Under the pieces are notes generated by a model. The model saw nothing but the letters and a program-made list of their open reading frames with translations. It was not told the DNA's origin and searched no databases. This document shows positions 1-64,000 of a DNA stretch of 64,000 nucleotides, in pieces. Made by a program: the position numbers and the translations under genes. Position 1 is the first letter of the stretch. Each line of letters begins with the position of its first letter. The DNA lies in assembly GCA_043818055.1 (NCBI GenBank), contig JBDRGF010000075.1, positions 10,078 to 74,077 of the forward strand. Reading direction: 5' to 3'. The DNA is from Pseudomonadota bacterium (GTDB lineage: Bacteria; UBA10199; 2-02-FULL-44-16; JBDRGF01).

Positions 1-16
1 ATAAGAGTAAGGTGTT

Positions 17-691
17 TTAGCTTTTAATGTTTTTTCTCAGAACTTCAAAGGCAGACAACTTTCCATAACAGACCAAAACGCAGGAGTCAGGAATTTTTGT
101 GCTTGCCGGAGGAAGCGACATAAGCCCTTTAGAATCTTCGAGAGATAAGACCATGATCTTGCGTTCTCTCAGGCCCGATTCCATCAACGTCTTTCCCGCC
201 AGTGGGGAAAATTCATCGACGGTCAATTTTACAATACCATAGTTATTTTTTTGATTTAAGAGCTGTTCAAGATTTGTATATTGCAGATCGGTTACCTGTG
301 TCAGTTTTCTCTTTGCCCATTTATTCAAACCGTTGTTGAACCTTGCGAACCTTGAAAGGAAATTTATCAGGGCTACGACTCCTATTACGGTCAATATGGT
401 GAATCCTGAGCTTGAAAATTTTCCCCCACCCAGAGATACGATGAATGTGGCGAGAACAGAAACGATACCTGCGTTTCCGAGTATGATGAGATAGGTGATG
501 ATCTTTCGTCTCTTGGGATGATGGAGGATCATCTCAGATTCCCTAGTCGTAAAGCCTGTGCTGGAAAATGCTGAAAGCGCCTGAAACCGAGCGACATCCT
601 GAGGCAGCCCCGTGAGCTCGAGGGCGATTCCCCCGAGTTTTACGATCGTGTATGAAAGAATTATAAAGAGGCCTAATAGTATTAAACTCAT
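17..691 (-). CDS. Membrane protein with C-terminal TrkA-C (RCK_C) domain
   Basis: FQALSAFSSTGFTTRESE channel-like motif, TM helices, C-terminal SPLAGKTL..GLRE..IMVL (RCK_C-like). Start moved to MSLILL (691); the longer ORF runs through the regulatory region. Confidence 0.75.
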   Translation of the reverse strand: MSLILLGLFIILSYTIVKLGGIALELTGLPQDVARFQALSAFSSTGFTTRESEMILHHPKRRKIITYLIILGNAGIVSVLATFIVSLGGGKFSSSGFTILTVIGVVALINFLSRFARFNNGLNKWAKRKLTQVTDLQYTNLEQLLNQKNNYGIVKLTVDEFSPLAGKTLMESGLRERKIMVLSLEDSKGLMSLPPASTKIPDSCVLVCYGKLSAFEVLRKNIKS

Positions 692-734
692 ATTTCGCAG
701 TCTAACATGATTTTGTTTTGAAAACAATGTGGAT

Positions 735-768
735 TCCAAAATCCTGGATCGGAATCCGGGATTTTGGA
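735..768 (+). promoter_or_regulatory. Paired 14-bp imperfect palindromes (putative bEBP enhancer/UAS), operon 1
   Basis: TCCAAAATCCTGGA (735-748) and TCCGGGATTTTGGA (755-768), 20-bp period; same arrangement at 11216-11249. Confidence 0.75.
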
Positions 769-845
769 CAAAATTTTTCATCATAAATATACTAGAAAAA
801 AATCGACCTGTTTATATTTCAACAACTTAATTCCCAAAACAACTT

Positions 846-861
846 TGGCACAATAATTGCT
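846..861 (+). promoter_or_regulatory. Sigma54 -24/-12 promoter, RiPP operon 1
   Basis: TGGCAC-AATAA-TTGCT matches the TGGCAC-N5-TTGC consensus, ~60 bp upstream of the first precursor. Confidence 0.85.
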
Positions 862-922
862 ATAGAGATTTTCGAAGCTCGAGCAAAAACAAATTAACCA
901 ATAACAAAGAAAGGAGAGGAAA

Positions 923-1015
923 ATGGAAGCATTAAAAAAGGGCATTACCGAAATTGAAATCGTCACAGAAGGCTCTGAAGAAGAGATGCTTTGGGGAGTT
1001 GTTGGTGGTAAGTAA
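923..1015 (+). CDS. RiPP precursor peptide A1, 30 aa: MEALKKGITEIEIVTEGSEEEMLWGVVGGK
   Basis: Hand translated; AGGAGAGG RBS; paralog of the next ORF; directly upstream of rSAM genes; too short for the ORF track. Confidence 0.88.
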   Translation: MEALKKGITEIEIVTEGSEEEMLWGVVGGK

Positions 1016-1044
1016 ACCAAAAACAATTTAAAAAGGAGAGAAAA

Positions 1045-1143
1045 ATGGAAACGTTAAGAAAAGACATCAATGAAATTGAAGTTGTCACAGAAGGTTCCGA
1101 AGAGGAGATGCTTTGGGGCGTTGGCGGCAGCAAGAACAATTAA
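1045..1143 (+). CDS. RiPP precursor peptide A2, 32 aa: METLRKDINEIEVVTEGSEEEMLWGVGGSKNN
   Basis: Hand translated; AAGGAGAG RBS; VTEGSEEEMLWGV identical to A1 despite synonymous codon changes. Confidence 0.88.
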   Translation: METLRKDINEIEVVTEGSEEEMLWGVGGSKNN

Positions 1144-1154
1144 TGAATTAATCG

Positions 1155-1191
1155 TGTATGGGGGAGTCAAACTTGCGACTCCCCTCATACA
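1155..1191 (+). terminator. GC-rich stem-loop after the precursor genes (attenuator or mRNA stabiliser)
   Basis: TGTATGGGGGAGTC / GACTCCCCTCATACA inverted repeat; no U-tract. Confidence 0.6.
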
Positions 1192-1202
1192 TCATATCTA
1201 CT

Positions 1203-2549
1203 ATGAAAAAACTACTATTAAATAAAAATGTTATTATCAGGGATGAAAGATCATTTTGGTTGATGTTTAATCCTAATAATGGAGCTACTGTTAAATTGAA
1301 CAATGATATTGGTAGTCATATCAAAAAGACACTAGATAATGATGAAAAAAAATTAAACATACCAAACATCAGCGAAAGAACGATCGATGTTTTAAACAAG
1401 GAAGGATTTCTAATAAAAGATGGATGTAATAAAGAAGTCTCCCTGAACAATCGCGTTCAAATCGGTGAAAGATGCAATTGGGTGGTTGGCCCTCAGATAG
1501 AATTCAGTTCAAAAATCTCTCCCGTAGGGTTGCTTTGGGAGATAACAAACATGTGTAATCTGAATTGTGTTTATTGTTTGCCCAATGCAAAGGAAAAAAG
1601 AAAAAACAACAAAGAGTTATCAGCTAATGAATTGAACACCATAGTCGACAATATCATAAGGGCAAAGGTTTGCAGGGTGACGATATCGGGCGGTGAGGCG
1701 TTGCTTAGAAAAGATGATATGTTTCAGATAGCCAGAAAATTAAAATCTGCAAACATAATGGTGGGAGCTATTTCGAATGGATTGATCATTGACGAAAAGA
1801 TGGCAGATGAGATTAAAGAATTGGGAATTCTCATGGGCGTTAGTTTGGATGCTCCGAAGGGAAATATCAATTGTATAACAAGGGGAAAAGGCGTTTTTGA
1901 AAAGGCTCTGACTGCTATTAGGTTGTTGAAAAAAAGAAAAATTCCATTTAATGTGATATCTACAGTTACCAATATCAACTTCGACTACCTTCCAGAATTA
2001 TTTCTGTTGCTCAGGTCTATAGGAGTTACCAATATCGGCCTTCAGGATTTAAAACCATCAAATCCGGATGTGTACGAAAAATTTAAACTTACAAGAGAAC
2101 AAGAGCTAAAAATAAATGACATGTACGCATATCTTAAATCAACTTATCCGGAGATATGCTTTAATGATAACGAATTGAGAATCTTTTCAGGATTGGTTGA
2201 TAAAAATGGATGCGAAGACAAAACGATAATGAGGTGTTTGGCAGGCACAGTTACTGGATATATCAATAGCGAAGGTGACATGTTTCCATGCACAAGTTTA
2301 AAAAGCTTAAAAATGGGGAATGCTGTTGAGGATGAAATTACACAGATGTGGCAGCATTCAGAAGCAATGAAAAAGCTAAAGAAAATGAAAAATCAAACTA
2401 CAGATGTATTAAGTGGTTGTGATCAAAGCTGTCCCATCAAGAAAACTTGCGATGGGGGCTGCCGAGGAGAAGCCTTTTATTTAAATGGAGATTGGAGTTC
2501 CTTGCATCCTAGATGCTTGAAGATATTAAGATATGAAAATAAAATTTAA
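1203..2549 (+). CDS. Radical SAM/SPASM peptide maturase (PqqE/MftC/AlbA-like), possible N-terminal RRE
   Basis: CNLNCVYC, SGGE, SPASM CLAG..GDMFPC and CDQSC..CDGGCR..C; ~100 aa N-terminal extension. Start 1203 preferred because 1158 lies in the hairpin. Confidence 0.88.
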   Translation: MKKLLLNKNVIIRDERSFWLMFNPNNGATVKLNNDIGSHIKKTLDNDEKKLNIPNISERTIDVLNKEGFLIKDGCNKEVSLNNRVQIGERCNWVVGPQIEFSSKISPVGLLWEITNMCNLNCVYCLPNAKEKRKNNKELSANELNTIVDNIIRAKVCRVTISGGEALLRKDDMFQIARKLKSANIMVGAISNGLIIDEKMADEIKELGILMGVSLDAPKGNINCITRGKGVFEKALTAIRLLKKRKIPFNVISTVTNINFDYLPELFLLLRSIGVTNIGLQDLKPSNPDVYEKFKLTREQELKINDMYAYLKSTYPEICFNDNELRIFSGLVDKNGCEDKTIMRCLAGTVTGYINSEGDMFPCTSLKSLKMGNAVEDEITQMWQHSEAMKKLKKMKNQTTDVLSGCDQSCPIKKTCDGGCRGEAFYLNGDWSSLHPRCLKILRYENKI

Positions 2550-3564
2550 CACATTTGATTTTCTGATCACAAATGCATGCGACAAAAGATGCTCGATATG
2601 CTGCACCAATCCGCATGCCATGAATGAAATCCAGCATTTAAAATTCAATGATTTTTGTGGGGTTGTCGATTGTATCGAAAAATACTTAGAAGAAAAAAAC
2701 GAAACAGGCAACTGGGGGATTTCGGGGGGAGAACCCTTTATGTATAGTGATCATGAGGTGGGAAAAAATTATACGCTGGTTGATATTGTGGAATATCTTA
2801 GCACAAAGAAATTTATAAATAGTGTTTCCATCAGAACGTCAGGCTTCGATATAAATTCAAAACAAAAATTGATTTTTGATGCATTAGAGAAACTCAGAGC
2901 ACGCAAATTTATCACTTTTACTACTAGCTACAATTTATTTCAAAAAGGAGACATCAACGAAAGATTGAAGTGGATTTTACCAATATGGCTGGAATCTCAA
3001 GATAATCTTGAGATTCAAGTTATATATAATAAATCCAATTATCAAAAGACCTTGGATGGCTTAAATCAGTTGCTAAAGACGGCAAATTTACTTGTCGATA
3101 AATCACAGACCATAAAAATCTTGCAGGAAAGATTGCACAAGTCAAATTATTATAGCTGGTCTATCGATGGAAAGAGAGTGGATATCAAAACATACCCGGC
3201 GTATTCTCATGGGAAAATTGATGGTGAAGAGTTTTTTGAGTTCAAGACAGCAAAATGCGTTTCACTATCAAAAGCGGATTCAAACGCTGTCTTAGTCGTT
3301 AATTTTGATGGAACGCTACATCATTGTTGTAATCCGTATTATAGTTTTAAAAGACGGTTTTTTTCACCAAAGATAGAAGGTCTTTTAAGTGGAGGAATAG
3401 CATTGGAAGATATCGCCAATTTGTTTTCAGATGGTATGGAAAGGGTTCTGCTTGAGCCAAAAATAAAATATAATCTCCAGAGAGATTATTGCGATATGTG
3501 TTCAGTACTACTCTTTGGACCTGTAATTACAGCAGAAGGAAAGTTTTGTGAAAAACCAAATTGA
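2533..3564 (+). CDS. Second radical SAM protein (twitch/SPASM-like C-terminus)
   Basis: CDKRCSIC motif, SGGEP, C..VVNFDGTLHHCC and terminal CDMC. Confidence 0.8.
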   Translation: MKIKFNTFDFLITNACDKRCSICCTNPHAMNEIQHLKFNDFCGVVDCIEKYLEEKNETGNWGISGGEPFMYSDHEVGKNYTLVDIVEYLSTKKFINSVSIRTSGFDINSKQKLIFDALEKLRARKFITFTTSYNLFQKGDINERLKWILPIWLESQDNLEIQVIYNKSNYQKTLDGLNQLLKTANLLVDKSQTIKILQERLHKSNYYSWSIDGKRVDIKTYPAYSHGKIDGEEFFEFKTAKCVSLSKADSNAVLVVNFDGTLHHCCNPYYSFKRRFFSPKIEGLLSGGIALEDIANLFSDGMERVLLEPKIKYNLQRDYCDMCSVLLFGPVITAEGKFCEKPN

Positions 3565-4969
3565 ACAATTGATCAGCTATTTTCCTGGCGATTATGTCGA
3601 AGCCGCGGTTCAGCATAAGATGGTAAACTCATTCTCTTTGCTAAATGGAAAAGGAGATGGAACTGATTTCAGCGGGACAAAAACTTCTGCGAGAGTGACT
3701 TTGTACAGGGGTGGACAAAGGCTTCACCTGCCGATCAGAGAAATAAATGGCAGAATTTCATTTTCGGATTTAAAAGATAAGATTTTTAATTCTCATTTCG
3801 ATAATAAATTTGATGTATATTATAATAAAAACGGTTTTCAAAGGCTCCAAAAGAAATCTAAGAATATACTCCGAGATAAAGAGGCTTTTTACTTAACAAA
3901 ATGCAAGTTGCCTTTCAATTCAATCAACAACAACACAAAAAGAGAGATATTTGCAGATAGATTGATAAAATGTGATAGGTGTAAGCCATCCTTTGTCGAT
4001 CTGATAATTTTTTATCAGGATTCTATGACAGAAACCTGCTATTATAATTCCAACAATTTCTATCATAACAGAGTGGATAGCATGATTGAATTCTCCGGTT
4101 TTCTTAAATATGAGAGAAAACTATATCCAATTTTTTCGCACAACGAAATGGCAGGATTGGAAGTTTTGGTTGATTATGTTTTTGGGAATGGATTTGAAGA
4201 AAAGATCGAGATGATAAAAGTATTTAAGAATGCATGGGCTACAAAAATAAAGTCGGGAATCTATAATGTGATCTTGGACCCAACGCTTGGTGCGGGCTTA
4301 ATTCACGAAGCATTTGGTCATACTTGTGAGGCGGACATCTCATTCAGTAAAAATGTTAAAGGTCGAAGGGAGTTATTTGCCAAATTTAGAAATGAAGACA
4401 TCACTATTGCCGATGATCCAACAATTGCTGAAAAGGGGTTTGTCTATATTGATGACGAAGGGGTTATGGCTAAAAAAAAATATCTTGTTGAAAAGGGAGT
4501 TCTTAAATCCTGCATGCATTCAATATTTACAGCTACAAACAATAATTCAGAAGTTATGGGAAATGGCAGAACATCTGATGCGAGCCAAATTCCAATTCCA
4601 AGGATGACAAACACTTATATCGAGCCAAAAAATATCAGTCTGACAGAAATGTTCAGTTCCCTTGACAATGGATTGTATCTCAAAGGTAACATTGGAGGTG
4701 GTAAAACAAACGGAAGAAAGTTTTCTTTAAATGTTGAACAAGGATACATTGTAAAAAAGGGGAAAATAACAGGGAGCCCTATCTCAAATCTTGTCATAAA
4801 GGGAGATTGTTTTGCTACGATCAATAATATTGTCAAAATAGGAAATGATTTAACATTTGTGAAAGGTTTTGGAGGATGTTCAAAAAAAGGACAAAACAAT
4901 CTTCCAGTGTCGGGTGGGTCTCCTCATCTTATGGTAAAAAATGTTTTTGTAACGCATGTTGAAAGTTGA
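3548..4969 (+). CDS. tldD: TldD/PmbA family metalloprotease (TldD-type)
   Basis: HEAFGHTCEAD zinc motif, DDEG, GNGR..PIPRMTNTY, GCSKKGQ; GTG start. Confidence 0.88.
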   Translation: MKNQIEQLISYFPGDYVEAAVQHKMVNSFSLLNGKGDGTDFSGTKTSARVTLYRGGQRLHLPIREINGRISFSDLKDKIFNSHFDNKFDVYYNKNGFQRLQKKSKNILRDKEAFYLTKCKLPFNSINNNTKREIFADRLIKCDRCKPSFVDLIIFYQDSMTETCYYNSNNFYHNRVDSMIEFSGFLKYERKLYPIFSHNEMAGLEVLVDYVFGNGFEEKIEMIKVFKNAWATKIKSGIYNVILDPTLGAGLIHEAFGHTCEADISFSKNVKGRRELFAKFRNEDITIADDPTIAEKGFVYIDDEGVMAKKKYLVEKGVLKSCMHSIFTATNNNSEVMGNGRTSDASQIPIPRMTNTYIEPKNISLTEMFSSLDNGLYLKGNIGGGKTNGRKFSLNVEQGYIVKKGKITGSPISNLVIKGDCFATINNIVKIGNDLTFVKGFGGCSKKGQNNLPVSGGSPHLMVKNVFVTHVES

Positions 4970-4974
4970 TGTAA

Positions 4975-6948
4975 ATGAATATGAAGATACTCTTAGTCAA
5001 TCCATATTGGTCCATAGTTTCTAAATATACTCCTTATAGTTTATTGCAATTGGGGTCATATATCAATGCAAAGACAATTCATAAAGCAGAAGTGTTAGAT
5101 CTCAACATTGAATTACATGATGATATGTACAATCCTCACATTCTTATTGAAAAGGCTTGTAATTTGGTTTTGCAAAAGGATTTTGACATATTAGGGATTT
5201 CGGTCACCACTATAGACCTTCCGTTTACAGTCAGCTTTACCAAAAAATTTAACAAATTGTGCAATAAGCCAGTTGTTTTAGGAGGGATTCATGCAACTCT
5301 TGCCCCAGATGAGTTATTTTCACTTTGTCCAGTTGATTACATTGTTCGTGGAGAGGGAGAGATAACTATTTCCAACCTTCTGGATAATTTGGATATAATG
5401 AACAATAAAAATCTTAAGGACATTATGGGTCTTTCTTATCGTGATGGGAGTGCGATAGTTCACAATAATAACAGAAAAGTAATTTCCGATCTTTCTATCC
5501 TGCCTCTAGTGGATTATCAACTCATAAAACCATTGAAACATTATTTTATCAACAAACTTAAAAAAAGTTATATCATGTGCAGCAGGGGATGTGGATACAA
5601 TTGCAAGTTTTGTTCAGGCAGTCGAATATGGATGAAACAGCGCAGATTTCCCATTGATAGAATATTGAATGAAATCAAATTTCTAAAAGATTCCGGATCC
5701 GAGTTCATTTCCATCCAGGATGATTGTTTGACTATGAAGCGCTCCTGGTTTTTGGAGTTGGCTGAAGGCATTGGAAAAATAGGCATTAATTGGGGATGTT
5801 TGAGCAGGCTCGACCGCATTGATGAAGATATGCTTGATACAATGAAATCAAGCAGGTGCAAAGAGGTCTATTATGGCATAGAGTCGGGTAGCCCAAGGGT
5901 AAGAAAATTTTTGGAAAAAGGACTGATGTTTTCAAATGAAATAATTATAAAAAAAGTCAAAGACACTTTGAAAAGGGGAATTAATCCAATTTGCTCTTTT
6001 ATGACAGGCATACCGACTGAAACTGAAGAAGAGTTCAATGAAACGGTTAATCTGGCCGTTGAAATTAAAAGGTGTGGTGCAAAACCTCAACTCAACCTGC
6101 TCACTCCACTTACTGGGACTAGACTCAAAGAAGAATACAAAGACAAAATTATTAAATATGACAAGTGGGAGAAAATAGGTTTTGCAGACATTTTTGCAAA
6201 GGATCAACATTGGCTATTCAACTATCTTCTGGATGAGTTGAAGGATTATCTTCCGGACTATTATTTGTTCAAAAATCAAATGCCGCTTAATAGATTTGTT
6301 TCAAAGTATATGAAAGCCAGAAAAGAGCTTTCCCTCGAGAGCAAAAGCAACAAGATGTTTTTTCTAGATAGAACAGAAGATGAGATATTGGTGCTCAATG
6401 GTGAAAGGTTGCGTGTCGATAAAAGCAGTTTTATAGAATTAAAACTCGAATGCGGCATGCTTGATGAGTACAGAGCTCAGCGCAATAAGCTTTCTTCTAA
6501 TATCATTTTTATTCAATTTAAATATTCATCCTTCAAGTGCAATATTATTCCTGAAACAAAGGAATTTTTAACAGAAATCTTAAAAGAAATTAATTCTGGG
6601 TATCGTATAATTATATTAAATCCCCTGCCGCGTTGTTCACTGTCGGATGAAGCGACGAAACTGTTACGTGAGATAACGCTCCCTCATAATTGTCTTTGGT
6701 GTTCAAATCTTTTTTATAAATGTTTGGATAAGATAAAAATGTGCTCAGCCATAGGGGATGATGTTGAGCTCAAGGTTCCATTTGAACACATAGATAGCAG
6801 GAATAGAATATATCGCTATTTTGTAAAAGAAACTTTGGATAAAAATATAATCAGTGATAAAAAGTGTAGTGAATGTTCAATGCAACGAGATTGCACTATG
6901 CTTTGCATAGGTAGAGGTGATCGACAAAACAATGAGAGTTTTGCATGA
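4975..6948 (+). CDS. Cobalamin-dependent radical SAM enzyme (class B methyltransferase-like) with Cys-rich C-terminal extension
   Basis: B12-binding N-terminus (LGGIHAT, GEGE), SRGCGYNCKFC, GIESGS; C-terminal CLWC and CSECSMQRDCTMLC. Confidence 0.88.
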   Translation: MNMKILLVNPYWSIVSKYTPYSLLQLGSYINAKTIHKAEVLDLNIELHDDMYNPHILIEKACNLVLQKDFDILGISVTTIDLPFTVSFTKKFNKLCNKPVVLGGIHATLAPDELFSLCPVDYIVRGEGEITISNLLDNLDIMNNKNLKDIMGLSYRDGSAIVHNNNRKVISDLSILPLVDYQLIKPLKHYFINKLKKSYIMCSRGCGYNCKFCSGSRIWMKQRRFPIDRILNEIKFLKDSGSEFISIQDDCLTMKRSWFLELAEGIGKIGINWGCLSRLDRIDEDMLDTMKSSRCKEVYYGIESGSPRVRKFLEKGLMFSNEIIIKKVKDTLKRGINPICSFMTGIPTETEEEFNETVNLAVEIKRCGAKPQLNLLTPLTGTRLKEEYKDKIIKYDKWEKIGFADIFAKDQHWLFNYLLDELKDYLPDYYLFKNQMPLNRFVSKYMKARKELSLESKSNKMFFLDRTEDEILVLNGERLRVDKSSFIELKLECGMLDEYRAQRNKLSSNIIFIQFKYSSFKCNIIPETKEFLTEILKEINSGYRIIILNPLPRCSLSDEATKLLREITLPHNCLWCSNLFYKCLDKIKMCSAIGDDVELKVPFEHIDSRNRIYRYFVKETLDKNIISDKKCSECSMQRDCTMLCIGRGDRQNNESFA

Positions 6949-9900
6949 AAAGGATATATACAGAAAGATTCTACATTCTTTCGGTTGCTGTCATCATCAT
7001 TCTGGCGGGTATCTATTACTCCCTAAGAATCCCCATAGAGTTATATCCCAACGCCACTCAGACGAAAATAACAGTCCAAACTCATTATAAAAGTCTATCT
7101 CCTTTCGCCTTTAAAGATCGTTATGGAGATTTGATAGAAAAAGAATTGAATGGAGAAGGCGAATTTGAAGAGGTAGATTGTAAATATCAATACGAATATG
7201 CAATTTGCAGGGGAAAGTTGCCGTTCGGTTCAGATGATCATGTAATTTTGGAAAGGGTAAAAAACAAGCTTGAACCAATTTTTTTGTCATTTCCCGCTGA
7301 ATGGAAAGAGGCAGAGGTAAACTTTGGCGATTCCAACAAGGGAGTTCTTATAATAGCATTATACTCAAAAAATATACCTCTGAAAAAGGTCTATGATGAG
7401 ATATCGCCATCGATCAATTCGTTCCTTTCGACTCATCCCGATGTCAGTGTCGGTGAAGTTTCAAATCTTTTTGAAAAAAAGATTTCAATAAGCATAAAAC
7501 CAAATGTTGAAAATAAAATCACCAAAGAAATGATCTTTAATCAACTTAGTTCTTCAAACAATGATATTAAAACCATTGGAAACATTTCCATTGAAGGAAA
7601 TATTCTTTCAATAGAAGCAAGTTCAAAATTGATAGAAAGCCTTGATGATCTCGAAAATTTCAAGCTTTTGACCAAACAAAATGAGATACTAAAGCTGAAA
7701 GATATCGCCGACGTAAAAATCATTCCAGTCGAACCTAATGAATTGTTTAAAGGAAATAATCAAAATTCACTCATAGTGTGGGTTGCTCCTCAGGCAAAGG
7801 CTAACCTGGTTAATTTTAGCGATTCCATCGAATCCAAAGTCAAAGCAGAGATTAAACGTTTCAACGGCGAAGTTACTGCTCAAACGCTTTTGAATCCGGC
7901 ATCTTTTATCAGGAACGCGGTTAAAGACATTTTGTATTCATTGATTATCAGCGTGATACTCTCTGGAATTGTCGTCTTCTTGTTTTTGGGATCCTTGAAA
8001 TATTCCACAGTTATAAATCTAGTCATGCCCTTGTCGTTATTTGGCACTATTTTATTCATGTATATCTTAGGTATAGAAGTGAACCTCATTTCAATGGGGG
8101 CAATGGCCATTGCAATAGGCATGGTTGTCGATGCATCTATAGTGGTAATAGAAAATATTTTTAGGCACCTGCAAAATACGCATCCGAAGGATTATTCCGA
8201 GAAACTTGGAATCTATGTCAAAGCTGTATCAGAAGTTAAAGGTGCACTTTTTTCGTCAACGATAACGACCATATGTGTTTTCGTGCCACTGCACTATGCC
8301 TCTCCTCTTGTCAGCGCCATCTTGGGAGATGTTGCGACGGTGATGACGCTCAGTCTTTTTCTTTCCATGATAATGGCCATCTTTTTTGTTCCTTCAATCC
8401 TTTTGTGGATAAATCCAGATATCACGCAGATGGAAAATTTAAAGCACAAGTCCAATTTTCTAAATAGATGTTTTACAAATATTCAAAAATACTACTCAGA
8501 GGCAGTTAAATGCTTTATCACAAATAAAGTCATCAATGTCCCGATTATAATAACATTGTTAATCCTCTTTTTACTATCTTTATATTTGGCTGTTTACAAG
8601 ATTGACCACGAACTTATAGCAACACCGACATCAGATATAATTGTTTTTCATAGGGGTAATTCAAAAGACGTTGACAGCATTGCTACGCAGGAAAAGGATT
8701 TTCACGATACTGAGCGGGAGGTGTTTAAGCTAACATCTGACTATGTTGATTTTACGCTTACCGTCTTGCGCAAGGATTTAGCGATGATGTTGTTGCACAT
8801 CAAAAATGAAAAATACAAAGAAACATTGAAACAACTTCTCATAAAAAAATATAAGAGCTCAGAAAAATATGAATTCAAGGTAGTCGATTGGGTTCCAACG
8901 CAATTTGAAATACCAGACCCACCACAGATGAAGGTGTTGATCGGCGGTGCAAGCCCAGCTGAAAGCAAATTGATTCAGGCTGAGGTGGAAAAATTCATTT
9001 TAGCAAACAGCAAAACGGTAAGGTCTTATTCCATTCCGACAAGCCTAACTTCGGATGAGATAATCGTTGATATAGACGTTGAAAAACTGGGTTATCAAAA
9101 CAGAATTCACGGAACATCTTATTCAAAAAAACAAATCCTTGATATCTTGAATTTTCACGCGAAAGAAAAATATTTAAGGCACATGAAGTTTGATGGAGCA
9201 AAAACAGCGGTATTTCTTGAATCGGACTATCCCAAATTAAAGAGAGAAAAGATTTCAAGCTTTAGCATACCGTTTGGGAACGGATCGCTAACGCTGGATA
9301 AAATCGCAGACATAAAATTAGTCAAATCAGATAGTGAGATTCACAGCTACAATGGTGGTATGCAATATGAAGTAGATGCCTTTTTTTCGGACAAGGGCTT
9401 CACATATTTCGATGAATTTTCAACAACATTAATTCATAAATTTGGTAAAGAGAAAATATCAACACATTATCCTTATGGACTGATAAACGATACAATAAAC
9501 AAACTCTTTTGGGCATTGGCTGTTTCCTGTTTGCTCGTATTCCTTGTGGTTTTTTTACAATACAGGAACATCTATTACACCTTAATAATATTGATGGCAA
9601 TTCCTACTAGCGTGATTGGAGCTCTCATTTCATTATATATATTCAAATCAACTCTTGGCATGAACGCGCTTTTGGGTCTCATTTTGCTTTCAGGCATAAG
9701 TGTCAACAGCACAATCATCATCATAGATTTTTACGATAAAATAGGCTCTGACGACATCGCTGACGGAATTGTTCAAACGATGAACTTGAGATTAAAGCCA
9801 ATTTGCATGACTGCCTTTACCACTGTCATAGCAATGGTACCCATCGCTGTAAAATTATTCAGCGGTTCAGAGGCGCTGCAGCCGCTGGGAATAACGATAA

Positions 9901-9998
9901 GTTGCGGATTATTTGTTTCAACACTATTGATACTCTTTATCGTTCCCTGGCTACTCTATTGTTTGCCGAAGAAGAGAGTTGGGAAATCACAGTTATGA
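6945..9998 (+). CDS. RND efflux permease (AcrB/CusA family)
   Basis: 1017 aa, GMVVDASIVVIENI, RLKPICMTAFTT, two periplasmic domains and TM blocks. Confidence 0.9.
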   Translation: MKRIYTERFYILSVAVIIILAGIYYSLRIPIELYPNATQTKITVQTHYKSLSPFAFKDRYGDLIEKELNGEGEFEEVDCKYQYEYAICRGKLPFGSDDHVILERVKNKLEPIFLSFPAEWKEAEVNFGDSNKGVLIIALYSKNIPLKKVYDEISPSINSFLSTHPDVSVGEVSNLFEKKISISIKPNVENKITKEMIFNQLSSSNNDIKTIGNISIEGNILSIEASSKLIESLDDLENFKLLTKQNEILKLKDIADVKIIPVEPNELFKGNNQNSLIVWVAPQAKANLVNFSDSIESKVKAEIKRFNGEVTAQTLLNPASFIRNAVKDILYSLIISVILSGIVVFLFLGSLKYSTVINLVMPLSLFGTILFMYILGIEVNLISMGAMAIAIGMVVDASIVVIENIFRHLQNTHPKDYSEKLGIYVKAVSEVKGALFSSTITTICVFVPLHYASPLVSAILGDVATVMTLSLFLSMIMAIFFVPSILLWINPDITQMENLKHKSNFLNRCFTNIQKYYSEAVKCFITNKVINVPIIITLLILFLLSLYLAVYKIDHELIATPTSDIIVFHRGNSKDVDSIATQEKDFHDTEREVFKLTSDYVDFTLTVLRKDLAMMLLHIKNEKYKETLKQLLIKKYKSSEKYEFKVVDWVPTQFEIPDPPQMKVLIGGASPAESKLIQAEVEKFILANSKTVRSYSIPTSLTSDEIIVDIDVEKLGYQNRIHGTSYSKKQILDILNFHAKEKYLRHMKFDGAKTAVFLESDYPKLKREKISSFSIPFGNGSLTLDKIADIKLVKSDSEIHSYNGGMQYEVDAFFSDKGFTYFDEFSTTLIHKFGKEKISTHYPYGLINDTINKLFWALAVSCLLVFLVVFLQYRNIYYTLIILMAIPTSVIGALISLYIFKSTLGMNALLGLILLSGISVNSTIIIIDFYDKIGSDDIADGIVQTMNLRLKPICMTAFTTVIAMVPIAVKLFSGSEALQPLGITISCGLFVSTLLILFIVPWLLYCLPKKRVGKSQL

Positions 9999-11233
9999 AA
10001 ATGTTAGGCGCATTAAAATTGAACAGAAATTTTTGGCTGCTCATAACAGGCCAGTTCACATCGAATATCGGCAGCACAATTTCAGAGCTGGGAATATCTT
10101 GGCTCGTCCTCAAGGAGTACTCGATCACAGAGTTTACCATATTTTCCGGAATATGCTTGCTGCCAAGGGTTATTCTGACTCCTCTGTTAGCCCCCCTCTT
10201 TGAAAGGGTGAATAAGAAGTTGCTGATGATCTTGTCTGATATCGTAAAAGGCATCTGTTTGTTTACAATGTATCTGCTCTTTCTCACGAAGGGTCTCAGA
10301 TACGAGTATATCGTTTCCTTGATGTTTGTTCACGGACTTGTCGGCGTTTTGTTCAGCATTGCGGTAGAACCTCTGTATTACGACATATTATCGTTGGACG
10401 AATATCCAAAGGGGACATCGCTCAGAGAATTATTTGGCCGCATGGCGCCTCTCATCGGACCTTCAGCGACTGCCATAATAATGGCAATATCCGGAAACAT
10501 CGGTCTTTTGCTTCTTATAGATTCAATTACTTTTTTTGTCTCAGCCCTTTGTATCGTTTTTATCCGCTTGCATATGAAAACAGACTTTGAAAAAACGCCC
10601 AAGACAACAGGGTTTAGTTCGTATGCTAAAAATCTGTTTCAGGGGTTGGCGTATGTCAGCAAAAACAAAAATCTGTTGATGCTCTTTACGTCGTTGATAG
10701 CGATTGGGTCTATGTTGGGGGTTTTGGCTTCAATAATGCCGATATACATACGGGATCATCTCTCTTCGGGAGTTGTTGGGTTGAGTATTTTTCAGTTGAT
10801 AGGTAATGCAGGCGCTATAATCGTAGCTATCGGATTGACGATTTGGCAGTACAAAAGCTCACATTCGAGTATATATTCCTTTGGCGTTGGCATCATTGGC
10901 ATTGTCGTCATGGGGCTGGTCGTCACTTCAAATTTCTATGCAGCGACATTCATATACTTTTTGCTGCAGGTGACGATCACCATCGCAAGCTATGCGGCAA
11001 AAATCCTTTTACGGGAAAATATCGAAGATGACTACAAAACCAGGGCATATTCGTTGATGTCCATGGAGCAGCTGTTGCAACCGATAACCATCTCTCTGTC
11101 AGGGCTCGCAATAAAAGCAATCGGGATTGATAGCATCGTGATGATCATAGGTATTACTATAATGATAATAGGGCTTGTTTTGTTGGTGATAAATTTTAAA
11201 ACGAGTCTTGTTTTTTCCAGAATTTTGGACTGA
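9995..11233 (+). CDS. MFS transporter (macrolide-efflux/DHA3-like)
   Basis: NRNFWLLITGQFTSNIG start, ~12 TM; ATGA overlap with the RND stop. Confidence 0.85.
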   Translation: MKMLGALKLNRNFWLLITGQFTSNIGSTISELGISWLVLKEYSITEFTIFSGICLLPRVILTPLLAPLFERVNKKLLMILSDIVKGICLFTMYLLFLTKGLRYEYIVSLMFVHGLVGVLFSIAVEPLYYDILSLDEYPKGTSLRELFGRMAPLIGPSATAIIMAISGNIGLLLLIDSITFFVSALCIVFIRLHMKTDFEKTPKTTGFSSYAKNLFQGLAYVSKNKNLLMLFTSLIAIGSMLGVLASIMPIYIRDHLSSGVVGLSIFQLIGNAGAIIVAIGLTIWQYKSSHSSIYSFGVGIIGIVVMGLVVTSNFYAATFIYFLLQVTITIASYAAKILLRENIEDDYKTRAYSLMSMEQLLQPITISLSGLAIKAIGIDSIVMIIGITIMIIGLVLLVINFKTSLVFSRILD

Positions 11234-11249
11234 AATCCAGGATTCTGGA
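11216..11249 (+). promoter_or_regulatory. Paired 14-bp palindromes (putative bEBP enhancer/UAS), operon 2
   Basis: TCCAGAATTTTGGA (11216-11229) and TCCAGGATTCTGGA (11236-11249), 20-bp period. Confidence 0.75.
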
Positions 11250-11336
11250 CAGAAAATTAGGATTTTATCCGGCTAAATTGACTGTGTAGTTGTGTAACCA
11301 TATAAAATATAACGTTTTGTGTTTTTTCCTCCACTT

Positions 11337-11352
11337 TGGCACATGGATTGCT
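11337..11352 (+). promoter_or_regulatory. Sigma54 -24/-12 promoter, RiPP operon 2
   Basis: TGGCAC-ATGGA-TTGCT; flanks ACTTTGGCAC....TTGCTATA identical to promoter 1. Confidence 0.85.
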
Positions 11353-11510
11353 ATATATTTCAAAAAGTTAAGCAACAAGTTGTAATAGAGTGCGATAATG
11401 GTGGGGTAATATAAAGTTACGTAATGAAGTTTTTATATTCAAATTGAAATTGAAATTTATTTTCTAATGAAACATGACTTACCGTAATGATAATCAATGG
11501 TAAGAGGCAT

Positions 11511-12731
11511 ATGGTAAATAATAAAAACCTTTTACAGATATCCTACTTTATTAATCAATTAGGTACTTATACAAGCTATCTTGCCATCATTGCAATAGCT
11601 CGGGAACACAATAATTCTATAAATTCTATTGCTATGGTATTGGGTGCTTCAGCGGCAGGGACAATGGTTGGGTGGCTTTTGACAATGAAATATCTTAAAA
11701 ATGTGCACGCAAAACTTCTCCTTTCGTCATCGTTGATATTGTCAGGTTTGATGATGGTATCAATTTTATGTCTGGTTAATTGGTGGCTAGTTGTTGCTGC
11801 TTTTTTTGTGTTAGGAATGTGTACCAATACCTACATGTCATCATTCTATACTTTAATTCCCAGGATGATCAAAAAAACAGATGTGCCTAATATTAATCAG
11901 AACATTCAGATATTGTCTCAATTAGCCATAGTTATAGGTGCGATTTTGGGCGGCATTTTGTTAGATCGGTTTGGGTTTAGGCTTCCGCTATTTGTTGATA
12001 TTATTTCTTATTTATTAGTTGGGGTTGTTTATATGTGTCTTTCCCATAATAGATTTGTAATTTTATCAGCAGAGAAAGCGAATGATAATACGAAAGACCA
12101 AGAAGTGGTACGTCCAAAATGTCCATTTCAAAGGACATTGTTATTTTCTCCATTGGTGTTGGCTTTTCTGGTGGCTTTTGCTGCAGGTGCATATAATGTG
12201 ATTGAAATTCCATTTTTCACCGATATTTTAGGGTTGCCCTATCGCTACATTGGATTTTATTTTTCAATTTCGGTATTGGGAATTCCAGTTTTTCATGCTT
12301 TGGTACGTAAAAAGATGTTGCAAATGGAGTCGCTGCGATCCCTGTTTATCGGTATTGCATTAGGTGGTTTGGTTTATTTAGTATGGGGTATGCAGAGCAG
12401 CTTATGGATAACTGGTCTTTTGTTAATTTTATTCAGCCTCTTTCAATTAGTTATATTCACTTCAGTGAATAATTATCTACATGCCCATGTATTGGAAGAT
12501 AATAAACTTCAAACGGTTTTTTCAACTTTGCAATTTGGGAGACGTGTGGCAGCTCTGCTGGGTAAATTAGCGATTCCCTTTATTGTAGGTTTTGCAGGAG
12601 AAAAATTTTCTTTTTCAGTGCTAGGTGTTATTATGATAATTGGATTGATTGTTGTTTTGATAACCAAAAGAGTGATAGAAGGAAGTATGAGTATTGTTGG
12701 AGATTTACAACAAAATGCCGCCGAATATTAA
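11511..12731 (+). CDS. MFS transporter
   Basis: ~12 hydrophobic segments, GGILLDRFG motif; start after AAGAGG RBS (alternative 11487). Confidence 0.8.
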   Translation: MVNNKNLLQISYFINQLGTYTSYLAIIAIAREHNNSINSIAMVLGASAAGTMVGWLLTMKYLKNVHAKLLLSSSLILSGLMMVSILCLVNWWLVVAAFFVLGMCTNTYMSSFYTLIPRMIKKTDVPNINQNIQILSQLAIVIGAILGGILLDRFGFRLPLFVDIISYLLVGVVYMCLSHNRFVILSAEKANDNTKDQEVVRPKCPFQRTLLFSPLVLAFLVAFAAGAYNVIEIPFFTDILGLPYRYIGFYFSISVLGIPVFHALVRKKMLQMESLRSLFIGIALGGLVYLVWGMQSSLWITGLLLILFSLFQLVIFTSVNNYLHAHVLEDNKLQTVFSTLQFGRRVAALLGKLAIPFIVGFAGEKFSFSVLGVIMIIGLIVVLITKRVIEGSMSIVGDLQQNAAEY

Positions 12732-12750
12732 ATTAGAGAAAGGAGGAGGT

Positions 12751-12831
12751 ATGAAGCAAATGGATTTGCTTGGATTGGACAACATTGAAATTCAGCAAGA
12801 AGGATGTTGCCCTCAGGGAATTGACGGATAA
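12751..12831 (+). CDS. RiPP precursor peptide A3, 26 aa: MKQMDLLGLDNIEIQQEGCCPQGIDG
   Basis: Hand translated; strong AGGAGGAGGT RBS; GLDNIEIQQEG matches the A1/A2 leader; followed by hairpin, methyltransferase and rSAM. Confidence 0.82.
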   Translation: MKQMDLLGLDNIEIQQEGCCPQGIDG

Positions 12832-12864
12832 TACATCAAGAATATTCATATTATTATGAATCTA

Positions 12865-12902
12865 TTATCCGGGGGATCTCATTGCTTTAGTCCCCCGGAT
12901 AA
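12865..12902 (+). terminator. Stem-loop after precursor A3
   Basis: Perfect 12-bp stem TTATCCGGGGGA / TCCCCCGGATAA; no U-tract. Confidence 0.6.
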
Positions 12903-12925
12903 CATGATTCAAAAGGAGTGATGCG

Positions 12926-13936
12926 ATGAATCCTGTAAGTCAGATGAGAAGTTGGATTAATTCTATGCACATTGCTAAGGCTGTTAATATTGGTGTTGAG
13001 GTGGGATTATTCGGTGTGATTGCTGAAATAAAATGTCCAACAACAGTTCAAGAACTAGCCAGGCAAGCTTGCTGTGATCAGGGATATGTAGAATCCTGGA
13101 TACATGTTATGCAAGCGGCAGGAATTATTGATGTTGATCAAAATGGTCATCTGTCGTTTGTTAGTGACTGGAAGGAAGCCCTTACAGATCGAGATAGTGA
13201 TAAATATGTGCCGCCGATGATGGAATGTCATTTCGCTATTGCAGATACCTATCCGAGATTTGCAAAATTTTTTAGAAATGGAAATTGCATGCATTCAAAT
13301 GAATTCAGTGAACCACTGCTGGTCGGTATTGCTGCGGATGCAGTGCGATTTGCAAACTATTTTTTGCATGTAGCTGTGGATAAGATTCCAGATTTGAAGC
13401 TAAAACTGGAAGAAGGAATAGATGTTTTAGACGTGGGTTGTGGTGGCGGGCAATTTCTTTCAAAAATAGCAACACAATTTCCAAAGTCGCGCTATGTAGG
13501 TATCGACCCGTTAGATAAAGTTATTGATATGGCTAGGGAGGAGGCCAAACATTATAAAGTAGAGAGTAGAGTAGATTTTATTGTCGGTTGCGGTTCCGAA
13601 ATCAAAAAGGAATGTGCTGATTTAATAATTCTTAATGAAGTACCTCACGAAATGGATGCTAAAGTAAGACAACCGGTGCTGGATGCTTGTTGTAAAGCAT
13701 TGAAAAAGGATGGTCTTTTGTTTCTGGTTGATATTTTGGCCCCCGAAAATGCCGGGGATTATGTACGGCCTAATTTCTTATTATCATCACTAGTTCAGTT
13801 TTTTGAAAAACCATGGGGTTCAAAATTGTTGACATACTCAGAATTGAAAATCTTAATTAGAAATGCAGGTTTTTCGGATTTGACACACTTGGTGTCAGCA
13901 GATGATGTAGTTGTCGCATATACAAAACCCATATAG
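12926..13936 (+). CDS. Class I SAM-dependent methyltransferase with N-terminal winged-helix domain
   Basis: VLDVGCGGG motif I, GID, ALKKDG; N-terminal wHTH/dimerisation-like region. Confidence 0.85.
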   Translation: MNPVSQMRSWINSMHIAKAVNIGVEVGLFGVIAEIKCPTTVQELARQACCDQGYVESWIHVMQAAGIIDVDQNGHLSFVSDWKEALTDRDSDKYVPPMMECHFAIADTYPRFAKFFRNGNCMHSNEFSEPLLVGIAADAVRFANYFLHVAVDKIPDLKLKLEEGIDVLDVGCGGGQFLSKIATQFPKSRYVGIDPLDKVIDMAREEAKHYKVESRVDFIVGCGSEIKKECADLIILNEVPHEMDAKVRQPVLDACCKALKKDGLLFLVDILAPENAGDYVRPNFLLSSLVQFFEKPWGSKLLTYSELKILIRNAGFSDLTHLVSADDVVVAYTKPI

Positions 13937-13944
13937 ATATATTA

Positions 13945-15177
13945 ATGAAAAAAAATTATCATAATATTTTAGTTGATGGAAAAAAAATTCGTTTTTATCC
14001 CGATGAAATGTTATTTTATAAAGGCAGTTCATTTCCGAAGGATGTGGATAAAGATAGAAATGTGAGGCCATCCGTTTGTAAATCGGTAAAGATCGCAAAC
14101 AGCAGGAAACTACAACTGGCGTTGACAATCACTAAGAGCTGCAACATGAAATGTACATATTGCTATGATAAGAAAAATATGAATATTTCTTCTAATTCGA
14201 AAAATATGCATTTTAGTACACTATGCGATGCAGTGAATAAGTTTTGTAATAGCAGGATTGGTAATTACAATATACATTTCATAGGTGGAGAGCCGCTTTT
14301 ATGTCTGGATTTAATCAAACAAACTGTAGATTATTGCAATAAGAAGGCTGCAATTGATAGCTCGGTATTTACATATAGTATTTCGACTAACGGTACAATA
14401 ATTGACAAAGCCATAGCAAAGTATTTTTCCGAAAATAAAATTAAAATAAGATTAACCTTTGATGGTGTAGAAGAATCTCAGAATGTCAATCGACCGATGC
14501 GCAATCGGGAGCAGAGCTTTTCTCATGTGGTACGATCGTTATCAAATCTAAGAAATGCAAGTTGTGATTTTAGTGTTATATCTGTACTTCATCCCAATTT
14601 TCTTCATAAAATGCTTAAAGCTTTTGAAAATATAATTCAATACAATCCAAATGCGATAAAATTTGTTCCTCTAATAAATATAGATGCGCTTGGATGTAAG
14701 TATGTCAGTGATCATAGTGTCATGTTTGCAGAATCTCTTCGGAATATCGCTAATCAATTGATCAGTAGAAAAGATGAAAAAACAATTATGAAAATTAAGA
14801 ATATAAGCGTGTATTTGCCTTATATTCATAATCGTATAGCGAACATCAAGGGGTGTATTGCAGTTAATAAACAATCATATGCAGTGAATGTAGATGGTTC
14901 TGTGTATCCATGCTCAACCTTTGTTGGTATAGATACTCATCGTTTGGGGATGATAAATGATTATGAACTCAATCCTAATTCCATAAAATGTGAATCAATA
15001 ACGACGAGATGTTTATCCTGCTGGGCACGAACATTATGTCCTGGAGTATGTGCTTATACTGCCGATAATAATTCAGCATGCTCATCAGCAATGAATTGTG
15101 AGTTTATAAAAGGAGAGATTACTGTTGCTTTGGAAGTATATAGCAAGTTGTATCCTCATAAAATTAGAAGGGAGTGA
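13945..15177 (+). CDS. Radical SAM/SPASM protein (anSME/ranthipeptide-maturase-like)
   Basis: CNMKCTYC, FIGGEPLL, STNGT, SPASM C..VNVDGSVYPC and CLSCWARTLCPGVC..C. Confidence 0.88.
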   Translation: MKKNYHNILVDGKKIRFYPDEMLFYKGSSFPKDVDKDRNVRPSVCKSVKIANSRKLQLALTITKSCNMKCTYCYDKKNMNISSNSKNMHFSTLCDAVNKFCNSRIGNYNIHFIGGEPLLCLDLIKQTVDYCNKKAAIDSSVFTYSISTNGTIIDKAIAKYFSENKIKIRLTFDGVEESQNVNRPMRNREQSFSHVVRSLSNLRNASCDFSVISVLHPNFLHKMLKAFENIIQYNPNAIKFVPLINIDALGCKYVSDHSVMFAESLRNIANQLISRKDEKTIMKIKNISVYLPYIHNRIANIKGCIAVNKQSYAVNVDGSVYPCSTFVGIDTHRLGMINDYELNPNSIKCESITTRCLSCWARTLCPGVCAYTADNNSACSSAMNCEFIKGEITVALEVYSKLYPHKIRRE

Positions 15178-15186
15178 CGAATTGCC

Positions 15187-16371
15187 ATGAATAACCTAAT
15201 AAAAAAAGCATTTCAACTTTGCTGTTTTTTAATTATCATACTAATACCATTTTATATTCAAGCGGATCAAAATATTACAATAGCGCTGGTGAATAATTTT
15301 TCGGATTTTAGATCTCCATGTGGTGATCCTAAAGGAGAAAACTTTTTGAATGCTTTGAATTTAGCATTGGAAGATTTTTTAAAAGATCATAAAAAATATT
15401 CAGATCAAATAATACTTAGAAAATATGATTATGGTAATTCACCACTTAATACGGAACGTATTACATTAGAAGCTGTTCGCTCCGATGCAGTAGCATTAAT
15501 TGGATATCCATGCTCTAGTTTTGCTCTTCTTGCTGCTCCAATAGCTGAGGCGCACAATGTTGCTATGATTACGCCATCGGCTACAATTGATTCATTAACC
15601 GAGAGTCGTGAATATGTATATCGCGCTTCATTTAGGGATGAAGATCAAGCTAAAGTTATGGCGGAATTTCTGGCAAATGATCTGGATAAGAAAAAGGCTG
15701 TAGTTATTGTTAATCAGAATTACCCATATTGCACTAATTTATCAGAGCAATTCCAGCATTATTTTAAAAAATATGGAGGAAAGATTGTAAAAGTGTTTAA
15801 CACGCTTTCGAGCCAAAAAAGCTATAATAAAGAAGTAAATGAAATGAATCACTTATCATATGATGTAGTTTTTATTCCTAATCATGAAATGGAGAGCGCT
15901 ACTATGGTTAAAGAAATATATAATTTGAGTATGGAAACCACTGTTGCTGGTGGAGACGGATGGGGGAATTTGTATGGGTATATTTTTCCTGCTATAGTTG
16001 GAAATAAAAAAATTGATGCGTATGCAATTGCTCATTGGAATCGTGATTCTGTTGACACTAGTTCAAAAGAATTTCAGAAAAGGTATTATAATCGTTTTGG
16101 ATTTTATCCAAACGATAATTCAGCATTAGCTTATGATGCTATGAGTCTGCTTTTACATGCAATATCTAAGGCGAAAAAAATAAATAGGAAAGAAATCAAC
16201 GCAGAGCTCAAATCAATCCGGTCTCATTTCGGTGTAACTGGGAGATTCTCTTATAATCGAGGTAATGGAACGCCTTCAAAAAATGTTTATATAGTAAAAT
16301 ATCCTCAACCCAATTTGTCTCATGAAGGTGATCGTAGATTTGAGCATTACAAGAGTGTTATCGTAAAATAA
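15187..16371 (+). CDS. Periplasmic binding protein (LivJ/branched-chain amino acid-binding family)
   Basis: Signal peptide; ALIGYPCSS, ITPSAT, GGDGW, ALAYDA, GVTG motifs; no ABC permease or ATPase nearby. Confidence 0.85.
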   Translation: MNNLIKKAFQLCCFLIIILIPFYIQADQNITIALVNNFSDFRSPCGDPKGENFLNALNLALEDFLKDHKKYSDQIILRKYDYGNSPLNTERITLEAVRSDAVALIGYPCSSFALLAAPIAEAHNVAMITPSATIDSLTESREYVYRASFRDEDQAKVMAEFLANDLDKKKAVVIVNQNYPYCTNLSEQFQHYFKKYGGKIVKVFNTLSSQKSYNKEVNEMNHLSYDVVFIPNHEMESATMVKEIYNLSMETTVAGGDGWGNLYGYIFPAIVGNKKIDAYAIAHWNRDSVDTSSKEFQKRYYNRFGFYPNDNSALAYDAMSLLLHAISKAKKINRKEINAELKSIRSHFGVTGRFSYNRGNGTPSKNVYIVKYPQPNLSHEGDRRFEHYKSVIVK

Positions 16372-16372
16372 T

Positions 16373-18154
16373 ATGCAGCTTAAATTGAGTCATAAAATAA
16401 ACTTCTATTTTATTTTAATCATGCTTCTGGTGACGCTATGTTCTGTTGTATTTATTTTTTACATGGCAAAAGTTGAACGCAGTAAGCAAATCGACATGGC
16501 GGTTTCTAAAATGAAAAATATAGCTGCTATTGAATCAGAAGATATTATTGCTCAAATTCTTTTTCATTCATACTCGTCACTCGATCTAATAAGTAAAAAA
16601 ATTCTAGAAGAAAACAAAAATATATTTGTTGATATTCGACTTAATGATTTTGTTACAGGAAATGAATTGAAATATAAATATTGTATTCCTGATAATAATG
16701 GAGTGTGCTACAACAGGGATGATGATGTGCTTCAATTCGTATATTCCTTGAATTATGGAGGTAAGGATTTAGGAAGCCTCATCATGGCACAACAGATGGG
16801 TTCTTTCACTATGCTGATTAAGCCATCAGTATCAGTAATTGTATTATTTGCATCCTTGGTAACAATAGCGATGCTCGGAATGTTTATGTTCTTTATCAGA
16901 AAAAATATCAGTCAGCCAATCAATATATGTATTCGATCATTTTCAGAAATTAAATCTGGGAAGAGAAAAAATATTCCAAAAATGAATACTCGCGATATGA
17001 ATATACTAGTTGAAAATATTAATTCACTTATGGAAGATTTAGGAATATTTCAAAAAATTGCTGAAAGAAATACACATTTAGCCGCCATAGGACAAATATC
17101 ATCCCACGTCGCACACGATATGCGATCGCCGCTGTCTGTCATACAGGGATATCTGCGGGGAAATCAAAAAAACATGAAACTTCTCGAAGCAGCAAAGGGA
17201 AGCGCAAATAAACTGAATAACATGGCCGATGAACTATTGGATTATGCCAAGGCCTCGAAGATTGAGCCGGTTGCAACATCGTTAAAAAGCCTCGTTGAAA
17301 CCACCGTCAGCAAAGAGGTTAAAAATATCGCCGATGAAAAGGGTGTAAAGCTTATTTATGATGTGAGGGATGATGTTGTTGCTAAGATAGATCATTACCG
17401 AATGGAACGTGTCCTGACCAACCTCATCACGAACGCCGTTCAGGCGATTGATGCGGAATCAGGTGAGGTAAAAGTTTCTGTTAAATCAGACAACGAAAAT
17501 CTCAAAATAACAGTTACAGATAATGGCAGGGGAATAAGCAAAGAAGATCAGAAAAAGATTTTCGATAGCTTTTTCACAAAGGGAAAGATGAGAGGGACAG
17601 GCCTTGGGCTCTCATATTGCAAAAACGTCATAGAGGCACATGGGGGCGCTATTGCAGTAGAGAGTGAAGTTGGAAGAGGAACAGAGTTTTCGATTAATAT
17701 TCCATCTTGTATTACAACACCACATGCCACATGCTACATACCACATGCTGTCCCTAGCCATCAGACATCAGCGGTCAGCGGTCAGCCGACAAAAGGCGAG
17801 TTGGACTCGGATAACGACATCCTCGTCGTCGATGATGATGTGGGAATAATTTTAATATGGTGTGGCCTGATAGAGAAGAAAACAGGAAAACCGCCCATAA
17901 CCGCAAAGAGCCCTGAAGAGATGATGAAAGCCAAAATCGATTACAGCAGGGTATCAAAGGCGATTGTTGACTATCAATATGAGGGAAGTAAGCTCACCGG
18001 CCTCGATGTCGTACAATTTTTGAAAGAGAAGGGCGTGCAGGTGATCCACATGTGCACGGGGATGTATCACGATGAAGAATTGCAATCGCAGGCGAGAAAG
18101 TTAGGCGTTGCTTCGATCATACCTAAGCCTATTAGCGCCGATACGAATATTTGA
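16373..18154 (+). CDS. Membrane hybrid sensor histidine kinase (TM-periplasmic-TM, HisKA, HATPase, REC-like)
   Basis: AHDMRSPL H-box, NLITNA, DNGRG, GTGLGL, C-terminal ILVVDDD receiver. Confidence 0.9.
   Translation: MQLKLSHKINFYFILIMLLVTLCSVVFIFYMAKVERSKQIDMAVSKMKNIAAIESEDIIAQILFHSYSSLDLISKKILEENKNIFVDIRLNDFVTGNELKYKYCIPDNNGVCYNRDDDVLQFVYSLNYGGKDLGSLIMAQQMGSFTMLIKPSVSVIVLFASLVTIAMLGMFMFFIRKNISQPINICIRSFSEIKSGKRKNIPKMNTRDMNILVENINSLMEDLGIFQKIAERNTHLAAIGQISSHVAHDMRSPLSVIQGYLRGNQKNMKLLEAAKGSANKLNNMADELLDYAKASKIEPVATSLKSLVETTVSKEVKNIADEKGVKLIYDVRDDVVAKIDHYRMERVLTNLITNAVQAIDAESGEVKVSVKSDNENLKITVTDNGRGISKEDQKKIFDSFFTKGKMRGTGLGLSYCKNVIEAHGGAIAVESEVGRGTEFSINIPSCITTPHATCYIPHAVPSHQTSAVSGQPTKGELDSDNDILVVDDDVGIILIWCGLIEKKTGKPPITAKSPEEMMKAKIDYSRVSKAIVDYQYEGSKLTGLDVVQFLKEKGVQVIHMCTGMYHDEELQSQARKLGVASIIPKPISADTNI
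17714..17790 (+). repeat. Heptamer tandem repeats in the kinase interdomain linker
   Basis: CACATGC-type then CAGCGGT-type 7-mers, in frame (TPHATCYIPHAVPSHQTSAVSGQP). Confidence 0.65.
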
Positions 18155-18177
18155 ATTCGCTGAGATGGGAGGCAAAG

Positions 18178-19584
18178 ATGAACAAAGATTATACGATACT
18201 CTGTGTTGACGATGATGAGAATTTTCTTGTTCAGCTGGAGAGTATATTTGCGGATTACACAGTTTTCAAAGCGACATGCATGGATGATGCCCTGTCGATC
18301 ATAGACCGGAACGATATCAATACAGTTCTATTGGACATCAGCCTCAACGGCGAGGATGGTCTGGATGGGTTGAACCTGATTAAAAAAAGAAATTCGTTCA
18401 TCGATGTCGTGATGGTGACAGGCCATAGGGACACCGAATATATAGTGAAGGCGATTCAAAGCGGCGCGAGCGATTATGTGTTGAAGCCTGTGGATCAGGG
18501 AGCGTTGCTCGCGTGCGTGGAAAAATCGAAACAATCCAAAAAAGAAAAGGAAAAATATAATGCTCTGCTCTGTGAGTTGAATTCAGCGGATATCGCTTCG
18601 AGGATTGTCGGCAGGAGCGCGGAGCTCTCAAAAATTCTGAATATAGCAAAGAAGGTGAAGGGACATCACAGGGCAAACATCCTGATCGAAGGAGAGAGCG
18701 GCACGGGAAAGGAACTCCTGGCGCGCTACATCCACAGGCTTGAGGAGAATACAAGGCGACCGTTCATTGCGATCAATTGTGCTGCTATTCCGGACAATCT
18801 TATAGAATCAGAATTGTTTGGCCACGAAAAAGGAGCTTTTACCGGTGCGATTGGCAAGAAGATAGGGAAATTCGTTCTTGCTGACAAAGGTGATATCTTC
18901 CTTGATGAAATCAGTTCACTAAAACCTGATCTGCAGGCAAAATTATTGCGCGTGTTTCAGGAAAAGGAATTTTGTCCCCTTGGCGGCAACGATCCAGTGA
19001 AATCGGATTTCAGGGTGATCGCCGCGACCAATGAAAATCTGGAGGAGCTGGTGAATTCAGAAAAGTTCAGGCTCGATCTCTATCATCGCATGAAGATCGT
19101 CAATCTCTACATGCCTCCACTTCGCGACCGGAAGGATGATATAGAAGAGCTTGCTCAACATTTCCTCAGAAAATATTCAGATGGGAAAAGGGGTTTGAAA
19201 ATTGCAGATAAAGCAATCGCAATATTAAAGGAATATTCCTGGCCCGGAAATGTGAGAGAACTGGAAAATATAATACACCGGGCAATCGTCCTCGCTGAGG
19301 GCTATATGCTTTCGGAGAAGGATTTTTCGCATTTGCTAACCCCTTCCTCAGCCTGCATCAATGAAGGGCAGTCCACGCCCTTTATACAATTGTTTTCGGA
19401 GATATCGCCCAAACTCTCCGGCAATGTGATGCCGCTTAAGGATTATGTCATGAAGGCCGAGACCGAATATTTAAAAGAGGTGCTCGATCTCAAGGCCGGC
19501 AACAAAGACGAGGCAGCTGTTTCTCTCAAGATGAGCCGTTCGAGTTTTTATTCAAAATTGAAACAATGCGGTTTTTTAACATGA
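18178..19584 (+). CDS. NtrC-family sigma54-dependent response regulator (REC-AAA+-HTH)
   Basis: LCVDDD receiver, GESGTGKE, GAFTGA, FLDEI, WPGNVREL, C-terminal Fis-like HTH. Confidence 0.95.
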   Translation: MNKDYTILCVDDDENFLVQLESIFADYTVFKATCMDDALSIIDRNDINTVLLDISLNGEDGLDGLNLIKKRNSFIDVVMVTGHRDTEYIVKAIQSGASDYVLKPVDQGALLACVEKSKQSKKEKEKYNALLCELNSADIASRIVGRSAELSKILNIAKKVKGHHRANILIEGESGTGKELLARYIHRLEENTRRPFIAINCAAIPDNLIESELFGHEKGAFTGAIGKKIGKFVLADKGDIFLDEISSLKPDLQAKLLRVFQEKEFCPLGGNDPVKSDFRVIAATNENLEELVNSEKFRLDLYHRMKIVNLYMPPLRDRKDDIEELAQHFLRKYSDGKRGLKIADKAIAILKEYSWPGNVRELENIIHRAIVLAEGYMLSEKDFSHLLTPSSACINEGQSTPFIQLFSEISPKLSGNVMPLKDYVMKAETEYLKEVLDLKAGNKDEAAVSLKMSRSSFYSKLKQCGFLT

Positions 19585-19682
19585 ATTGATTATCTTTTAG
19601 TTTATCGCCACTTTTCGTTGCATTCCCTTTTACAGTTAGCTAAATGGAATTGATCACAATTTCAAAACATAGGAGGGCATCG

Positions 19683-20417
19683 ATGACTAACACCTTTGAT
19701 CATCTCTTTCTGATGGGGCGGCCTGCTGCTGGAAAATCCGAATTCATAGATTTCATGAAAAAAGTTACAGACGAGGAGAGGGCGAAGAAATTTCATATCG
19801 GCCATTTTACCGAGGTCGATGATTTCGTCTGGCTTTGGGAGAAGTTCATGGAGGATCACCTCTGGGAGGAGGTCGGTTGTGAGAGGCTCTATTCATTCAA
19901 TGAGGATGACAACCCGGGACTTAAGCCCGACAAGGGAAAGCTCTTCGATATGATGATAGCCAAGATCGATCATATAGTTCGTGATAATTTTTTATCGAAG
20001 GCCGATTTTTATTCTCAAAATACCCTGATAATCGAGTTCGCGAGGGGGATGGAAACGGGATATAAACATTCATTCGATCTTATCAAAAGTGATCTTTGGG
20101 ATAAAGCCGCGATTTTGTATGTTGAGGTCGATGGTGCGGAATCATGGAAGAGGAACGTCGCAAGGTACGAGGAGAAGCTCAAACATTCGATATTAGCCCA
20201 TATGGTTCCGAAAAAGACCTTCGATGCCTTTTATTCGCATGATGACTGGCACGATCTTACTGAGAATAAGAGGGAGGGTTATTTAAACCTGAAGGGAATT
20301 GAAGTCCCATTTGTTACGATGAACAACTGTCCGGAGTCGACAGATCCGGCTGTGTTAAGCCCCCGTTACGGTCAAGCGCTCGATAACCTCATGGAATTGA
20401 AGGAGAAACTAAAATAA
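19683..20417 (+). CDS. P-loop NTPase/kinase-like protein, paralog 1
   Basis: GRPAAGKS Walker A at the N-terminus; AGGAGG RBS. Confidence 0.7.
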   Translation: MTNTFDHLFLMGRPAAGKSEFIDFMKKVTDEERAKKFHIGHFTEVDDFVWLWEKFMEDHLWEEVGCERLYSFNEDDNPGLKPDKGKLFDMMIAKIDHIVRDNFLSKADFYSQNTLIIEFARGMETGYKHSFDLIKSDLWDKAAILYVEVDGAESWKRNVARYEEKLKHSILAHMVPKKTFDAFYSHDDWHDLTENKREGYLNLKGIEVPFVTMNNCPESTDPAVLSPRYGQALDNLMELKEKLK

Positions 20418-20440
20418 TCAGCTGAAGGGAGTCTTTCGGG

Positions 20441-21163
20441 ATGAAATATTTTAAAAATCTTTTTGTTTTAGGCCGTCCTGCCTGTGGAAAATCAGAATTT
20501 CTGGATTTTATGCGAAATAAGATCTCGGATGATGAGAGGCAGGATATCTATCACATAGGAAAAATGAAGGTGATGGATGATTTCGTGTGGCTCTGGGAAA
20601 AATTCGAAGACGACGATATCTGGGAAAAGGTCACGGGGAAAAGATTTCATTCCAACAGAGATGGACATCTATATAATGCGAGGAGCGCGATTCTATATAA
20701 TTTTTTGACCGAGCGTTTGAGCGAAGAGGTAAAAAAGAATTTAAAAGATCAGGAGTTTTATAATTCAGGGACGTTGTTGATCGAATTCTCAAGGGGAGGA
20801 GAATGTTCTTATAAGGATGCCCTCAATCGCTTTGACCCCGAGGTGCTTAAAAGTTCTGCGATATTGTATATGGAGGTGGATGGGGCCGAGTCGTGGAGGA
20901 GAAATGAGGCGCGTTATCAGGAAAAGTTAAAACACTCGATTCTGGCCCACAAAGTTCCGAGAGAGACCTTCGATACATTTTATTCCTTTGATGACTGGGA
21001 TGCGCTCACTGGAAAAAAACGCGATGGTGAGCTTGATCTTCAGGGGGTCAGAGTTCCATTTGTTACGATGAATAACACCCCCGAATCAACTGATCCAGGT
21101 GTTTTAGCGCCAAGATATGGCGATGCCCTGAACCGCCTGATGGATGTTTTCAACAAGAGATAA
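20441..21163 (+). CDS. P-loop NTPase/kinase-like protein, paralog 2
   Basis: GRPACGKS; shares DDFVWLW, IEFxRG and RYxEKLKHS with its neighbours. Confidence 0.7.
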   Translation: MKYFKNLFVLGRPACGKSEFLDFMRNKISDDERQDIYHIGKMKVMDDFVWLWEKFEDDDIWEKVTGKRFHSNRDGHLYNARSAILYNFLTERLSEEVKKNLKDQEFYNSGTLLIEFSRGGECSYKDALNRFDPEVLKSSAILYMEVDGAESWRRNEARYQEKLKHSILAHKVPRETFDTFYSFDDWDALTGKKRDGELDLQGVRVPFVTMNNTPESTDPGVLAPRYGDALNRLMDVFNKR

Positions 21164-21185
21164 TCAACGAAAGGAAATTTCAACC

Positions 21186-21914
21186 ATGAACCATTTTAAA
21201 AATCTCTTCGTTCTTGGAAAACCCGCCTGCGGCAAATCTGAATTGTTGGATTTTATGACGAATAAGATCAGCTCAGAGGAGAGGTCTAAGATCTATCATA
21301 TCGGAGAGATGAAAGTTATGGATGATTTTGTCTGGCTTTGGCAAAAATTTATCGAGGATAATCTCTGGGAGCGTTTGATCGGAAAGAGATTTCATTCAAA
21401 AAGGAGCGGAAATTTGCACATAGTCGATGACGCTTCTCTATATGATTTCATGATTGAAAAGCTGAATATTGAGGCGAAAAAACTTCTTAAGAATGATGGT
21501 TTTTATGACGAACACACCCTCTTGATAGAGTTTGCCCGTGGAGGAGAGAAGCCCTATCTTCCTGCCATGAACCGATTCGATTCGGAAGTGCTGAAGTCAT
21601 CTGTGATACTCTATGTAGATGTCTCCGCTGAGGAGTCGAGGCGAAGGAATGAAGCTCGTTATCAGGAGAAGCTTAAACACTCTGTGCTATCACATAAATG
21701 TCCCGATGAGGATATGGAGCGCTTTTATCAGTCAGATGACTGGGCCGCGATAACAGGAGGTAAGGTTGATGGCTTCTTGAAACTTAATGGTGTCGATGTT
21801 CCTTTTGTCACCATGAACAATGAACCTGAGAGTAAAGATCCTGTCATATTAGGCCCAAGATATAAAAAGGCATTGGATCTCCTCTATGAGCTTTATCAAA
21901 AAAATACCCTCTGA
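21186..21914 (+). CDS. P-loop NTPase/kinase-like protein, paralog 3
   Basis: GKPACGKS; same motifs as paralogs 1 and 2. Confidence 0.7.
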   Translation: MNHFKNLFVLGKPACGKSELLDFMTNKISSEERSKIYHIGEMKVMDDFVWLWQKFIEDNLWERLIGKRFHSKRSGNLHIVDDASLYDFMIEKLNIEAKKLLKNDGFYDEHTLLIEFARGGEKPYLPAMNRFDSEVLKSSVILYVDVSAEESRRRNEARYQEKLKHSVLSHKCPDEDMERFYQSDDWAAITGGKVDGFLKLNGVDVPFVTMNNEPESKDPVILGPRYKKALDLLYELYQKNTL

Positions 21915-22123
21915 TTGCTATTTTTTTTCAAAATTCATTTATATCTCTTGCTTAAAGGATATTTTTTTCCTATAGAGTCACCAGTTGTGTTGGGGGAAAA
22001 CACCACAACTATTCATAAAAATATAATAAAAATGTCCTTTAAACCTTTACATTTAGAGCGTTTCCTATTAATAATTTCTTCTTATAGAGCTATAAGAATT
22101 TATAACCTTACCCTGGAGGATCT

Positions 22124-23281
22124 ATGAGTTTAAAAGCCTATCTCAATAAAAAAGTTGCTGCCTGTGGCATAGCAGCGCTTTGCTTCGGCTATTTTGCCTC
22201 TTATGTTCCCTATTCGATGATGACCAAGATGGTAACCAAGGGTCTTTTCACAGGGATGGACGGGACAGGTTATTCAGGCTTTGCGATTCAACCCATCGCA
22301 GTTTTGGGAAGCTTTGTTGCGATGTATTTGTTCATAACGCTGAAGGGCTGGTGGAAGTTTGCGACTCAGTGGAAAGTGGGAGGTATTTCGTTGCCGCGTC
22401 CGAGGTGGTTCACCTTTTTGTCAGGGCTTTGCACGGCAGGTATCATAGTTACAACAACCTTATCTTATTCATTCAGCGGAATAAGCATAGTTTTCGCGAT
22501 GCTTCTGATGCGTGGTGGCGTGTTGATCATAGCCCCCGTCGTAGATCTGTTTTCCAGGAGAAAGAGAAAAATCTATTGGCCGTCGCTCGTGGCATCCTTT
22601 CTCAGCGTCGGCGCTTTGCTCGTTGCCTTCTCTGGAAACGCAGGAACTGCTATGACAACCGTTGCAGCGATCGACATCGCATGTTATTTGGGATGCTACT
22701 TTTTAAGGCTCACATTCATGAGCAACAAGGCCAAGTCGAACGACATCGCGGAGAAGAGAAGATTTTTCACCGAGGAGCAGATGGTGGCGAACCCTGTTTT
22801 GTTAGTAGCGCTTTTAATCGTTGGATTGATCGGCTCGACGATGAGTCCGGATTCTATGCCGGGACTTATCTGGACTGGCTTTTCCAAAGTGCCTTTTGAA
22901 GGTTTCTTCTTCACGGTATTACTTATCGGCATATTCTCATACGGGACGGGTCTCTTTGGCAGTCTGATATTCCTCGATAAACGCGAACACACGTTCTGTG
23001 CCCCTGCAAATAGATGCTCAAGCATCGTTTCCGGAGTGATCGCCACATACCTTTTGGCCATCTTTTATGGTCAGAAATATCCCAGCACACTTCAGATCAT
23101 AGGTGTTGCCCTGATCATCGGTGCTATTCTCTTCTTGATGTATCGAGCTGTGATGGAGAGGAGAAGAAAGGGTGCGGCATCGTGTATCACATGCACGCCA
23201 GATACACCTGAGATCACAGAAGAGAGCGAAGAGGAGACGACAGAGGGCGGAAAGTTGCTATGTGATCCTCTGAAGGCTTGA
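22124..23281 (+). CDS. Polytopic membrane protein (~10 TM, DMT-like)
   Basis: Ten hydrophobic segments, GGAGG RBS, acidic tail with CxxC. Confidence 0.6.
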   Translation: MSLKAYLNKKVAACGIAALCFGYFASYVPYSMMTKMVTKGLFTGMDGTGYSGFAIQPIAVLGSFVAMYLFITLKGWWKFATQWKVGGISLPRPRWFTFLSGLCTAGIIVTTTLSYSFSGISIVFAMLLMRGGVLIIAPVVDLFSRRKRKIYWPSLVASFLSVGALLVAFSGNAGTAMTTVAAIDIACYLGCYFLRLTFMSNKAKSNDIAEKRRFFTEEQMVANPVLLVALLIVGLIGSTMSPDSMPGLIWTGFSKVPFEGFFFTVLLIGIFSYGTGLFGSLIFLDKREHTFCAPANRCSSIVSGVIATYLLAIFYGQKYPSTLQIIGVALIIGAILFLMYRAVMERRRKGAASCITCTPDTPEITEESEEETTEGGKLLCDPLKA

Positions 23282-23304
23282 TAAGATTTTGATGATTTTT
23301 TATT

Positions 23305-23338
23305 GCGGCCGGTGTTATAAAGACACCGGCCGTTTTTT
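23305..23338 (+). terminator. Rho-independent terminator
   Basis: GCGGCCGGTGT / ACACCGGCCGT stem followed by a T-run. Confidence 0.8.
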
Positions 23339-23349
23339 ATGTGCGCCCG

Positions 23350-23636
23350 GTAGGGCTCATCGATTTGGTGAAAAGAAGCGTAAGGGAGTGTATGTAAAAG
23401 TTGGAGCGTTGACCTTTCTTGGTGGATGGGATGTCGATGATGATGTTAAAGGTTTTCGCGCCAGCCCATTGGTTGTTCCTCAATTTTATCTCGGATATCA
23501 GGCTATGATGGGCGATAGATCGTCATTTGCTGTTGAGGTAGGAGCAAAAACCCTTTCATTATATACCGATAAGAGTGATGGCTGGTTTGGTGTTGCAATC
23601 CCTGTGGGCAAGGTCTCGTTTAGCTATAGCTTCTAA
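23350..23636 (+). pseudogene. Probable C-terminal remnant of an outer-membrane beta-barrel protein
   Basis: Alternating beta-strand pattern ending VSFSYSF; no credible start (ORF-track start lies upstream of a terminator). Confidence 0.4.
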
Positions 23637-24400
23637 AAATCAAAATCATCGAGACTTGGAATCCCCTCATCTACGATAACCGGTTCTTCGCGCTTTGGAG
23701 TTGGTCTTGGGCGGGCGCGCCTTGGGGCAGGTTTTGAAAAGCCGTGTCTGTATAGTGGCAGATCGTCGCTGTTTCCTTCGACAACATTTATTCTATGGCC
23801 GCTTTGAGCTTCCCATTTTTTTAGTCCCTTTTCGAGCAACGGTTGATTGAGCGACCAGAGAAGGTTGTGTTCCCCCTGAAGCTTTTGCTCTGAGAAGAGG
23901 CGATAGCTGATGGAGAAGGTCTGAAATCCGGTTTCGTCAGGGCCACCCCATATGATGAAGCTCGCCGGCTCCTGAATCTGAATCCTGATCGGGTTGTCCG
24001 GATCAGATTCCGTTCGCAGAAAACCTACGATATTGAGATTGAGTCGAGACACCCAGAGTGGCTGTTTTAGCTTTTTCAAAACAAGCATGAACTCGTCGAG
24101 GAATGTCATCTGGTTGAGGTTGTCGCGTGTGATCTGTTCGGAGGCATTATATGCGGTGACCTCGAGGTTATCCGGCACGACAAGGCCAAACATAGCGCGC
24201 AGGAAATTGAATACCTGCTCAAAGAACCAGACATTCGATTCATCCTTGGACATTCTTGTGAAATCGACACCGGAATCAAATCCCCATGTGCCGACTATAT
24301 GGCCCTTTTTTTTCGCCTGCTCCAGATAGTCATCAAGTCCGGTCGGAACCCTGATCCGGGATCGTGATGAAGGCTTTGGTCTTGGTCGTCTTCTGATCAT
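23633..24400 (-). CDS. Hypothetical protein with Arg/Pro-rich termini
   Basis: 255 aa ORF, protein-like composition, no recognised motif. Confidence 0.6.
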   Translation of the reverse strand: MIRRRPRPKPSSRSRIRVPTGLDDYLEQAKKKGHIVGTWGFDSGVDFTRMSKDESNVWFFEQVFNFLRAMFGLVVPDNLEVTAYNASEQITRDNLNQMTFLDEFMLVLKKLKQPLWVSRLNLNIVGFLRTESDPDNPIRIQIQEPASFIIWGGPDETGFQTFSISYRLFSEQKLQGEHNLLWSLNQPLLEKGLKKWEAQSGHRINVVEGNSDDLPLYRHGFSKPAPRRARPRPTPKREEPVIVDEGIPSLDDFDF

Positions 24401-24454
24401 AATCGGTGCTCAGTATATAGTAAGTGACGTGTGGTGAAAAGGGTAAAAAGGGCT

Positions 24455-24536
24455 AAAAGCGCATGTGGCATGTAGCATGTGGGCAAAAGCTTGTTTAATG
24501 AGCATTTTCCACATACTACATGCCACATGCGCTTTT
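24455..24536. repeat. Palindrome with heptamer (CATGTGG) arms
   Basis: 28-bp arms, 1 mismatch: AAAAGCGCATGTGGCATGTAGCATGTGG / CCACATACTACATGCCACATGCGCTTTT. Confidence 0.8.
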
Positions 24537-24541
24537 TGCTT

Positions 24542-25018
24542 CTACAATTCCAAATCCTCTTCCCGTTTTTTGATTCTTGAGATGAATTGGGATGTCTCTT
24601 TGATCTGGCTTAGCTCGTCCACGAGATTGGGTTCCGAGAATATTGAGGATATCTGTGATAAGAATTTAAGATGCTCAGCAAAGGCCTTCTCATTCGCAGG
24701 TGAAAAGAAGAGACAAAATATTTTTGCCTTAGAATTGCCAGACTCCGATCGATCGCTTATTCCATTTGGCGCAACTCCGATGATCAAACTTAAATCTTTT
24801 ACAAGATCGCTTCTTGCATGAGGGAGGGCAAGGCCGTTGGGTAAAAAAGTTGAGGCCAGCGACTCCCTGCTCCTGAGCTCATCGAAAAGCGCTTTTGGGT
24901 TTGTGATGTGATATGTACTCGCGAATTTATTTACCAGCTCCTGCAAAACTCCATCTTTTGTTGTGGAGATCATTGGTAGAATTATCGCATCAGGTTTTAG
25001 CCTTTCTGTGAAGTTCAT
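24542..25018 (-). CDS. PTS EIIA component (PtsN/fructose-type)
   Basis: RESLASTFLPNGLALPHAR with phosphorylatable His. Confidence 0.85.
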   Translation of the reverse strand: MNFTERLKPDAIILPMISTTKDGVLQELVNKFASTYHITNPKALFDELRSRESLASTFLPNGLALPHARSDLVKDLSLIIGVAPNGISDRSESGNSKAKIFCLFFSPANEKAFAEHLKFLSQISSIFSEPNLVDELSQIKETSQFISRIKKREEDLEL

Positions 25019-25053
25019 AGTCTGATGCGCGTATCACGCTTTCGCCTTCATTG

Positions 25054-25971
25054 TCAACTTGACGCTTCCGATTCGCGTATTGGATTTGTTTGCACAGTTA
25101 TAGTTGGATTAATTTTGTGCTCAATAGTCAGTTTTGCGAAAGAGGCAGAAATTATGAGAAGCGAGATGCCTATCCACATTATCACAGGTACAGACTCTTT
25201 CAGAATCAGAACAGAGAGGAGAGCTGCTATAGGGGCTTTGAGATTGGAGATGAGGCCGGGATAAAGAGCTCCCAGTTTATTGACGCTTCTGTTCCAGAAC
25301 CAAAATCCTATACCTGTGGCGACTACACTCAAGTATATAAGTATCGCAAAGCGTTCAGTTGAAATCCTATTCGGTGCGCCGACGACCAGAATACTTGCTA
25401 TCATGCTCATAATGCCGGCAACGATTTGTGCTGAGCCTGTGACGAATATATTGCTCGAATTCATTCTCGATCTCAAAATCACATTTGCGAAGGCGAACGA
25501 TGTGTTGCTTATTATGATGCAGATAAATCCGATGATCTGATTATATTTATCCGCTGAGTGCGATGCCGATTTATCATAGAGGACTACAGCGCCTAACGTT
25601 GCAAAGATAAATGGAATTAAAATTTTTAACAGAGGCATCTTTCTTTTGAATATTGAATCGAGTATCAGAACGATCACTGGCGTTGTGAGTGTAAGGGCCG
25701 CCACTTTTGATGCTGGGAGATATTTGATGGAGGTGAGATAGAAGAAATAGACCAGAAAAAATTCGAATATGGCGAGGAAGATAATCAACCTGACAGATTC
25801 AATCTTTAATTTTCTCTTTTCCCCTTTGAACAAGAAAAATAAAAAGAGGGCCAGCCCCCCCAATAAAAATCTAAAGGTTGTGATCCATAACGGATCAAGC
25901 TCTGCTACTAAAAAACGAGCGAGCGGAAAGGAGAGACCCCAACATAATGTGACAAGCCATATTTCTATCAT
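25054..25971 (-). CDS. EamA/DMT family transporter
   Basis: WGLSF, RFLLGG, two EamA repeats. Confidence 0.85.
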   Translation of the reverse strand: MIEIWLVTLCWGLSFPLARFLVAELDPLWITTFRFLLGGLALFLFFLFKGEKRKLKIESVRLIIFLAIFEFFLVYFFYLTSIKYLPASKVAALTLTTPVIVLILDSIFKRKMPLLKILIPFIFATLGAVVLYDKSASHSADKYNQIIGFICIIISNTSFAFANVILRSRMNSSNIFVTGSAQIVAGIMSMIASILVVGAPNRISTERFAILIYLSVVATGIGFWFWNRSVNKLGALYPGLISNLKAPIAALLSVLILKESVPVIMWIGISLLIISASFAKLTIEHKINPTITVQTNPIRESEASS

Positions 25972-25978
25972 AAATTTA

Positions 25979-26899
25979 TTAACTCTCCGACCTCAGATAT
26001 TTTATCATTCGCGACTTGGCAATTGAAAAGATCAGTGGCATTTCGGTCAAAATAACGCCGCTCATTATGAAGCAGGCTCCAATGAAAGCGAGCTTTGTCA
26101 TGATCTCGCCTCCCCACCACCATCCGAAGAGGGCTCCAAAGACTGCTTCCATTCCGAAGATGATGCCAGCCCTCGTAGGACTGATCATCCTCTGAGCAGT
26201 AGTTTGAATGAGGAAGGCAAGAGATGTGGCGAATATCCCGGTGATTATTATTGTAATAACCGCGATTTTAGAGAGATGAAGGCTGGGAACTCCCTTGATG
26301 AAACTTAGGATGCCAAACATCAGCGCAGCGAAGAATAGCTGAAACATCACGATCGGTACGATATCATGACGATGCGCCATCCGCTTGGTGAGGATGATGT
26401 GCCATGAGAAAGCGAATGCGCAGATAAGTGTTATGTAGTCTCCTACGTTGATGCCCTGTACGCCATGATAGGTCAAAAGATAGAGACCAAAAAATGAGAT
26501 CATCACTCCGATAATAGCTGGTCTGGTTATCTCTTCTCTCCCTTTTTTTGAGAGGGCTGAGAGCAGAGGAATAAGGATGATATAGAGTCCTGTTATGAAT
26601 GCGGAGTTTCCAGCTGTTGTATATTTCAATCCTTCAGTCTGGGCGAGATATCCTATTGAGAGATAGATGCTTAAATTTAATGATGCTGTGATCTCGGATT
26701 TTTTTGCCTTAAGAATTCGTTTTCTGAAGATGATGGCCAGAAACAAAAAGGCGACTAAAAATCTCAAAAAGAGAAAATAATAAGCGTCAATCTCGGTGAT
26801 CGTCCACTTCACGAGAGTGAAGGATGCCCCCCAAATAATCGTGTCGGCGACGAGCCCGATCATAGCCAAAGCCTGAATTTTGGGAGAGTAGGTTTTCAT
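25979..26899 (-). CDS. EamA/DMT family transporter
   Basis: IWGASF, RFLVA, GLKYTTAGNSAFI, EAVFGA. Confidence 0.88.
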   Translation of the reverse strand: MKTYSPKIQALAMIGLVADTIIWGASFTLVKWTITEIDAYYFLFLRFLVAFLFLAIIFRKRILKAKKSEITASLNLSIYLSIGYLAQTEGLKYTTAGNSAFITGLYIILIPLLSALSKKGREEITRPAIIGVMISFFGLYLLTYHGVQGINVGDYITLICAFAFSWHIILTKRMAHRHDIVPIVMFQLFFAALMFGILSFIKGVPSLHLSKIAVITIIITGIFATSLAFLIQTTAQRMISPTRAGIIFGMEAVFGALFGWWWGGEIMTKLAFIGACFIMSGVILTEMPLIFSIAKSRMIKYLRSES

Positions 26900-26939
26900 G
26901 CTGTGTGGGGTAATAGTAATAAATCGCAGGGCTGGCAAG

Positions 26940-28985
26940 CTAGAATATCGCTACATCCCTCCAGATGAATTTATTTCCCAGAGACTCCTGTCGAAAGGTG
27001 AGCGTTCCATTTGGATCAGTTGTTGTCTCGGATATTTGTTCACCTATTTTTACCTTATATTTTTTCTCCTTCGAAAGTCCGCCGATCTGGAAGCTTAAGC
27101 TATCCATATTTCTTATCTTAAATGATAGCCCCTCTTCCCCTTTGGTCCAGTTTTCAATCTTGCCGTTGGCCTTTATGAGAAAAGGGGTCTTTGGATAATT
27201 TGGAGTCAGGTGGATCTCAGAGATGGTGCCATTGTCTAGATGCACATATGTCACTCCCTGAAGGCTATTGAAACCTATCACCCCTTTTGATTTTTCCAAA
27301 TCTATATTACCTGTATAGTTGTCGAATCTGATGGTCCTCAAATCGCCGTTATCTGAAACCGCCCACGCGGTTTTTGAAATCTTGCTAAATTTGGTCGACA
27401 AAAAACCCTTCAGGACATGGAGATATTCAGAGAGGAAGGCCGGGTTCATCTCCTGGGTGAGTGCCCAGTCATAGGCCTTTATTATTGCATTAAGGGAGGG
27501 TTCGCGTTCCGCGTTATATATATGATAATAGACATCGATCGCACGCAGGCGAATAGGAGATCCTGTATTTTTAAATGTTTCAATTATATATTTGTATCCC
27601 CAGTAAGGTCCGCTCCACATATTGGTATAAACATTTTCGTTGCTATTGATGGCGTAGTTTTGCAGCAGGCCGTTCACATGACGAAAGAGCGGGGCGACAT
27701 AGGTGTAGCTTGGGTATTCGTTGTCGAATCTCGTATCGCCACCGTTGACATTCATTATGTTATGATCATTCACATATTTTAAAGCCTCATAGTCAGGCAG
27801 ACAATCACCCGTCCAGAAGAACATATCGACCTTTTTTCCTTTCGGAACGATGTTTTTGTTTAAATATTCGATCGATTTTCCGATCTCGAATTCAGGAGAG
27901 TACGTATAGCCGGGGACCTTGATGCCGATGAGACGATCTTTTTTCTCCCATATGAACGGGTGAGCCCAGCCGTGACTTGCGGGTTGAATATTTGGCAGCT
28001 CAAATGTCCTTTTCATTATTCCTACGATCGAGTCTCTTTCCCTCTTGCTGACCGTAGTCAAAATATCTCCAACAACAAATGATGCCGAAACCGGAAGGTT
28101 ATATTTGTTCAAAACCCTATCATACATGACCTGTCCGCAATTCTTTTTTTTGTCTATCAGGCTCATGCTTCTTACACCATCACCATCAATATGGCTGTAG
28201 AACATGCGCGTGCCATTTAGTGTTGTAACATCCGGCTTGGGAAAATCGGCGTCAAAGACAGCTGCAAAATATTTAAAAGGATTGATCAACCAACGTGTCT
28301 GGTAGTTTATTGAATTATAATATACGGCATACGATGAAAGAATATATCCGCCGACAGAGCTTTTAAAAACTGCGTCACAAACAGTTCCGGTGTCCTTTCT
28401 CTTGAGTTTTAGATATACCTTTGCCAGTTTGTCGGTTGTTTGAAGGTTAGAGAATGAATTCAAATCCTTTCCAAGCTTTCTTTCAAACTCGGTGATATCA
28501 GGATCTTTGTATTCTACATCGATCAGAATTGAGCTGGTTGTCGCGCCTCTAGGTTCATATTTTACTTTGAAAGCTTTGAAAAAATTATCCCAGATACTCT
28601 TTTTTGTTGGAATCATATTCTCATTATAATCGAAGCCGAACTGATCTATTATCATCACTTTTTTGCCGTTATTCAGCTGTCGGGTAAGCCATTTGGCATA
28701 GTTCGGAGCATTGCTAAGCACATTGTCAGTAAACCAGCTGACGATTCCTACGTATTTTTGCATCTCCTCGTCAGAGGGGAGCCTCTTTGAAATATCGACG
28801 TAATCGACCGTAAAGCCGAGATGATTGAGCGGCATCTCGACCCTTTTTGCAATCATGTTTTCGTAGATCTCTTTAATTTCGTTACCGTCGATTACAGCAA
28901 GAATGTTTCGATTCACAGCCTGAGCAAATGAGCTTGAGGAAATAAGAATGGCAACAGTAAAAATAAAATATTTTAAGTTCTTCAT
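26940..28985 (-). CDS. PelA-like polysaccharide deacetylase protein (no N-terminal hydrolase domain), paralog 1
   Basis: Signal peptide; PKPDVTTLNGTRMFYSHIDGDG, ASHGWAHPF, FWTGDC, NGGDT, NENVYTN, DVYYH motifs. Confidence 0.8.
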   Translation of the reverse strand: MKNLKYFIFTVAILISSSSFAQAVNRNILAVIDGNEIKEIYENMIAKRVEMPLNHLGFTVDYVDISKRLPSDEEMQKYVGIVSWFTDNVLSNAPNYAKWLTRQLNNGKKVMIIDQFGFDYNENMIPTKKSIWDNFFKAFKVKYEPRGATTSSILIDVEYKDPDITEFERKLGKDLNSFSNLQTTDKLAKVYLKLKRKDTGTVCDAVFKSSVGGYILSSYAVYYNSINYQTRWLINPFKYFAAVFDADFPKPDVTTLNGTRMFYSHIDGDGVRSMSLIDKKKNCGQVMYDRVLNKYNLPVSASFVVGDILTTVSKRERDSIVGIMKRTFELPNIQPASHGWAHPFIWEKKDRLIGIKVPGYTYSPEFEIGKSIEYLNKNIVPKGKKVDMFFWTGDCLPDYEALKYVNDHNIMNVNGGDTRFDNEYPSYTYVAPLFRHVNGLLQNYAINSNENVYTNMWSGPYWGYKYIIETFKNTGSPIRLRAIDVYYHIYNAEREPSLNAIIKAYDWALTQEMNPAFLSEYLHVLKGFLSTKFSKISKTAWAVSDNGDLRTIRFDNYTGNIDLEKSKGVIGFNSLQGVTYVHLDNGTISEIHLTPNYPKTPFLIKANGKIENWTKGEEGLSFKIRNMDSLSFQIGGLSKEKKYKVKIGEQISETTTDPNGTLTFRQESLGNKFIWRDVAIF

Positions 28986-28986
28986 A

Positions 28987-30384
28987 TTATGCCTCCGCCG
29001 TATCGACGTGCACGATGATCCTTTGGCTGACAAATGTATAAAAGAGAAGGTGCTTGAGTCTGTAGTTGAAAAGGATAAAGCCGGTCAGCAGTGCCAGAAA
29101 GCAGCTACCCAGATATCCATATCCATAGTAGCTATAACCTAGCTCGATAGATAATCTGGAAAGGACTATATTGGTGATTGCGAAAATCGCTGACATGATG
29201 AGGGCGTCGAGTCTGAAATCGAAATAAAGCATCATGAGGAGCAAAGGTAAAAGCAGCGACTGGAGAAATGTCGCGAGTATGACCACCTGAAATATGGCAA
29301 GCCCCATCGCCGACATCCCCACGCGTTCGTATATGCTGTTCGAAAAAACGATTCCTATGAGGGTTATAGTGCCCTGAAAGACCAACATCCTCCCCAAACT
29401 TAAGTAGAGATCCTTGAGTATGTTCTTTCTTCTCTCATCCAGTGAGACATATGGATGCTTGTTCAGGATTGAGAGAAAATATTTTTTGTAATGTATGTAG
29501 AAGCTCGTCTCAACTCTTATCGTCACCATAGCCAGAGAGGGTACGATGAAGAGGTATGCAAGAAAGACTGGGACATCATATGATGGGGAGGCATAGAGGA
29601 AGCCATGAACGTAGTCTCTGGTTTCAGGAGAGAACCAAAAAACGAATTTATCTCCCCACACACCGATGTTGTAAAATGTGGCTATGAAAGCCAGGGCCGT
29701 ATATTTTCTGAAATACTGAAAAAAATAGAATTCGATACGCTTTCTAAAATCGAATTCGGTGAAGACCTGAACGACGAGGAGGATGACCAGTGTCACCTGC
29801 CCGACGGTGAAACCGGATAACAGTCCCAACAGTCCGAAGTATTTTCCAAGAAAGAATCCGGCGAAGATGGAGAGTATTGATCCTACCATGAATGAATGTA
29901 CGATTCTTATATATTCCTTCGCGCCAGAGAGGAGGATCATGGCGATCCAGCTGATGCCGATAGTTATGAATAAGACGATAGCAGTGATTTCGATGCCAAA
30001 GCCTAAGTCCAGAAATAGTGATCCTGTCACGCCTACGATAGCATGGAGGAGTATGGACATGCAAAGAAGGCCGACGAAAGCCGGGATGAGCGCTTTGAAA
30101 TCTTTTACGAATATTCTATCCGCGATATATCTCGTTAAGACCATCTGCGAGAAAGATGAGAGTATCAGTGAAAAGCCGTATATATAAACGACTAACGTTC
30201 TAAAGACTGTAACATCGTAAGGGTCCATTTTTCCATAGGAGAGGATTGTGAGGATGAGGATCGAAAAGATTGTGAATAGCACCGGTCCGGCAGAGACGAC
30301 GGCGGAGTAGGCATACCCTTCCAACAAATTCAGGTATGAATTTCTTGATAGAATTTTTTCCAGTCTAAATCCAATTCCAGCCAT
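28987..30384 (-). CDS. pelG: Pel exopolysaccharide transporter PelG
   Basis: MAGIGFRL start, AVVSAGP, TRYIADRIF, GVWGDKFVFW, YDVPVFLAYL. Confidence 0.9.
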   Translation of the reverse strand: MAGIGFRLEKILSRNSYLNLLEGYAYSAVVSAGPVLFTIFSILILTILSYGKMDPYDVTVFRTLVVYIYGFSLILSSFSQMVLTRYIADRIFVKDFKALIPAFVGLLCMSILLHAIVGVTGSLFLDLGFGIEITAIVLFITIGISWIAMILLSGAKEYIRIVHSFMVGSILSIFAGFFLGKYFGLLGLLSGFTVGQVTLVILLVVQVFTEFDFRKRIEFYFFQYFRKYTALAFIATFYNIGVWGDKFVFWFSPETRDYVHGFLYASPSYDVPVFLAYLFIVPSLAMVTIRVETSFYIHYKKYFLSILNKHPYVSLDERRKNILKDLYLSLGRMLVFQGTITLIGIVFSNSIYERVGMSAMGLAIFQVVILATFLQSLLLPLLLMMLYFDFRLDALIMSAIFAITNIVLSRLSIELGYSYYGYGYLGSCFLALLTGFILFNYRLKHLLFYTFVSQRIIVHVDTAEA

Positions 30385-30406
30385 AAAAAACTCCAAAAAA
30401 ACAGTA

Positions 30407-30433
30407 GTAGGGGTGGTTCGCGAACCATCCTAC
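30407..30433. repeat. GTAG-type REP palindrome
   Basis: GTAGGGGTGGTTCGCGAACCATCCTAC. Confidence 0.75.
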
Positions 30434-30436
30434 CTT

Positions 30437-31906
30437 TTATATATAATGTTCATACAAATTCCGATATGAGAGTATCATATCCTCTTCATTGTAATATTTC
30501 TCAATTCTCTTTATTCCAGCCTGAGACATTTTCTCATATAACTCATCGTCATTTAATAGTTTCATAATAGATACCGCGGTCTCTTCGGGAGAATAGAACT
30601 TGCAAACTATTCCGCTCGGACCGATATCTCTGTCCTCATCATTTTTTCCCTCTAGAAGCTCTCTGCATGATCCGACATCGGTTGCGACGACAGGTATTCC
30701 GCAGGCGTTTGCTTCCAGAATAACGAGGGGTTGAGCCTCGCTGATGCTGGTCAATATGATGAGATCTATCATAGGATAATACTTTTTCACATCGACATGT
30801 CCTGTGAAAACGATATTGTCATTGAGCTTCATCATTCTTATCAGAACGCTGCATTCCTGATAGTAATCCGACTCCTCCTCCTGAGGCCCGATCAAAAAGA
30901 TCTTAAGATCGGGTACCTGTTGAACGATGATCTTACACGCCTTGATGAGAGTTTTGACATCCTTGATCGGAACAATTCGTCCAATGTAGGCGATGCTCTT
31001 TCTCTGTCCGCCCTTTTTTCTCTGCATCACGATCTCTTTGAAATCGTTTAAATTTACACCGTTTGGTATGATATCAATCTTTTTTGCGTCTGCGCCATCC
31101 AGGATTTCGGATTCTTTATTTCCTGAATAGAGAGTGGTTATGGTGTCAGCATATGAATAAGCAAGTTTACTCATCGTGTTGAAATATTTGATCCACCACT
31201 CTTTGAAGAAGCTGAGCTCCGGTGTCGCCTTTATGAATTCGCTTTCCACTTCGTAGAGCCAGCTTGCCTGTGCGATTTCGATTCTGCGCTCTTTCGTATA
31301 TATTCCGTGCTCGGTGATGATCATGTTGCTGTTGAATTTGATCTTGGCAAGGGATGCCAGAACTCCTGCGTAACCGGTGGATATGGTATGATAGACCGGG
31401 GCAGGAGGGATGTTGGCTTTGAGCACCTGCATGATAGGTAAAAAGGTGAAACGATAATTCCAGAAAAAGTCGAGAAAGCTTATATTAGTACGCGTCTTAT
31501 CATATGATGCCCTGACGGTATTCCAGAAATCCCTTGAGCTGAATGCATATGAAAGATCCAATTGATATCGTTGCTTCATGAGTCTTAAGAGAAACATCTC
31601 CATCTTATCTTTCGGAACCTCATCGATACCCTTATAGAAGAGATCGAAGAATTCAAAGAGATCTTTGATCTTTGTCGGAAAGAGTTTCGGTTTGAATTCG
31701 AAATCGTGAAGATAGACATTGATGATACTTTGCACATTGTTGGGAAGCTCATAACGCTCGATCCTCGTGTCCTTTGGCTTCGGCATGATGGAAAGGATCG
31801 AAAATTTAATCTCAGGCATGCCTTTTATGATGTTGTGCACCCAGGCGGAGACTCCTCCTCTTACATATGGATAGGTGCCCTCAAGCACCAGGCAGACATC
31901 ACTCAT
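30437..31906 (-). CDS. pelF: GT4 glycosyltransferase PelF
   Basis: LEGTYPYVRGGVSAW, TEHGIYTKER, GRIVPIKD, SISEAQPLVILEA. Confidence 0.92.
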   Translation of the reverse strand: MSDVCLVLEGTYPYVRGGVSAWVHNIIKGMPEIKFSILSIMPKPKDTRIERYELPNNVQSIINVYLHDFEFKPKLFPTKIKDLFEFFDLFYKGIDEVPKDKMEMFLLRLMKQRYQLDLSYAFSSRDFWNTVRASYDKTRTNISFLDFFWNYRFTFLPIMQVLKANIPPAPVYHTISTGYAGVLASLAKIKFNSNMIITEHGIYTKERRIEIAQASWLYEVESEFIKATPELSFFKEWWIKYFNTMSKLAYSYADTITTLYSGNKESEILDGADAKKIDIIPNGVNLNDFKEIVMQRKKGGQRKSIAYIGRIVPIKDVKTLIKACKIIVQQVPDLKIFLIGPQEEESDYYQECSVLIRMMKLNDNIVFTGHVDVKKYYPMIDLIILTSISEAQPLVILEANACGIPVVATDVGSCRELLEGKNDEDRDIGPSGIVCKFYSPEETAVSIMKLLNDDELYEKMSQAGIKRIEKYYNEEDMILSYRNLYEHYI

Positions 31907-33789
31907 ATAATCCCCTCTTTTAGGAAGGTCTGGACGATCGTTTTTGCAATCGTACCGGATTCTTTGAATTTATCTCTTTCTGCAATCTTTATCAAATATG
32001 GAAGCGCGCGTGGATCCCTGTGCGTCGTAATAATTTTCAATAAAATGTTTCGCATTTCATCATCATCGACAGCGAGCATTTCAATTAATTCCTCAAGCAG
32101 AGATTGAATCAGTTTTTCATCATTGAGGTCATACAGTTTTTTCAAAAAGAGCCTCTTCCATTTTACATCGGGCATTGTTTTGAAAAATTGCCTGGCTATT
32201 CTTTGTTTGGAAAAAAATATAGTTGTCATCTGGTCGCACACGGAGTTGATAGTCGGTTCATCATTTTCCAGACTCAATTTTGTGAATATAGCCTCAGAGA
32301 GCAATCTGTAAAATTGCAGTTTCATGACTATGGGTGTAAAGTTCAGAAGCAGAGGATATTTTTTACTATCATCGTTTTTTATATATATGAACAGAAGTTC
32401 GCTGTGATGTGTTATCAGGCTCGTGAGGGCAAGCCTTATAGCATCCCCTTCATAGTGTGAAAGCTGTTTTTGATGTGAGCTTAATAAAAACTCAAATGTT
32501 GATATCGATGGTGAAAACTCCAATAATGCCAAAGCAAGATATCGGACGTTGTTGTTATGTTCTCTTTCGAGCGTCATTTTCACGCTTTCCAGTATCTGAT
32601 CCGGTGATAGAGAGAGCCCGCTTCGGCGAATTAGAAATTTAATGATGATTTGTTTTTGCATAGGAAGTATCTGTTGTGACATGACGCTTAAAATCTTCTC
32701 CTTATCTTCGAGTCTCCATGTTCTGCAAAGAGCCCAAGTAGCATTATATGAGGTGAGAGGATCCTTCTGGATAAATTTCATCAGCATATCGATATTTGAA
32801 TGTTCTGCGAGATATCCGATAGAGTAAATGAAGGATTGTAGCAGGATCTGGTTGCTGGTCTGCATGAGGCCTTCCTTCAGAAACTGTTTATGTTTTTCAT
32901 CATCAGTTCCGAATTTACCGATCCTGAAAATTATTTCTGATTTCAGTTTTATATCGCTGATATTTCTAAGTTTGTAGAGGATCTGAGGTTTTATCAACCC
33001 CTGTACCCTGTCGAGTGTGCGTGTCGCGGTGAGTCTTGCCCTTTGATCTTTATCATACACTATTATTTTGATCAGTGGGAGGACGATTTTCCTGGTTGGT
33101 ATCCTTCCGACGAATTCAATCAGAGAGTTTCTTGTTTTGGGATCCTTTTCGGTCTTTATCGCCTTGAGAAGATGTCTTGCGCTCCATGGCGATTTTCGCA
33201 TAGCAAGGGCAAAAGCAGCTTCGGTTCGCACATCCTTATCCTTGTGATGAAGGAGTTTTAAAAATGTTCTCCAGGAGACATTGGTGGTCCACTTTGAAAG
33301 TGTTTTTATGGAATTGATGAGGAGCTTTTTGTTTGTAGATTTTAGAGTATGTTTTACAATTCCTGCCGCCATCGGATCATTAATGCTTCCTAAGGCTTCA
33401 ATGATATACGTGCTTGAAATGATATCTTCCGGATCCAGTATGTCTAAGAGGTAAGGTGTTGCAAGTCGTTCCTGCAGCATACCCAACAGGTAAATAGACG
33501 TAAGCTTTATTTCAGAATCTATTGAGTTGAGTTGGCTGATAAAATAGTTTGTTTTAAAAATTTTATCTCCGAAGTGGATACTCCTTCTGATCTCATGCCT
33601 CAACTCTCTGTCGCCGTTGAGATAGAATAAAAATATTTTGGAAATACTCTCTTCGTCGTTTGTATCATTCAGGTGTTGTATCTGGTAGATCTTGTCGTTG
33701 AGTGTAAAGTTTACCATCTCCCTTTCGAAGGTCTCAAGAGGGGCTCTCAATATCTCATTTCCTAAAATAATATTTTGTGAATAGCTCAT
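31903..33789 (-). CDS. HEAT-repeat protein within the pel operon
   Basis: Repeated helical units (DVRTEAAFAL, RARLTATRTL, NVRYLALALL); overlaps the pelF start. Confidence 0.7.
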   Translation of the reverse strand: MSYSQNIILGNEILRAPLETFEREMVNFTLNDKIYQIQHLNDTNDEESISKIFLFYLNGDRELRHEIRRSIHFGDKIFKTNYFISQLNSIDSEIKLTSIYLLGMLQERLATPYLLDILDPEDIISSTYIIEALGSINDPMAAGIVKHTLKSTNKKLLINSIKTLSKWTTNVSWRTFLKLLHHKDKDVRTEAAFALAMRKSPWSARHLLKAIKTEKDPKTRNSLIEFVGRIPTRKIVLPLIKIIVYDKDQRARLTATRTLDRVQGLIKPQILYKLRNISDIKLKSEIIFRIGKFGTDDEKHKQFLKEGLMQTSNQILLQSFIYSIGYLAEHSNIDMLMKFIQKDPLTSYNATWALCRTWRLEDKEKILSVMSQQILPMQKQIIIKFLIRRSGLSLSPDQILESVKMTLEREHNNNVRYLALALLEFSPSISTFEFLLSSHQKQLSHYEGDAIRLALTSLITHHSELLFIYIKNDDSKKYPLLLNFTPIVMKLQFYRLLSEAIFTKLSLENDEPTINSVCDQMTTIFFSKQRIARQFFKTMPDVKWKRLFLKKLYDLNDEKLIQSLLEELIEMLAVDDDEMRNILLKIITTHRDPRALPYLIKIAERDKFKESGTIAKTIVQTFLKEGII

Positions 33790-33792
33790 TTT

Positions 33793-34884
33793 CTATGCCC
33801 AGAAATTTACTACTTCATATTTTTTAAAATCTTCAATTTTGGAAAGATCCACTTTTTTTAACATCGACACAAATGCATCGTAATCCTTCAGCGCAAATAG
33901 AGTTTCCATAATCAGTTGTTGATAAGCCGGATTGTCGCCGTCTGTATCAAGACATTCCTTGATATCATTTTTTGCTTTTTCATAATCTCCGATCTCATAA
34001 TATATGTGGGCCTTTAAATATGTGTATTTTACATCTTGACTGAGCGTGCTCAGTATCCTCAACGCCTCATTATAATAATAGTATTTTGAGATATCATCCA
34101 ACAATCCGCTCTCGGCGTAAGTTACATAAAACTGGGCGAGATCAAACCCCAAAAACTTGTCATTCGGATTCAGATCATGCTTGAAAACCTTATCCTTGAT
34201 CTTTATTGCAAATTCATCTTCCAGCCTTCCCAATATGCCGGCAGCGAAGAGGCGCACCTCGATATCTTCATCCAGAAGGGCTATTCTCAATGTGCTTATG
34301 GCTTTTTGTGTGTGGATGCTTCCCAGAAGTTTTACCGCGCTCTTTTTTAGATCCTGCTGCTCCCCCCTGAAGATGTCTATAAAAGGTTCGATGTCGAGCC
34401 TGTCGAGTATTTCGAGTTGTTTAAGTCTTTTATTTTTTTCCTTAAATACATTTGGATCCTGAACGGTGATCTCGTCGCTGATGATGGGGGGAGGCCTTCT
34501 CTTTTGAACGAGCTGGATGAGATAGATGAAGAGAAACATGATGATTCCATATAGTGGCAGTGTAATGCATAGGAAGAAGGCGTAGACCCACCACACGTTG
34601 TTCCTGTATTTGCGTTTCAATTCATCACGGGCAGTTATCAAAAAGAAACCGAAGGCGCAAAGTATTGCATTGAGAGTGTGGAATATTAAAAAGAAGAAAA
34701 AACTGACATATTCAATGCCGAATATTTTTAGTGCTACAGGAATATTGCAGAGGACGGCTAGTATTATCGCTATTATTCCGATGACGATTTCAATGCGTTT
34801 CTGGGTCTTCCTCCATCGGGGAGCGTTTTTGATATATATTCTTTCGAACCAGTTCATTTTGTACCGTTTTTCCCATAAAGCCAA
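33793..34884 (-). CDS. PelE-like membrane protein with HEAT/TPR repeats
   Basis: N-terminal TMs, ALLDEDIEVRLFAA, C-terminal TPR; located between pelD-like and pelF. Confidence 0.65.
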   Translation of the reverse strand: MALWEKRYKMNWFERIYIKNAPRWRKTQKRIEIVIGIIAIILAVLCNIPVALKIFGIEYVSFFFFLIFHTLNAILCAFGFFLITARDELKRKYRNNVWWVYAFFLCITLPLYGIIMFLFIYLIQLVQKRRPPPIISDEITVQDPNVFKEKNKRLKQLEILDRLDIEPFIDIFRGEQQDLKKSAVKLLGSIHTQKAISTLRIALLDEDIEVRLFAAGILGRLEDEFAIKIKDKVFKHDLNPNDKFLGFDLAQFYVTYAESGLLDDISKYYYYNEALRILSTLSQDVKYTYLKAHIYYEIGDYEKAKNDIKECLDTDGDNPAYQQLIMETLFALKDYDAFVSMLKKVDLSKIEDFKKYEVVNFWA

Positions 34885-34894
34885 TCGCTAGAAA

Positions 34895-34918
34895 GGGCGG
34901 TTCGCGAACCGCCCCTAC
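34895..34918. repeat. GTAG-type REP palindrome
   Basis: GGGCGGTTCGCGAACCGCCCCTAC. Confidence 0.75.
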
Positions 34919-34924
34919 ATTAGT

Positions 34925-36325
34925 TTATAATCCCACCTCTTTCAACATGTCCTGCGTCGATTTAATCCTGTTGGGATTATAATCCGAAACTACAATCGTA
35001 TCTTCGAGCTTTTCATCGGTAAGCGCTCTCTTAAATTCGTATTCATTTATCTTTTTAGTTATTTTTTCCTTAAGCCCCTGAGCCTGCGGTCCGGGGGTCG
35101 TAGCTAAAAGCAGAACCAGAGGGACTTCATCCTTTGGCGTTCTCGCAAGAACGTCGAAGGATCTCAAATTCGTTTTAATAAGGGAGACGATCGATTTGAT
35201 GACTGCTTCATGTTCTTCCCCTTTGAGCTCATTCATCTTCGTCCACTTGAACGCCATGATGGAGAGCGGCAGCATGTAGTTGATCGAACGGGTGAACTCT
35301 TCATCCAGACGGGTTAGGAAGAAATGATATTTATATACATCATATAGCTCATCCTTGATCTGTTTCTCCTTCATCTTCATAAATGTGAAGGCGTTGTTGA
35401 GTGAAGATGCTGCGAGTTCGCATGTGATTCTTGCCGCCTGAATCGTAGAGTCGGTCATTTTAAGAAGCGGAATCTTCTCAATGCTCGCTACGCCGTAAAC
35501 TTTGTTCTCGATGCCGAGCACCGGTATGGCCAGGACGGAATCACCCAGAAAGGTCGATTGGTTTACGTCATATGTCTCTTTGTTTAAAACGAAATCCTTG
35601 ATGTTGAGAGTCTTCTTTGTTTCAGCAGAGAGGCCTATCAATCCCTGTCCTACTTCAAAGGATGTCGGTCGCCTGTAGTAATCCTTCCATCCCTTGGAAT
35701 GTTTTAGGTACAAAAGGTTTCCCTCGAGTGCGTAGAATGAACTCTCTTCGGCAGAGAGATAATTGGAAAAACCGTCCAGAATCCCCTTGTAGATATCGTC
35801 GGGATTGAATGACTTCAGTTTTTTGCTTATCTCGTTTAGTATCGTGATCGTGTCGTGGGTTGTGGCAACATTGACAGTGAGATCTTTATGCGCCTCTTTG
35901 ACGATTTCATTTTCTCTTGTCAAATTGTCGTTCTGATTTTCCAGCTCCTCAACGCGCGTTGTGAGATAATCCTCTCTGAGGATGTAGACGGTCTTGATCT
36001 CACCTATGAGAAATCCAACCTGAAGGAACAAAAATGGATGGATGAGTACCCACGGGTTGTCATAGAGGATGTCCGTGCCATTGAATAAGAACTGATAGGA
36101 TAAGAAGACGATCGATGTGGATATGCTGGCAAAGAGCCCCCCATTTCTTCCGTATCGGCCGGCGATTCCCAAGACTATTATCCAGTATGGGCTTGGATTG
36201 AGTCCTTCAAATGCAGGTCTGTCAGGCATGAAGGCAAGATTGATTCCGATCAATATCATCAGCCCCAGAACTGTCTCAATGATATAAAGCTTAGTGCGTT
36301 TTATTCTGATTATTCGATCATACAT
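34925..36325 (-). CDS. PelD-like c-di-GMP receptor (TM, GAF, degenerate GGDEF)
   Basis: N-terminal TMs with IAGRYG, coiled coil, GAF, RSFD (RxxD I-site) before a degenerate active site. Confidence 0.75.
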   Translation of the reverse strand: MYDRIIRIKRTKLYIIETVLGLMILIGINLAFMPDRPAFEGLNPSPYWIIVLGIAGRYGRNGGLFASISTSIVFLSYQFLFNGTDILYDNPWVLIHPFLFLQVGFLIGEIKTVYILREDYLTTRVEELENQNDNLTRENEIVKEAHKDLTVNVATTHDTITILNEISKKLKSFNPDDIYKGILDGFSNYLSAEESSFYALEGNLLYLKHSKGWKDYYRRPTSFEVGQGLIGLSAETKKTLNIKDFVLNKETYDVNQSTFLGDSVLAIPVLGIENKVYGVASIEKIPLLKMTDSTIQAARITCELAASSLNNAFTFMKMKEKQIKDELYDVYKYHFFLTRLDEEFTRSINYMLPLSIMAFKWTKMNELKGEEHEAVIKSIVSLIKTNLRSFDVLARTPKDEVPLVLLLATTPGPQAQGLKEKITKKINEYEFKRALTDEKLEDTIVVSDYNPNRIKSTQDMLKEVGL

Positions 36326-36327
36326 AT

Positions 36328-36705
36328 CTACTCAGTCAATATTTCACGCACCTTTTCAAGGAGTCGGTGCGGTTCAAATGGCTTTGACATGACAAAGGCC
36401 TTCATATTTTTACAAAAATCTGTTTCATCCTTGGTCAGCTGTCTGCTGCTTAGGATCATCACCGGTAATTTTTGAAGTGAGGCTTCCCGTCTCAATTTTT
36501 CAAGCAGTGCGAATCCATCGAGTTTGGGCATCATGAGGTCGAGGATCAAAAGGGAGTAATCTGTCTTTTTAAGTTCTTCGATTGCTAAGGTAGAATCATC
36601 GAGGCGCACTACTTCGAAGCCGCCGTTGGATAGGACAAATTCGACGATATATATGATATCGATTTCGTCGTCGACATGAAGGATCTTCTTTGATTGTTCA
36701 GCCAT
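36328..36705 (-). CDS. Single-domain response regulator
   Basis: ILHVDDE, LDLMMP, KPF. Confidence 0.9.
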   Translation of the reverse strand: MAEQSKKILHVDDEIDIIYIVEFVLSNGGFEVVRLDDSTLAIEELKKTDYSLLILDLMMPKLDGFALLEKLRREASLQKLPVMILSSRQLTKDETDFCKNMKAFVMSKPFEPHRLLEKVREILTE

Positions 36706-36739
36706 AGTTTAACCTCTAAAACAGTTGCTTGTTAATAAT

Positions 36740-36800
36740 GTAGGGGCACACCCACGTGTTTGCCCGTCTTTTTCGGGCGGACACATGGGTCCGCCCCTAC
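36740..36800. repeat. GTAG-type REP doublet (REPIN-like)
   Basis: GTAGGGGCACACCC... and ...GGGTCCGCCCCTAC in inverted orientation. Confidence 0.75.
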
Positions 36801-36814
36801 AACCATCAACATTT

Positions 36815-39736
36815 TTAATAAAACCTATACAACACCCCAAGGTTGAAATACTGAAATCTTCCGGTCTCATCGGTCAGGCTCTCACTCGAATATGTATAAT
36901 CTCCGAAGATTTCAAGCCTTTCGCTCAATTTTAACCTATTTGAGATATTAAAACCATATAAATCTAAACCGCTCAACGTCAGATTTCTTTTCCTATCCTC
37001 TCCGACAAAGCCCCCGACATAAGTGCTGATCCACTTATTCCATTCATGGTAGATTTCTGTCGTGATGTCATGTTGTTCTGTTTCTTCTATCAACGGTATT
37101 ATCGACAGATAATTGTTTTTGATATGCAGTTTGCCATATGTGAATTCATAGCCAAGTCTGATTTCCGGGCGTTTAAGGATGATGAACCTCAAAGATGCAT
37201 TGATATTATCATCCCTGCCGAAGTCGTTTCCTATATTCTGAGGTGTCTTGCTGCTGTTCACCCAGTACCAGTTGCTCCTGTAACTGGCATTCAGGATGGC
37301 CCTCTCATAAAATATTTTTTCATAGAAGAGCCCGGCGGTTGCCATTTTGCCGTCGTAATAGAGTGCGTCAACCGGGTCTTCCAGGATTTTGTTGTAGCTG
37401 TAATCCAACTGGAGCAGCCCGAATTTTCTGTCTTTCCACTCAAAGAAGAGATTTCCTGCAGGGTAATATTTTTTATCGACCATCTGGTTAGAAATTCCAG
37501 CCCCCAGCGTGATCGAATGATATGGTTTGAATTTTATCATGGCGTCTACGACATTCGTCAAAGTCCAGAATCTCTTGTTGATCAGCGGCAGATCTGCGCC
37601 ATCTCTTCTTATTGTGTAGCCAGCTTCAAACGTCCATTGGCAGTTGAATGGATGTACATATCTTGCATATGGGCCGGAAAAGTTCTGGCTTCCGCTTATG
37701 CTTCCATCCGCTCCGGCTGTGATATAAGGCTTAAATTCCTTGTCTAGTTCACCCAAAATCTCCTTTACGGTCTCATCTCCCGGATAGAGCTCTTTGAATT
37801 TGGTGAACATAGGATACGCCCGGCACCAGTCTCCGAGCTCGTAAAGAATTGATGCATATGTGATCTGTAGCCTGCTGTCGTTTGGAAACCTCTCAAGCAG
37901 AGGTTCAAGCTCCTGCCTGGCCTTCTTGTATTCCTGTTTTGTGATGTAGATTCTTGCTATGTTGTTGATGAGGACGACGTCGTAAGGAAATCTTTTCCTG
38001 TAATCTGAAGCAAGATCATGTGCCTCACTGAGTCTTTTGGTGTCGATGAGGGTTTCGATGTATTGGTTAGCGATATCTATATTGTCAGGGTGTGCCTTTA
38101 TGAGTTTCCCAAACAATTCATCGGATAGCTCCTTCTGACCGAGCAAGGCGTAAATTCTGGCCTTGTGGGTAGCAAAGGTGAAGTCATCATCTCTTGTCGC
38201 ACCTTTTTCGATCTCCTCTCTGTACATCAGGTCGAGAGCGGTTTTTAATTCTCCCTCTGATTTTTTCTTCTCGTTCATGGAGATGTAATACTCGCCCAAT
38301 CTGTAATGAGGATAGTAATCGAGAGGATTTTTGGCCGAGTATTCATTATACGCTTTTATAGCAGCTAAAGGATTATTCTGATAGAGGTAGATATCTCCCA
38401 TATATCGATAGATCGAGGGATTGTCGTACTGCCTGTCGATCAGCATCTGAAAGACCTTGTTGGCCTTTTCCATCTGTCCAGCCCATACATATCTCTCTCC
38501 CAGATCTAAATACATCGCAGGGTCGTTCGTGCTCTTCGCACATTTTTCAATGACCGCTATGGCCGCGTCGGTATTCCCCTCCATGTCATAAAGGGCAGCG
38601 AGATCTATCGCAAACTCTTTATTTTTAGGCATCATCTCTGTCAGCGTTGTCAGCACACCCTTTGCGACGTCATATTTTTTCAGTTCCAACAATATATAGA
38701 CCAGTTCATCCTTATCTTCGAATGTAGCCGGGTTTGCGTAGAACTCCTTCAGATAGATGGGGAGCAGCTTTTCCTTCACGTCGTTCCATTTATATAGCTC
38801 GGAGAGCATCTTGAGGTAATAAGGATCTTCGATTTTTGATTTTGCAAGGAGATCTTCGATATAGCCCATAGCCCTTTTTTGTTGTTCCGTGCCGACATAC
38901 CATTCTATGAGGTTCTTTTTCAGCTCCAGGTTACCTGGCTCCCTCTTTATCCATTTTTTGAACCACTTGTCGGCATCATCATATTCCTTTGCCATCGTCT
39001 TGTATTCGATCATCCTCTCCCATTCCTTCGTATCTTTCGGATTCTTGTTGATGTTTTTTTCGAGGATTTTCTCAAGCGATTTTCCTCTGCCACTGATTTT
39101 GGCGAGGCTCATATATTTTTCAAGCGCCTCTATATTTTCGCTGTCGGCCTGCAACACCTTTTCGATCAGTGCGATTGTCGTATTCAGGTCTCCTGATTTT
39201 TCGTATAGAATGAGCAGCTCATTGTCGATAGTTTTGATCTCTTCAGGTTTATATCTCTTCTGTCTTTGAAGAACATCTATTGCGCTTTTGTATTTCTGAT
39301 CCATGAGGAAGAAGCCATAGAGGTCGTTCAATATCTGTTTTCCATCCTCATCGTCGAAAGAGATGCCGCTCTTTGTGCGATAGTCATACCAGCCTTCATA
39401 AGCTTTTTTGGTCTTGTCCGGCTGTTCTGTCCATGTGTAGAATCGCACTACCTCTTTGAAATTTTCATCAGAGGGTTTTAGCGTTAACAATTTTTCAAAA
39501 TATCTTCCCGCCTCTTCGGTCTCCCCGATATTTTCAAGGCTTTTAGCAAGCATGTTGATTGCGCGATAATTGTCAGGCTCCTCTGTAAGTATCGTTTTGA
39601 ATTTCTCTATCGCCTCATGAACCTTGGCGCTCTTGTAGAGCATCCATCCCTCTCTCATCTTCGATGGATGTAAAATCACACCTACGATCAGAATCAGGAG
39701 GACAAAGAGTGCTATGTACCACGATTTAAGACTCAT
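36815..39736 (-). CDS. PelB-like TPR plus C-terminal beta-barrel export protein
   Basis: Long TPR region, then beta-strand domain ending FNLGVLYRFY; pel context. Confidence 0.75.
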   Translation of the reverse strand: MSLKSWYIALFVLLILIVGVILHPSKMREGWMLYKSAKVHEAIEKFKTILTEEPDNYRAINMLAKSLENIGETEEAGRYFEKLLTLKPSDENFKEVVRFYTWTEQPDKTKKAYEGWYDYRTKSGISFDDEDGKQILNDLYGFFLMDQKYKSAIDVLQRQKRYKPEEIKTIDNELLILYEKSGDLNTTIALIEKVLQADSENIEALEKYMSLAKISGRGKSLEKILEKNINKNPKDTKEWERMIEYKTMAKEYDDADKWFKKWIKREPGNLELKKNLIEWYVGTEQQKRAMGYIEDLLAKSKIEDPYYLKMLSELYKWNDVKEKLLPIYLKEFYANPATFEDKDELVYILLELKKYDVAKGVLTTLTEMMPKNKEFAIDLAALYDMEGNTDAAIAVIEKCAKSTNDPAMYLDLGERYVWAGQMEKANKVFQMLIDRQYDNPSIYRYMGDIYLYQNNPLAAIKAYNEYSAKNPLDYYPHYRLGEYYISMNEKKKSEGELKTALDLMYREEIEKGATRDDDFTFATHKARIYALLGQKELSDELFGKLIKAHPDNIDIANQYIETLIDTKRLSEAHDLASDYRKRFPYDVVLINNIARIYITKQEYKKARQELEPLLERFPNDSRLQITYASILYELGDWCRAYPMFTKFKELYPGDETVKEILGELDKEFKPYITAGADGSISGSQNFSGPYARYVHPFNCQWTFEAGYTIRRDGADLPLINKRFWTLTNVVDAMIKFKPYHSITLGAGISNQMVDKKYYPAGNLFFEWKDRKFGLLQLDYSYNKILEDPVDALYYDGKMATAGLFYEKIFYERAILNASYRSNWYWVNSSKTPQNIGNDFGRDDNINASLRFIILKRPEIRLGYEFTYGKLHIKNNYLSIIPLIEETEQHDITTEIYHEWNKWISTYVGGFVGEDRKRNLTLSGLDLYGFNISNRLKLSERLEIFGDYTYSSESLTDETGRFQYFNLGVLYRFY

Positions 39737-39743
39737 AATAAAT

Positions 39744-39794
39744 GTAGCCGCGGGCTTTAGCCCGCGTCTTGCGCAGGCTGAAGCCTGCGGCTAC
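39744..39794. repeat. GTAG-type REP doublet
   Basis: GTAGCCGCGGGCTTTAGCCCGCG...GCAGGCTGAAGCCTGCGGCTAC. Confidence 0.75.
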
Positions 39795-39797
39795 TTT

Positions 39798-41870
39798 TTA
39801 ATTAATGATTACATTCACCCATTCGTACTTATTTCCCAAAATCTCTTCTAGTATCGAAATCTCACCGTTGGCATCTGCCTTTACCATAAAGGGCATGTTG
39901 TTGATCTTGATTGAATATTCCTTCTCCTTTACCATTCCCCCGATTGTAAAATTAACCCTTCCAACTGTATTGAGTTTGAACGCGACCTTCGCACTCTGAG
40001 CATTGAGCTTAAATTCTTTTACGTGGCCGTTTGCCTTGACGAGATAGGGTCTCGTCGGTCTTTGGCTCGTCAGGACGACCTGGGATTTTTTGCCGTTGTC
40101 GAGGTGGACATATAGCGAATTCTGATAATGCAGGAAGCCTAAGACCCCCTGCGATTTCGCGAGATCGACATAGCTTTTATTATTGTCAAATCTAATCGTC
40201 ATGAGATTGTTGTTATCTGTTATTAGCCAGTTGGTTGGTGAGAGTTTGTTGATATTCGTCGATAAGAAGCCGTTGGCAATTTGGACATATTCGGATGTGA
40301 AGACGGGGGCTATCTCCTGTGTGAGGGACCATTCATATGCAGATTTTATAGCGTCGATCGCTTCCTGATATTCCATCACATAGAAGTGATAGTAAACATC
40401 TACGGGGGTAAGTCTGATCGGGCGTTCCGTGTTTTTGAAGGTGTTTATTACGAATTTTATTCCATAATATGGCCCCGTCCATTCATTCGTGTATGGAATC
40501 TCGTTGGATGCGCTAGCTAGATGTTGCCTTAAGCCGTCGACATTTCGAAAGATAGGGGCGACATATGTGTAGCTTGGAAAATGATCGTCGAAACGAGTGT
40601 CTCCCCCGTTGAGATCGTAGATGTTGTGATCATATACGTATTTTAGAGCTCCATAATCCGGCTCGCAGTCACCCGTCCAGAGAAGGATTTTTGCTTTTTT
40701 GTCAGGAGGAACAAGGTTTTTATTTATATAATCCAGCGCATTTCCAATCTCATTCTGCGGCGTATATTTATATCCCGTCGTTCGCATACCCATCGAGCTC
40801 TTATCCCCCAGTCTCCACGTGTAGGGATGTGCCCAGCCGTGGCTGGCAGGTTCGACATTGGGGAGTTTGAACATTTTTTTTATCGTGCTGGTGAGTCTTT
40901 CTTTCTCTCCACCTACAGACATCAATATATCTCCGACGACGATGGATGCGGTGATAGGAAGGTTATATTTTGTCATGAGCTGATCGAAGACCAGTTCTCC
41001 ACAGGGGGTTTTTTTATCTGTGTAGCTCATATTTCTTATGCCATCCCCATCGATCTGGCTGTAGAATAGCCGCATGCCGTTTAGCGTAGTTGAATCGGGT
41101 TTTGGAAAATCAGCCTTGAAGACCTCTTTGAAAAAGATAAATGGGTTAATTTTCCATCGGGATTGATAATCGCCCGGATTTAGATAGGCTGCGTAATCGG
41201 TCAGGACAAAACCCCCTTTTGAATGCACGAATACGGCATCGCATTTTATGCCGTTATCCTTTCTTTTGAGTTTGAGATAAACCTTGGCGTTTTTATCGAG
41301 CACTTTTAGATTTTCAAAATTTGTGAGCTCACCTTTGAGAGGCCGTTCGAACTCAGTCATCTTTGGATCGTTATATGTGATTTCGATTAGCAGGGGGCTG
41401 TTTGTAGTTTCAGAGCCATCGAAGGAGATTCTGAACGCATTGAAAAATTTATCCATGACCGCTTCGGGTGTCGGCTTATTTTTTTCATCCGCGTCAAAGC
41501 CAAAATCATCTAAAATCAGCAGCTTTTTTCCTTTGCCAAGCTGTTTTGTCAGCCAGTTGGCATAGTCGGCTGCACCTTTAAGCTGGTTGTCAGTAAACCA
41601 GCTGATTATGCCGAAGTATTTCGTCATCTCCTGATCTGTTGGCAGGTGCTTCGATACATCGACATAATCGACTTTGAATCCAAGATAGTTGAGAGGCATC
41701 TCGGCCCATTTGAAAATCCTGTTGTCGAAATCCTCTCTGATCTCGGATCCATCGATAACTGCGAGGATGTTTCTGTTAACAGGGGCTCCAAATGCCGGAA
41801 AGAGTGGTGTGATAGAAAAAACAACAAAAAATATTACTGAAAAAGGCAAAAAAAACCCCATCTTATTCAT
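39798..41870 (-). CDS. PelA-like polysaccharide deacetylase protein, paralog 2
   Basis: Colinear with 26940-28985 (VNRNILAVIDG, IDGDG, ASHGWAHP, WTGDC, NGGDTRFD). Confidence 0.8.
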   Translation of the reverse strand: MNKMGFFLPFSVIFFVVFSITPLFPAFGAPVNRNILAVIDGSEIREDFDNRIFKWAEMPLNYLGFKVDYVDVSKHLPTDQEMTKYFGIISWFTDNQLKGAADYANWLTKQLGKGKKLLILDDFGFDADEKNKPTPEAVMDKFFNAFRISFDGSETTNSPLLIEITYNDPKMTEFERPLKGELTNFENLKVLDKNAKVYLKLKRKDNGIKCDAVFVHSKGGFVLTDYAAYLNPGDYQSRWKINPFIFFKEVFKADFPKPDSTTLNGMRLFYSQIDGDGIRNMSYTDKKTPCGELVFDQLMTKYNLPITASIVVGDILMSVGGEKERLTSTIKKMFKLPNVEPASHGWAHPYTWRLGDKSSMGMRTTGYKYTPQNEIGNALDYINKNLVPPDKKAKILLWTGDCEPDYGALKYVYDHNIYDLNGGDTRFDDHFPSYTYVAPIFRNVDGLRQHLASASNEIPYTNEWTGPYYGIKFVINTFKNTERPIRLTPVDVYYHFYVMEYQEAIDAIKSAYEWSLTQEIAPVFTSEYVQIANGFLSTNINKLSPTNWLITDNNNLMTIRFDNNKSYVDLAKSQGVLGFLHYQNSLYVHLDNGKKSQVVLTSQRPTRPYLVKANGHVKEFKLNAQSAKVAFKLNTVGRVNFTIGGMVKEKEYSIKINNMPFMVKADANGEISILEEILGNKYEWVNVIIN

Positions 41871-41996
41871 AACTTGGAGCTTACCATCAATTCGAAATAT
41901 GTGCAATGAATTCAACAGAGAAAAAGCGCATGTAGCATGAAAACGTGAAGCGTCCACCCGTGAAGCGCAAAGAAGGTGTTTTTACGTTTCACGCTT

Positions 41997-44051
41997 TTAG
42001 TTGATGATTACCAGCTTATTGATATCCACTGTGATGTCGAATTCGATCTGGTTGGCGTTTTGTGTGAATGCGATCGTCTCTGGCGCGGCTAGCCTTGAGG
42101 ATGTGGCTATGACGCTTGATACAGATGGAAGGGATGAAATGTCGAGGGCGACGTGAATGGTCTGGGGTATTATGGAAAAATCTCCGTTCGCGCCGACTAA
42201 GTTTACTATGTGCAAAACTAATTTATTATCTCTCTTATAAAGCGCCATGTGCACATAGTCGTCCGCATCTGTCTGTATCAGACTGGAAGAATAATTTGTT
42301 ACGGCTGTCGAAAATTTGTTGAATGCATTTGAGTCACTGGAGACGAAGTAGCTTTTTCCAATCTGCGATTTGCAGTAGGTCGAGCTTCCCTGCCCATATG
42401 TTTTTTCTGAGCAAGTCCCGGCGGGTGTGTCGATGTCGAGGATTTCGGCCAGAGCATTTGTTCCTCTCAATACCGCATTTTCATCGAGCGTTCCAGGGGC
42501 TTCACCTGTGATAAAAGCATGGCCTCCGTTTTGTACATAGGCTTTTATCAGCGTGGCTTCGGCATCTGTCAGCGAACGGTAATCGGGCAGGACGATCATC
42601 TCATAATTATTTAGGATCGCTTCAGTGATGAGTCGGGATGGCTGTATGTCGAACGGCTGATGCAGGTGGACGAGCGCTTTTGTAAACCCTTTGTATTCTG
42701 CGATATAGTTTGAATAGTCGATGGAATCGGGTTCGCTGTTGGTCCACCACGCCATGTTGGGGTCGGGCCTGTTCCATTTGGAATATAAGGATACTCCGCA
42801 GGATCCTGCAACGATGCATGTGCCATCTATATAATCCCTTGATGATGATGAGTGAATCAACGCAATCTTTGCCTGTGATGTCGATCGAAAGATCTCATCC
42901 TGATAATCGAGTATCCACCCGAAGACTCGTGTTCTGTAATCAGCGCCGACCGTCGTCGTCATCTGGGGAATTTTTAATTCGTATGGATTGCATTGCGCTG
43001 CCAAAGCCAGCGTCAGGACTGTTTCGGCATCCTCTGGCTCGTAACCATAGACAAATGCCCAGGCTGGTCTTCCACGATCTGCACCTCTTCCGTATTTGAA
43101 CATCGCGAGCATGCTGAGCCAGTCATCGTGGGGGGCGTTGACCATGGAATTTGTGTCGGAGATCGCATCGACCTCCCACACGTGCCAGAAGCCATCAAGC
43201 GGCCCTGTGAAGCTCCCGTCAAGCCCCTCGTTTACAGCCGCGTTATAATCCATCGTGACTGTTTCTACAGTGATGTAAAAATCAGGGTTGACCTCTCTCG
43301 CTGCTGCAAAAATATCTTTTTGAAATGTGTCGATGATATCGTGGCGCCACTGGATCCATCTCCACCATGCGGCATCCGGAGTCTCAGAAACTGTAGGCAT
43401 GTTATAGCCCGTATCGGCTTTGAACTGGGCCTTTTCCTCGGGCGTATGGCTCGTCCATTTTCCGACGATATCGTTATACAGAGGGACATCAACCCATATT
43501 CCATCGATGCCGGTCGCCGCTATCTTTTTGACCCTGTCCAGATAGTACTGCCTGTAAGGTGTTAAGGGACTAAGCCACGCGCTTTCATCTCCCGGATCAA
43601 CCCAGAAGACGAGGCTGCCGTAGAAGACATTGACAGTTCCATCGATGCTCAGCTGCACCCATGTCGGATGATCTTTGTACATAGAGGAGGTGGATTCTTC
43701 ACCGCCGATAGTGATCGATTCGAGGCTTGGATAATACCACACAACTTTGAGATTTTTGTCATGGGCGTAGGTGGCAACCTTTCGCATTATTTCGAGCTCT
43801 CTTTCGAAGACCTCCTCAGTGATATATTCAGAGAGTGTTCCATCGACTTCGACCACAGTAGCGTTCTGATTAACGAAGTCGTTGAGCAGGGCTATCATTT
43901 CAGAATCTGAGATCTCCTGATCGAGCGCCAAACCTCCGACGGTCGCGACATTCATCCAGTCCGCAGGCGGAACAGGCATTTTACTCCCTCCGCCTCCCGA
44001 ACAGGTGAGCCCCATGAGTATGACTATTAATAAGAGGATTTTAATATACAT
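41997..44051 (-). CDS. Putative lipoprotein glycoside hydrolase-like protein (TIM barrel plus GATase-like domain)
   Basis: Lipobox-like MGLTC then SGGGG; GIDGIWVD; YVQNGG trimerisation-like domain. Confidence 0.6.
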   Translation of the reverse strand: MYIKILLLIVILMGLTCSGGGGSKMPVPPADWMNVATVGGLALDQEISDSEMIALLNDFVNQNATVVEVDGTLSEYITEEVFERELEIMRKVATYAHDKNLKVVWYYPSLESITIGGEESTSSMYKDHPTWVQLSIDGTVNVFYGSLVFWVDPGDESAWLSPLTPYRQYYLDRVKKIAATGIDGIWVDVPLYNDIVGKWTSHTPEEKAQFKADTGYNMPTVSETPDAAWWRWIQWRHDIIDTFQKDIFAAAREVNPDFYITVETVTMDYNAAVNEGLDGSFTGPLDGFWHVWEVDAISDTNSMVNAPHDDWLSMLAMFKYGRGADRGRPAWAFVYGYEPEDAETVLTLALAAQCNPYELKIPQMTTTVGADYRTRVFGWILDYQDEIFRSTSQAKIALIHSSSSRDYIDGTCIVAGSCGVSLYSKWNRPDPNMAWWTNSEPDSIDYSNYIAEYKGFTKALVHLHQPFDIQPSRLITEAILNNYEMIVLPDYRSLTDAEATLIKAYVQNGGHAFITGEAPGTLDENAVLRGTNALAEILDIDTPAGTCSEKTYGQGSSTYCKSQIGKSYFVSSDSNAFNKFSTAVTNYSSSLIQTDADDYVHMALYKRDNKLVLHIVNLVGANGDFSIIPQTIHVALDISSLPSVSSVIATSSRLAAPETIAFTQNANQIEFDITVDINKLVIIN

Positions 44052-44120
44052 TATCAATTCCGGCATTATACAGATTTAATACTGCAAATTGCAATAGAAC
44101 GATAACGTAAAAACGAGTCG

Positions 44121-44355
44121 CTAGCCTGTATTCTTCACAAGGTTGTGAAAAATACAGGAAATCACAAACTACAAACTCCAAATTTCAAATAAATCCCAAA
44201 ATACAAATATCAAAATATTCAAGAGAGTCTGTCTTAGATGTTTGAGTTTTGATTTTTTGTTTGAAGTTTGAAATTTGTTATTTATTTGGGATTTGGTGCT
44301 TGATATTTGGAACTTTAAAACATTTCTCAACGTTGTTGTGAGAAATCCGGGCTAG
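44121..44355. mobile_element. MITE-like palindromic element with CTAG ends and internal heptamer repeats
   Basis: Terminal IR CTAGCCTGTATTCTTCACAA / TTGTGAGAAATCCGGGCTAG (16/20); internal CAAA/TTTG-rich 7-mer arms. Confidence 0.55.
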
Positions 44356-44379
44356 CGACCAGCAACCAGTGACTGATTT

Positions 44380-45222
44380 TTACTGCGGATGAAAGAAAAT
44401 TTTATCGAGTTCGATGGTAGAGATATAAGGAATTAGATTTTGTGACCTTGCCATTTCAGAAATCTTTTCGATAGTTTTTTTATCTCCCGGACTTACATAA
44501 TCGAGAGCCAGTACCGGCTTTTGGAAAGTTTCCTGAAATAGTTTGATGGGGGCAAGCCTCTCCCTTGTCCATTCTTCGGATGTGAGTGAATACTTTTTAT
44601 TTTTGAAATCAAAAGTTGTGTAGATGTCCTCAACGACTAAAGCATCTATTTCATCCCCAACCATATCCGTCAGGAAGAGTCCGTTGTTGAGGACTATTAT
44701 GATGTTCGGGAATTTTTTTCGGATCTGCTTTATGAGTTTTACAGCCCCCTTGATCGATCCCTTTACCCCTTTTTGAGTCTCAAGATATTCGGCAGTATCT
44801 ATAGTGTCGAGAAAGAGGCCGTCAAATCCCCTTGCCAGAATCTCAGGTATGATCTCTTTGATGAGCGATTTGAGCCATTTTTTATTTTTTATATCTATCC
44901 TGAATGCCCCCGGCCAGTTCTCATTCTCTTCGACGAAAATGTTTTTGGCCTTCATCTCCTCGAAGTACCAGTTGTGTTTAGCGATCTCACCGAGGCTCAA
45001 ATAACCTACTACCTTGCTCCCTTTGTTTTTAAGCGGTTCGATTTGGGGGTGATTGATGCTGTCGAGAATGTAGAGGTCAAATTTAGGTATGTTTTCAGCC
45101 GGAAATTCGCCGCCATAGAAGCAGAGCCAGGAATTTATTTTATCAGTTCTATTTTCTGCATGGGATATTTGCATATTCAAAATCAGCGGGGAAAAGGCTA
45201 AAATGAAAGTCAGCCATTTCAT
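44380..45222 (-). CDS. Endo-alpha-1,4-polygalactosaminidase-like hydrolase (stand-alone PelA hydrolase domain, GH114/GH166-like)
   Basis: Signal peptide, GYLSLGE, NENWPG, GFDGLFLDTID, VLALDY. Confidence 0.85.
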   Translation of the reverse strand: MKWLTFILAFSPLILNMQISHAENRTDKINSWLCFYGGEFPAENIPKFDLYILDSINHPQIEPLKNKGSKVVGYLSLGEIAKHNWYFEEMKAKNIFVEENENWPGAFRIDIKNKKWLKSLIKEIIPEILARGFDGLFLDTIDTAEYLETQKGVKGSIKGAVKLIKQIRKKFPNIIIVLNNGLFLTDMVGDEIDALVVEDIYTTFDFKNKKYSLTSEEWTRERLAPIKLFQETFQKPVLALDYVSPGDKKTIEKISEMARSQNLIPYISTIELDKIFFHPQ

Positions 45223-45584
45223 TTCAGGAAGCCCTCAATCTTCTTCATCAGATCATCCACAGAATAAGGTTTTACGATGTAGTCATTTGCGCCGGCGGCA
45301 ATGGCCTTTTCCACATCCTCATCCCTGCCCAAAGCTGAGATGACAATTATCGGCACCTTTTTCAGATTGCTGTCGGAGCGGATTATCTTGATCATCTGCA
45401 TGCCATCTATTTCAGGCATCAAAAGGTCGGCTATGATGAGATCCGGGCCTTCAGATATGGCTTTAAACGCCCCATCCTTTCCATTATCCGCTATGAGGAC
45501 CTCGTAGCCTTTAAATTTCAGGCGATCCTTCATCATCTCCAAAAGGAGAATCTCATCCTCTACGACCAGAATCTTCTTTGCCAT
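45219..45584 (-). CDS. Single-domain response regulator
   Basis: ILVVEDE, DLLMP, AGANDYIVKP. Confidence 0.9.
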   Translation of the reverse strand: MAKKILVVEDEILLLEMMKDRLKFKGYEVLIADNGKDGAFKAISEGPDLIIADLLMPEIDGMQMIKIIRSDSNLKKVPIIVISALGRDEDVEKAIAAGANDYIVKPYSVDDLMKKIEGFLK

Positions 45585-45667
45585 TGATGCCTCCAGTGAT
45601 TTTGTGTTACCTTGCTAACAGAAGAGAGTCATCTTATCAAGATGATTTGGAAGATGGGGAGATACGA

Positions 45668-46588
45668 ATGTCAAAATTTTTTATAACAGGTGGTGCAGGG
45701 TTTATCGGTTCTCACGTGGCAGAGGAGCTTCTTAAGGGAGGTTGGGGCGAGGTCGTGATATACGACGATCTTTCAGGAGGTTTTAAGAGGAATCTCGATG
45801 CCTTGAAAGGCACATTCAAACTCATAAAGGGGGATGTTCGAAAATACTCTAAATTGGAAAAATCGATGAAGGATGCAGATTATGTTGTTCATCTCGCAGC
45901 CTTCGTCTCCGCATTCGATTCCTACAACAAGCCACAACTCACTCATGAAATAAACATTCAGGGGACAAACAACGTCCTTGAAGCTGCAAATAATTGCGGC
46001 GTCAGGCGAGTCGTTTTGGCATCCTCGGCAGCAATCTATGGCACCGAAGCAAATCTTCCCAACACAGAAGCGCTGCTCCCACGCCCTGAGAGCCCCTACG
46101 CCATATCGAAGATCTGCAACGAATATCAGGCCTTCATGTTTACAAAGATTTATGGATTGAAAACGGTCGCCTTGAGGCTCTTCAATGTCTTTGGCCCGCG
46201 GCAGAGCGATACATCCCAATATTCAGGCGTGATATCAAGATTCTTGAGCGCATTTCAGAACAAGGCGAATCCCGAAATTTATGGCGACGGCAGCCAGACG
46301 AGGGACTTCATATCGGTCAAGGATGTAGCGAGGTCTATAATTCTTGCCTTGACCAATGATAGATGCGGCTTAGGCGAGGTGATGAATATCGGCACAGGCA
46401 GAGAGACAAATCTCTTGCAGATACTCACCGCCTTTGACGAGATCTATGGCGTAAAACAGACGCGCACTTTCAAGCCATGGAGGGATGGCGATATAAAAAG
46501 GTCCGTAGCCAACGTCACCCGCGCAAAAGAGCTCCTAGGCTTTGAGGCACAGATCAGTTTAAAAGATGGATTGAGGTTGATGGCGTAA
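45668..46588 (+). CDS. NAD-dependent UDP-sugar 4-epimerase (PelX/WbpP-like)
   Basis: TGGAGFIGSH, SSAAIYG, YAISK, FNVFGPRQ, GDGSQTRDF. Confidence 0.88.
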   Translation: MSKFFITGGAGFIGSHVAEELLKGGWGEVVIYDDLSGGFKRNLDALKGTFKLIKGDVRKYSKLEKSMKDADYVVHLAAFVSAFDSYNKPQLTHEINIQGTNNVLEAANNCGVRRVVLASSAAIYGTEANLPNTEALLPRPESPYAISKICNEYQAFMFTKIYGLKTVALRLFNVFGPRQSDTSQYSGVISRFLSAFQNKANPEIYGDGSQTRDFISVKDVARSIILALTNDRCGLGEVMNIGTGRETNLLQILTAFDEIYGVKQTRTFKPWRDGDIKRSVANVTRAKELLGFEAQISLKDGLRLMA

Positions 46589-46603
46589 AAACGCCATTTT
46601 TTT
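46580..46603 (+). terminator. Probable Rho-independent terminator
   Basis: ATGGCGT-AAAA-ACGCCAT followed by a T-run, overlapping the stop codon. Confidence 0.55.
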
Positions 46604-46640
46604 GCGCTTCACGCTTCACGGGCGGACGCTTCACGTATTA

Positions 46641-47999
46641 TCACTTTCCCAAATTCTCTTCCACAGTATGTGATAGCTTTTTTACCAGCTTGTTCGTGAG
46701 TTTTTCGTCCTTTGATTCTACTGTGATCCTCGCGATGTTCTCCGTCCCTGAGTATCTGATGATGAGCCTTCCTTTACCCTTGAGCTCCTTTTCCGTCTCC
46801 ATTTTTACCTTCGCGATATTCTTCACATTATCAAAATCGACCTTCCTCTTGACCTCAACGTTGACAGTCTTTTGCGGGAAAGGATGATAGCCCTTCACAA
46901 TTTCGCTAAGAGGCCTTTGCTGCTGCTGCATGATCGACAGGACTCGGAGTGCTGCCAAGATCCCATCCCCGGTTGAGCTGTGATGCAGGTATATCAGATG
47001 TCCGCATGATTCCCCGCCGAGATTGATTCCGTGCCCTCTCATGTATGATATCACATTGTGATCTCCCACATCGGTTCTTATCAGTTTGATTCCCTCTTTT
47101 TTCAGTGCTAGATCGAGTCCCTGATTCGACATGATCGTTCCGACTACCGACGACCGGCCGAGCTGCTTTTTTGAGTTCAGATGTTTTGCCGAGATATAGA
47201 GTATCGCATCTCCATCGACCACATTCCCCTTTTCATCGGACAATATCACCCTGTCTGCATCTCCGTCGAATGTGATGCCGATATCAGTATGCATCTTCTT
47301 TGTGTATTCGCATATTTTTTCAGGATATAACGAACCGCAATTTTTGTTGATGTTATGGCCATCCGGCTCATTGTTGATGGTGAATACATCGGCCCCGAGC
47401 TCCGAGAAGACCTTAGGAGCCACGCTGTACGCCGCTCCATTGGCGCAGTCGAGCGCGATTTTCACATCGTTTAAGTTATGTCCGTGCGGAAATCTCTCTT
47501 TGAGGTATTGAACATATCTTCCATCCGCGTCGTGTATCTGCGTGATCTTTCCCACACAGTTTGGCTTGGCCAGATTTTTCTTGTACATATCGCTCACCAT
47601 CAGATCCTCGATGAAGAGCTCCTCTTTTAAACTCAGCTTGAAGCCGTGTTGATCGAAGAGCTTGATGCCGTTTTCATCGGAGGGATTATGGGAGGCTGAG
47701 ATCATGATCCCCATTCTCGCCCTCATGGAGTTGCATATGAAGGCGATCCCCGGTGTGGGAAGGGGACCTGTCTTGATGACGTTCAATCCCATGGATGTGA
47801 TTCCGCTGGCGATCGCCGTTTCGATCATGTAGCCGGAGAGCCTCGGATCCTTTCCGATGACGATCTGCGGCAGCTGATTGAAGTTGCGGACATAATTAGC
47901 TACAGCGCGTCCAAGTGATACACCGATCTCTGTGTTCATATGATCTGAGTTTGCTTTGCCCCGGATGCCATCCGTACCGAAATAACTTATCTTGTTCAT
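46641..47999 (-). CDS. glmM: Phosphoglucosamine mutase
   Basis: YFGTDGIRG, ISASHNP, FDGDADR, GGESCGH, RYSGTE. Confidence 0.92.
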   Translation of the reverse strand: MNKISYFGTDGIRGKANSDHMNTEIGVSLGRAVANYVRNFNQLPQIVIGKDPRLSGYMIETAIASGITSMGLNVIKTGPLPTPGIAFICNSMRARMGIMISASHNPSDENGIKLFDQHGFKLSLKEELFIEDLMVSDMYKKNLAKPNCVGKITQIHDADGRYVQYLKERFPHGHNLNDVKIALDCANGAAYSVAPKVFSELGADVFTINNEPDGHNINKNCGSLYPEKICEYTKKMHTDIGITFDGDADRVILSDEKGNVVDGDAILYISAKHLNSKKQLGRSSVVGTIMSNQGLDLALKKEGIKLIRTDVGDHNVISYMRGHGINLGGESCGHLIYLHHSSTGDGILAALRVLSIMQQQQRPLSEIVKGYHPFPQKTVNVEVKRKVDFDNVKNIAKVKMETEKELKGKGRLIIRYSGTENIARITVESKDEKLTNKLVKKLSHTVEENLGK

Positions 48000-48141
48000 T
48001 TGCCCTCCTGTGAAAAATGTGAGGTCATCTTATCATATTTTATATAATATCAAAAGATACTTGTTGAAAATGCCCCATAAAGTGGTACTTTTGAAAAAAG
48101 TCGCTGGATGGCTTATCTCCAAAAATGACCCGGATGTTATA

Positions 48142-48900
48142 ATGGCTCAAAAGAGAAAAACAAATTCAAGGATCGAGAATTTCAACTTCCTCACCGGAAG
48201 GGTACTTGCAAATAAATACGAGGTAAAACGACGCCTCGGTTCCGGTTGGGAGGGTGAGGTCTATCTCCTTCAGGAAAAAAATACAGGGATTGAAAGGGCT
48301 GCAAAGTTTTTCTTCCCTCACCGAAACCCCAACAACCGCAAGCTCAAATTTTACGCGAAAAAGCTCCATCAGCTCCGCCACTGTCCCATCATGATTCCGT
48401 ATCACACGCAGGAGACGATACAGGTTCGCAATATTCCGATCACATTTTTGGTCTCCGACTATGTCGATGGAGAGCTTTTGAGTGAATTTCTAAAGAGGCA
48501 GCCCGGGGGGAGACTTCATATCTTTCAGGGACTTCATCTGCTGCATGCGCTGGCTGAAGGTTTCGATGCGATTCATCAGCTAAAGGAATACCACGGCGAT
48601 CTTCACTCCGACAACATCATCGTTCAGAGATATGGACTAGGCTTTGATCTCAAGCTTCTCGACCTCTATCGGTGGGATTCTACGAGGACGGAGAACATTC
48701 AGGACGATGTCTGCGATATGATTAGAATTTTCTATGATGCTATCGGTGGACAGAGACATTACGCAAAGCATCCTGCTCAGGTTAAGAATATCTGCTGCGG
48801 TCTGAAGAAATCTATGATAATAAGAAAATTCAGGACAGCTGGAAGACTCAGGGATTATCTTGAGACCATGGAGTGGGGGGAAAAGGATGAAAAGAGGTAA
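48142..48900 (+). CDS. Ser/Thr protein kinase-like protein
   Basis: LGSGWEGEVY, AAK, HGDLHSDN catalytic loop. Confidence 0.8.
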   Translation: MAQKRKTNSRIENFNFLTGRVLANKYEVKRRLGSGWEGEVYLLQEKNTGIERAAKFFFPHRNPNNRKLKFYAKKLHQLRHCPIMIPYHTQETIQVRNIPITFLVSDYVDGELLSEFLKRQPGGRLHIFQGLHLLHALAEGFDAIHQLKEYHGDLHSDNIIVQRYGLGFDLKLLDLYRWDSTRTENIQDDVCDMIRIFYDAIGGQRHYAKHPAQVKNICCGLKKSMIIRKFRTAGRLRDYLETMEWGEKDEKR

Positions 48901-51673
48901 GAAGATCAAAAAAAGTTCTCAAAATGCCGGAAAAAAAGGCAAAATTTCCAGGAAGGCGCGTAAGGGGCTTTCCTCTCTCAATGATGATATAAATAATACA
49001 AAGGCTAAAAATCTTTATGGTAAAGCTGCCGAAAACGCGCTCGCCAAAAGAGAAAAACGTCTGGGGGATTTTTCTCTTTGGAATCGCGAAGAGCTGGTTC
49101 ACGAGCTCGAGGTCCATCAGATAGAGCTCGAGATGCAAAATGATGAGTTGAAGAGGGCTCAAACCGAGATTGAAAACTCCCGCGTCGAGTATGCCGATCT
49201 CTACGACTTTGCACCTGTGACCTACTTCACGCTCGATAAAAACGGCCTGATACTTAAAATTAATCTGACGGGCGCCTCCCTTCTGGGGAGGGAGAGATCG
49301 CATCTTATCAACAAGCCCTTCTCGCTCTTCATCGCAGAGGAGAGCAAGTCGCTCTTTTATTCCCACCTGAGAAGGGTATTTAAAACGAAGGATGTCGAAT
49401 CAAATGAAGTGATTATTAAAACAAAGAGCGGGGTTGAGTTAAAGGTCATTTCAAAGAGCCTCTTTTTGGAAGGCAAGGCGAACGGTCAACAATGTATCAC
49501 AGTTGCCGTTGACATATCGAACACGAAGAGGCTCGAGCGGGAGCTGCTGTCGTCCTTTGAAAACTGGAGAAAGACCTTCGACTCGGATAAAGACCTGATC
49601 ATGCTTCTCGATAAGGATTTTACGATACAGAAGGTGAATATCTCTGTTATGGATTTTCTCGGAAAAAAAGAAGAGGAGCTGATCGGGAAAAAATGTTTTC
49701 AGTTGATGCACGGTATGAATACCTCTCCCGATTTTTGTCCATTTAATAGAGTTAAAAAATCCAAAAGACGTGAGATGGCAGATGCCTTTATTGAAGAAAG
49801 GGGTCTCTGGATAAGGGTTACGGTCGATCCGATTCTCGACAATAAGGGGGATTTCACCGGGGCAGTTCACATTGTGGAGGATATCACTGAAGAGAAAAAA
49901 ACACATGATGATCTTAGAGAGAATGAAAAAAGATTTCGTATGCTCTTTGAGAATATGACCAGCGCCGTGGCGATCTATGAAGCGGTCGATGGAGGAGAGG
50001 ATTTTATCTTCAAAGAATTCAACATGAGTGCTGAGAGGACTGAAAAGATCAAAAGGGAGGAGCTCTTAGGAAAGAGAGTCAAAAAGGTCTTTCCGGGGGT
50101 CGAAACCTTTGGCATATTCGATGTCTTTAAAAGGGTTTGGAAGACAGGAAAACCCGAACATTTTCCGGTTAACCTATACAAAGATAAGAGGATTCAGGGC
50201 TGGCGGGATAACCATATCTATAAACTGCCATCAGGCGAGGTTGTCGCGATCTATGACGATGTCACTGAAAAAATGCAGGCCGCTCAAGGCGTAGAATTCG
50301 AACACAAACAGCTCCTCTCCATCTTCGATTCCATTCAGGAGGTGATCTATGTCACGGATCCAAAGACGTATGAAGTCATATACGTGAATAAGTATTGGAG
50401 GGATGTTTTGGGAAAGGATCCCATCGGGAAAAAATGTTACGAGGCGTTTCAGGGATACAAACATCCATGCGGATTTTGCACAAACAAGATCATCACAAAG
50501 CTCAAGGGAAAGCCATACACATGGGAGTATTATAATCCAATGGTGGGTCGGGATTACATGATCGTCGACAGGATCATAAAGTGGCCTGATGGCAGGGATG
50601 TGCGGTTTGAATTCGCACTTGATATCACGGATAGAAAAAAGGCGGAGAGCGAACTTAGATTGGCAAAATTCTCAATCGATCGCGCATCCGACTCCGTCTT
50701 CTGGGCTGATTCTAACGCAAATATCGTCAATGTGAATGATGCGGCCTGCCGCTCCCTTGGATACTCCAAAAAAGAGCTGCTTAAGATGAAGGTCCATGAC
50801 TTTGACCCCGATTTTACAAGGCAGAGATGGCCATCTCACTGGGAGGATCTAAAAAAGCGCAAATCCCTTATAATCGAAACACGCCATAGGAGAAAGGACG
50901 GGACGATATTCCCTGTCGAGATGCTTCTTAATTACTTCGATTACGGAGGCAAGGAGATGAATTTCGCATTTGCGAGAGATATCTCCGAGAGGAAGAGGAT
51001 AGATGAGATGAAGGACAATCTGGTGCGCAACGTGACTCACGAGTTCAAGACTCCGGTTGCGATGATGCAGATGGCGCTTGAGATATCGCAATTAGGTTTT
51101 GAAAATAAGGATCTCAAGGAGATTTACCGGGGACAGAAGATCGCCATGAAGAATGTCGAAAGGCTCCGCCGCGACATGGATCATATACTCGAGATGTTTA
51201 AACTGGAGATCGACCCGCGTTCAAAAAAGAAGAAGAGTTGTCATTTAAAGGGAATTGTAAAAGATATTGCGAAAAGTTTGAAACAGATGTGTGTTAATAA
51301 TCACGTATCGATAGCAGTCGAGATTTCAGAGCGTGCAAATAAGGTGCCGATGAGGGAGAGCGATGCCCGGACTATGCTCAGCAATCTCATTGAGAATGCG
51401 GTGAAATTTACGAATAATGGAAAGGTATCTGTTTCCAGTGGCATAAAGGGGAATAAGCTGGTATTAAAGGTCAAGGATACAGGCTGCGGTATTATAAAAG
51501 AAAACAGGAAGAGGGTTTTTGAGAAGTTTGAACAACGACATGCCTCGATTCCCGGAACGGGTTTGGGACTCTTTATAGTAAAAGAGATCGCTGAAAGCTA
51601 TAATGGCAAAATAAAGCTGGATTCAAAGGGAAGAGGAAAGGGCGTGACATTCACTGTCGAATTGCCGATATAA
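48887..51673 (+). CDS. Cytoplasmic multi-PAS histidine kinase
   Basis: HELEVHQIELEMQN coil, several PAS/PAC units, THEFKTP, NAVKFT, GTGLGL. Confidence 0.9.
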   Translation: MKRGKKIKKSSQNAGKKGKISRKARKGLSSLNDDINNTKAKNLYGKAAENALAKREKRLGDFSLWNREELVHELEVHQIELEMQNDELKRAQTEIENSRVEYADLYDFAPVTYFTLDKNGLILKINLTGASLLGRERSHLINKPFSLFIAEESKSLFYSHLRRVFKTKDVESNEVIIKTKSGVELKVISKSLFLEGKANGQQCITVAVDISNTKRLERELLSSFENWRKTFDSDKDLIMLLDKDFTIQKVNISVMDFLGKKEEELIGKKCFQLMHGMNTSPDFCPFNRVKKSKRREMADAFIEERGLWIRVTVDPILDNKGDFTGAVHIVEDITEEKKTHDDLRENEKRFRMLFENMTSAVAIYEAVDGGEDFIFKEFNMSAERTEKIKREELLGKRVKKVFPGVETFGIFDVFKRVWKTGKPEHFPVNLYKDKRIQGWRDNHIYKLPSGEVVAIYDDVTEKMQAAQGVEFEHKQLLSIFDSIQEVIYVTDPKTYEVIYVNKYWRDVLGKDPIGKKCYEAFQGYKHPCGFCTNKIITKLKGKPYTWEYYNPMVGRDYMIVDRIIKWPDGRDVRFEFALDITDRKKAESELRLAKFSIDRASDSVFWADSNANIVNVNDAACRSLGYSKKELLKMKVHDFDPDFTRQRWPSHWEDLKKRKSLIIETRHRRKDGTIFPVEMLLNYFDYGGKEMNFAFARDISERKRIDEMKDNLVRNVTHEFKTPVAMMQMALEISQLGFENKDLKEIYRGQKIAMKNVERLRRDMDHILEMFKLEIDPRSKKKKSCHLKGIVKDIAKSLKQMCVNNHVSIAVEISERANKVPMRESDARTMLSNLIENAVKFTNNGKVSVSSGIKGNKLVLKVKDTGCGIIKENRKRVFEKFEQRHASIPGTGLGLFIVKEIAESYNGKIKLDSKGRGKGVTFTVELPI

Positions 51674-51675
51674 AA

Positions 51676-51699
51676 GTAGGGGCGGTTCGCGAACCGCCC
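51676..51699. repeat. GTAG-type REP palindrome
   Basis: GTAGGGGCGGTTCGCGAACCGCCC, exact reverse complement of 34895-34918. Confidence 0.78.
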
Positions 51700-51724
51700 A
51701 ATCTATTAGTAATAGGAGGCTTTT

Positions 51725-52087
51725 ATGAAAAAGATTTTAATCGTAGAAGATGACAAGGATATGCAGGAGGTCTATCGCAGCTTTTTTGAGGATGAGAAGG
51801 AAAAATACGAGATCGCTGTTATGGATGATGCTACGGATGCCCTGACAGTCCTCAAGGATGGTGGCTATGATCTGGTCGTTCTGGACATAATAATGGAGCC
51901 GATGACTGGGGACAGCTTCTTCGTCTATGCTAAGGATGATATCAAGACCATGAACATACCGATAATAATAGTGAGCGTCTTGAGCCAGGATATCATGACG
52001 AATCTCAACCACATCGGCAAATTCGAATATCTACAAAAGCCGATTTCGAAGGAACAGCTGATAAACAAAATTGAGGATTTGATATAA
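51725..52087 (+). CDS. Single-domain response regulator
   Basis: ILIVEDD, LDIIM, KP; AGGAGG RBS. Confidence 0.9.
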   Translation: MKKILIVEDDKDMQEVYRSFFEDEKEKYEIAVMDDATDALTVLKDGGYDLVVLDIIMEPMTGDSFFVYAKDDIKTMNIPIIIVSVLSQDIMTNLNHIGKFEYLQKPISKEQLINKIEDLI

Positions 52088-52266
52088 GGGAACCTCTAAA
52101 AACTTATGAGAACCGCAGATTGTCATTCTGAGCGAAGCGAAGGATCCTAAGTTTTTGAAATTACAAGATTCTTCGCTACGCTCAGAATGACAGAACATAC
52201 AAAATCCTAATTGCGACACAGTCTCTTCGCTCAGGATGACAGAGGAGATTTTTAGAGGTGCCCATA
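52085..52266. mobile_element. MITE-like element with nested palindrome
   Basis: IR GGGAACCTCTAAAAA / TTTTTAGAGGTGCCC; internal TGTCATTCTGAGCGAAGCGAAG...CTTCGCTACGCTCAGAATGACA. Confidence 0.65.
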
Positions 52267-52294
52267 AGAAGTCAGTATTTCTGAGAATGTTGCT

Positions 52295-53977
52295 ATGCCA
52301 AAGAAAATAAAGAAAAAGATCAAAAAAGTTGTGGCAAAGACAAAGCTCCCCATGAGCATCAGGAAGAGGGTTGCCACACCTTCAAAAAGCCCTCGAGAGC
52401 TGTTGATCCTCTATGATCTTTCAAATGCGATTTTTTCAACCACCGACGAAGATAAGCTGATGGATGTGACGATGGAATCCCTTAAGAGGATGGTCGATTA
52501 CGATCTCTCCGGCACAATATTGCTAAAAGATGGCAGCGCCTCTGTAGTCTTAAAAACCCTTCATAATGAGTGTTGTAAGTTTCTGGATGATATAAAGGAG
52601 AGGTTGATAAGTCGGGCATCTGAATTGACGGGGGAAAATGTAGGTGAAAAGAATATTGTTGTTCGTAAAGAGAGTTTTGATCTCGGGAAAAAGGTAAAAA
52701 GGGTTAAGGAAATAAAAGAGAAGGGACTTATATCGATTTTCAGAGTTCCGTTTATCGTTCTGGGAAATGCTATCGGCGTTCTCATTGTGGCCAGCTGTAA
52801 GAAGAAGGCATTCACCAATGAAGAGATCAGGTTTATGTACATAGTTGTGAATCAGGTTTCGCAGGCGATTGAAAGGCTGAGGATAATGCTGGCGAACGAG
52901 CAATCTAAGATGCTCTCGATGGTCGAGTCTATGACTGAGGGTGTTATTTTTACCGATAGTTCAAGGGAGATTATCGTCATAAACCCAGCTGCCAGCATGA
53001 TGTTGGGATTGGCCCGGATGAAGAGCATTTCGCTCAGGGATATAGAGAAAAAATTTTATGAAATAGATATGGATGATATCGTGATCAGGAGAATGAAATT
53101 TGAAAGCGAGGAAGAAGGGGATATCTCAAGACAGGTCACATTTAAAGATTTGGCGCTTCAGATCTTTCAGGAAGCGGTTTGTGATAGAGAGGGGAAAAAG
53201 ATCGGCTTTGTAACATTTCTCAAGGATATCACAGAGCAAAAGAAGCTCGAACGACTAAAAGATGAGTTCATCTCTTCGGTATCGCATGAGCTGCGCACCC
53301 CTCTGACCACCATAAAGAACGTCGTATCTAACGCGCTGGCAGGAATCACCGGGGAAATATCTGAAAGCCTAAAGACGTATCTTCATATGGCAAACTCCGA
53401 GATCGACAGATTAACGCGAATCATAAACGACCTTTTGGATATTTCGAAGATAGAATCCGGAAAATTTGAGTTAAGAAGGGATTTCGTGGATATCAGCAAA
53501 CTTCTCGATTGTGTGGTCAAGGTCTTTGCCGATTTTGCCCTCAAGAAGGGGGTTGAATTAAAAAAGTCATATGTCGGCGTAAAAAAGCTCCCCATTTATA
53601 TAGATCCCGACAGAATTACACAGGTTGTTTTCAATCTTGTCGATAACGCGATTAAATTTACGCCGACCGGCGGATCGGTCTCGATCAATATTGAAGATCT
53701 TAAAAATGAGATCGAGGTGCGTGTGAGCGATACCGGTATGGGAATTTCACCCGAGGGAGCAAATATTGTTTTTGAAAAGTTCAGGCAGGTGGGAAGGATC
53801 GAAGGGAGTGGCATAAAGGGAACAGGCTTGGGGCTGGCTATAGCAAGGGAGCTCATCGAGATGCACGGCGGTAAGATTTGGCTCTCTAGCGAGTTGGGGA
53901 AAGGGTCGGTCTTTGGATTCAGGCTCCCTAAGATCAGCTCAAAAGAGGTTGCGAAGATTAAAGCTGAAAAGAGCTGA
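52295..53977 (+). CDS. GAF-PAS histidine kinase
   Basis: SHELRTPLT, NLVDNAIKFT, DTGMG, GTGLGL. Confidence 0.92.
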   Translation: MPKKIKKKIKKVVAKTKLPMSIRKRVATPSKSPRELLILYDLSNAIFSTTDEDKLMDVTMESLKRMVDYDLSGTILLKDGSASVVLKTLHNECCKFLDDIKERLISRASELTGENVGEKNIVVRKESFDLGKKVKRVKEIKEKGLISIFRVPFIVLGNAIGVLIVASCKKKAFTNEEIRFMYIVVNQVSQAIERLRIMLANEQSKMLSMVESMTEGVIFTDSSREIIVINPAASMMLGLARMKSISLRDIEKKFYEIDMDDIVIRRMKFESEEEGDISRQVTFKDLALQIFQEAVCDREGKKIGFVTFLKDITEQKKLERLKDEFISSVSHELRTPLTTIKNVVSNALAGITGEISESLKTYLHMANSEIDRLTRIINDLLDISKIESGKFELRRDFVDISKLLDCVVKVFADFALKKGVELKKSYVGVKKLPIYIDPDRITQVVFNLVDNAIKFTPTGGSVSINIEDLKNEIEVRVSDTGMGISPEGANIVFEKFRQVGRIEGSGIKGTGLGLAIARELIEMHGGKIWLSSELGKGSVFGFRLPKISSKEVAKIKAEKS

Positions 53978-54072
53978 TGCTCTATAAAACTTGAGGTGCT
54001 TTTTTCTAAAGATGTGTTATGATTTTAGATTGGAAGGTTGATAAGACAAAATTATTTTAAAAGGAATTTACT

Positions 54073-54453
54073 ATGGCGGAAAAAAAGAAGAAAAAAATTC
54101 TGGTGATCGATGATGAGAACAGCTTTGTATCGACAATGAAAATCGCGCTCGAATTTCAGGGGTATGAGATTCTGACAGCCGTGAATGGTCAGGAGGGTAT
54201 CGAGGTAGTGAGGGAAGAGAAGCCCGACATCGTGCTCCTCGATATCATGATGGCGAAGATCGACGGCTTTCAGGTCTGCAGGATATTAAAATTTGACAAA
54301 CGCTATCAGGAAATCCCTATCATAATGGTCACGGCAAAGGGCCAGGAGAAGGACAAGACGATCGGCCACCAGGTAGGTGCTGACGCCTACATCACCAAAC
54401 CATTTGAGATGCCCGCTCTGCTTGAGAAAATAAAATCTTTGTTGAAGGAGTAA
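54073..54453 (+). CDS. Single-domain response regulator
   Basis: ILVIDDE, LDIMM, GADAYITKPF. Confidence 0.9.
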   Translation: MAEKKKKKILVIDDENSFVSTMKIALEFQGYEILTAVNGQEGIEVVREEKPDIVLLDIMMAKIDGFQVCRILKFDKRYQEIPIIMVTAKGQEKDKTIGHQVGADAYITKPFEMPALLEKIKSLLKE

Positions 54454-55152
54454 GTGTCAGAATCTTCGGAGATCGTTATGAATAAGGAAGTCCTCTCGCC
54501 AGCGCAAGCGGCAGCAAAGATAAAGGAAAACGATGTTTTGATGATAGGCGGATTTCTCACCGTCGGAGAACCTACAAAGATCATAGAGGCGCTTGTCAAA
54601 TTGGGAACGAAGGGGCTTACCATCATCGGCAACGATTCAGGTTACGATCTCCCCCTGCCCGATGGCTCTAGGCGTGTGGAAGGGATCGGCAAGCTCACAA
54701 AGAACGATCAGGTCAGAAAGATCATCGCCTCATACATCGGTGCCAACGTAAAAAATCAGGAAAAGATGGCAACATCGGAGATCGAGACAGATCTCACGCC
54801 GCAAGGCACGCTCGCGGAACAGATTCGTGCAGCAGGGGTAGGGTTGGGCGGTGTGCTCACGCCAACAGGGGTTGGCACATTGAGGGCGAAGGGTAGAAAA
54901 ATTCTCACGATCGACGGTAAAAAATATCTGTTGGAAAAACCTCTTCATGCAGATGTAGCGCTCATCAGGGCAAAGAGGGCAGACCGCTCCGGCAACCTCG
55001 TCTATCACGGTACTGCACAAAATTTTAATCCGCTGATGGCGATGGCGGCTAAACTCGTGATCGCCGAGGTGGATGAGATTATAGATGTAGGCGAGATTCA
55101 TCCGGGCGATGTTGTAACGCCGGGGATTTTTGTAGATTATTTGGTGATGTAG
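54454..55152 (+). CDS. atoD: Acetate/3-oxoacid CoA-transferase alpha subunit (AtoD/ScoA-like)
   Basis: MIGGF, PQGTLAEQIRAAG, TPTGVGT, NFNPLMAMAA; start 54454 (GTG) or 54478. Confidence 0.85.
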   Translation: MSESSEIVMNKEVLSPAQAAAKIKENDVLMIGGFLTVGEPTKIIEALVKLGTKGLTIIGNDSGYDLPLPDGSRRVEGIGKLTKNDQVRKIIASYIGANVKNQEKMATSEIETDLTPQGTLAEQIRAAGVGLGGVLTPTGVGTLRAKGRKILTIDGKKYLLEKPLHADVALIRAKRADRSGNLVYHGTAQNFNPLMAMAAKLVIAEVDEIIDVGEIHPGDVVTPGIFVDYLVM

Positions 55153-55248
55153 AGGAGTTAACTGTCCAAGTGCTTGAGTGTGTAAGTGTCTAAGTAAAAA
55201 CTAAAAGACTTTGCCGAAACTTAAGCACTTACGCACTATCATTAATTT

Positions 55249-55908
55249 ATGGATAAAAAAGAGATTCGAACAATCATCGCAAAGAGGATCGCCCGAGAGC
55301 TCAAAGAGGGTGATGTCGTGAATTTGGGCATCGGCATGCCGACCCTCGTGGCCAACTTTGTCCCGAGGGATGTTCATATCATACTTCATTCCGAAAACGG
55401 GATCTTGAGGATGGGACCCACACCTCCGAAAGGGGGCGAAGACCTTGAACTGACAAATGCGGGAAATGCCCCTGTCACCATATTACCCGGCGGCATGTTC
55501 TTCGATTCGGCTTTCAGTTTTGGCATCATACGCGGCGGGCATCTCGATGTTACTGTCTTGGGCGGGCTCCAAGTCGATTCACATGGCAACCTCGCCAACT
55601 GGATGATCCCGGGCAAGAAGGTCCCGGGCATGGGTGGCGGAATGGATCTGGCGTTCGGCGCGAAGAGGGTTATAGTCGCGATGGAACACACGCAAAACGG
55701 AAAGCCAAAGATCTTAAAAAAATGCACATTGCCACTGACCGCCCCCAAATGCGTCGATCTCATATGCACCGAGATGGCCCTCATCGAAGTCACGCCAAAG
55801 GGATTGCTTCTTAAAGAGAGAAACCCGTCATTCACTATCGAAGAGATCCAATCAGCCACAGAGGCAAAGCTTATTATCCCAGATCATGTCGGAGAGATGA
55901 AATCATAA
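55249..55908 (+). CDS. atoA: Acetate/3-oxoacid CoA-transferase beta subunit (AtoA/ScoB-like)
   Basis: VNLGIGMP, SENG catalytic Glu, GMGGGMDL. Confidence 0.88.
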   Translation: MDKKEIRTIIAKRIARELKEGDVVNLGIGMPTLVANFVPRDVHIILHSENGILRMGPTPPKGGEDLELTNAGNAPVTILPGGMFFDSAFSFGIIRGGHLDVTVLGGLQVDSHGNLANWMIPGKKVPGMGGGMDLAFGAKRVIVAMEHTQNGKPKILKKCTLPLTAPKCVDLICTEMALIEVTPKGLLLKERNPSFTIEEIQSATEAKLIIPDHVGEMKS

Positions 55909-56023
55909 AAAGCTCACATGCTATATATGCTTTTCCCCCCCTTTCATAACCGTAAAAGGCATGTTGATTTTTTTAGAATGAAGAGTAAAACTTCGAATGA
56001 GTCTTTACTGGAAAGGAAAATAT

Positions 56024-56293
56024 ATGCAGGAACAAAGAATGGCTTGGGAAAATATAAAGGAAAAGTACCCTGATCAATGGGTATCATTGAACGATGTTGA
56101 TAAAGATGAAGATGGAAAGATCAGGTCGGCTATAGTTGTGGCTTCGGGTTTAGATTTGAAGGCGTTGACTTTAAAGTTAAAGAAAAGGAATTCTATAGTT
56201 GATAGTTTTGAATATACAGGGCAGGTGAAACAGTTTTTGGGATTTGCCAGGTGGGATATTGAGGAAGTAAAAAATGCTCCACAAATTAGCTAA
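56024..56293 (+). CDS. Small protein (DUF5678-like) paired with an aspartyl protease
   Basis: IKEKYPDQWV..IVVASG; overlaps the protease start. Confidence 0.6.
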   Translation: MQEQRMAWENIKEKYPDQWVSLNDVDKDEDGKIRSAIVVASGLDLKALTLKLKKRNSIVDSFEYTGQVKQFLGFARWDIEEVKNAPQIS

Positions 56294-56687
56294 TGAAGGC
56301 GAGCTATTTATAGTCGAAGTATTTTTGCCTTTCAAAAAAATAAGAAGAGAACATTCAGTGAAGCTTGTGTTGGACACGGGCGCGGCTATGACAATAGTCG
56401 ATACTAATATTATCAATTATCTGGGGTATTCAGCAAGAGATGATGGTATTAGAAGATCGTCTCTTGACGGGGCAGGCGGTAAATCTGTTGGATACGTTAT
56501 CAGGGCTCCAAATTTTAGATGTTTAAATTTTGAACTCACAGACTTTGAAATAGCCTGTCATGATATGAATACAAGGTTAGGAGTTGCAGGTCTCTTGGGT
56601 ATGAATTTTTTAAAATTGTTTCGTTTGGACATAGATTTCAACACAGGTCAGATCAACAAAATAGAAAAATCATTAAAGGGTGTTTAA
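56274..56687 (+). CDS. Retropepsin-like (clan AA) aspartyl protease
   Basis: LVLDTGA and GLLGMNFL motifs. Confidence 0.85.
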   Translation: MLHKLANEGELFIVEVFLPFKKIRREHSVKLVLDTGAAMTIVDTNIINYLGYSARDDGIRRSSLDGAGGKSVGYVIRAPNFRCLNFELTDFEIACHDMNTRLGVAGLLGMNFLKLFRLDIDFNTGQINKIEKSLKGV

Positions 56688-56901
56688 ACTATATTCTCTG
56701 ATAATTTTCCTGATTAAGTCCAAATAATCTTCTGATAATCTTTCGCATGAAGGCGTTTTGTCCGGATAACTATCCTTGATCCTGCCCCAGTTATCACAGT
56801 CATTCGACGGGACAAGTATGGCAGGGTAAAAGCGAGGGTTTTGATCGAAGGGTTCAGAATTACTTGTAAAATTTAATCTTTTTCGAAAATACCCCGACCG
56901 C

Positions 56902-59124
56902 TCAATAAATTACATGTGCCAGGAATACGAATTTTTTTGCTTCGTGCTCACTGTGTACTGAAATGTGCACGCTGTTTTCATTGCTGTCGCTCGAGAGTTT
57001 TGTTTCATGAGTTTGACCAGCAACTAGTGTGACCAGATCGCTTACATCAAGGGAATCGTTTGGATTAACGCCCGATCGTATGAAATAGGTGTTCACCTTG
57101 TCATTTTTAAATTCCGATTTTCCTGCCCGTGTGATTTCAATATACGGCCTATGAGATGGGAATAATCCGAGAATGTTTGGCCATTGATCATTGCTATGGA
57201 GCTGTTTTGTTTTTAGCGTTACGGTAATGTCAGTTCCTTTTAATTTTTTCGGCTCGTTTCGTTTTAAACTCAACTCTTCCCCCACCATTTTTTCATCTTT
57301 TTTAAACCATCCTTTTTTAACTTTAACCTTGTAGGAAATATTCATCCGCATTTCATCTCTTTTTGGGTAGAGTATGTATAGCAGTTGTCTGAGCTGATTT
57401 GGGGAGAGATATCTGTTCCAGAGAATATCCATGATATCGATGTTCTCGTTGAAAATATCCTTTTTTCTGTTTGTGATCATTGTTCTAAATTTTCCATTCG
57501 AATCTCTGTAGAGATGAAGATAGAATTCCGAATCGAATGAGCCGTGACCATTTTTTCCCAAATAGACCTTCAATCCGATGATTTTTCTATTTTTATCTGT
57601 TTTGAGGTCGACGAATCTGCTGTTTTCTGAGAGCTCTCTTTTTTGTTCCAGATGACCGATCTCTGCAATCGAAAGAGGTTCATCGCAGTGATCCCTCTCT
57701 GCTATTGTATGAAGAATCGTTCTATTGATTTGCCACAGATCTGAATCCCAGTATTCCTCAACGGCGAGTTTATGAAAGTAGCCATGTTTTGCTCTTTCGA
57801 GCATGGTTCTCACCTGTGCAATGTTTAAAATCCCATCATAGAGCATATCACCAAGTGTATAGACTCTGTAGCCTTCCTCTTTTCTCTCAATGAAGGTTCC
57901 GTTTGAGTCGACCTGCCAATTCCTATCCAACTCCTTGGGTAAAAGTTGGACCTCTCCCGTATCGGGGTCTTCAAAAATAATCGGTGACGGCTCGGAGGCT
58001 CGATATTCGGAAAGGGTTCCATTTGGGGTTAATTGTATAAGTTTATAATTGAATGTGTTGCTATACATGAGCGGAGTTAAAAGACCTCTGGTGATGTATT
58101 CCCACCGTTTGATTTTTTCGGTAACAGATTGAGTGGCGCTGTAAACTTCGATTTTACCATCAGAGAGCAACACCCAATGTGTACCTTCCGGCGTTGTCGT
58201 GTTAGGCAGCATGATCTTTTCCCCTGTTATTGGATCTTTCAACAGCATCGGTAGATTCCTCGGTGTTGTAAAATCAAGCAGTGAATTATCGCTGCCAAGA
58301 TAGTAGATTTCGAGGTTGGGAATGGTCTTGCAATCCAAAGCCCTGTAAAGGGATATGAGTTGATGCGGTGTTAGAATGCCTTTCTTAAAGATTTGAAAGG
58401 GGGTGATCTGTTCGCTATCACTTCGATAATGCTTACACCACCGAACAAAATATATTACATCACTTCGAAATTCTATTGAGTTGCGCATGAGATGGTCAGA
58501 TGACTGCAAAAAAAAGTGATAACTGTCTCCTCTGGAAGGATTTGGTCTGACGTAACGGGTACCGGGAACATTGTTTTGCTCTGGAAAGACCTCGCCAGAT
58601 AATTTTACCCAAAAGCCTTTATCACAATTGGTTTTATCATTTTCCTCAAGTATCGCAGCAAAACCGACGAGTTTCTCGACGGGAGTATCAGCTTCAAAAA
58701 TCTCAGTAACAACTATCTCAGGTTGTTTCTCAATCTCAAGCAGTTGCGCAGCGATTGTCTCAACGGATCTTATGATTCCCACAGTAGCCAGATCCCAATC
58801 ATCGAGGTTGAGTATGTTTTTTAGAGCAACTGCACATCCCAGAAAGATTCCCTTGCCCGGATCAAGCGTTGGTTCCAATGCATCGAGAATGCAGCTTTCG
58901 AAGAGATCATATCCTCGTGAGAGGGTGTAAAAGTTATTCATCTCCCCCATGCGATTGGCCAGCGGTGTGTAGCCGGATTTCTGTAGAACGCCTTTCCATG
59001 CATGTATGACATCCGTTGCCTGCTGTAAGGGGGCATCCGGTGCCTGTTTGACATGATTCACCCATCCCTTGACGCCATTGAAAGGACTCATTCCCTGCCC
59101 GATGTTAAATCCGATATTCTTCAT
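56902..59124 (-). CDS. Hypothetical 740 aa protein with internal repeats
   Basis: Long ORF; repeated GxLxxxQ and DPxTGE segments; no family recognised. Confidence 0.65.
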   Translation of the reverse strand: MKNIGFNIGQGMSPFNGVKGWVNHVKQAPDAPLQQATDVIHAWKGVLQKSGYTPLANRMGEMNNFYTLSRGYDLFESCILDALEPTLDPGKGIFLGCAVALKNILNLDDWDLATVGIIRSVETIAAQLLEIEKQPEIVVTEIFEADTPVEKLVGFAAILEENDKTNCDKGFWVKLSGEVFPEQNNVPGTRYVRPNPSRGDSYHFFLQSSDHLMRNSIEFRSDVIYFVRWCKHYRSDSEQITPFQIFKKGILTPHQLISLYRALDCKTIPNLEIYYLGSDNSLLDFTTPRNLPMLLKDPITGEKIMLPNTTTPEGTHWVLLSDGKIEVYSATQSVTEKIKRWEYITRGLLTPLMYSNTFNYKLIQLTPNGTLSEYRASEPSPIIFEDPDTGEVQLLPKELDRNWQVDSNGTFIERKEEGYRVYTLGDMLYDGILNIAQVRTMLERAKHGYFHKLAVEEYWDSDLWQINRTILHTIAERDHCDEPLSIAEIGHLEQKRELSENSRFVDLKTDKNRKIIGLKVYLGKNGHGSFDSEFYLHLYRDSNGKFRTMITNRKKDIFNENIDIMDILWNRYLSPNQLRQLLYILYPKRDEMRMNISYKVKVKKGWFKKDEKMVGEELSLKRNEPKKLKGTDITVTLKTKQLHSNDQWPNILGLFPSHRPYIEITRAGKSEFKNDKVNTYFIRSGVNPNDSLDVSDLVTLVAGQTHETKLSSDSNENSVHISVHSEHEAKKFVFLAHVIY

Positions 59125-59379
59125 TTGTACGTATGTTATCGGTTAAGCTTCAAAAATGTTGCTTAACTTTTCTACAAAACAAGAGGCCAAACCTGTAAGA
59201 TTGATTATACTTTATTAAAAATCATTAACCACGAGCTAAATAATAGTGTGAAATTTGGTTCATGTTCCATAGATTAATTAAGATATCGAAAACGCTGTCT
59301 TTTTTCCCTGCTGTTTAACTGAATCACGAGAATTTTCATCACAATTGATCTTGTCTTATCTCTATGTTATTCATCCTAT

Positions 59380-59613
59380 GTGAAAACAGAAAGCGTCGAA
59401 AAAATAAGGTCCAGATTTGATCATGAATGGCTGCTGATAGCCGTAGATGAGGTAGATGAAGCGACAAGCACGCCTACAAAGGGACATCTGATCGCCCACA
59501 GTCCCCGAAAAGAGGAGATTCACGAAGAATCCCAAAAATATCCTGACATCGCTTATGTAGTTTATTCAGAGGATTGGCCTGAAGACATGGCTGCCTGTTT
59601 TATAATTTTATGA
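59380..59613 (+). CDS. Small protein (DUF5678-like), second copy
   Basis: IRSRFDHEWLLI..GHLIAHS; GTG start; ATGA overlap with the protease. Confidence 0.6.
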   Translation: MKTESVEKIRSRFDHEWLLIAVDEVDEATSTPTKGHLIAHSPRKEEIHEESQKYPDIAYVVYSEDWPEDMAACFIIL

Positions 59614-60103
59614 GCATTTTAAATTTCCCGAAAAACGTTCAATCGATAATAGTCTCTGTAAAAATCAAAGGTCCAAAAAACATTCGCTTTGCAAGGATGA
59701 TTTTGGATACGGGTGCGACTTATACAATGATTTGCCCTGAAATTCTGATTGAAGCCGGTTATGACCTGTCCCAGCCAAAACGAAAACTGCCAATCACCAC
59801 AGCTAGCACCTCATCTATTAAATTCTTTATAGTGAGGAAGGGCACAAGTGCTCGTAACAATTTAATATTTATTATATACCACCTGTGGTAATTAAATTGA
59901 CGAAGCACTAGCAGCATTGAATACACACACCGTTTTATATAGTAGAACAGCTGGATGCTGCTGGTAAGTCGCTTAAAAACATAGAGGTAGCATCCCACTC
60001 ATTTCCTCCAAGAGTTCCAGCTGATGGTTTGCTCGGACTCAACTTTTTGAGAAAATTCAAACTCACGCTACACGTTGATGAGGGTTATCTGGAATTGGAG
60101 TGA
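59610..60103 (+). pseudogene. Interrupted clan AA aspartyl protease
   Basis: N-half ILDTGA..PITTAS; C-half FYIVEQ..DGLLGLNFLRKF..LE* ends at 60103; separated by a 105-bp insertion and a 2-bp frameshift. Confidence 0.8.
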
Positions 60104-60411
60104 TTGTGGCGATCGAACAGAAGATTAATATCCTCGTTCTGCTTCAAAAGATAGCGATCCCTATTTTCTCAGCGCGCGGAATTAAGAGAAAAGCTAGAAA
60201 GCAGGTTGCTAAATGGCAACTTACAAAAATGGTTGGCCACTAACCCGTCACAGAGACAAAGCTTATCATTCCGGATCATGTTAGAGATATGGGATAAAAG
60301 CATAAATACTCCATTTCGTTTTATAAATTCAAATGGAGTATTTGTGGCAAAAGATGGCTATCAAAACATGTTCATTTTTACATCTTTCTAGTTTATAACT
60401 AATTAATATAT

Positions 60412-60440
60412 TTGACAAATTTGCAGATAATATTTATACT
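60412..60440 (+). promoter_or_regulatory. Sigma70 promoter for the ATPase gene
   Basis: TTGACA-17 bp-TATACT. Confidence 0.7.
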
Positions 60441-60474
60441 CCACTTGATGTTAAGTAAATGAAATGGAGTATTT

Positions 60475-61896
60475 ATGCAAAAACGAAAATTCATCGATCG
60501 TAAAGAAGAATTGAAAAAGCTAAAGGAATGTTACAATGAGAAATCATCACAATTTGTGGTGTTGTATGGAAGGCGACGTGTTGGAAAATCTTTCCTGCTC
60601 AGACATTTTTGTGAAGGGGAAAAACATCTCTATTTTACAGGAAGGCGAGATGAGGCATTGGACATCACGTATGAAAGATTCACAAAAGCAATGTCTGAAG
60701 CACTTGAGAACCCTATCTTAGCTAAAATTAAAGTTTCCAGCTGGGATGAAATATTCAAGTTATTAGATGATCAACTGGGATTAAAAAAGCTCATAATCGT
60801 GTTGGATGAATTTCAGTGGATGCATCCGAAAAAATCACAGTTGATATCCATCCTGCAGGAAAAATGGGATAATGAATGGAAACACAATTCAAAAATATTC
60901 CTTGTGTTGTGCGGTTCGATCATAAGCTTCATGGAAAAGGAAATACTGTCTGAAAAAAGCCCACTTTACGGCAGAAGGACATTTTCATTTGAGCTCGAAC
61001 CTATGGCCGCCCCCTTTGCCAAAGGTTTTTTTTTAGAAAAAAGTATAATTGAACAGTGCAAGATAATCATGACATTGGGGGGGGTTCCCAGTTATCTTGA
61101 ACTTATAAGAGATAAACAATCATTCGCCCAAAACATCAACAGAATTGCTCTCACAAAGGATGGCTATCTTGTTGATGAGATTAGGTACATACTTAGGGAG
61201 CAGGTTAAAGTTCCCGCCAATTATCAATTGCTTTTAGAAACTCTTTCAAGAAAGTCCTGCACCAGGGCGGAACTTGCAAAGGAAATGCAAATCAAAAATA
61301 GCGGTGCGCTTAATCTGTATTTAAAAAATCTCACTGATTTGCAACTGGTCAGACATAGAAGCCTTATTACAAAAAAGAACTTGGAGTCATTAAAAAGCTC
61401 AAAATATTTTATATGGGATGAATATTTGAGATTTTATTTTACTTTCATCCTTCCCAACATGGAGCGAATACGACAAAACGTAGACGATTGGTTGTATGAT
61501 GCTATCATGGCTCCAAAATGGGAGAATTACTGTGGCTATTCGTTTGAGCTTTTTTGTTGGAAAAATATCAAAACTATTATTTCTATACTTGGCATCAAAA
61601 AAGTTTTTCAACAAAGTGGGTCATTCTGGCAGAAACAAACAAAGGCAAAAGCCGGTGTTCAAATCGATCTTGTCATTGAAAGGACGGATGGTATAACGCA
61701 TATCGGCGAGTGTAAGTGGTCGAGCGGTAAGATTGGAATGTCGATAATTGAAGAGCTTAAGCGAAAGAAAGATCTCTATCCAAATCCAAAAAAACACACG
61801 CTAAAAACGCTGCTGATAACAACACACGGTGTAACAGAGCAGGTGGCAAAGTCAGACGGGATCGACGATGTGATCACGCTCAATGAGATGTTCTAA
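60475..61896 (+). CDS. Archaeal-type AAA ATPase with wHTH and C-terminal DUF234/PD-(D/E)xK-like domain
   Basis: FIDRKEEL, YGRRRVGKS, LDEFQ, SPLYGR, QIDLV..GECKW. Confidence 0.88.
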   Translation: MQKRKFIDRKEELKKLKECYNEKSSQFVVLYGRRRVGKSFLLRHFCEGEKHLYFTGRRDEALDITYERFTKAMSEALENPILAKIKVSSWDEIFKLLDDQLGLKKLIIVLDEFQWMHPKKSQLISILQEKWDNEWKHNSKIFLVLCGSIISFMEKEILSEKSPLYGRRTFSFELEPMAAPFAKGFFLEKSIIEQCKIIMTLGGVPSYLELIRDKQSFAQNINRIALTKDGYLVDEIRYILREQVKVPANYQLLLETLSRKSCTRAELAKEMQIKNSGALNLYLKNLTDLQLVRHRSLITKKNLESLKSSKYFIWDEYLRFYFTFILPNMERIRQNVDDWLYDAIMAPKWENYCGYSFELFCWKNIKTIISILGIKKVFQQSGSFWQKQTKAKAGVQIDLVIERTDGITHIGECKWSSGKIGMSIIEELKRKKDLYPNPKKHTLKTLLITTHGVTEQVAKSDGIDDVITLNEMF

Positions 61897-61913
61897 CATG
61901 TATCTCCTATGGT

Positions 61914-62019
61914 AAAGGACCCCATAGTCATTCGACGGGGCAGACAAGGATCAATTTTCAAATCTTACCGCCTGGACCCTGGCTACTTGCCTGCCCCGTC
62001 GAATGACTTGGGGTCCTTT
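61914..62019. repeat. Long intergenic palindrome; partial copy near 56798-56815
   Basis: AAAGGACCCC..AGTCATTCGACGGGGCAG / CTGCCCCGTCGAATGACT..GGGGTCCTTT. Confidence 0.7.
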
Positions 62020-62094
62020 TACTACATACCACATACGCCTTTCTCTTCTTCTTCCCCTTGCAGAAGCCTCTTAAATCGTGATAAGACCTCTCAA

Positions 62095-63546
62095 ATGTCC
62101 AAAAAACATATACATATGCTAGGCATCTGCGGGACCGGCATGGGGTCTTTGGCGGGGCTTCTTAAAGAGAAGGGTTTTGAGGTCACAGGCTCGGACGAGC
62201 ATGTCTATCCGCCGATGAGTACTCAGTTAGAGAGGCTTGGGATTAAGCTCTATAACGGTTACAGCGCATCTAACATACCAAAGAGTCAGCCCGATGTCGT
62301 CGTCATAGGCAACGTCATAAGGCGCGAGAACCCCGAGGCGAAAGAGGTTGAGGGGTTAAAAATTCCCTTTAAATCGATGCCGCAGATACTCATCGACGAG
62401 GTGGTGGGAGAGAAAAAGACTATAGTTGTTACAGGGACGCATGGCAAGACCACGACGACTAGCCTGATTGGCTGGCTGCTCTATGCCATGAATGCCGATC
62501 CGGGATTTCTGGTTGGCGGCGTCCCTCTCAATTTTGAAAAGAGCTATCACGTTGGCAAGGGGGAGTATTTTGTCATCGAGGGTGATGAATACGACACCGC
62601 CTATTTTGAAAAGACGCCTAAGTTTCTGCATTACAGGCCACGTTTTGTGATCATCACGTCGATCGAGTTCGATCATGCCGATATCTATAAGAACAAGGAT
62701 GAGATAATAGATAGCTTTAAAAAACTGATCGCCATCGTGCCTGACGATGGCCTGATAGTTGCCAATTATGATGACGATGTTGTGAGGGAGATCGTAAAAG
62801 CGGCCAGATGCAAGGTGATCGGATATTCTACGCACGACAAGGGTGATTACAACGCGACGATGGGTTGTGCAGACGAATCCGGGACGCAGTTTACGATCAA
62901 GAGCAAAGAAAAGAATTTTGATTTTCTATCGAAGCAGTATGGCGAGCACAATATTCAGAACACGGTTGCAGCGGTAGCCCTTCTCTTGAACATCGGTTTC
63001 GAGGCGACAAATATAGAAAAGGCTTTGAAGACTTTTAAGGGGATAACCAGAAGGCAGCAGCTCGTCGGCGAGGTGAGATCGGTGAAGGTGATAGACGACT
63101 TTGCACATCACCCGACCGCGATCAGGGAGACGATACTGGCCATGCGGCTTAGGTATCCGAATTCCCGAATATGGTCGATCTTTGAGCCGCGTTCGAACAC
63201 GAGCCGCAGGAACATCTTTCAGAAGGAGTTTGTGGATGCGCTCTCGTTATCGGATCGTATCATCATAGCGCCGGTTTTCAAGAAGGAGGCTATTGCTGCA
63301 GATGAGCGCCTCGACACAGAGAGAATTGCAAGTGAGCTCACCAGAAGGGGAAAATTTGCCTTCGCGATCTCGAACGTCGATTACATCATAGAGTTTGTTT
63401 TGCGCTCTATTGCGCACGATGATGTTTTGCTCATCATGTCGAACGGCAGCTTCGATGATATCCATAATAAATTTTTGTCGGCCCTGAATATAAGGCGCAT
63501 CTCGAAAAATCAGGACGATGTCAAGCCGACGCGGGTTCCCGGATGA
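62095..63546 (+). CDS. mpl: UDP-MurNAc:L-Ala-gamma-D-Glu-mDAP ligase (murein peptide ligase)
   Basis: GICGTGMGSLA, YPPMSTQL, GTHGKTTT, EGDEYDTA, DDFAHHPT, FEPRSNT. Confidence 0.9.
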   Translation: MSKKHIHMLGICGTGMGSLAGLLKEKGFEVTGSDEHVYPPMSTQLERLGIKLYNGYSASNIPKSQPDVVVIGNVIRRENPEAKEVEGLKIPFKSMPQILIDEVVGEKKTIVVTGTHGKTTTTSLIGWLLYAMNADPGFLVGGVPLNFEKSYHVGKGEYFVIEGDEYDTAYFEKTPKFLHYRPRFVIITSIEFDHADIYKNKDEIIDSFKKLIAIVPDDGLIVANYDDDVVREIVKAARCKVIGYSTHDKGDYNATMGCADESGTQFTIKSKEKNFDFLSKQYGEHNIQNTVAAVALLLNIGFEATNIEKALKTFKGITRRQQLVGEVRSVKVIDDFAHHPTAIRETILAMRLRYPNSRIWSIFEPRSNTSRRNIFQKEFVDALSLSDRIIIAPVFKKEAIAADERLDTERIASELTRRGKFAFAISNVDYIIEFVLRSIAHDDVLLIMSNGSFDDIHNKFLSALNIRRISKNQDDVKPTRVPG

Positions 63547-64000
63547 CGCAACTAAAATCACATCCTCTGCGAAATCTCATAATTACCCTTATCACCTTCT
63601 TTCTTTTTTTTTGGGGTGTGCTCTCGCTCATCAATAGTCCCGCAACTCTCAAAAAGATCATCCCCCTGATCAATGAGCGAATCACTGTAGAGATCGGGCT
63701 GGAGCGCTTCAAGTGGACGCCTGTTCTCAACAAAATTAGGCTGACCAACTTCTCGCTCAAGACAAAAAATGGGGAGATTATCTTTCCCGAGGTAAATTTG
63801 AGCTACAGTTTACTGGGATTGCTCTCCGGAAAGATTGTCATATCTGAACTCGAAATCAACTCTCCAGACATACATCTCAAAAAGGGTGAAAAGAAAGATA
63901 AGAAGAGGGGGGAGCTCAGCCGGATGCATCTCTTCTTCCTAAAGCAGCTTGTGATAGAGGAGGGGGAGGTTACATCCCCGAAGATCGAGATAGATGGACA
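63543..64000 (+). CDS. AsmA/TamB-like protein N-terminus (truncated by window end)
   Basis: MTQLKSHPLRNLIITLITFFLFFWG anchor, then LLGLLSGKIVISELEINSPDIHL; open to the end of the window. Confidence 0.55.
   Translation, partial: MTQLKSHPLRNLIITLITFFLFFWGVLSLINSPATLKKIIPLINERITVEIGLERFKWTPVLNKIRLTNFSLKTKNGEIIFPEVNLSYSLLGLLSGKIVISELEINSPDIHLKKGEKKDKKRGELSRMHLFFLKQLVIEEGEVTSPKIEIDG

Follow-up and report, generated by a model that had tools for sequence, protein, structure and literature searches.

A candidate self-signalling circuit built on an orphan LivK-fold binding protein, a hybrid kinase and a sigma-54 activator in a diderm bacterium

The arrangement of receptor, kinase and activator genes in one row with a peptide gene, modifying enzymes and an exporter behind a sigma-54 motif makes it likely that the bacterium carrying this stretch of DNA (64,000 nucleotides, hereafter the window) produces and senses a signal of its own. 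Our confidence lies a little above even for a loop whereby the operon would make, export and sense a small signal and its activator would open two promoters, P1 and P2, in positive feedback.

All features considered here lie on the forward strand. Behind P2 (11337..11351), the sigma-54 motif of the regulator-holding operon, come an MFS transporter (11487..12731, a profile match), the putative signal exporter, and A3 (12751..12831), a 26-aa acidic peptide and probable precursor with a strong RBS, a DxLxL leader-like motif and, near its end, Gly-Cys-Cys, whose adjacent pair are its only Cys; a 13-bp stem-loop without a T run lies 3' of A3 (12865..12902). There follow a methyltransferase with winged-helix and class I parts by Pfam/NCBIfam profiles (12926..13936), an rSAM enzyme with a Cys-rich C-terminal part (13945..15177), the orphan LivK-fold periplasmic binding protein (15187..16371), a hybrid histidine kinase with HisKA, HATPase_c and a C-terminal receiver (16373..18154), and an NtrC-type sigma-54 activator with receiver, Sigma54_activat and HTH_8 domains (18178..19584), which starts at either TTG 18151 or the RBS-led ATG 18178. 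Counted to that ATG, the gaps of 8, 9, 1 and 23 bp that an earlier note on this DNA had read from methyltransferase to activator were confirmed from the ORFs, and its remark that no ABC permease or ATPase adjoins the binding protein holds for all 32 ORFs scanned with Pfam in 1-41957. Putative synthesis, export and receptor genes all lie behind one apparent promoter with palindromes, a layout that would suit an autoinducing (quorum-sensing) system. The presumed output, operon 1 (1158..11233), encodes an rSAM/SPASM protein, a second rSAM, TldD (the sole protease in the cluster), a B12-rSAM, and RND and MFS proteins; ahead of it lie the sigma-54 (-24/-12) motif P1 (846..860) and two precursor-like peptides, A1 (923..1015) and A2 (1045..1143), which share the leader motif IE[IV]xxEG with A3, the three being the only RBS-led ORFs of the genome to carry it.

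The two operons have a common promoter design. The window holds two perfect sigma-54 motifs against 0.06 expected, positioned exactly ahead of the two operons, and P1 and P2 both carry one shared paired palindrome (TCC-N8-GGA, 20 bp apart, likely activator sites), at 735-748 and 755-768 for P1 (-111 and -91) and at 11216-11229 and 11236-11249 for P2 (-121 and -101), where the first copy falls on the 3' end of the operon-1 MFS gene. Only five tandem TCC-N8-GGA pairs occur in 2.93 Mb, two of them 60-140 bp before P1/P2 (~0.005 expected) and none before the other 36 strict sigma-54 sites of the genome; a narrower unit occurs seven times, four of these inside P1 and P2, and the variant TCC-RRRATYYY-GGA stands in tandem at P1 and P2 alone. 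With a -24/-12 motif, paired palindromes ~80-150 bp upstream, a GAFTGA activator and an rpoN gene in the genome, the components of an enhancer-dependent sigma-54 promoter are all present. The earlier note had placed the regulators inside an operon that they probably activate and had suggested that operon 1 may be switched on by the signal; the former is supported in that motif and palindromes put the regulators behind an apparent sigma-54 promoter with activator-type sites. For the latter the shared design of P1 and P2 speaks in favor, and this activator is predicted to bind their paired palindromes. Another activator could drive P1/P2, since the paralogous kinases hardly differ near the His, nor the paralogous activators in their HTH, and since related palindromes lie ahead of ~8 further sigma-54 sites in the genome. 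A tandem palindrome on contig C92 has no strict sigma-54 motif downstream. Such a loop through sigma-54 depends on some basal supply of its regulators, and our search identified none (71 sigma-70-like sites against 69 expected).

The binding protein has a hydrophobic N-terminus, matches Pfam Peripla_BP_6 (PF13458, 1e-36) and finds its nearest folds among amino-acid transport receptors (Foldseek top matches 3td9 and 4gnr, TM 0.77-0.79). It keeps S110, T133, Y181 and D257, and by comparison of sequence and structure the LivJ contacts to the alpha-amino and alpha-carboxylate groups are preserved; the side-chain pocket departs from LivJ through Y202 to His, L77 to Pro and a loop insertion. We rejected a role in a HAAT (LivKHMGF) importer: the LivK fold is there, but LivH/M turned up neither nearby nor in the genome nor in any of the 34 related loci. 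A search for PF02653 (LivH/M) permeases, whose control was positive in 12/14 genomes, returned none in the whole genome (93.6% complete), nor does the genome hold a second LivK-type binding protein, bar a weak match to a 656-aa lipoprotein.

In the tree, a 100/100 branch separates the kinase-linked proteins from transporter-linked LivK; the neighbourhood evidence covers receptors other than the four most similar ones, P0002-P0005 (49-54%). Within the kinase-linked group a kinase lies directly downstream in 33/34 loci, 20 of these 33 kinases having been part of the sensor profile, and a permease in 0/34; the 34th locus stops at a contig end. This count includes related genomes, such that the loci are not independent, and was made after dropping L117-L122 (duplicates of L041, L045, L043, L040, L039 and L036) as well as L049, L050 and L057-L059; 30/34 loci also match with the window kinase alone as query. 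Other LivK loci hold LivH/M in 33/40 cases and, by the programme's assignment, a kinase in 1/40, and nine Bdellovibrionota loci above the score gap, none used in either profile, have a kinase in 9/9. The earlier note had proposed that the binding protein acts as an accessory receptor for the kinase and had suggested co-occurrence across genomes as a check; the recurrent pairing agrees on both counts, and the binding protein is predicted to dock on the kinase. Conserved gene coupling and a periplasmic sensor domain, the marks of an SBP-sensor kinase three-component system, are both found.

The gene upstream of the receptor encodes a changing set of enzymes, present in 29/34 loci: 18 short rSAM, 3 methyltransferase + rSAM, 3 GNAT, 3 FAD monooxygenase, 1 methyltransferase + SDR and 1 hydrolase. 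Receptor subgroups follow the enzyme/peptide type, and fusions with an internal hydrophobic segment join rSAM to receptor (four) or monooxygenase to receptor (two). The link to the enzymes is not strict: receptor and kinase occur without an evident synthase in G084 and L130, as do the family-5 receptor-kinase pairs of G058, G026 and G014:C86, and in G008 no activator follows the kinase. The Bdellovibrionota modules carry EamA/LysE exporters and lie ahead of conjugation genes; no peptide lies between sites and exporter in 6/6 loci read, and no canonical sigma-54 motif precedes their own operon, so that positive feedback would not be general. They have instead a different paired palindrome, again 20 bp apart, ahead of the exporter gene in 6/9 loci read, and genome-wide counts in five Bdellovibrionota genomes for N9 versus N10 spacing are 26 (control 6) and 44 (control 11) and do not decide between the two. 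A metagenome scan with the close alignment as query yielded only three loci, at 28% and in transporter-type context (one read), a viral scan gave none, and the four genomes in the phylum of L032 gave nothing further.

Four parallel modules with orphan family-5 binding proteins (contigs C73, C99, C42 and C35) bring the count to five in one small genome. They hold an exporter or B12-rSAM, a methyltransferase, a small Cys peptide, the binding protein and a kinase, with a sigma-54 site in 3/4 and an adjacent NtrC in 2/4. A Cys near the peptide end is found in all modules, a shared trait that is only suggestive because 24/76 RBS-led small ORFs have it as background (20/72 once the four module peptides are set aside). 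The candidate peptide of C73 lacks an RBS, and its frame runs across the stop codon of the MFS gene.

A word search with the window rSAM brought up nothing closer than 25% (matches 21-25%), and the three best matches of this enzyme in the phylum (93 genomes) are the three that adjoin this receptor and kinase, each locus holding also a methyltransferase and a peptide frame with DxLxL and Gly-Cys as in A3. The G057 locus has a peptide without DxLxL, different enzymes and no rSAM, the motif going with the presence of rSAM. No A3-like ORF precedes the methyltransferase in G008, G014 or G086, where the peptide sits behind it, the G014 frame lacking an in-frame ATG.

The kinase has two membrane helices, a preserved His248 and a predicted single PDC/Cache-type sensor domain with a conserved Cys pair (structural matches WalK, Z 10.7, rmsd 2.9 over 114, and CitA, Z 9.8); ESM Atlas gave no sure family for this domain, with CHASE8/sCache as leads, and a word search with the sensor region matched only the window's own protein. 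The activator retains D53, Walker A, GAFTGA and a Fis-type HTH. Whereas the kinase core shares 63-67% identity with its counterparts on C73 and C99, the N-terminal halves are not alignable, and GC3 changes inside the kinase, from 0.27 in the sensor half to 0.46 in the core; from the MFS through the sensor (A3 aside) it is 0.22-0.31, against 0.46-0.52 in kinase core and activator. Judged by this change in codon composition, the input part, from exporter to sensor domain, appears to have been exchanged while kinase core and activator stayed in place, in the manner of agr.

On the reading that we favor, binding protein, kinase and activator likely constitute a three-component receptor for a small signal from the same operon. 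The rSAM and the methyltransferase would act on the Cys of A3, and the MFS would export a product of that Cys whose alpha-amino-acid-like end is free; it could be a peptide trimmed to a short length or a modified amino acid cut out of A3. This product would close the LivK-fold protein, which would dock on the small PDC sensor, whereupon phosphate would pass from His248 of the kinase to D53 of the activator; the latter would bind the paired palindromes and open P2, giving positive feedback, and P1, switching on the peptide-product cluster of operon 1. The input from exporter to sensor would be exchangeable on the resident core and activator. That the signal is the whole A3 peptide, close to what the earlier note had supposed, appears doubtful, given the retained LivJ alpha-amino-acid site and the Bdellovibrionota relatives that have EamA/LysE exporters and no peptide; the chances of an amino-acid-like product are no smaller, in view of those backbone contacts, the relatives' peptide-free enzyme sets and the amino-acid-type exporters.

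A lesser but appreciable chance falls to nutrient or host sensing, in which an ordinary environmental amino acid would be read and two peptide-product operons switched on, A3 and its enzymes being cargo and feedback a mere amplifier. The LivJ backbone contacts, the transport-receptor folds and the pairs without a synthase would fit, known SBP-kinase systems are mostly nutrient readers in the account of a 2021 review (PMC8050422), and Myxococcus natural-product genes are under sigma-54 control (PMC7910581); the altered side-chain pocket, the changing enzymes in 29/34 loci, the receptor-enzyme fusions and the subgroups that track enzyme/peptide type argue against it. We regard as improbable that the inducer is instead the finished A1/A2 product of operon 1, or an A3 that needs the operon-1 enzymes for its maturation. 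Nisin-like autoinduction is the model here, and the leader motif unique to the three peptides and the confinement of TldD to operon 1 agree with it, but BLASTP gives no A3-A1 alignment, and in the relatives no close TldD accompanies the receptor, kinase, methyltransferase and rSAM (0/92 other genomes, E 1e-50).

Much as LuxO collects the output of parallel receptors in Vibrio, a shared pool of paralogous activators might be fed by the kinase, with P1/P2 answering several modules. Such pooling would suit the identities among genome paralogs (kinase cores 60-67%, activators 55-65%, His region near-identical), the related 13/14-bp palindrome pairs on C3, C16, C35, C38, C40, C73 and C88, and the C42 and C35 modules without an adjoining activator; yet the TCC-RRRATYYY-GGA tandem is specific to P1 and P2 and the activator gene follows the kinase by 23 bp, leaving this a slim prospect. 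Very improbable, finally, is that the small peptides are tiny lipoproteins or kinase-modulating small proteins, of which MgrB is an example: the G008, G086 and G057 peptides do resemble lipoprotein signals (basic start, hydrophobic middle, late Cys), and that of G057 is accompanied by different enzymes, but A3 is acidic without a hydrophobic stretch and DxLxL goes with rSAM.

Under the preferred reading of a self-made signal, the cassette is a variation on SBP-kinase signalling as in ScrABC, LuxPQ and AioXSR. Like ScrABC of Vibrio parahaemolyticus, as described in PMC4488946 and PMC8050422 (ScrA makes the signal, ScrB is the orphan binding protein, and the transducer sits in the membrane), it unites presumed signal enzymes, orphan binding protein and transducer in one operon, but with Peripla_BP_6 in place of SBP_bac_3 and a histidine kinase and sigma-54 activator in place of GGDEF-EAL; its enzymes are an rSAM and a methyltransferase, accompanied by a peptide gene and an exporter. 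LuxP, according to the same review, is a periplasmic accessory receptor of the hybrid kinase LuxQ for the autoinducer AI-2 (PMC8050422), and the window likewise combines binding-protein receptor, hybrid kinase and sigma-54-dependent regulator (LuxO by NCBIfam name); scores of 293 bits against a cut-off of 800 for the activator and 91 against 1200 for the kinase speak against LuxO/LuxQ orthology, LuxP is Peripla_BP_4, the LuxQ sensor is double-Cache-like rather than one small PDC domain, and here the presumed synthase and the receptor share an operon. The review also records binding-protein genes adjoining sensor-kinase genes in AioXSR, TorT/TorS and XylFII/LytS, an sCache-like AioS sensor and induction of aioX by its ligand (PMC8050422); unlike the present cassette, these read environmental compounds without signal-making enzymes. 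Peripla_BP_6 figures as a signalling partner, in what that review covers, only for the archaeal chemoreceptor BasT (PMC8050422). In staphylococcal agr, as outlined in PMC10482373, peptide, processing and two-component genes lie behind a regulator-activated promoter, another promoter is a target as well, and agrB, agrD and agrC contain a hypervariable region that resembles the apparently swapped input half; agr differs in that the cluster ORFs here have no AgrB, thiolactone-peptide or LytTR AgrA Pfam domains, the kinase has two helices and is no multi-pass peptide receptor, and a periplasmic binding protein and sigma-54 operate in a host that is diderm by BamA (a search for LpxC in its genome found none). 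Clostridial ranthipeptides are tied to quorum-sensing gene expression (PMC8102284), and the best NCBIfam match of the window rSAM is PapB, with 179 bits against a cut-off of 340; as far as that source describes them, ranthipeptide clusters encode no dedicated receptor, which is present here.

More tentatively, with odds in our judgement below even, these loci could be widespread and undescribed diderm quorum-sensing modules, in which a dedicated lineage of LivK-fold receptors (in parallel, family-5 receptors) and Cys-pair PDC sensors with interchangeable synthases are, in the way of agr pherotypes, grafted on kinase cores and sigma-54 activators already in place. They would control conjugation in Bdellovibrionota and, in this genome, the making of RiPPs, and the window signal would be a Cys-modified, amino-acid-like autoinducer derived from a ribosomal peptide. 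Synthase types under that wider reading comprise peptide + rSAM + methyltransferase, short rSAM + EamA, kynurenine-monooxygenase-like + LysE, and GNAT + amidohydrolase. Autoinducers made from peptides are a hallmark of Gram-positive bacteria. A signal of RiPP origin acting through binding protein, kinase and sigma-54 activator would, if true, bring diderms into their range and suggest what many orphan RiPP cassettes are for, and the several enzyme sets found with this receptor group predict a family of amino-acid-like signals yet to be found. Were the ligand a plain amino acid, a LivK-kinase three-component system would still be missing from the systems that the 2021 review sets out (PMC8050422).

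Some minor observations complete the picture. The two closest methyltransferase matches in the phylum, at 46%, are G014:C92 and G009, on short contigs without receptor or kinase. A terminator scan of the window was at chance level, and in the RNA run X3 the contigs span 23/30 bins flatly, genes beyond the cluster being covered too. In three other modules, too, a hairpin resembling the one after A3 lies 3' of the peptide.

The earlier note had described a tightly packed row of genes with a binding protein devoid of transporter partners, and both observations are borne out: the methyltransferase, the radical SAM (rSAM) enzyme, the binding protein (15187..16371), the kinase (16373..18154) and the activator (18178..19584) are separated by gaps of 8, 9, 1 and 23 bp, the last being measured to the ATG at 18178, and neither an ABC permease nor an ABC ATPase occurs among the 32 window ORFs scanned. 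Domain calls place the binding protein in Peripla_BP_6 and show the kinase to be a hybrid histidine kinase and the activator to combine receiver, AAA and HTH domains; motifs are intact in the kinase (His248) and in the activator (D53 and GAFTGA). A search of the genome (93.6% complete) for the LivH/M permeases of LivK-type importers found none, and LpxC was likewise looked for and not found; rpoN and BamA are both present. The stretch occurs in metagenomes from groundwater and biofilm. The activator is followed, 59 bp on and in the same direction, by genes for three P-loop paralogues and a membrane protein (19644-23281) with genome-typical GC3, and a Pel-type polysaccharide cluster (PelF, PelG, GGDEF/GAF, TPR) lies on the minus strand at 26940-41957.

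Relatives of the binding protein were collected on similarity alone from its own phylum (93 genomes), from a species-wide pattern scan and from 401 Bdellovibrionota genomes. In a 60-protein tree, a branch with 100/100 support parts from the permease-linked LivK proteins a group comprising the window protein, its four closest relatives, the group of G008 and a Bdellovibrionota group. The co-occurrence across genomes that the earlier note had proposed to look for is evident on this side of the tree, where a kinase lies directly downstream in 33 of 34 loci (the remaining locus stops at the contig end) and LivH/M in none; the other LivK loci (n=40) carry LivH/M in 33 cases and a kinase in one. Two further loci, in a small separate group, were recognized by eye as kinase-linked. 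The sensor profile was built from 20 of the 33 downstream kinases; the kinase is nevertheless present in all of nine new loci that came to light later, scoring above a clear gap. The sensor halves of the kinases are homologous across the group, with a nearly invariant Cys pair, and the predicted structure consists of one PDC/Cache domain (pLDDT 83) resembling WalK (Z 10.7) and CitA (Z 9.8). The receptor is not part of a transporter, and its coupling to the kinase is well supported by this conserved neighbourhood. Stimulation of kinases by solute-binding proteins is established, and in the passages of the same source that name the family, Peripla_BP_6 is given a signalling role with an archaeal chemoreceptor alone (PMC8050422). 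In the profile search, the closest group is followed in rank by proteins of 730-770 aa with two binding domains in tandem (P0008-P0015).

The 64-kb window contains two perfect sigma-54 motifs against 0.06 expected. The one at 846 (P1) precedes operon 1, that is, the peptides A1 and A2, three rSAM enzymes, TldD, RND and MFS, whereas that at 11337 (P2) precedes MFS, the peptide A3 (12751..12831), methyltransferase, rSAM, binding protein, kinase and activator. Each promoter is preceded by two TCC-N8-GGA palindromes 20 bp apart (-111/-91 at P1, -121/-101 at P2), and since only these two of the five tandem pairs in the genome precede any of its 38 strict sigma-54 sites (~0.005 expected), both operons are likely to be under one activator. 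The existence of two co-regulated sigma-54 operons is well supported by sequence, and the regulator genes, lying downstream of one of these promoters, would reside inside an operon that they probably activate, as the earlier note had proposed. The short gaps suggest a single transcript from P2 through to the regulators; a 13-bp hairpin without a T run lies 3' of A3. Sigma-54 is also used by Myxococcus natural-product genes (PMC7910581). Between 4975 and 9998, the best NCBIfam match of the B12-rSAM is ApyD (157 bits versus a cut-off of 750), and the RND pump lacks an adjacent fusion or outer-membrane protein. Elsewhere in the genome, sigma-54 promoters with related palindromes precede a CsgG-containing curli-like operon (L009, contig C40, 24991-28800) and an operon that encodes alanine racemase and ATP-grasp enzymes (L006, contig C60, 35843-44750).

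In 6 of 9 Bdellovibrionota loci, the exporter gene is preceded by TGAGAC-N4-GTCTCA pairs 20 bp apart and then a -35-like TTGAC. This palindrome differs from that of the window; its position supports the notion that putative regulator sites lie ahead of the operon of the module itself. Just past the activator, 7 of 9 loci with sequence there show a sigma-54-like motif that lacks one base (GG-N9-GC); L031, L033, L034, L041, L043, L046 and L047 have both GG-N9-GC and TGAGAC-N4-GTCTCA sites just after the NtrC gene, and in six such loci conjugation genes come next (in L033, by Pfam, TrbC, TraG P-loop, TrbL and TraE). Positive sigma-54 feedback as a general trait of such modules is not supported by these arrangements.

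Four further modules of the same plan, each with an orphan binding protein of family 5 and three with a sigma-54 site, are found in the genome, on contigs C73 (MFS, methyltransferase, receptor, kinase, NtrC), C99 (B12-rSAM, 62-aa peptide, methyltransferase, receptor, kinase, NtrC), C42 (MFS, B12-rSAM, 18-aa peptide, methyltransferase, receptor, kinase) and C35 (MATE, methyltransferase, B12-rSAM, 16-aa peptide, receptor, kinase). The kinase core shares 63-67% identity with the C73 and C99 kinases and the N-terminal halves cannot be aligned; the DNA similarity begins at ~17075, where GC3 climbs from 0.22-0.31 to 0.46-0.52. We infer that input modules were grafted onto a resident kinase core and activator, reminiscent of agr, whose hypervariable region spans agrB, agrD and agrC (PMC10482373). 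Given the likeness among the paralogous modules, cross-talk between them is possible. These four modules (L001-L004) display Cys peptides of 16-62 aa and hairpins, and the promoter regions of C73 and C35 are near-identical. Two minus-strand regions are also of note: C38 (165-6900) has a sigma-54 site, rSAM and some seven precursor-like ORFs rich in Cys, then at the contig end genes for a family-5 binding protein and a methyltransferase, whereas C3 (80-4960) encodes a Cys peptide of 24 aa, accompanied by a hairpin, together with a 93-aa ORF, three rSAM enzymes and a transporter-like ORF.

An enzyme gene lies right upstream of the receptor in 29 of the 34 loci: a short rSAM, in most cases preceded by an EamA exporter, in 18 (five assigned solely by a shared motif in the gene listing), methyltransferase plus rSAM, as in the window, in three, GNAT in three, an FAD monooxygenase in three (two with LysE), methyltransferase plus SDR in one and a hydrolase in one. 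Four rSAM-receptor and two monooxygenase-receptor fusions keep a hydrophobic segment between the parts, one fused monooxygenase being named kynurenine 3-monooxygenase by one source; the carriers (P0019, P0023, P0024, P0051, P0026 and P0045; L129) are either real membrane-spanning fusions or products of lost stops. Within the phylum, the window rSAM finds its three best matches in enzymes encoded next to receptor and kinase, those of G086, G014 and G008, where a frame of 50-60 codons between methyltransferase and rSAM (without an in-frame ATG in G014) aligns to A3 at DxLxL and Gly-Cys; in G008, a sigma-54-like motif precedes the methyltransferase. The G057 peptide, with no adjacent rSAM, lacks DxLxL; its locus (L089, 8579-15527) encodes in one row NtrC, a 44-aa lipoprotein-signal-like peptide, GNAT, amidohydrolase, receptor and kinase. 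Against a strict enzyme link, the contigs that carry the closest methyltransferases (46%) are short and show neither receptor nor kinase, and no evident synthase was found at the G084 and L130 receptor loci or beside three family-5 receptor-kinase pairs of the phylum. In ScrABC, a single operon brings together synthase, binding protein and transducer (PMC4488946), and clostridial ranthipeptides affect agr expression (PMC8102284); nothing on point for the combination seen in the window appeared among the matches listed, which covered main texts available without subscription.

As to the ligand, placing the receptor residues on E. coli LivJ by shared motifs reveals that C78/S79, T102 and Y150 are kept (C109/S110, T133 and Y181) and that E226, which presumably holds the ligand's amino group, is replaced by Asp257; the differences comprise Y202 to His, L77 to Pro and a four-residue loop insertion. 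Docking assigns polar contacts with isoleucine to LivJ Ser79 and Thr102 (PMC6983066). Because the LivJ-type site is common to all receptor subgroups, even the Bdellovibrionota modules without a peptide ORF, an intact crosslinked peptide would be a poorer fit than a product resembling an amino acid or a very short fragment that starts with Cys. The ligand may also be a plain amino acid. A self-made signal is likely, so that of the earlier proposal of an A3-derived peptide as the organism's own signal the self-made character probably stands and the intact crosslinked form fits less well.
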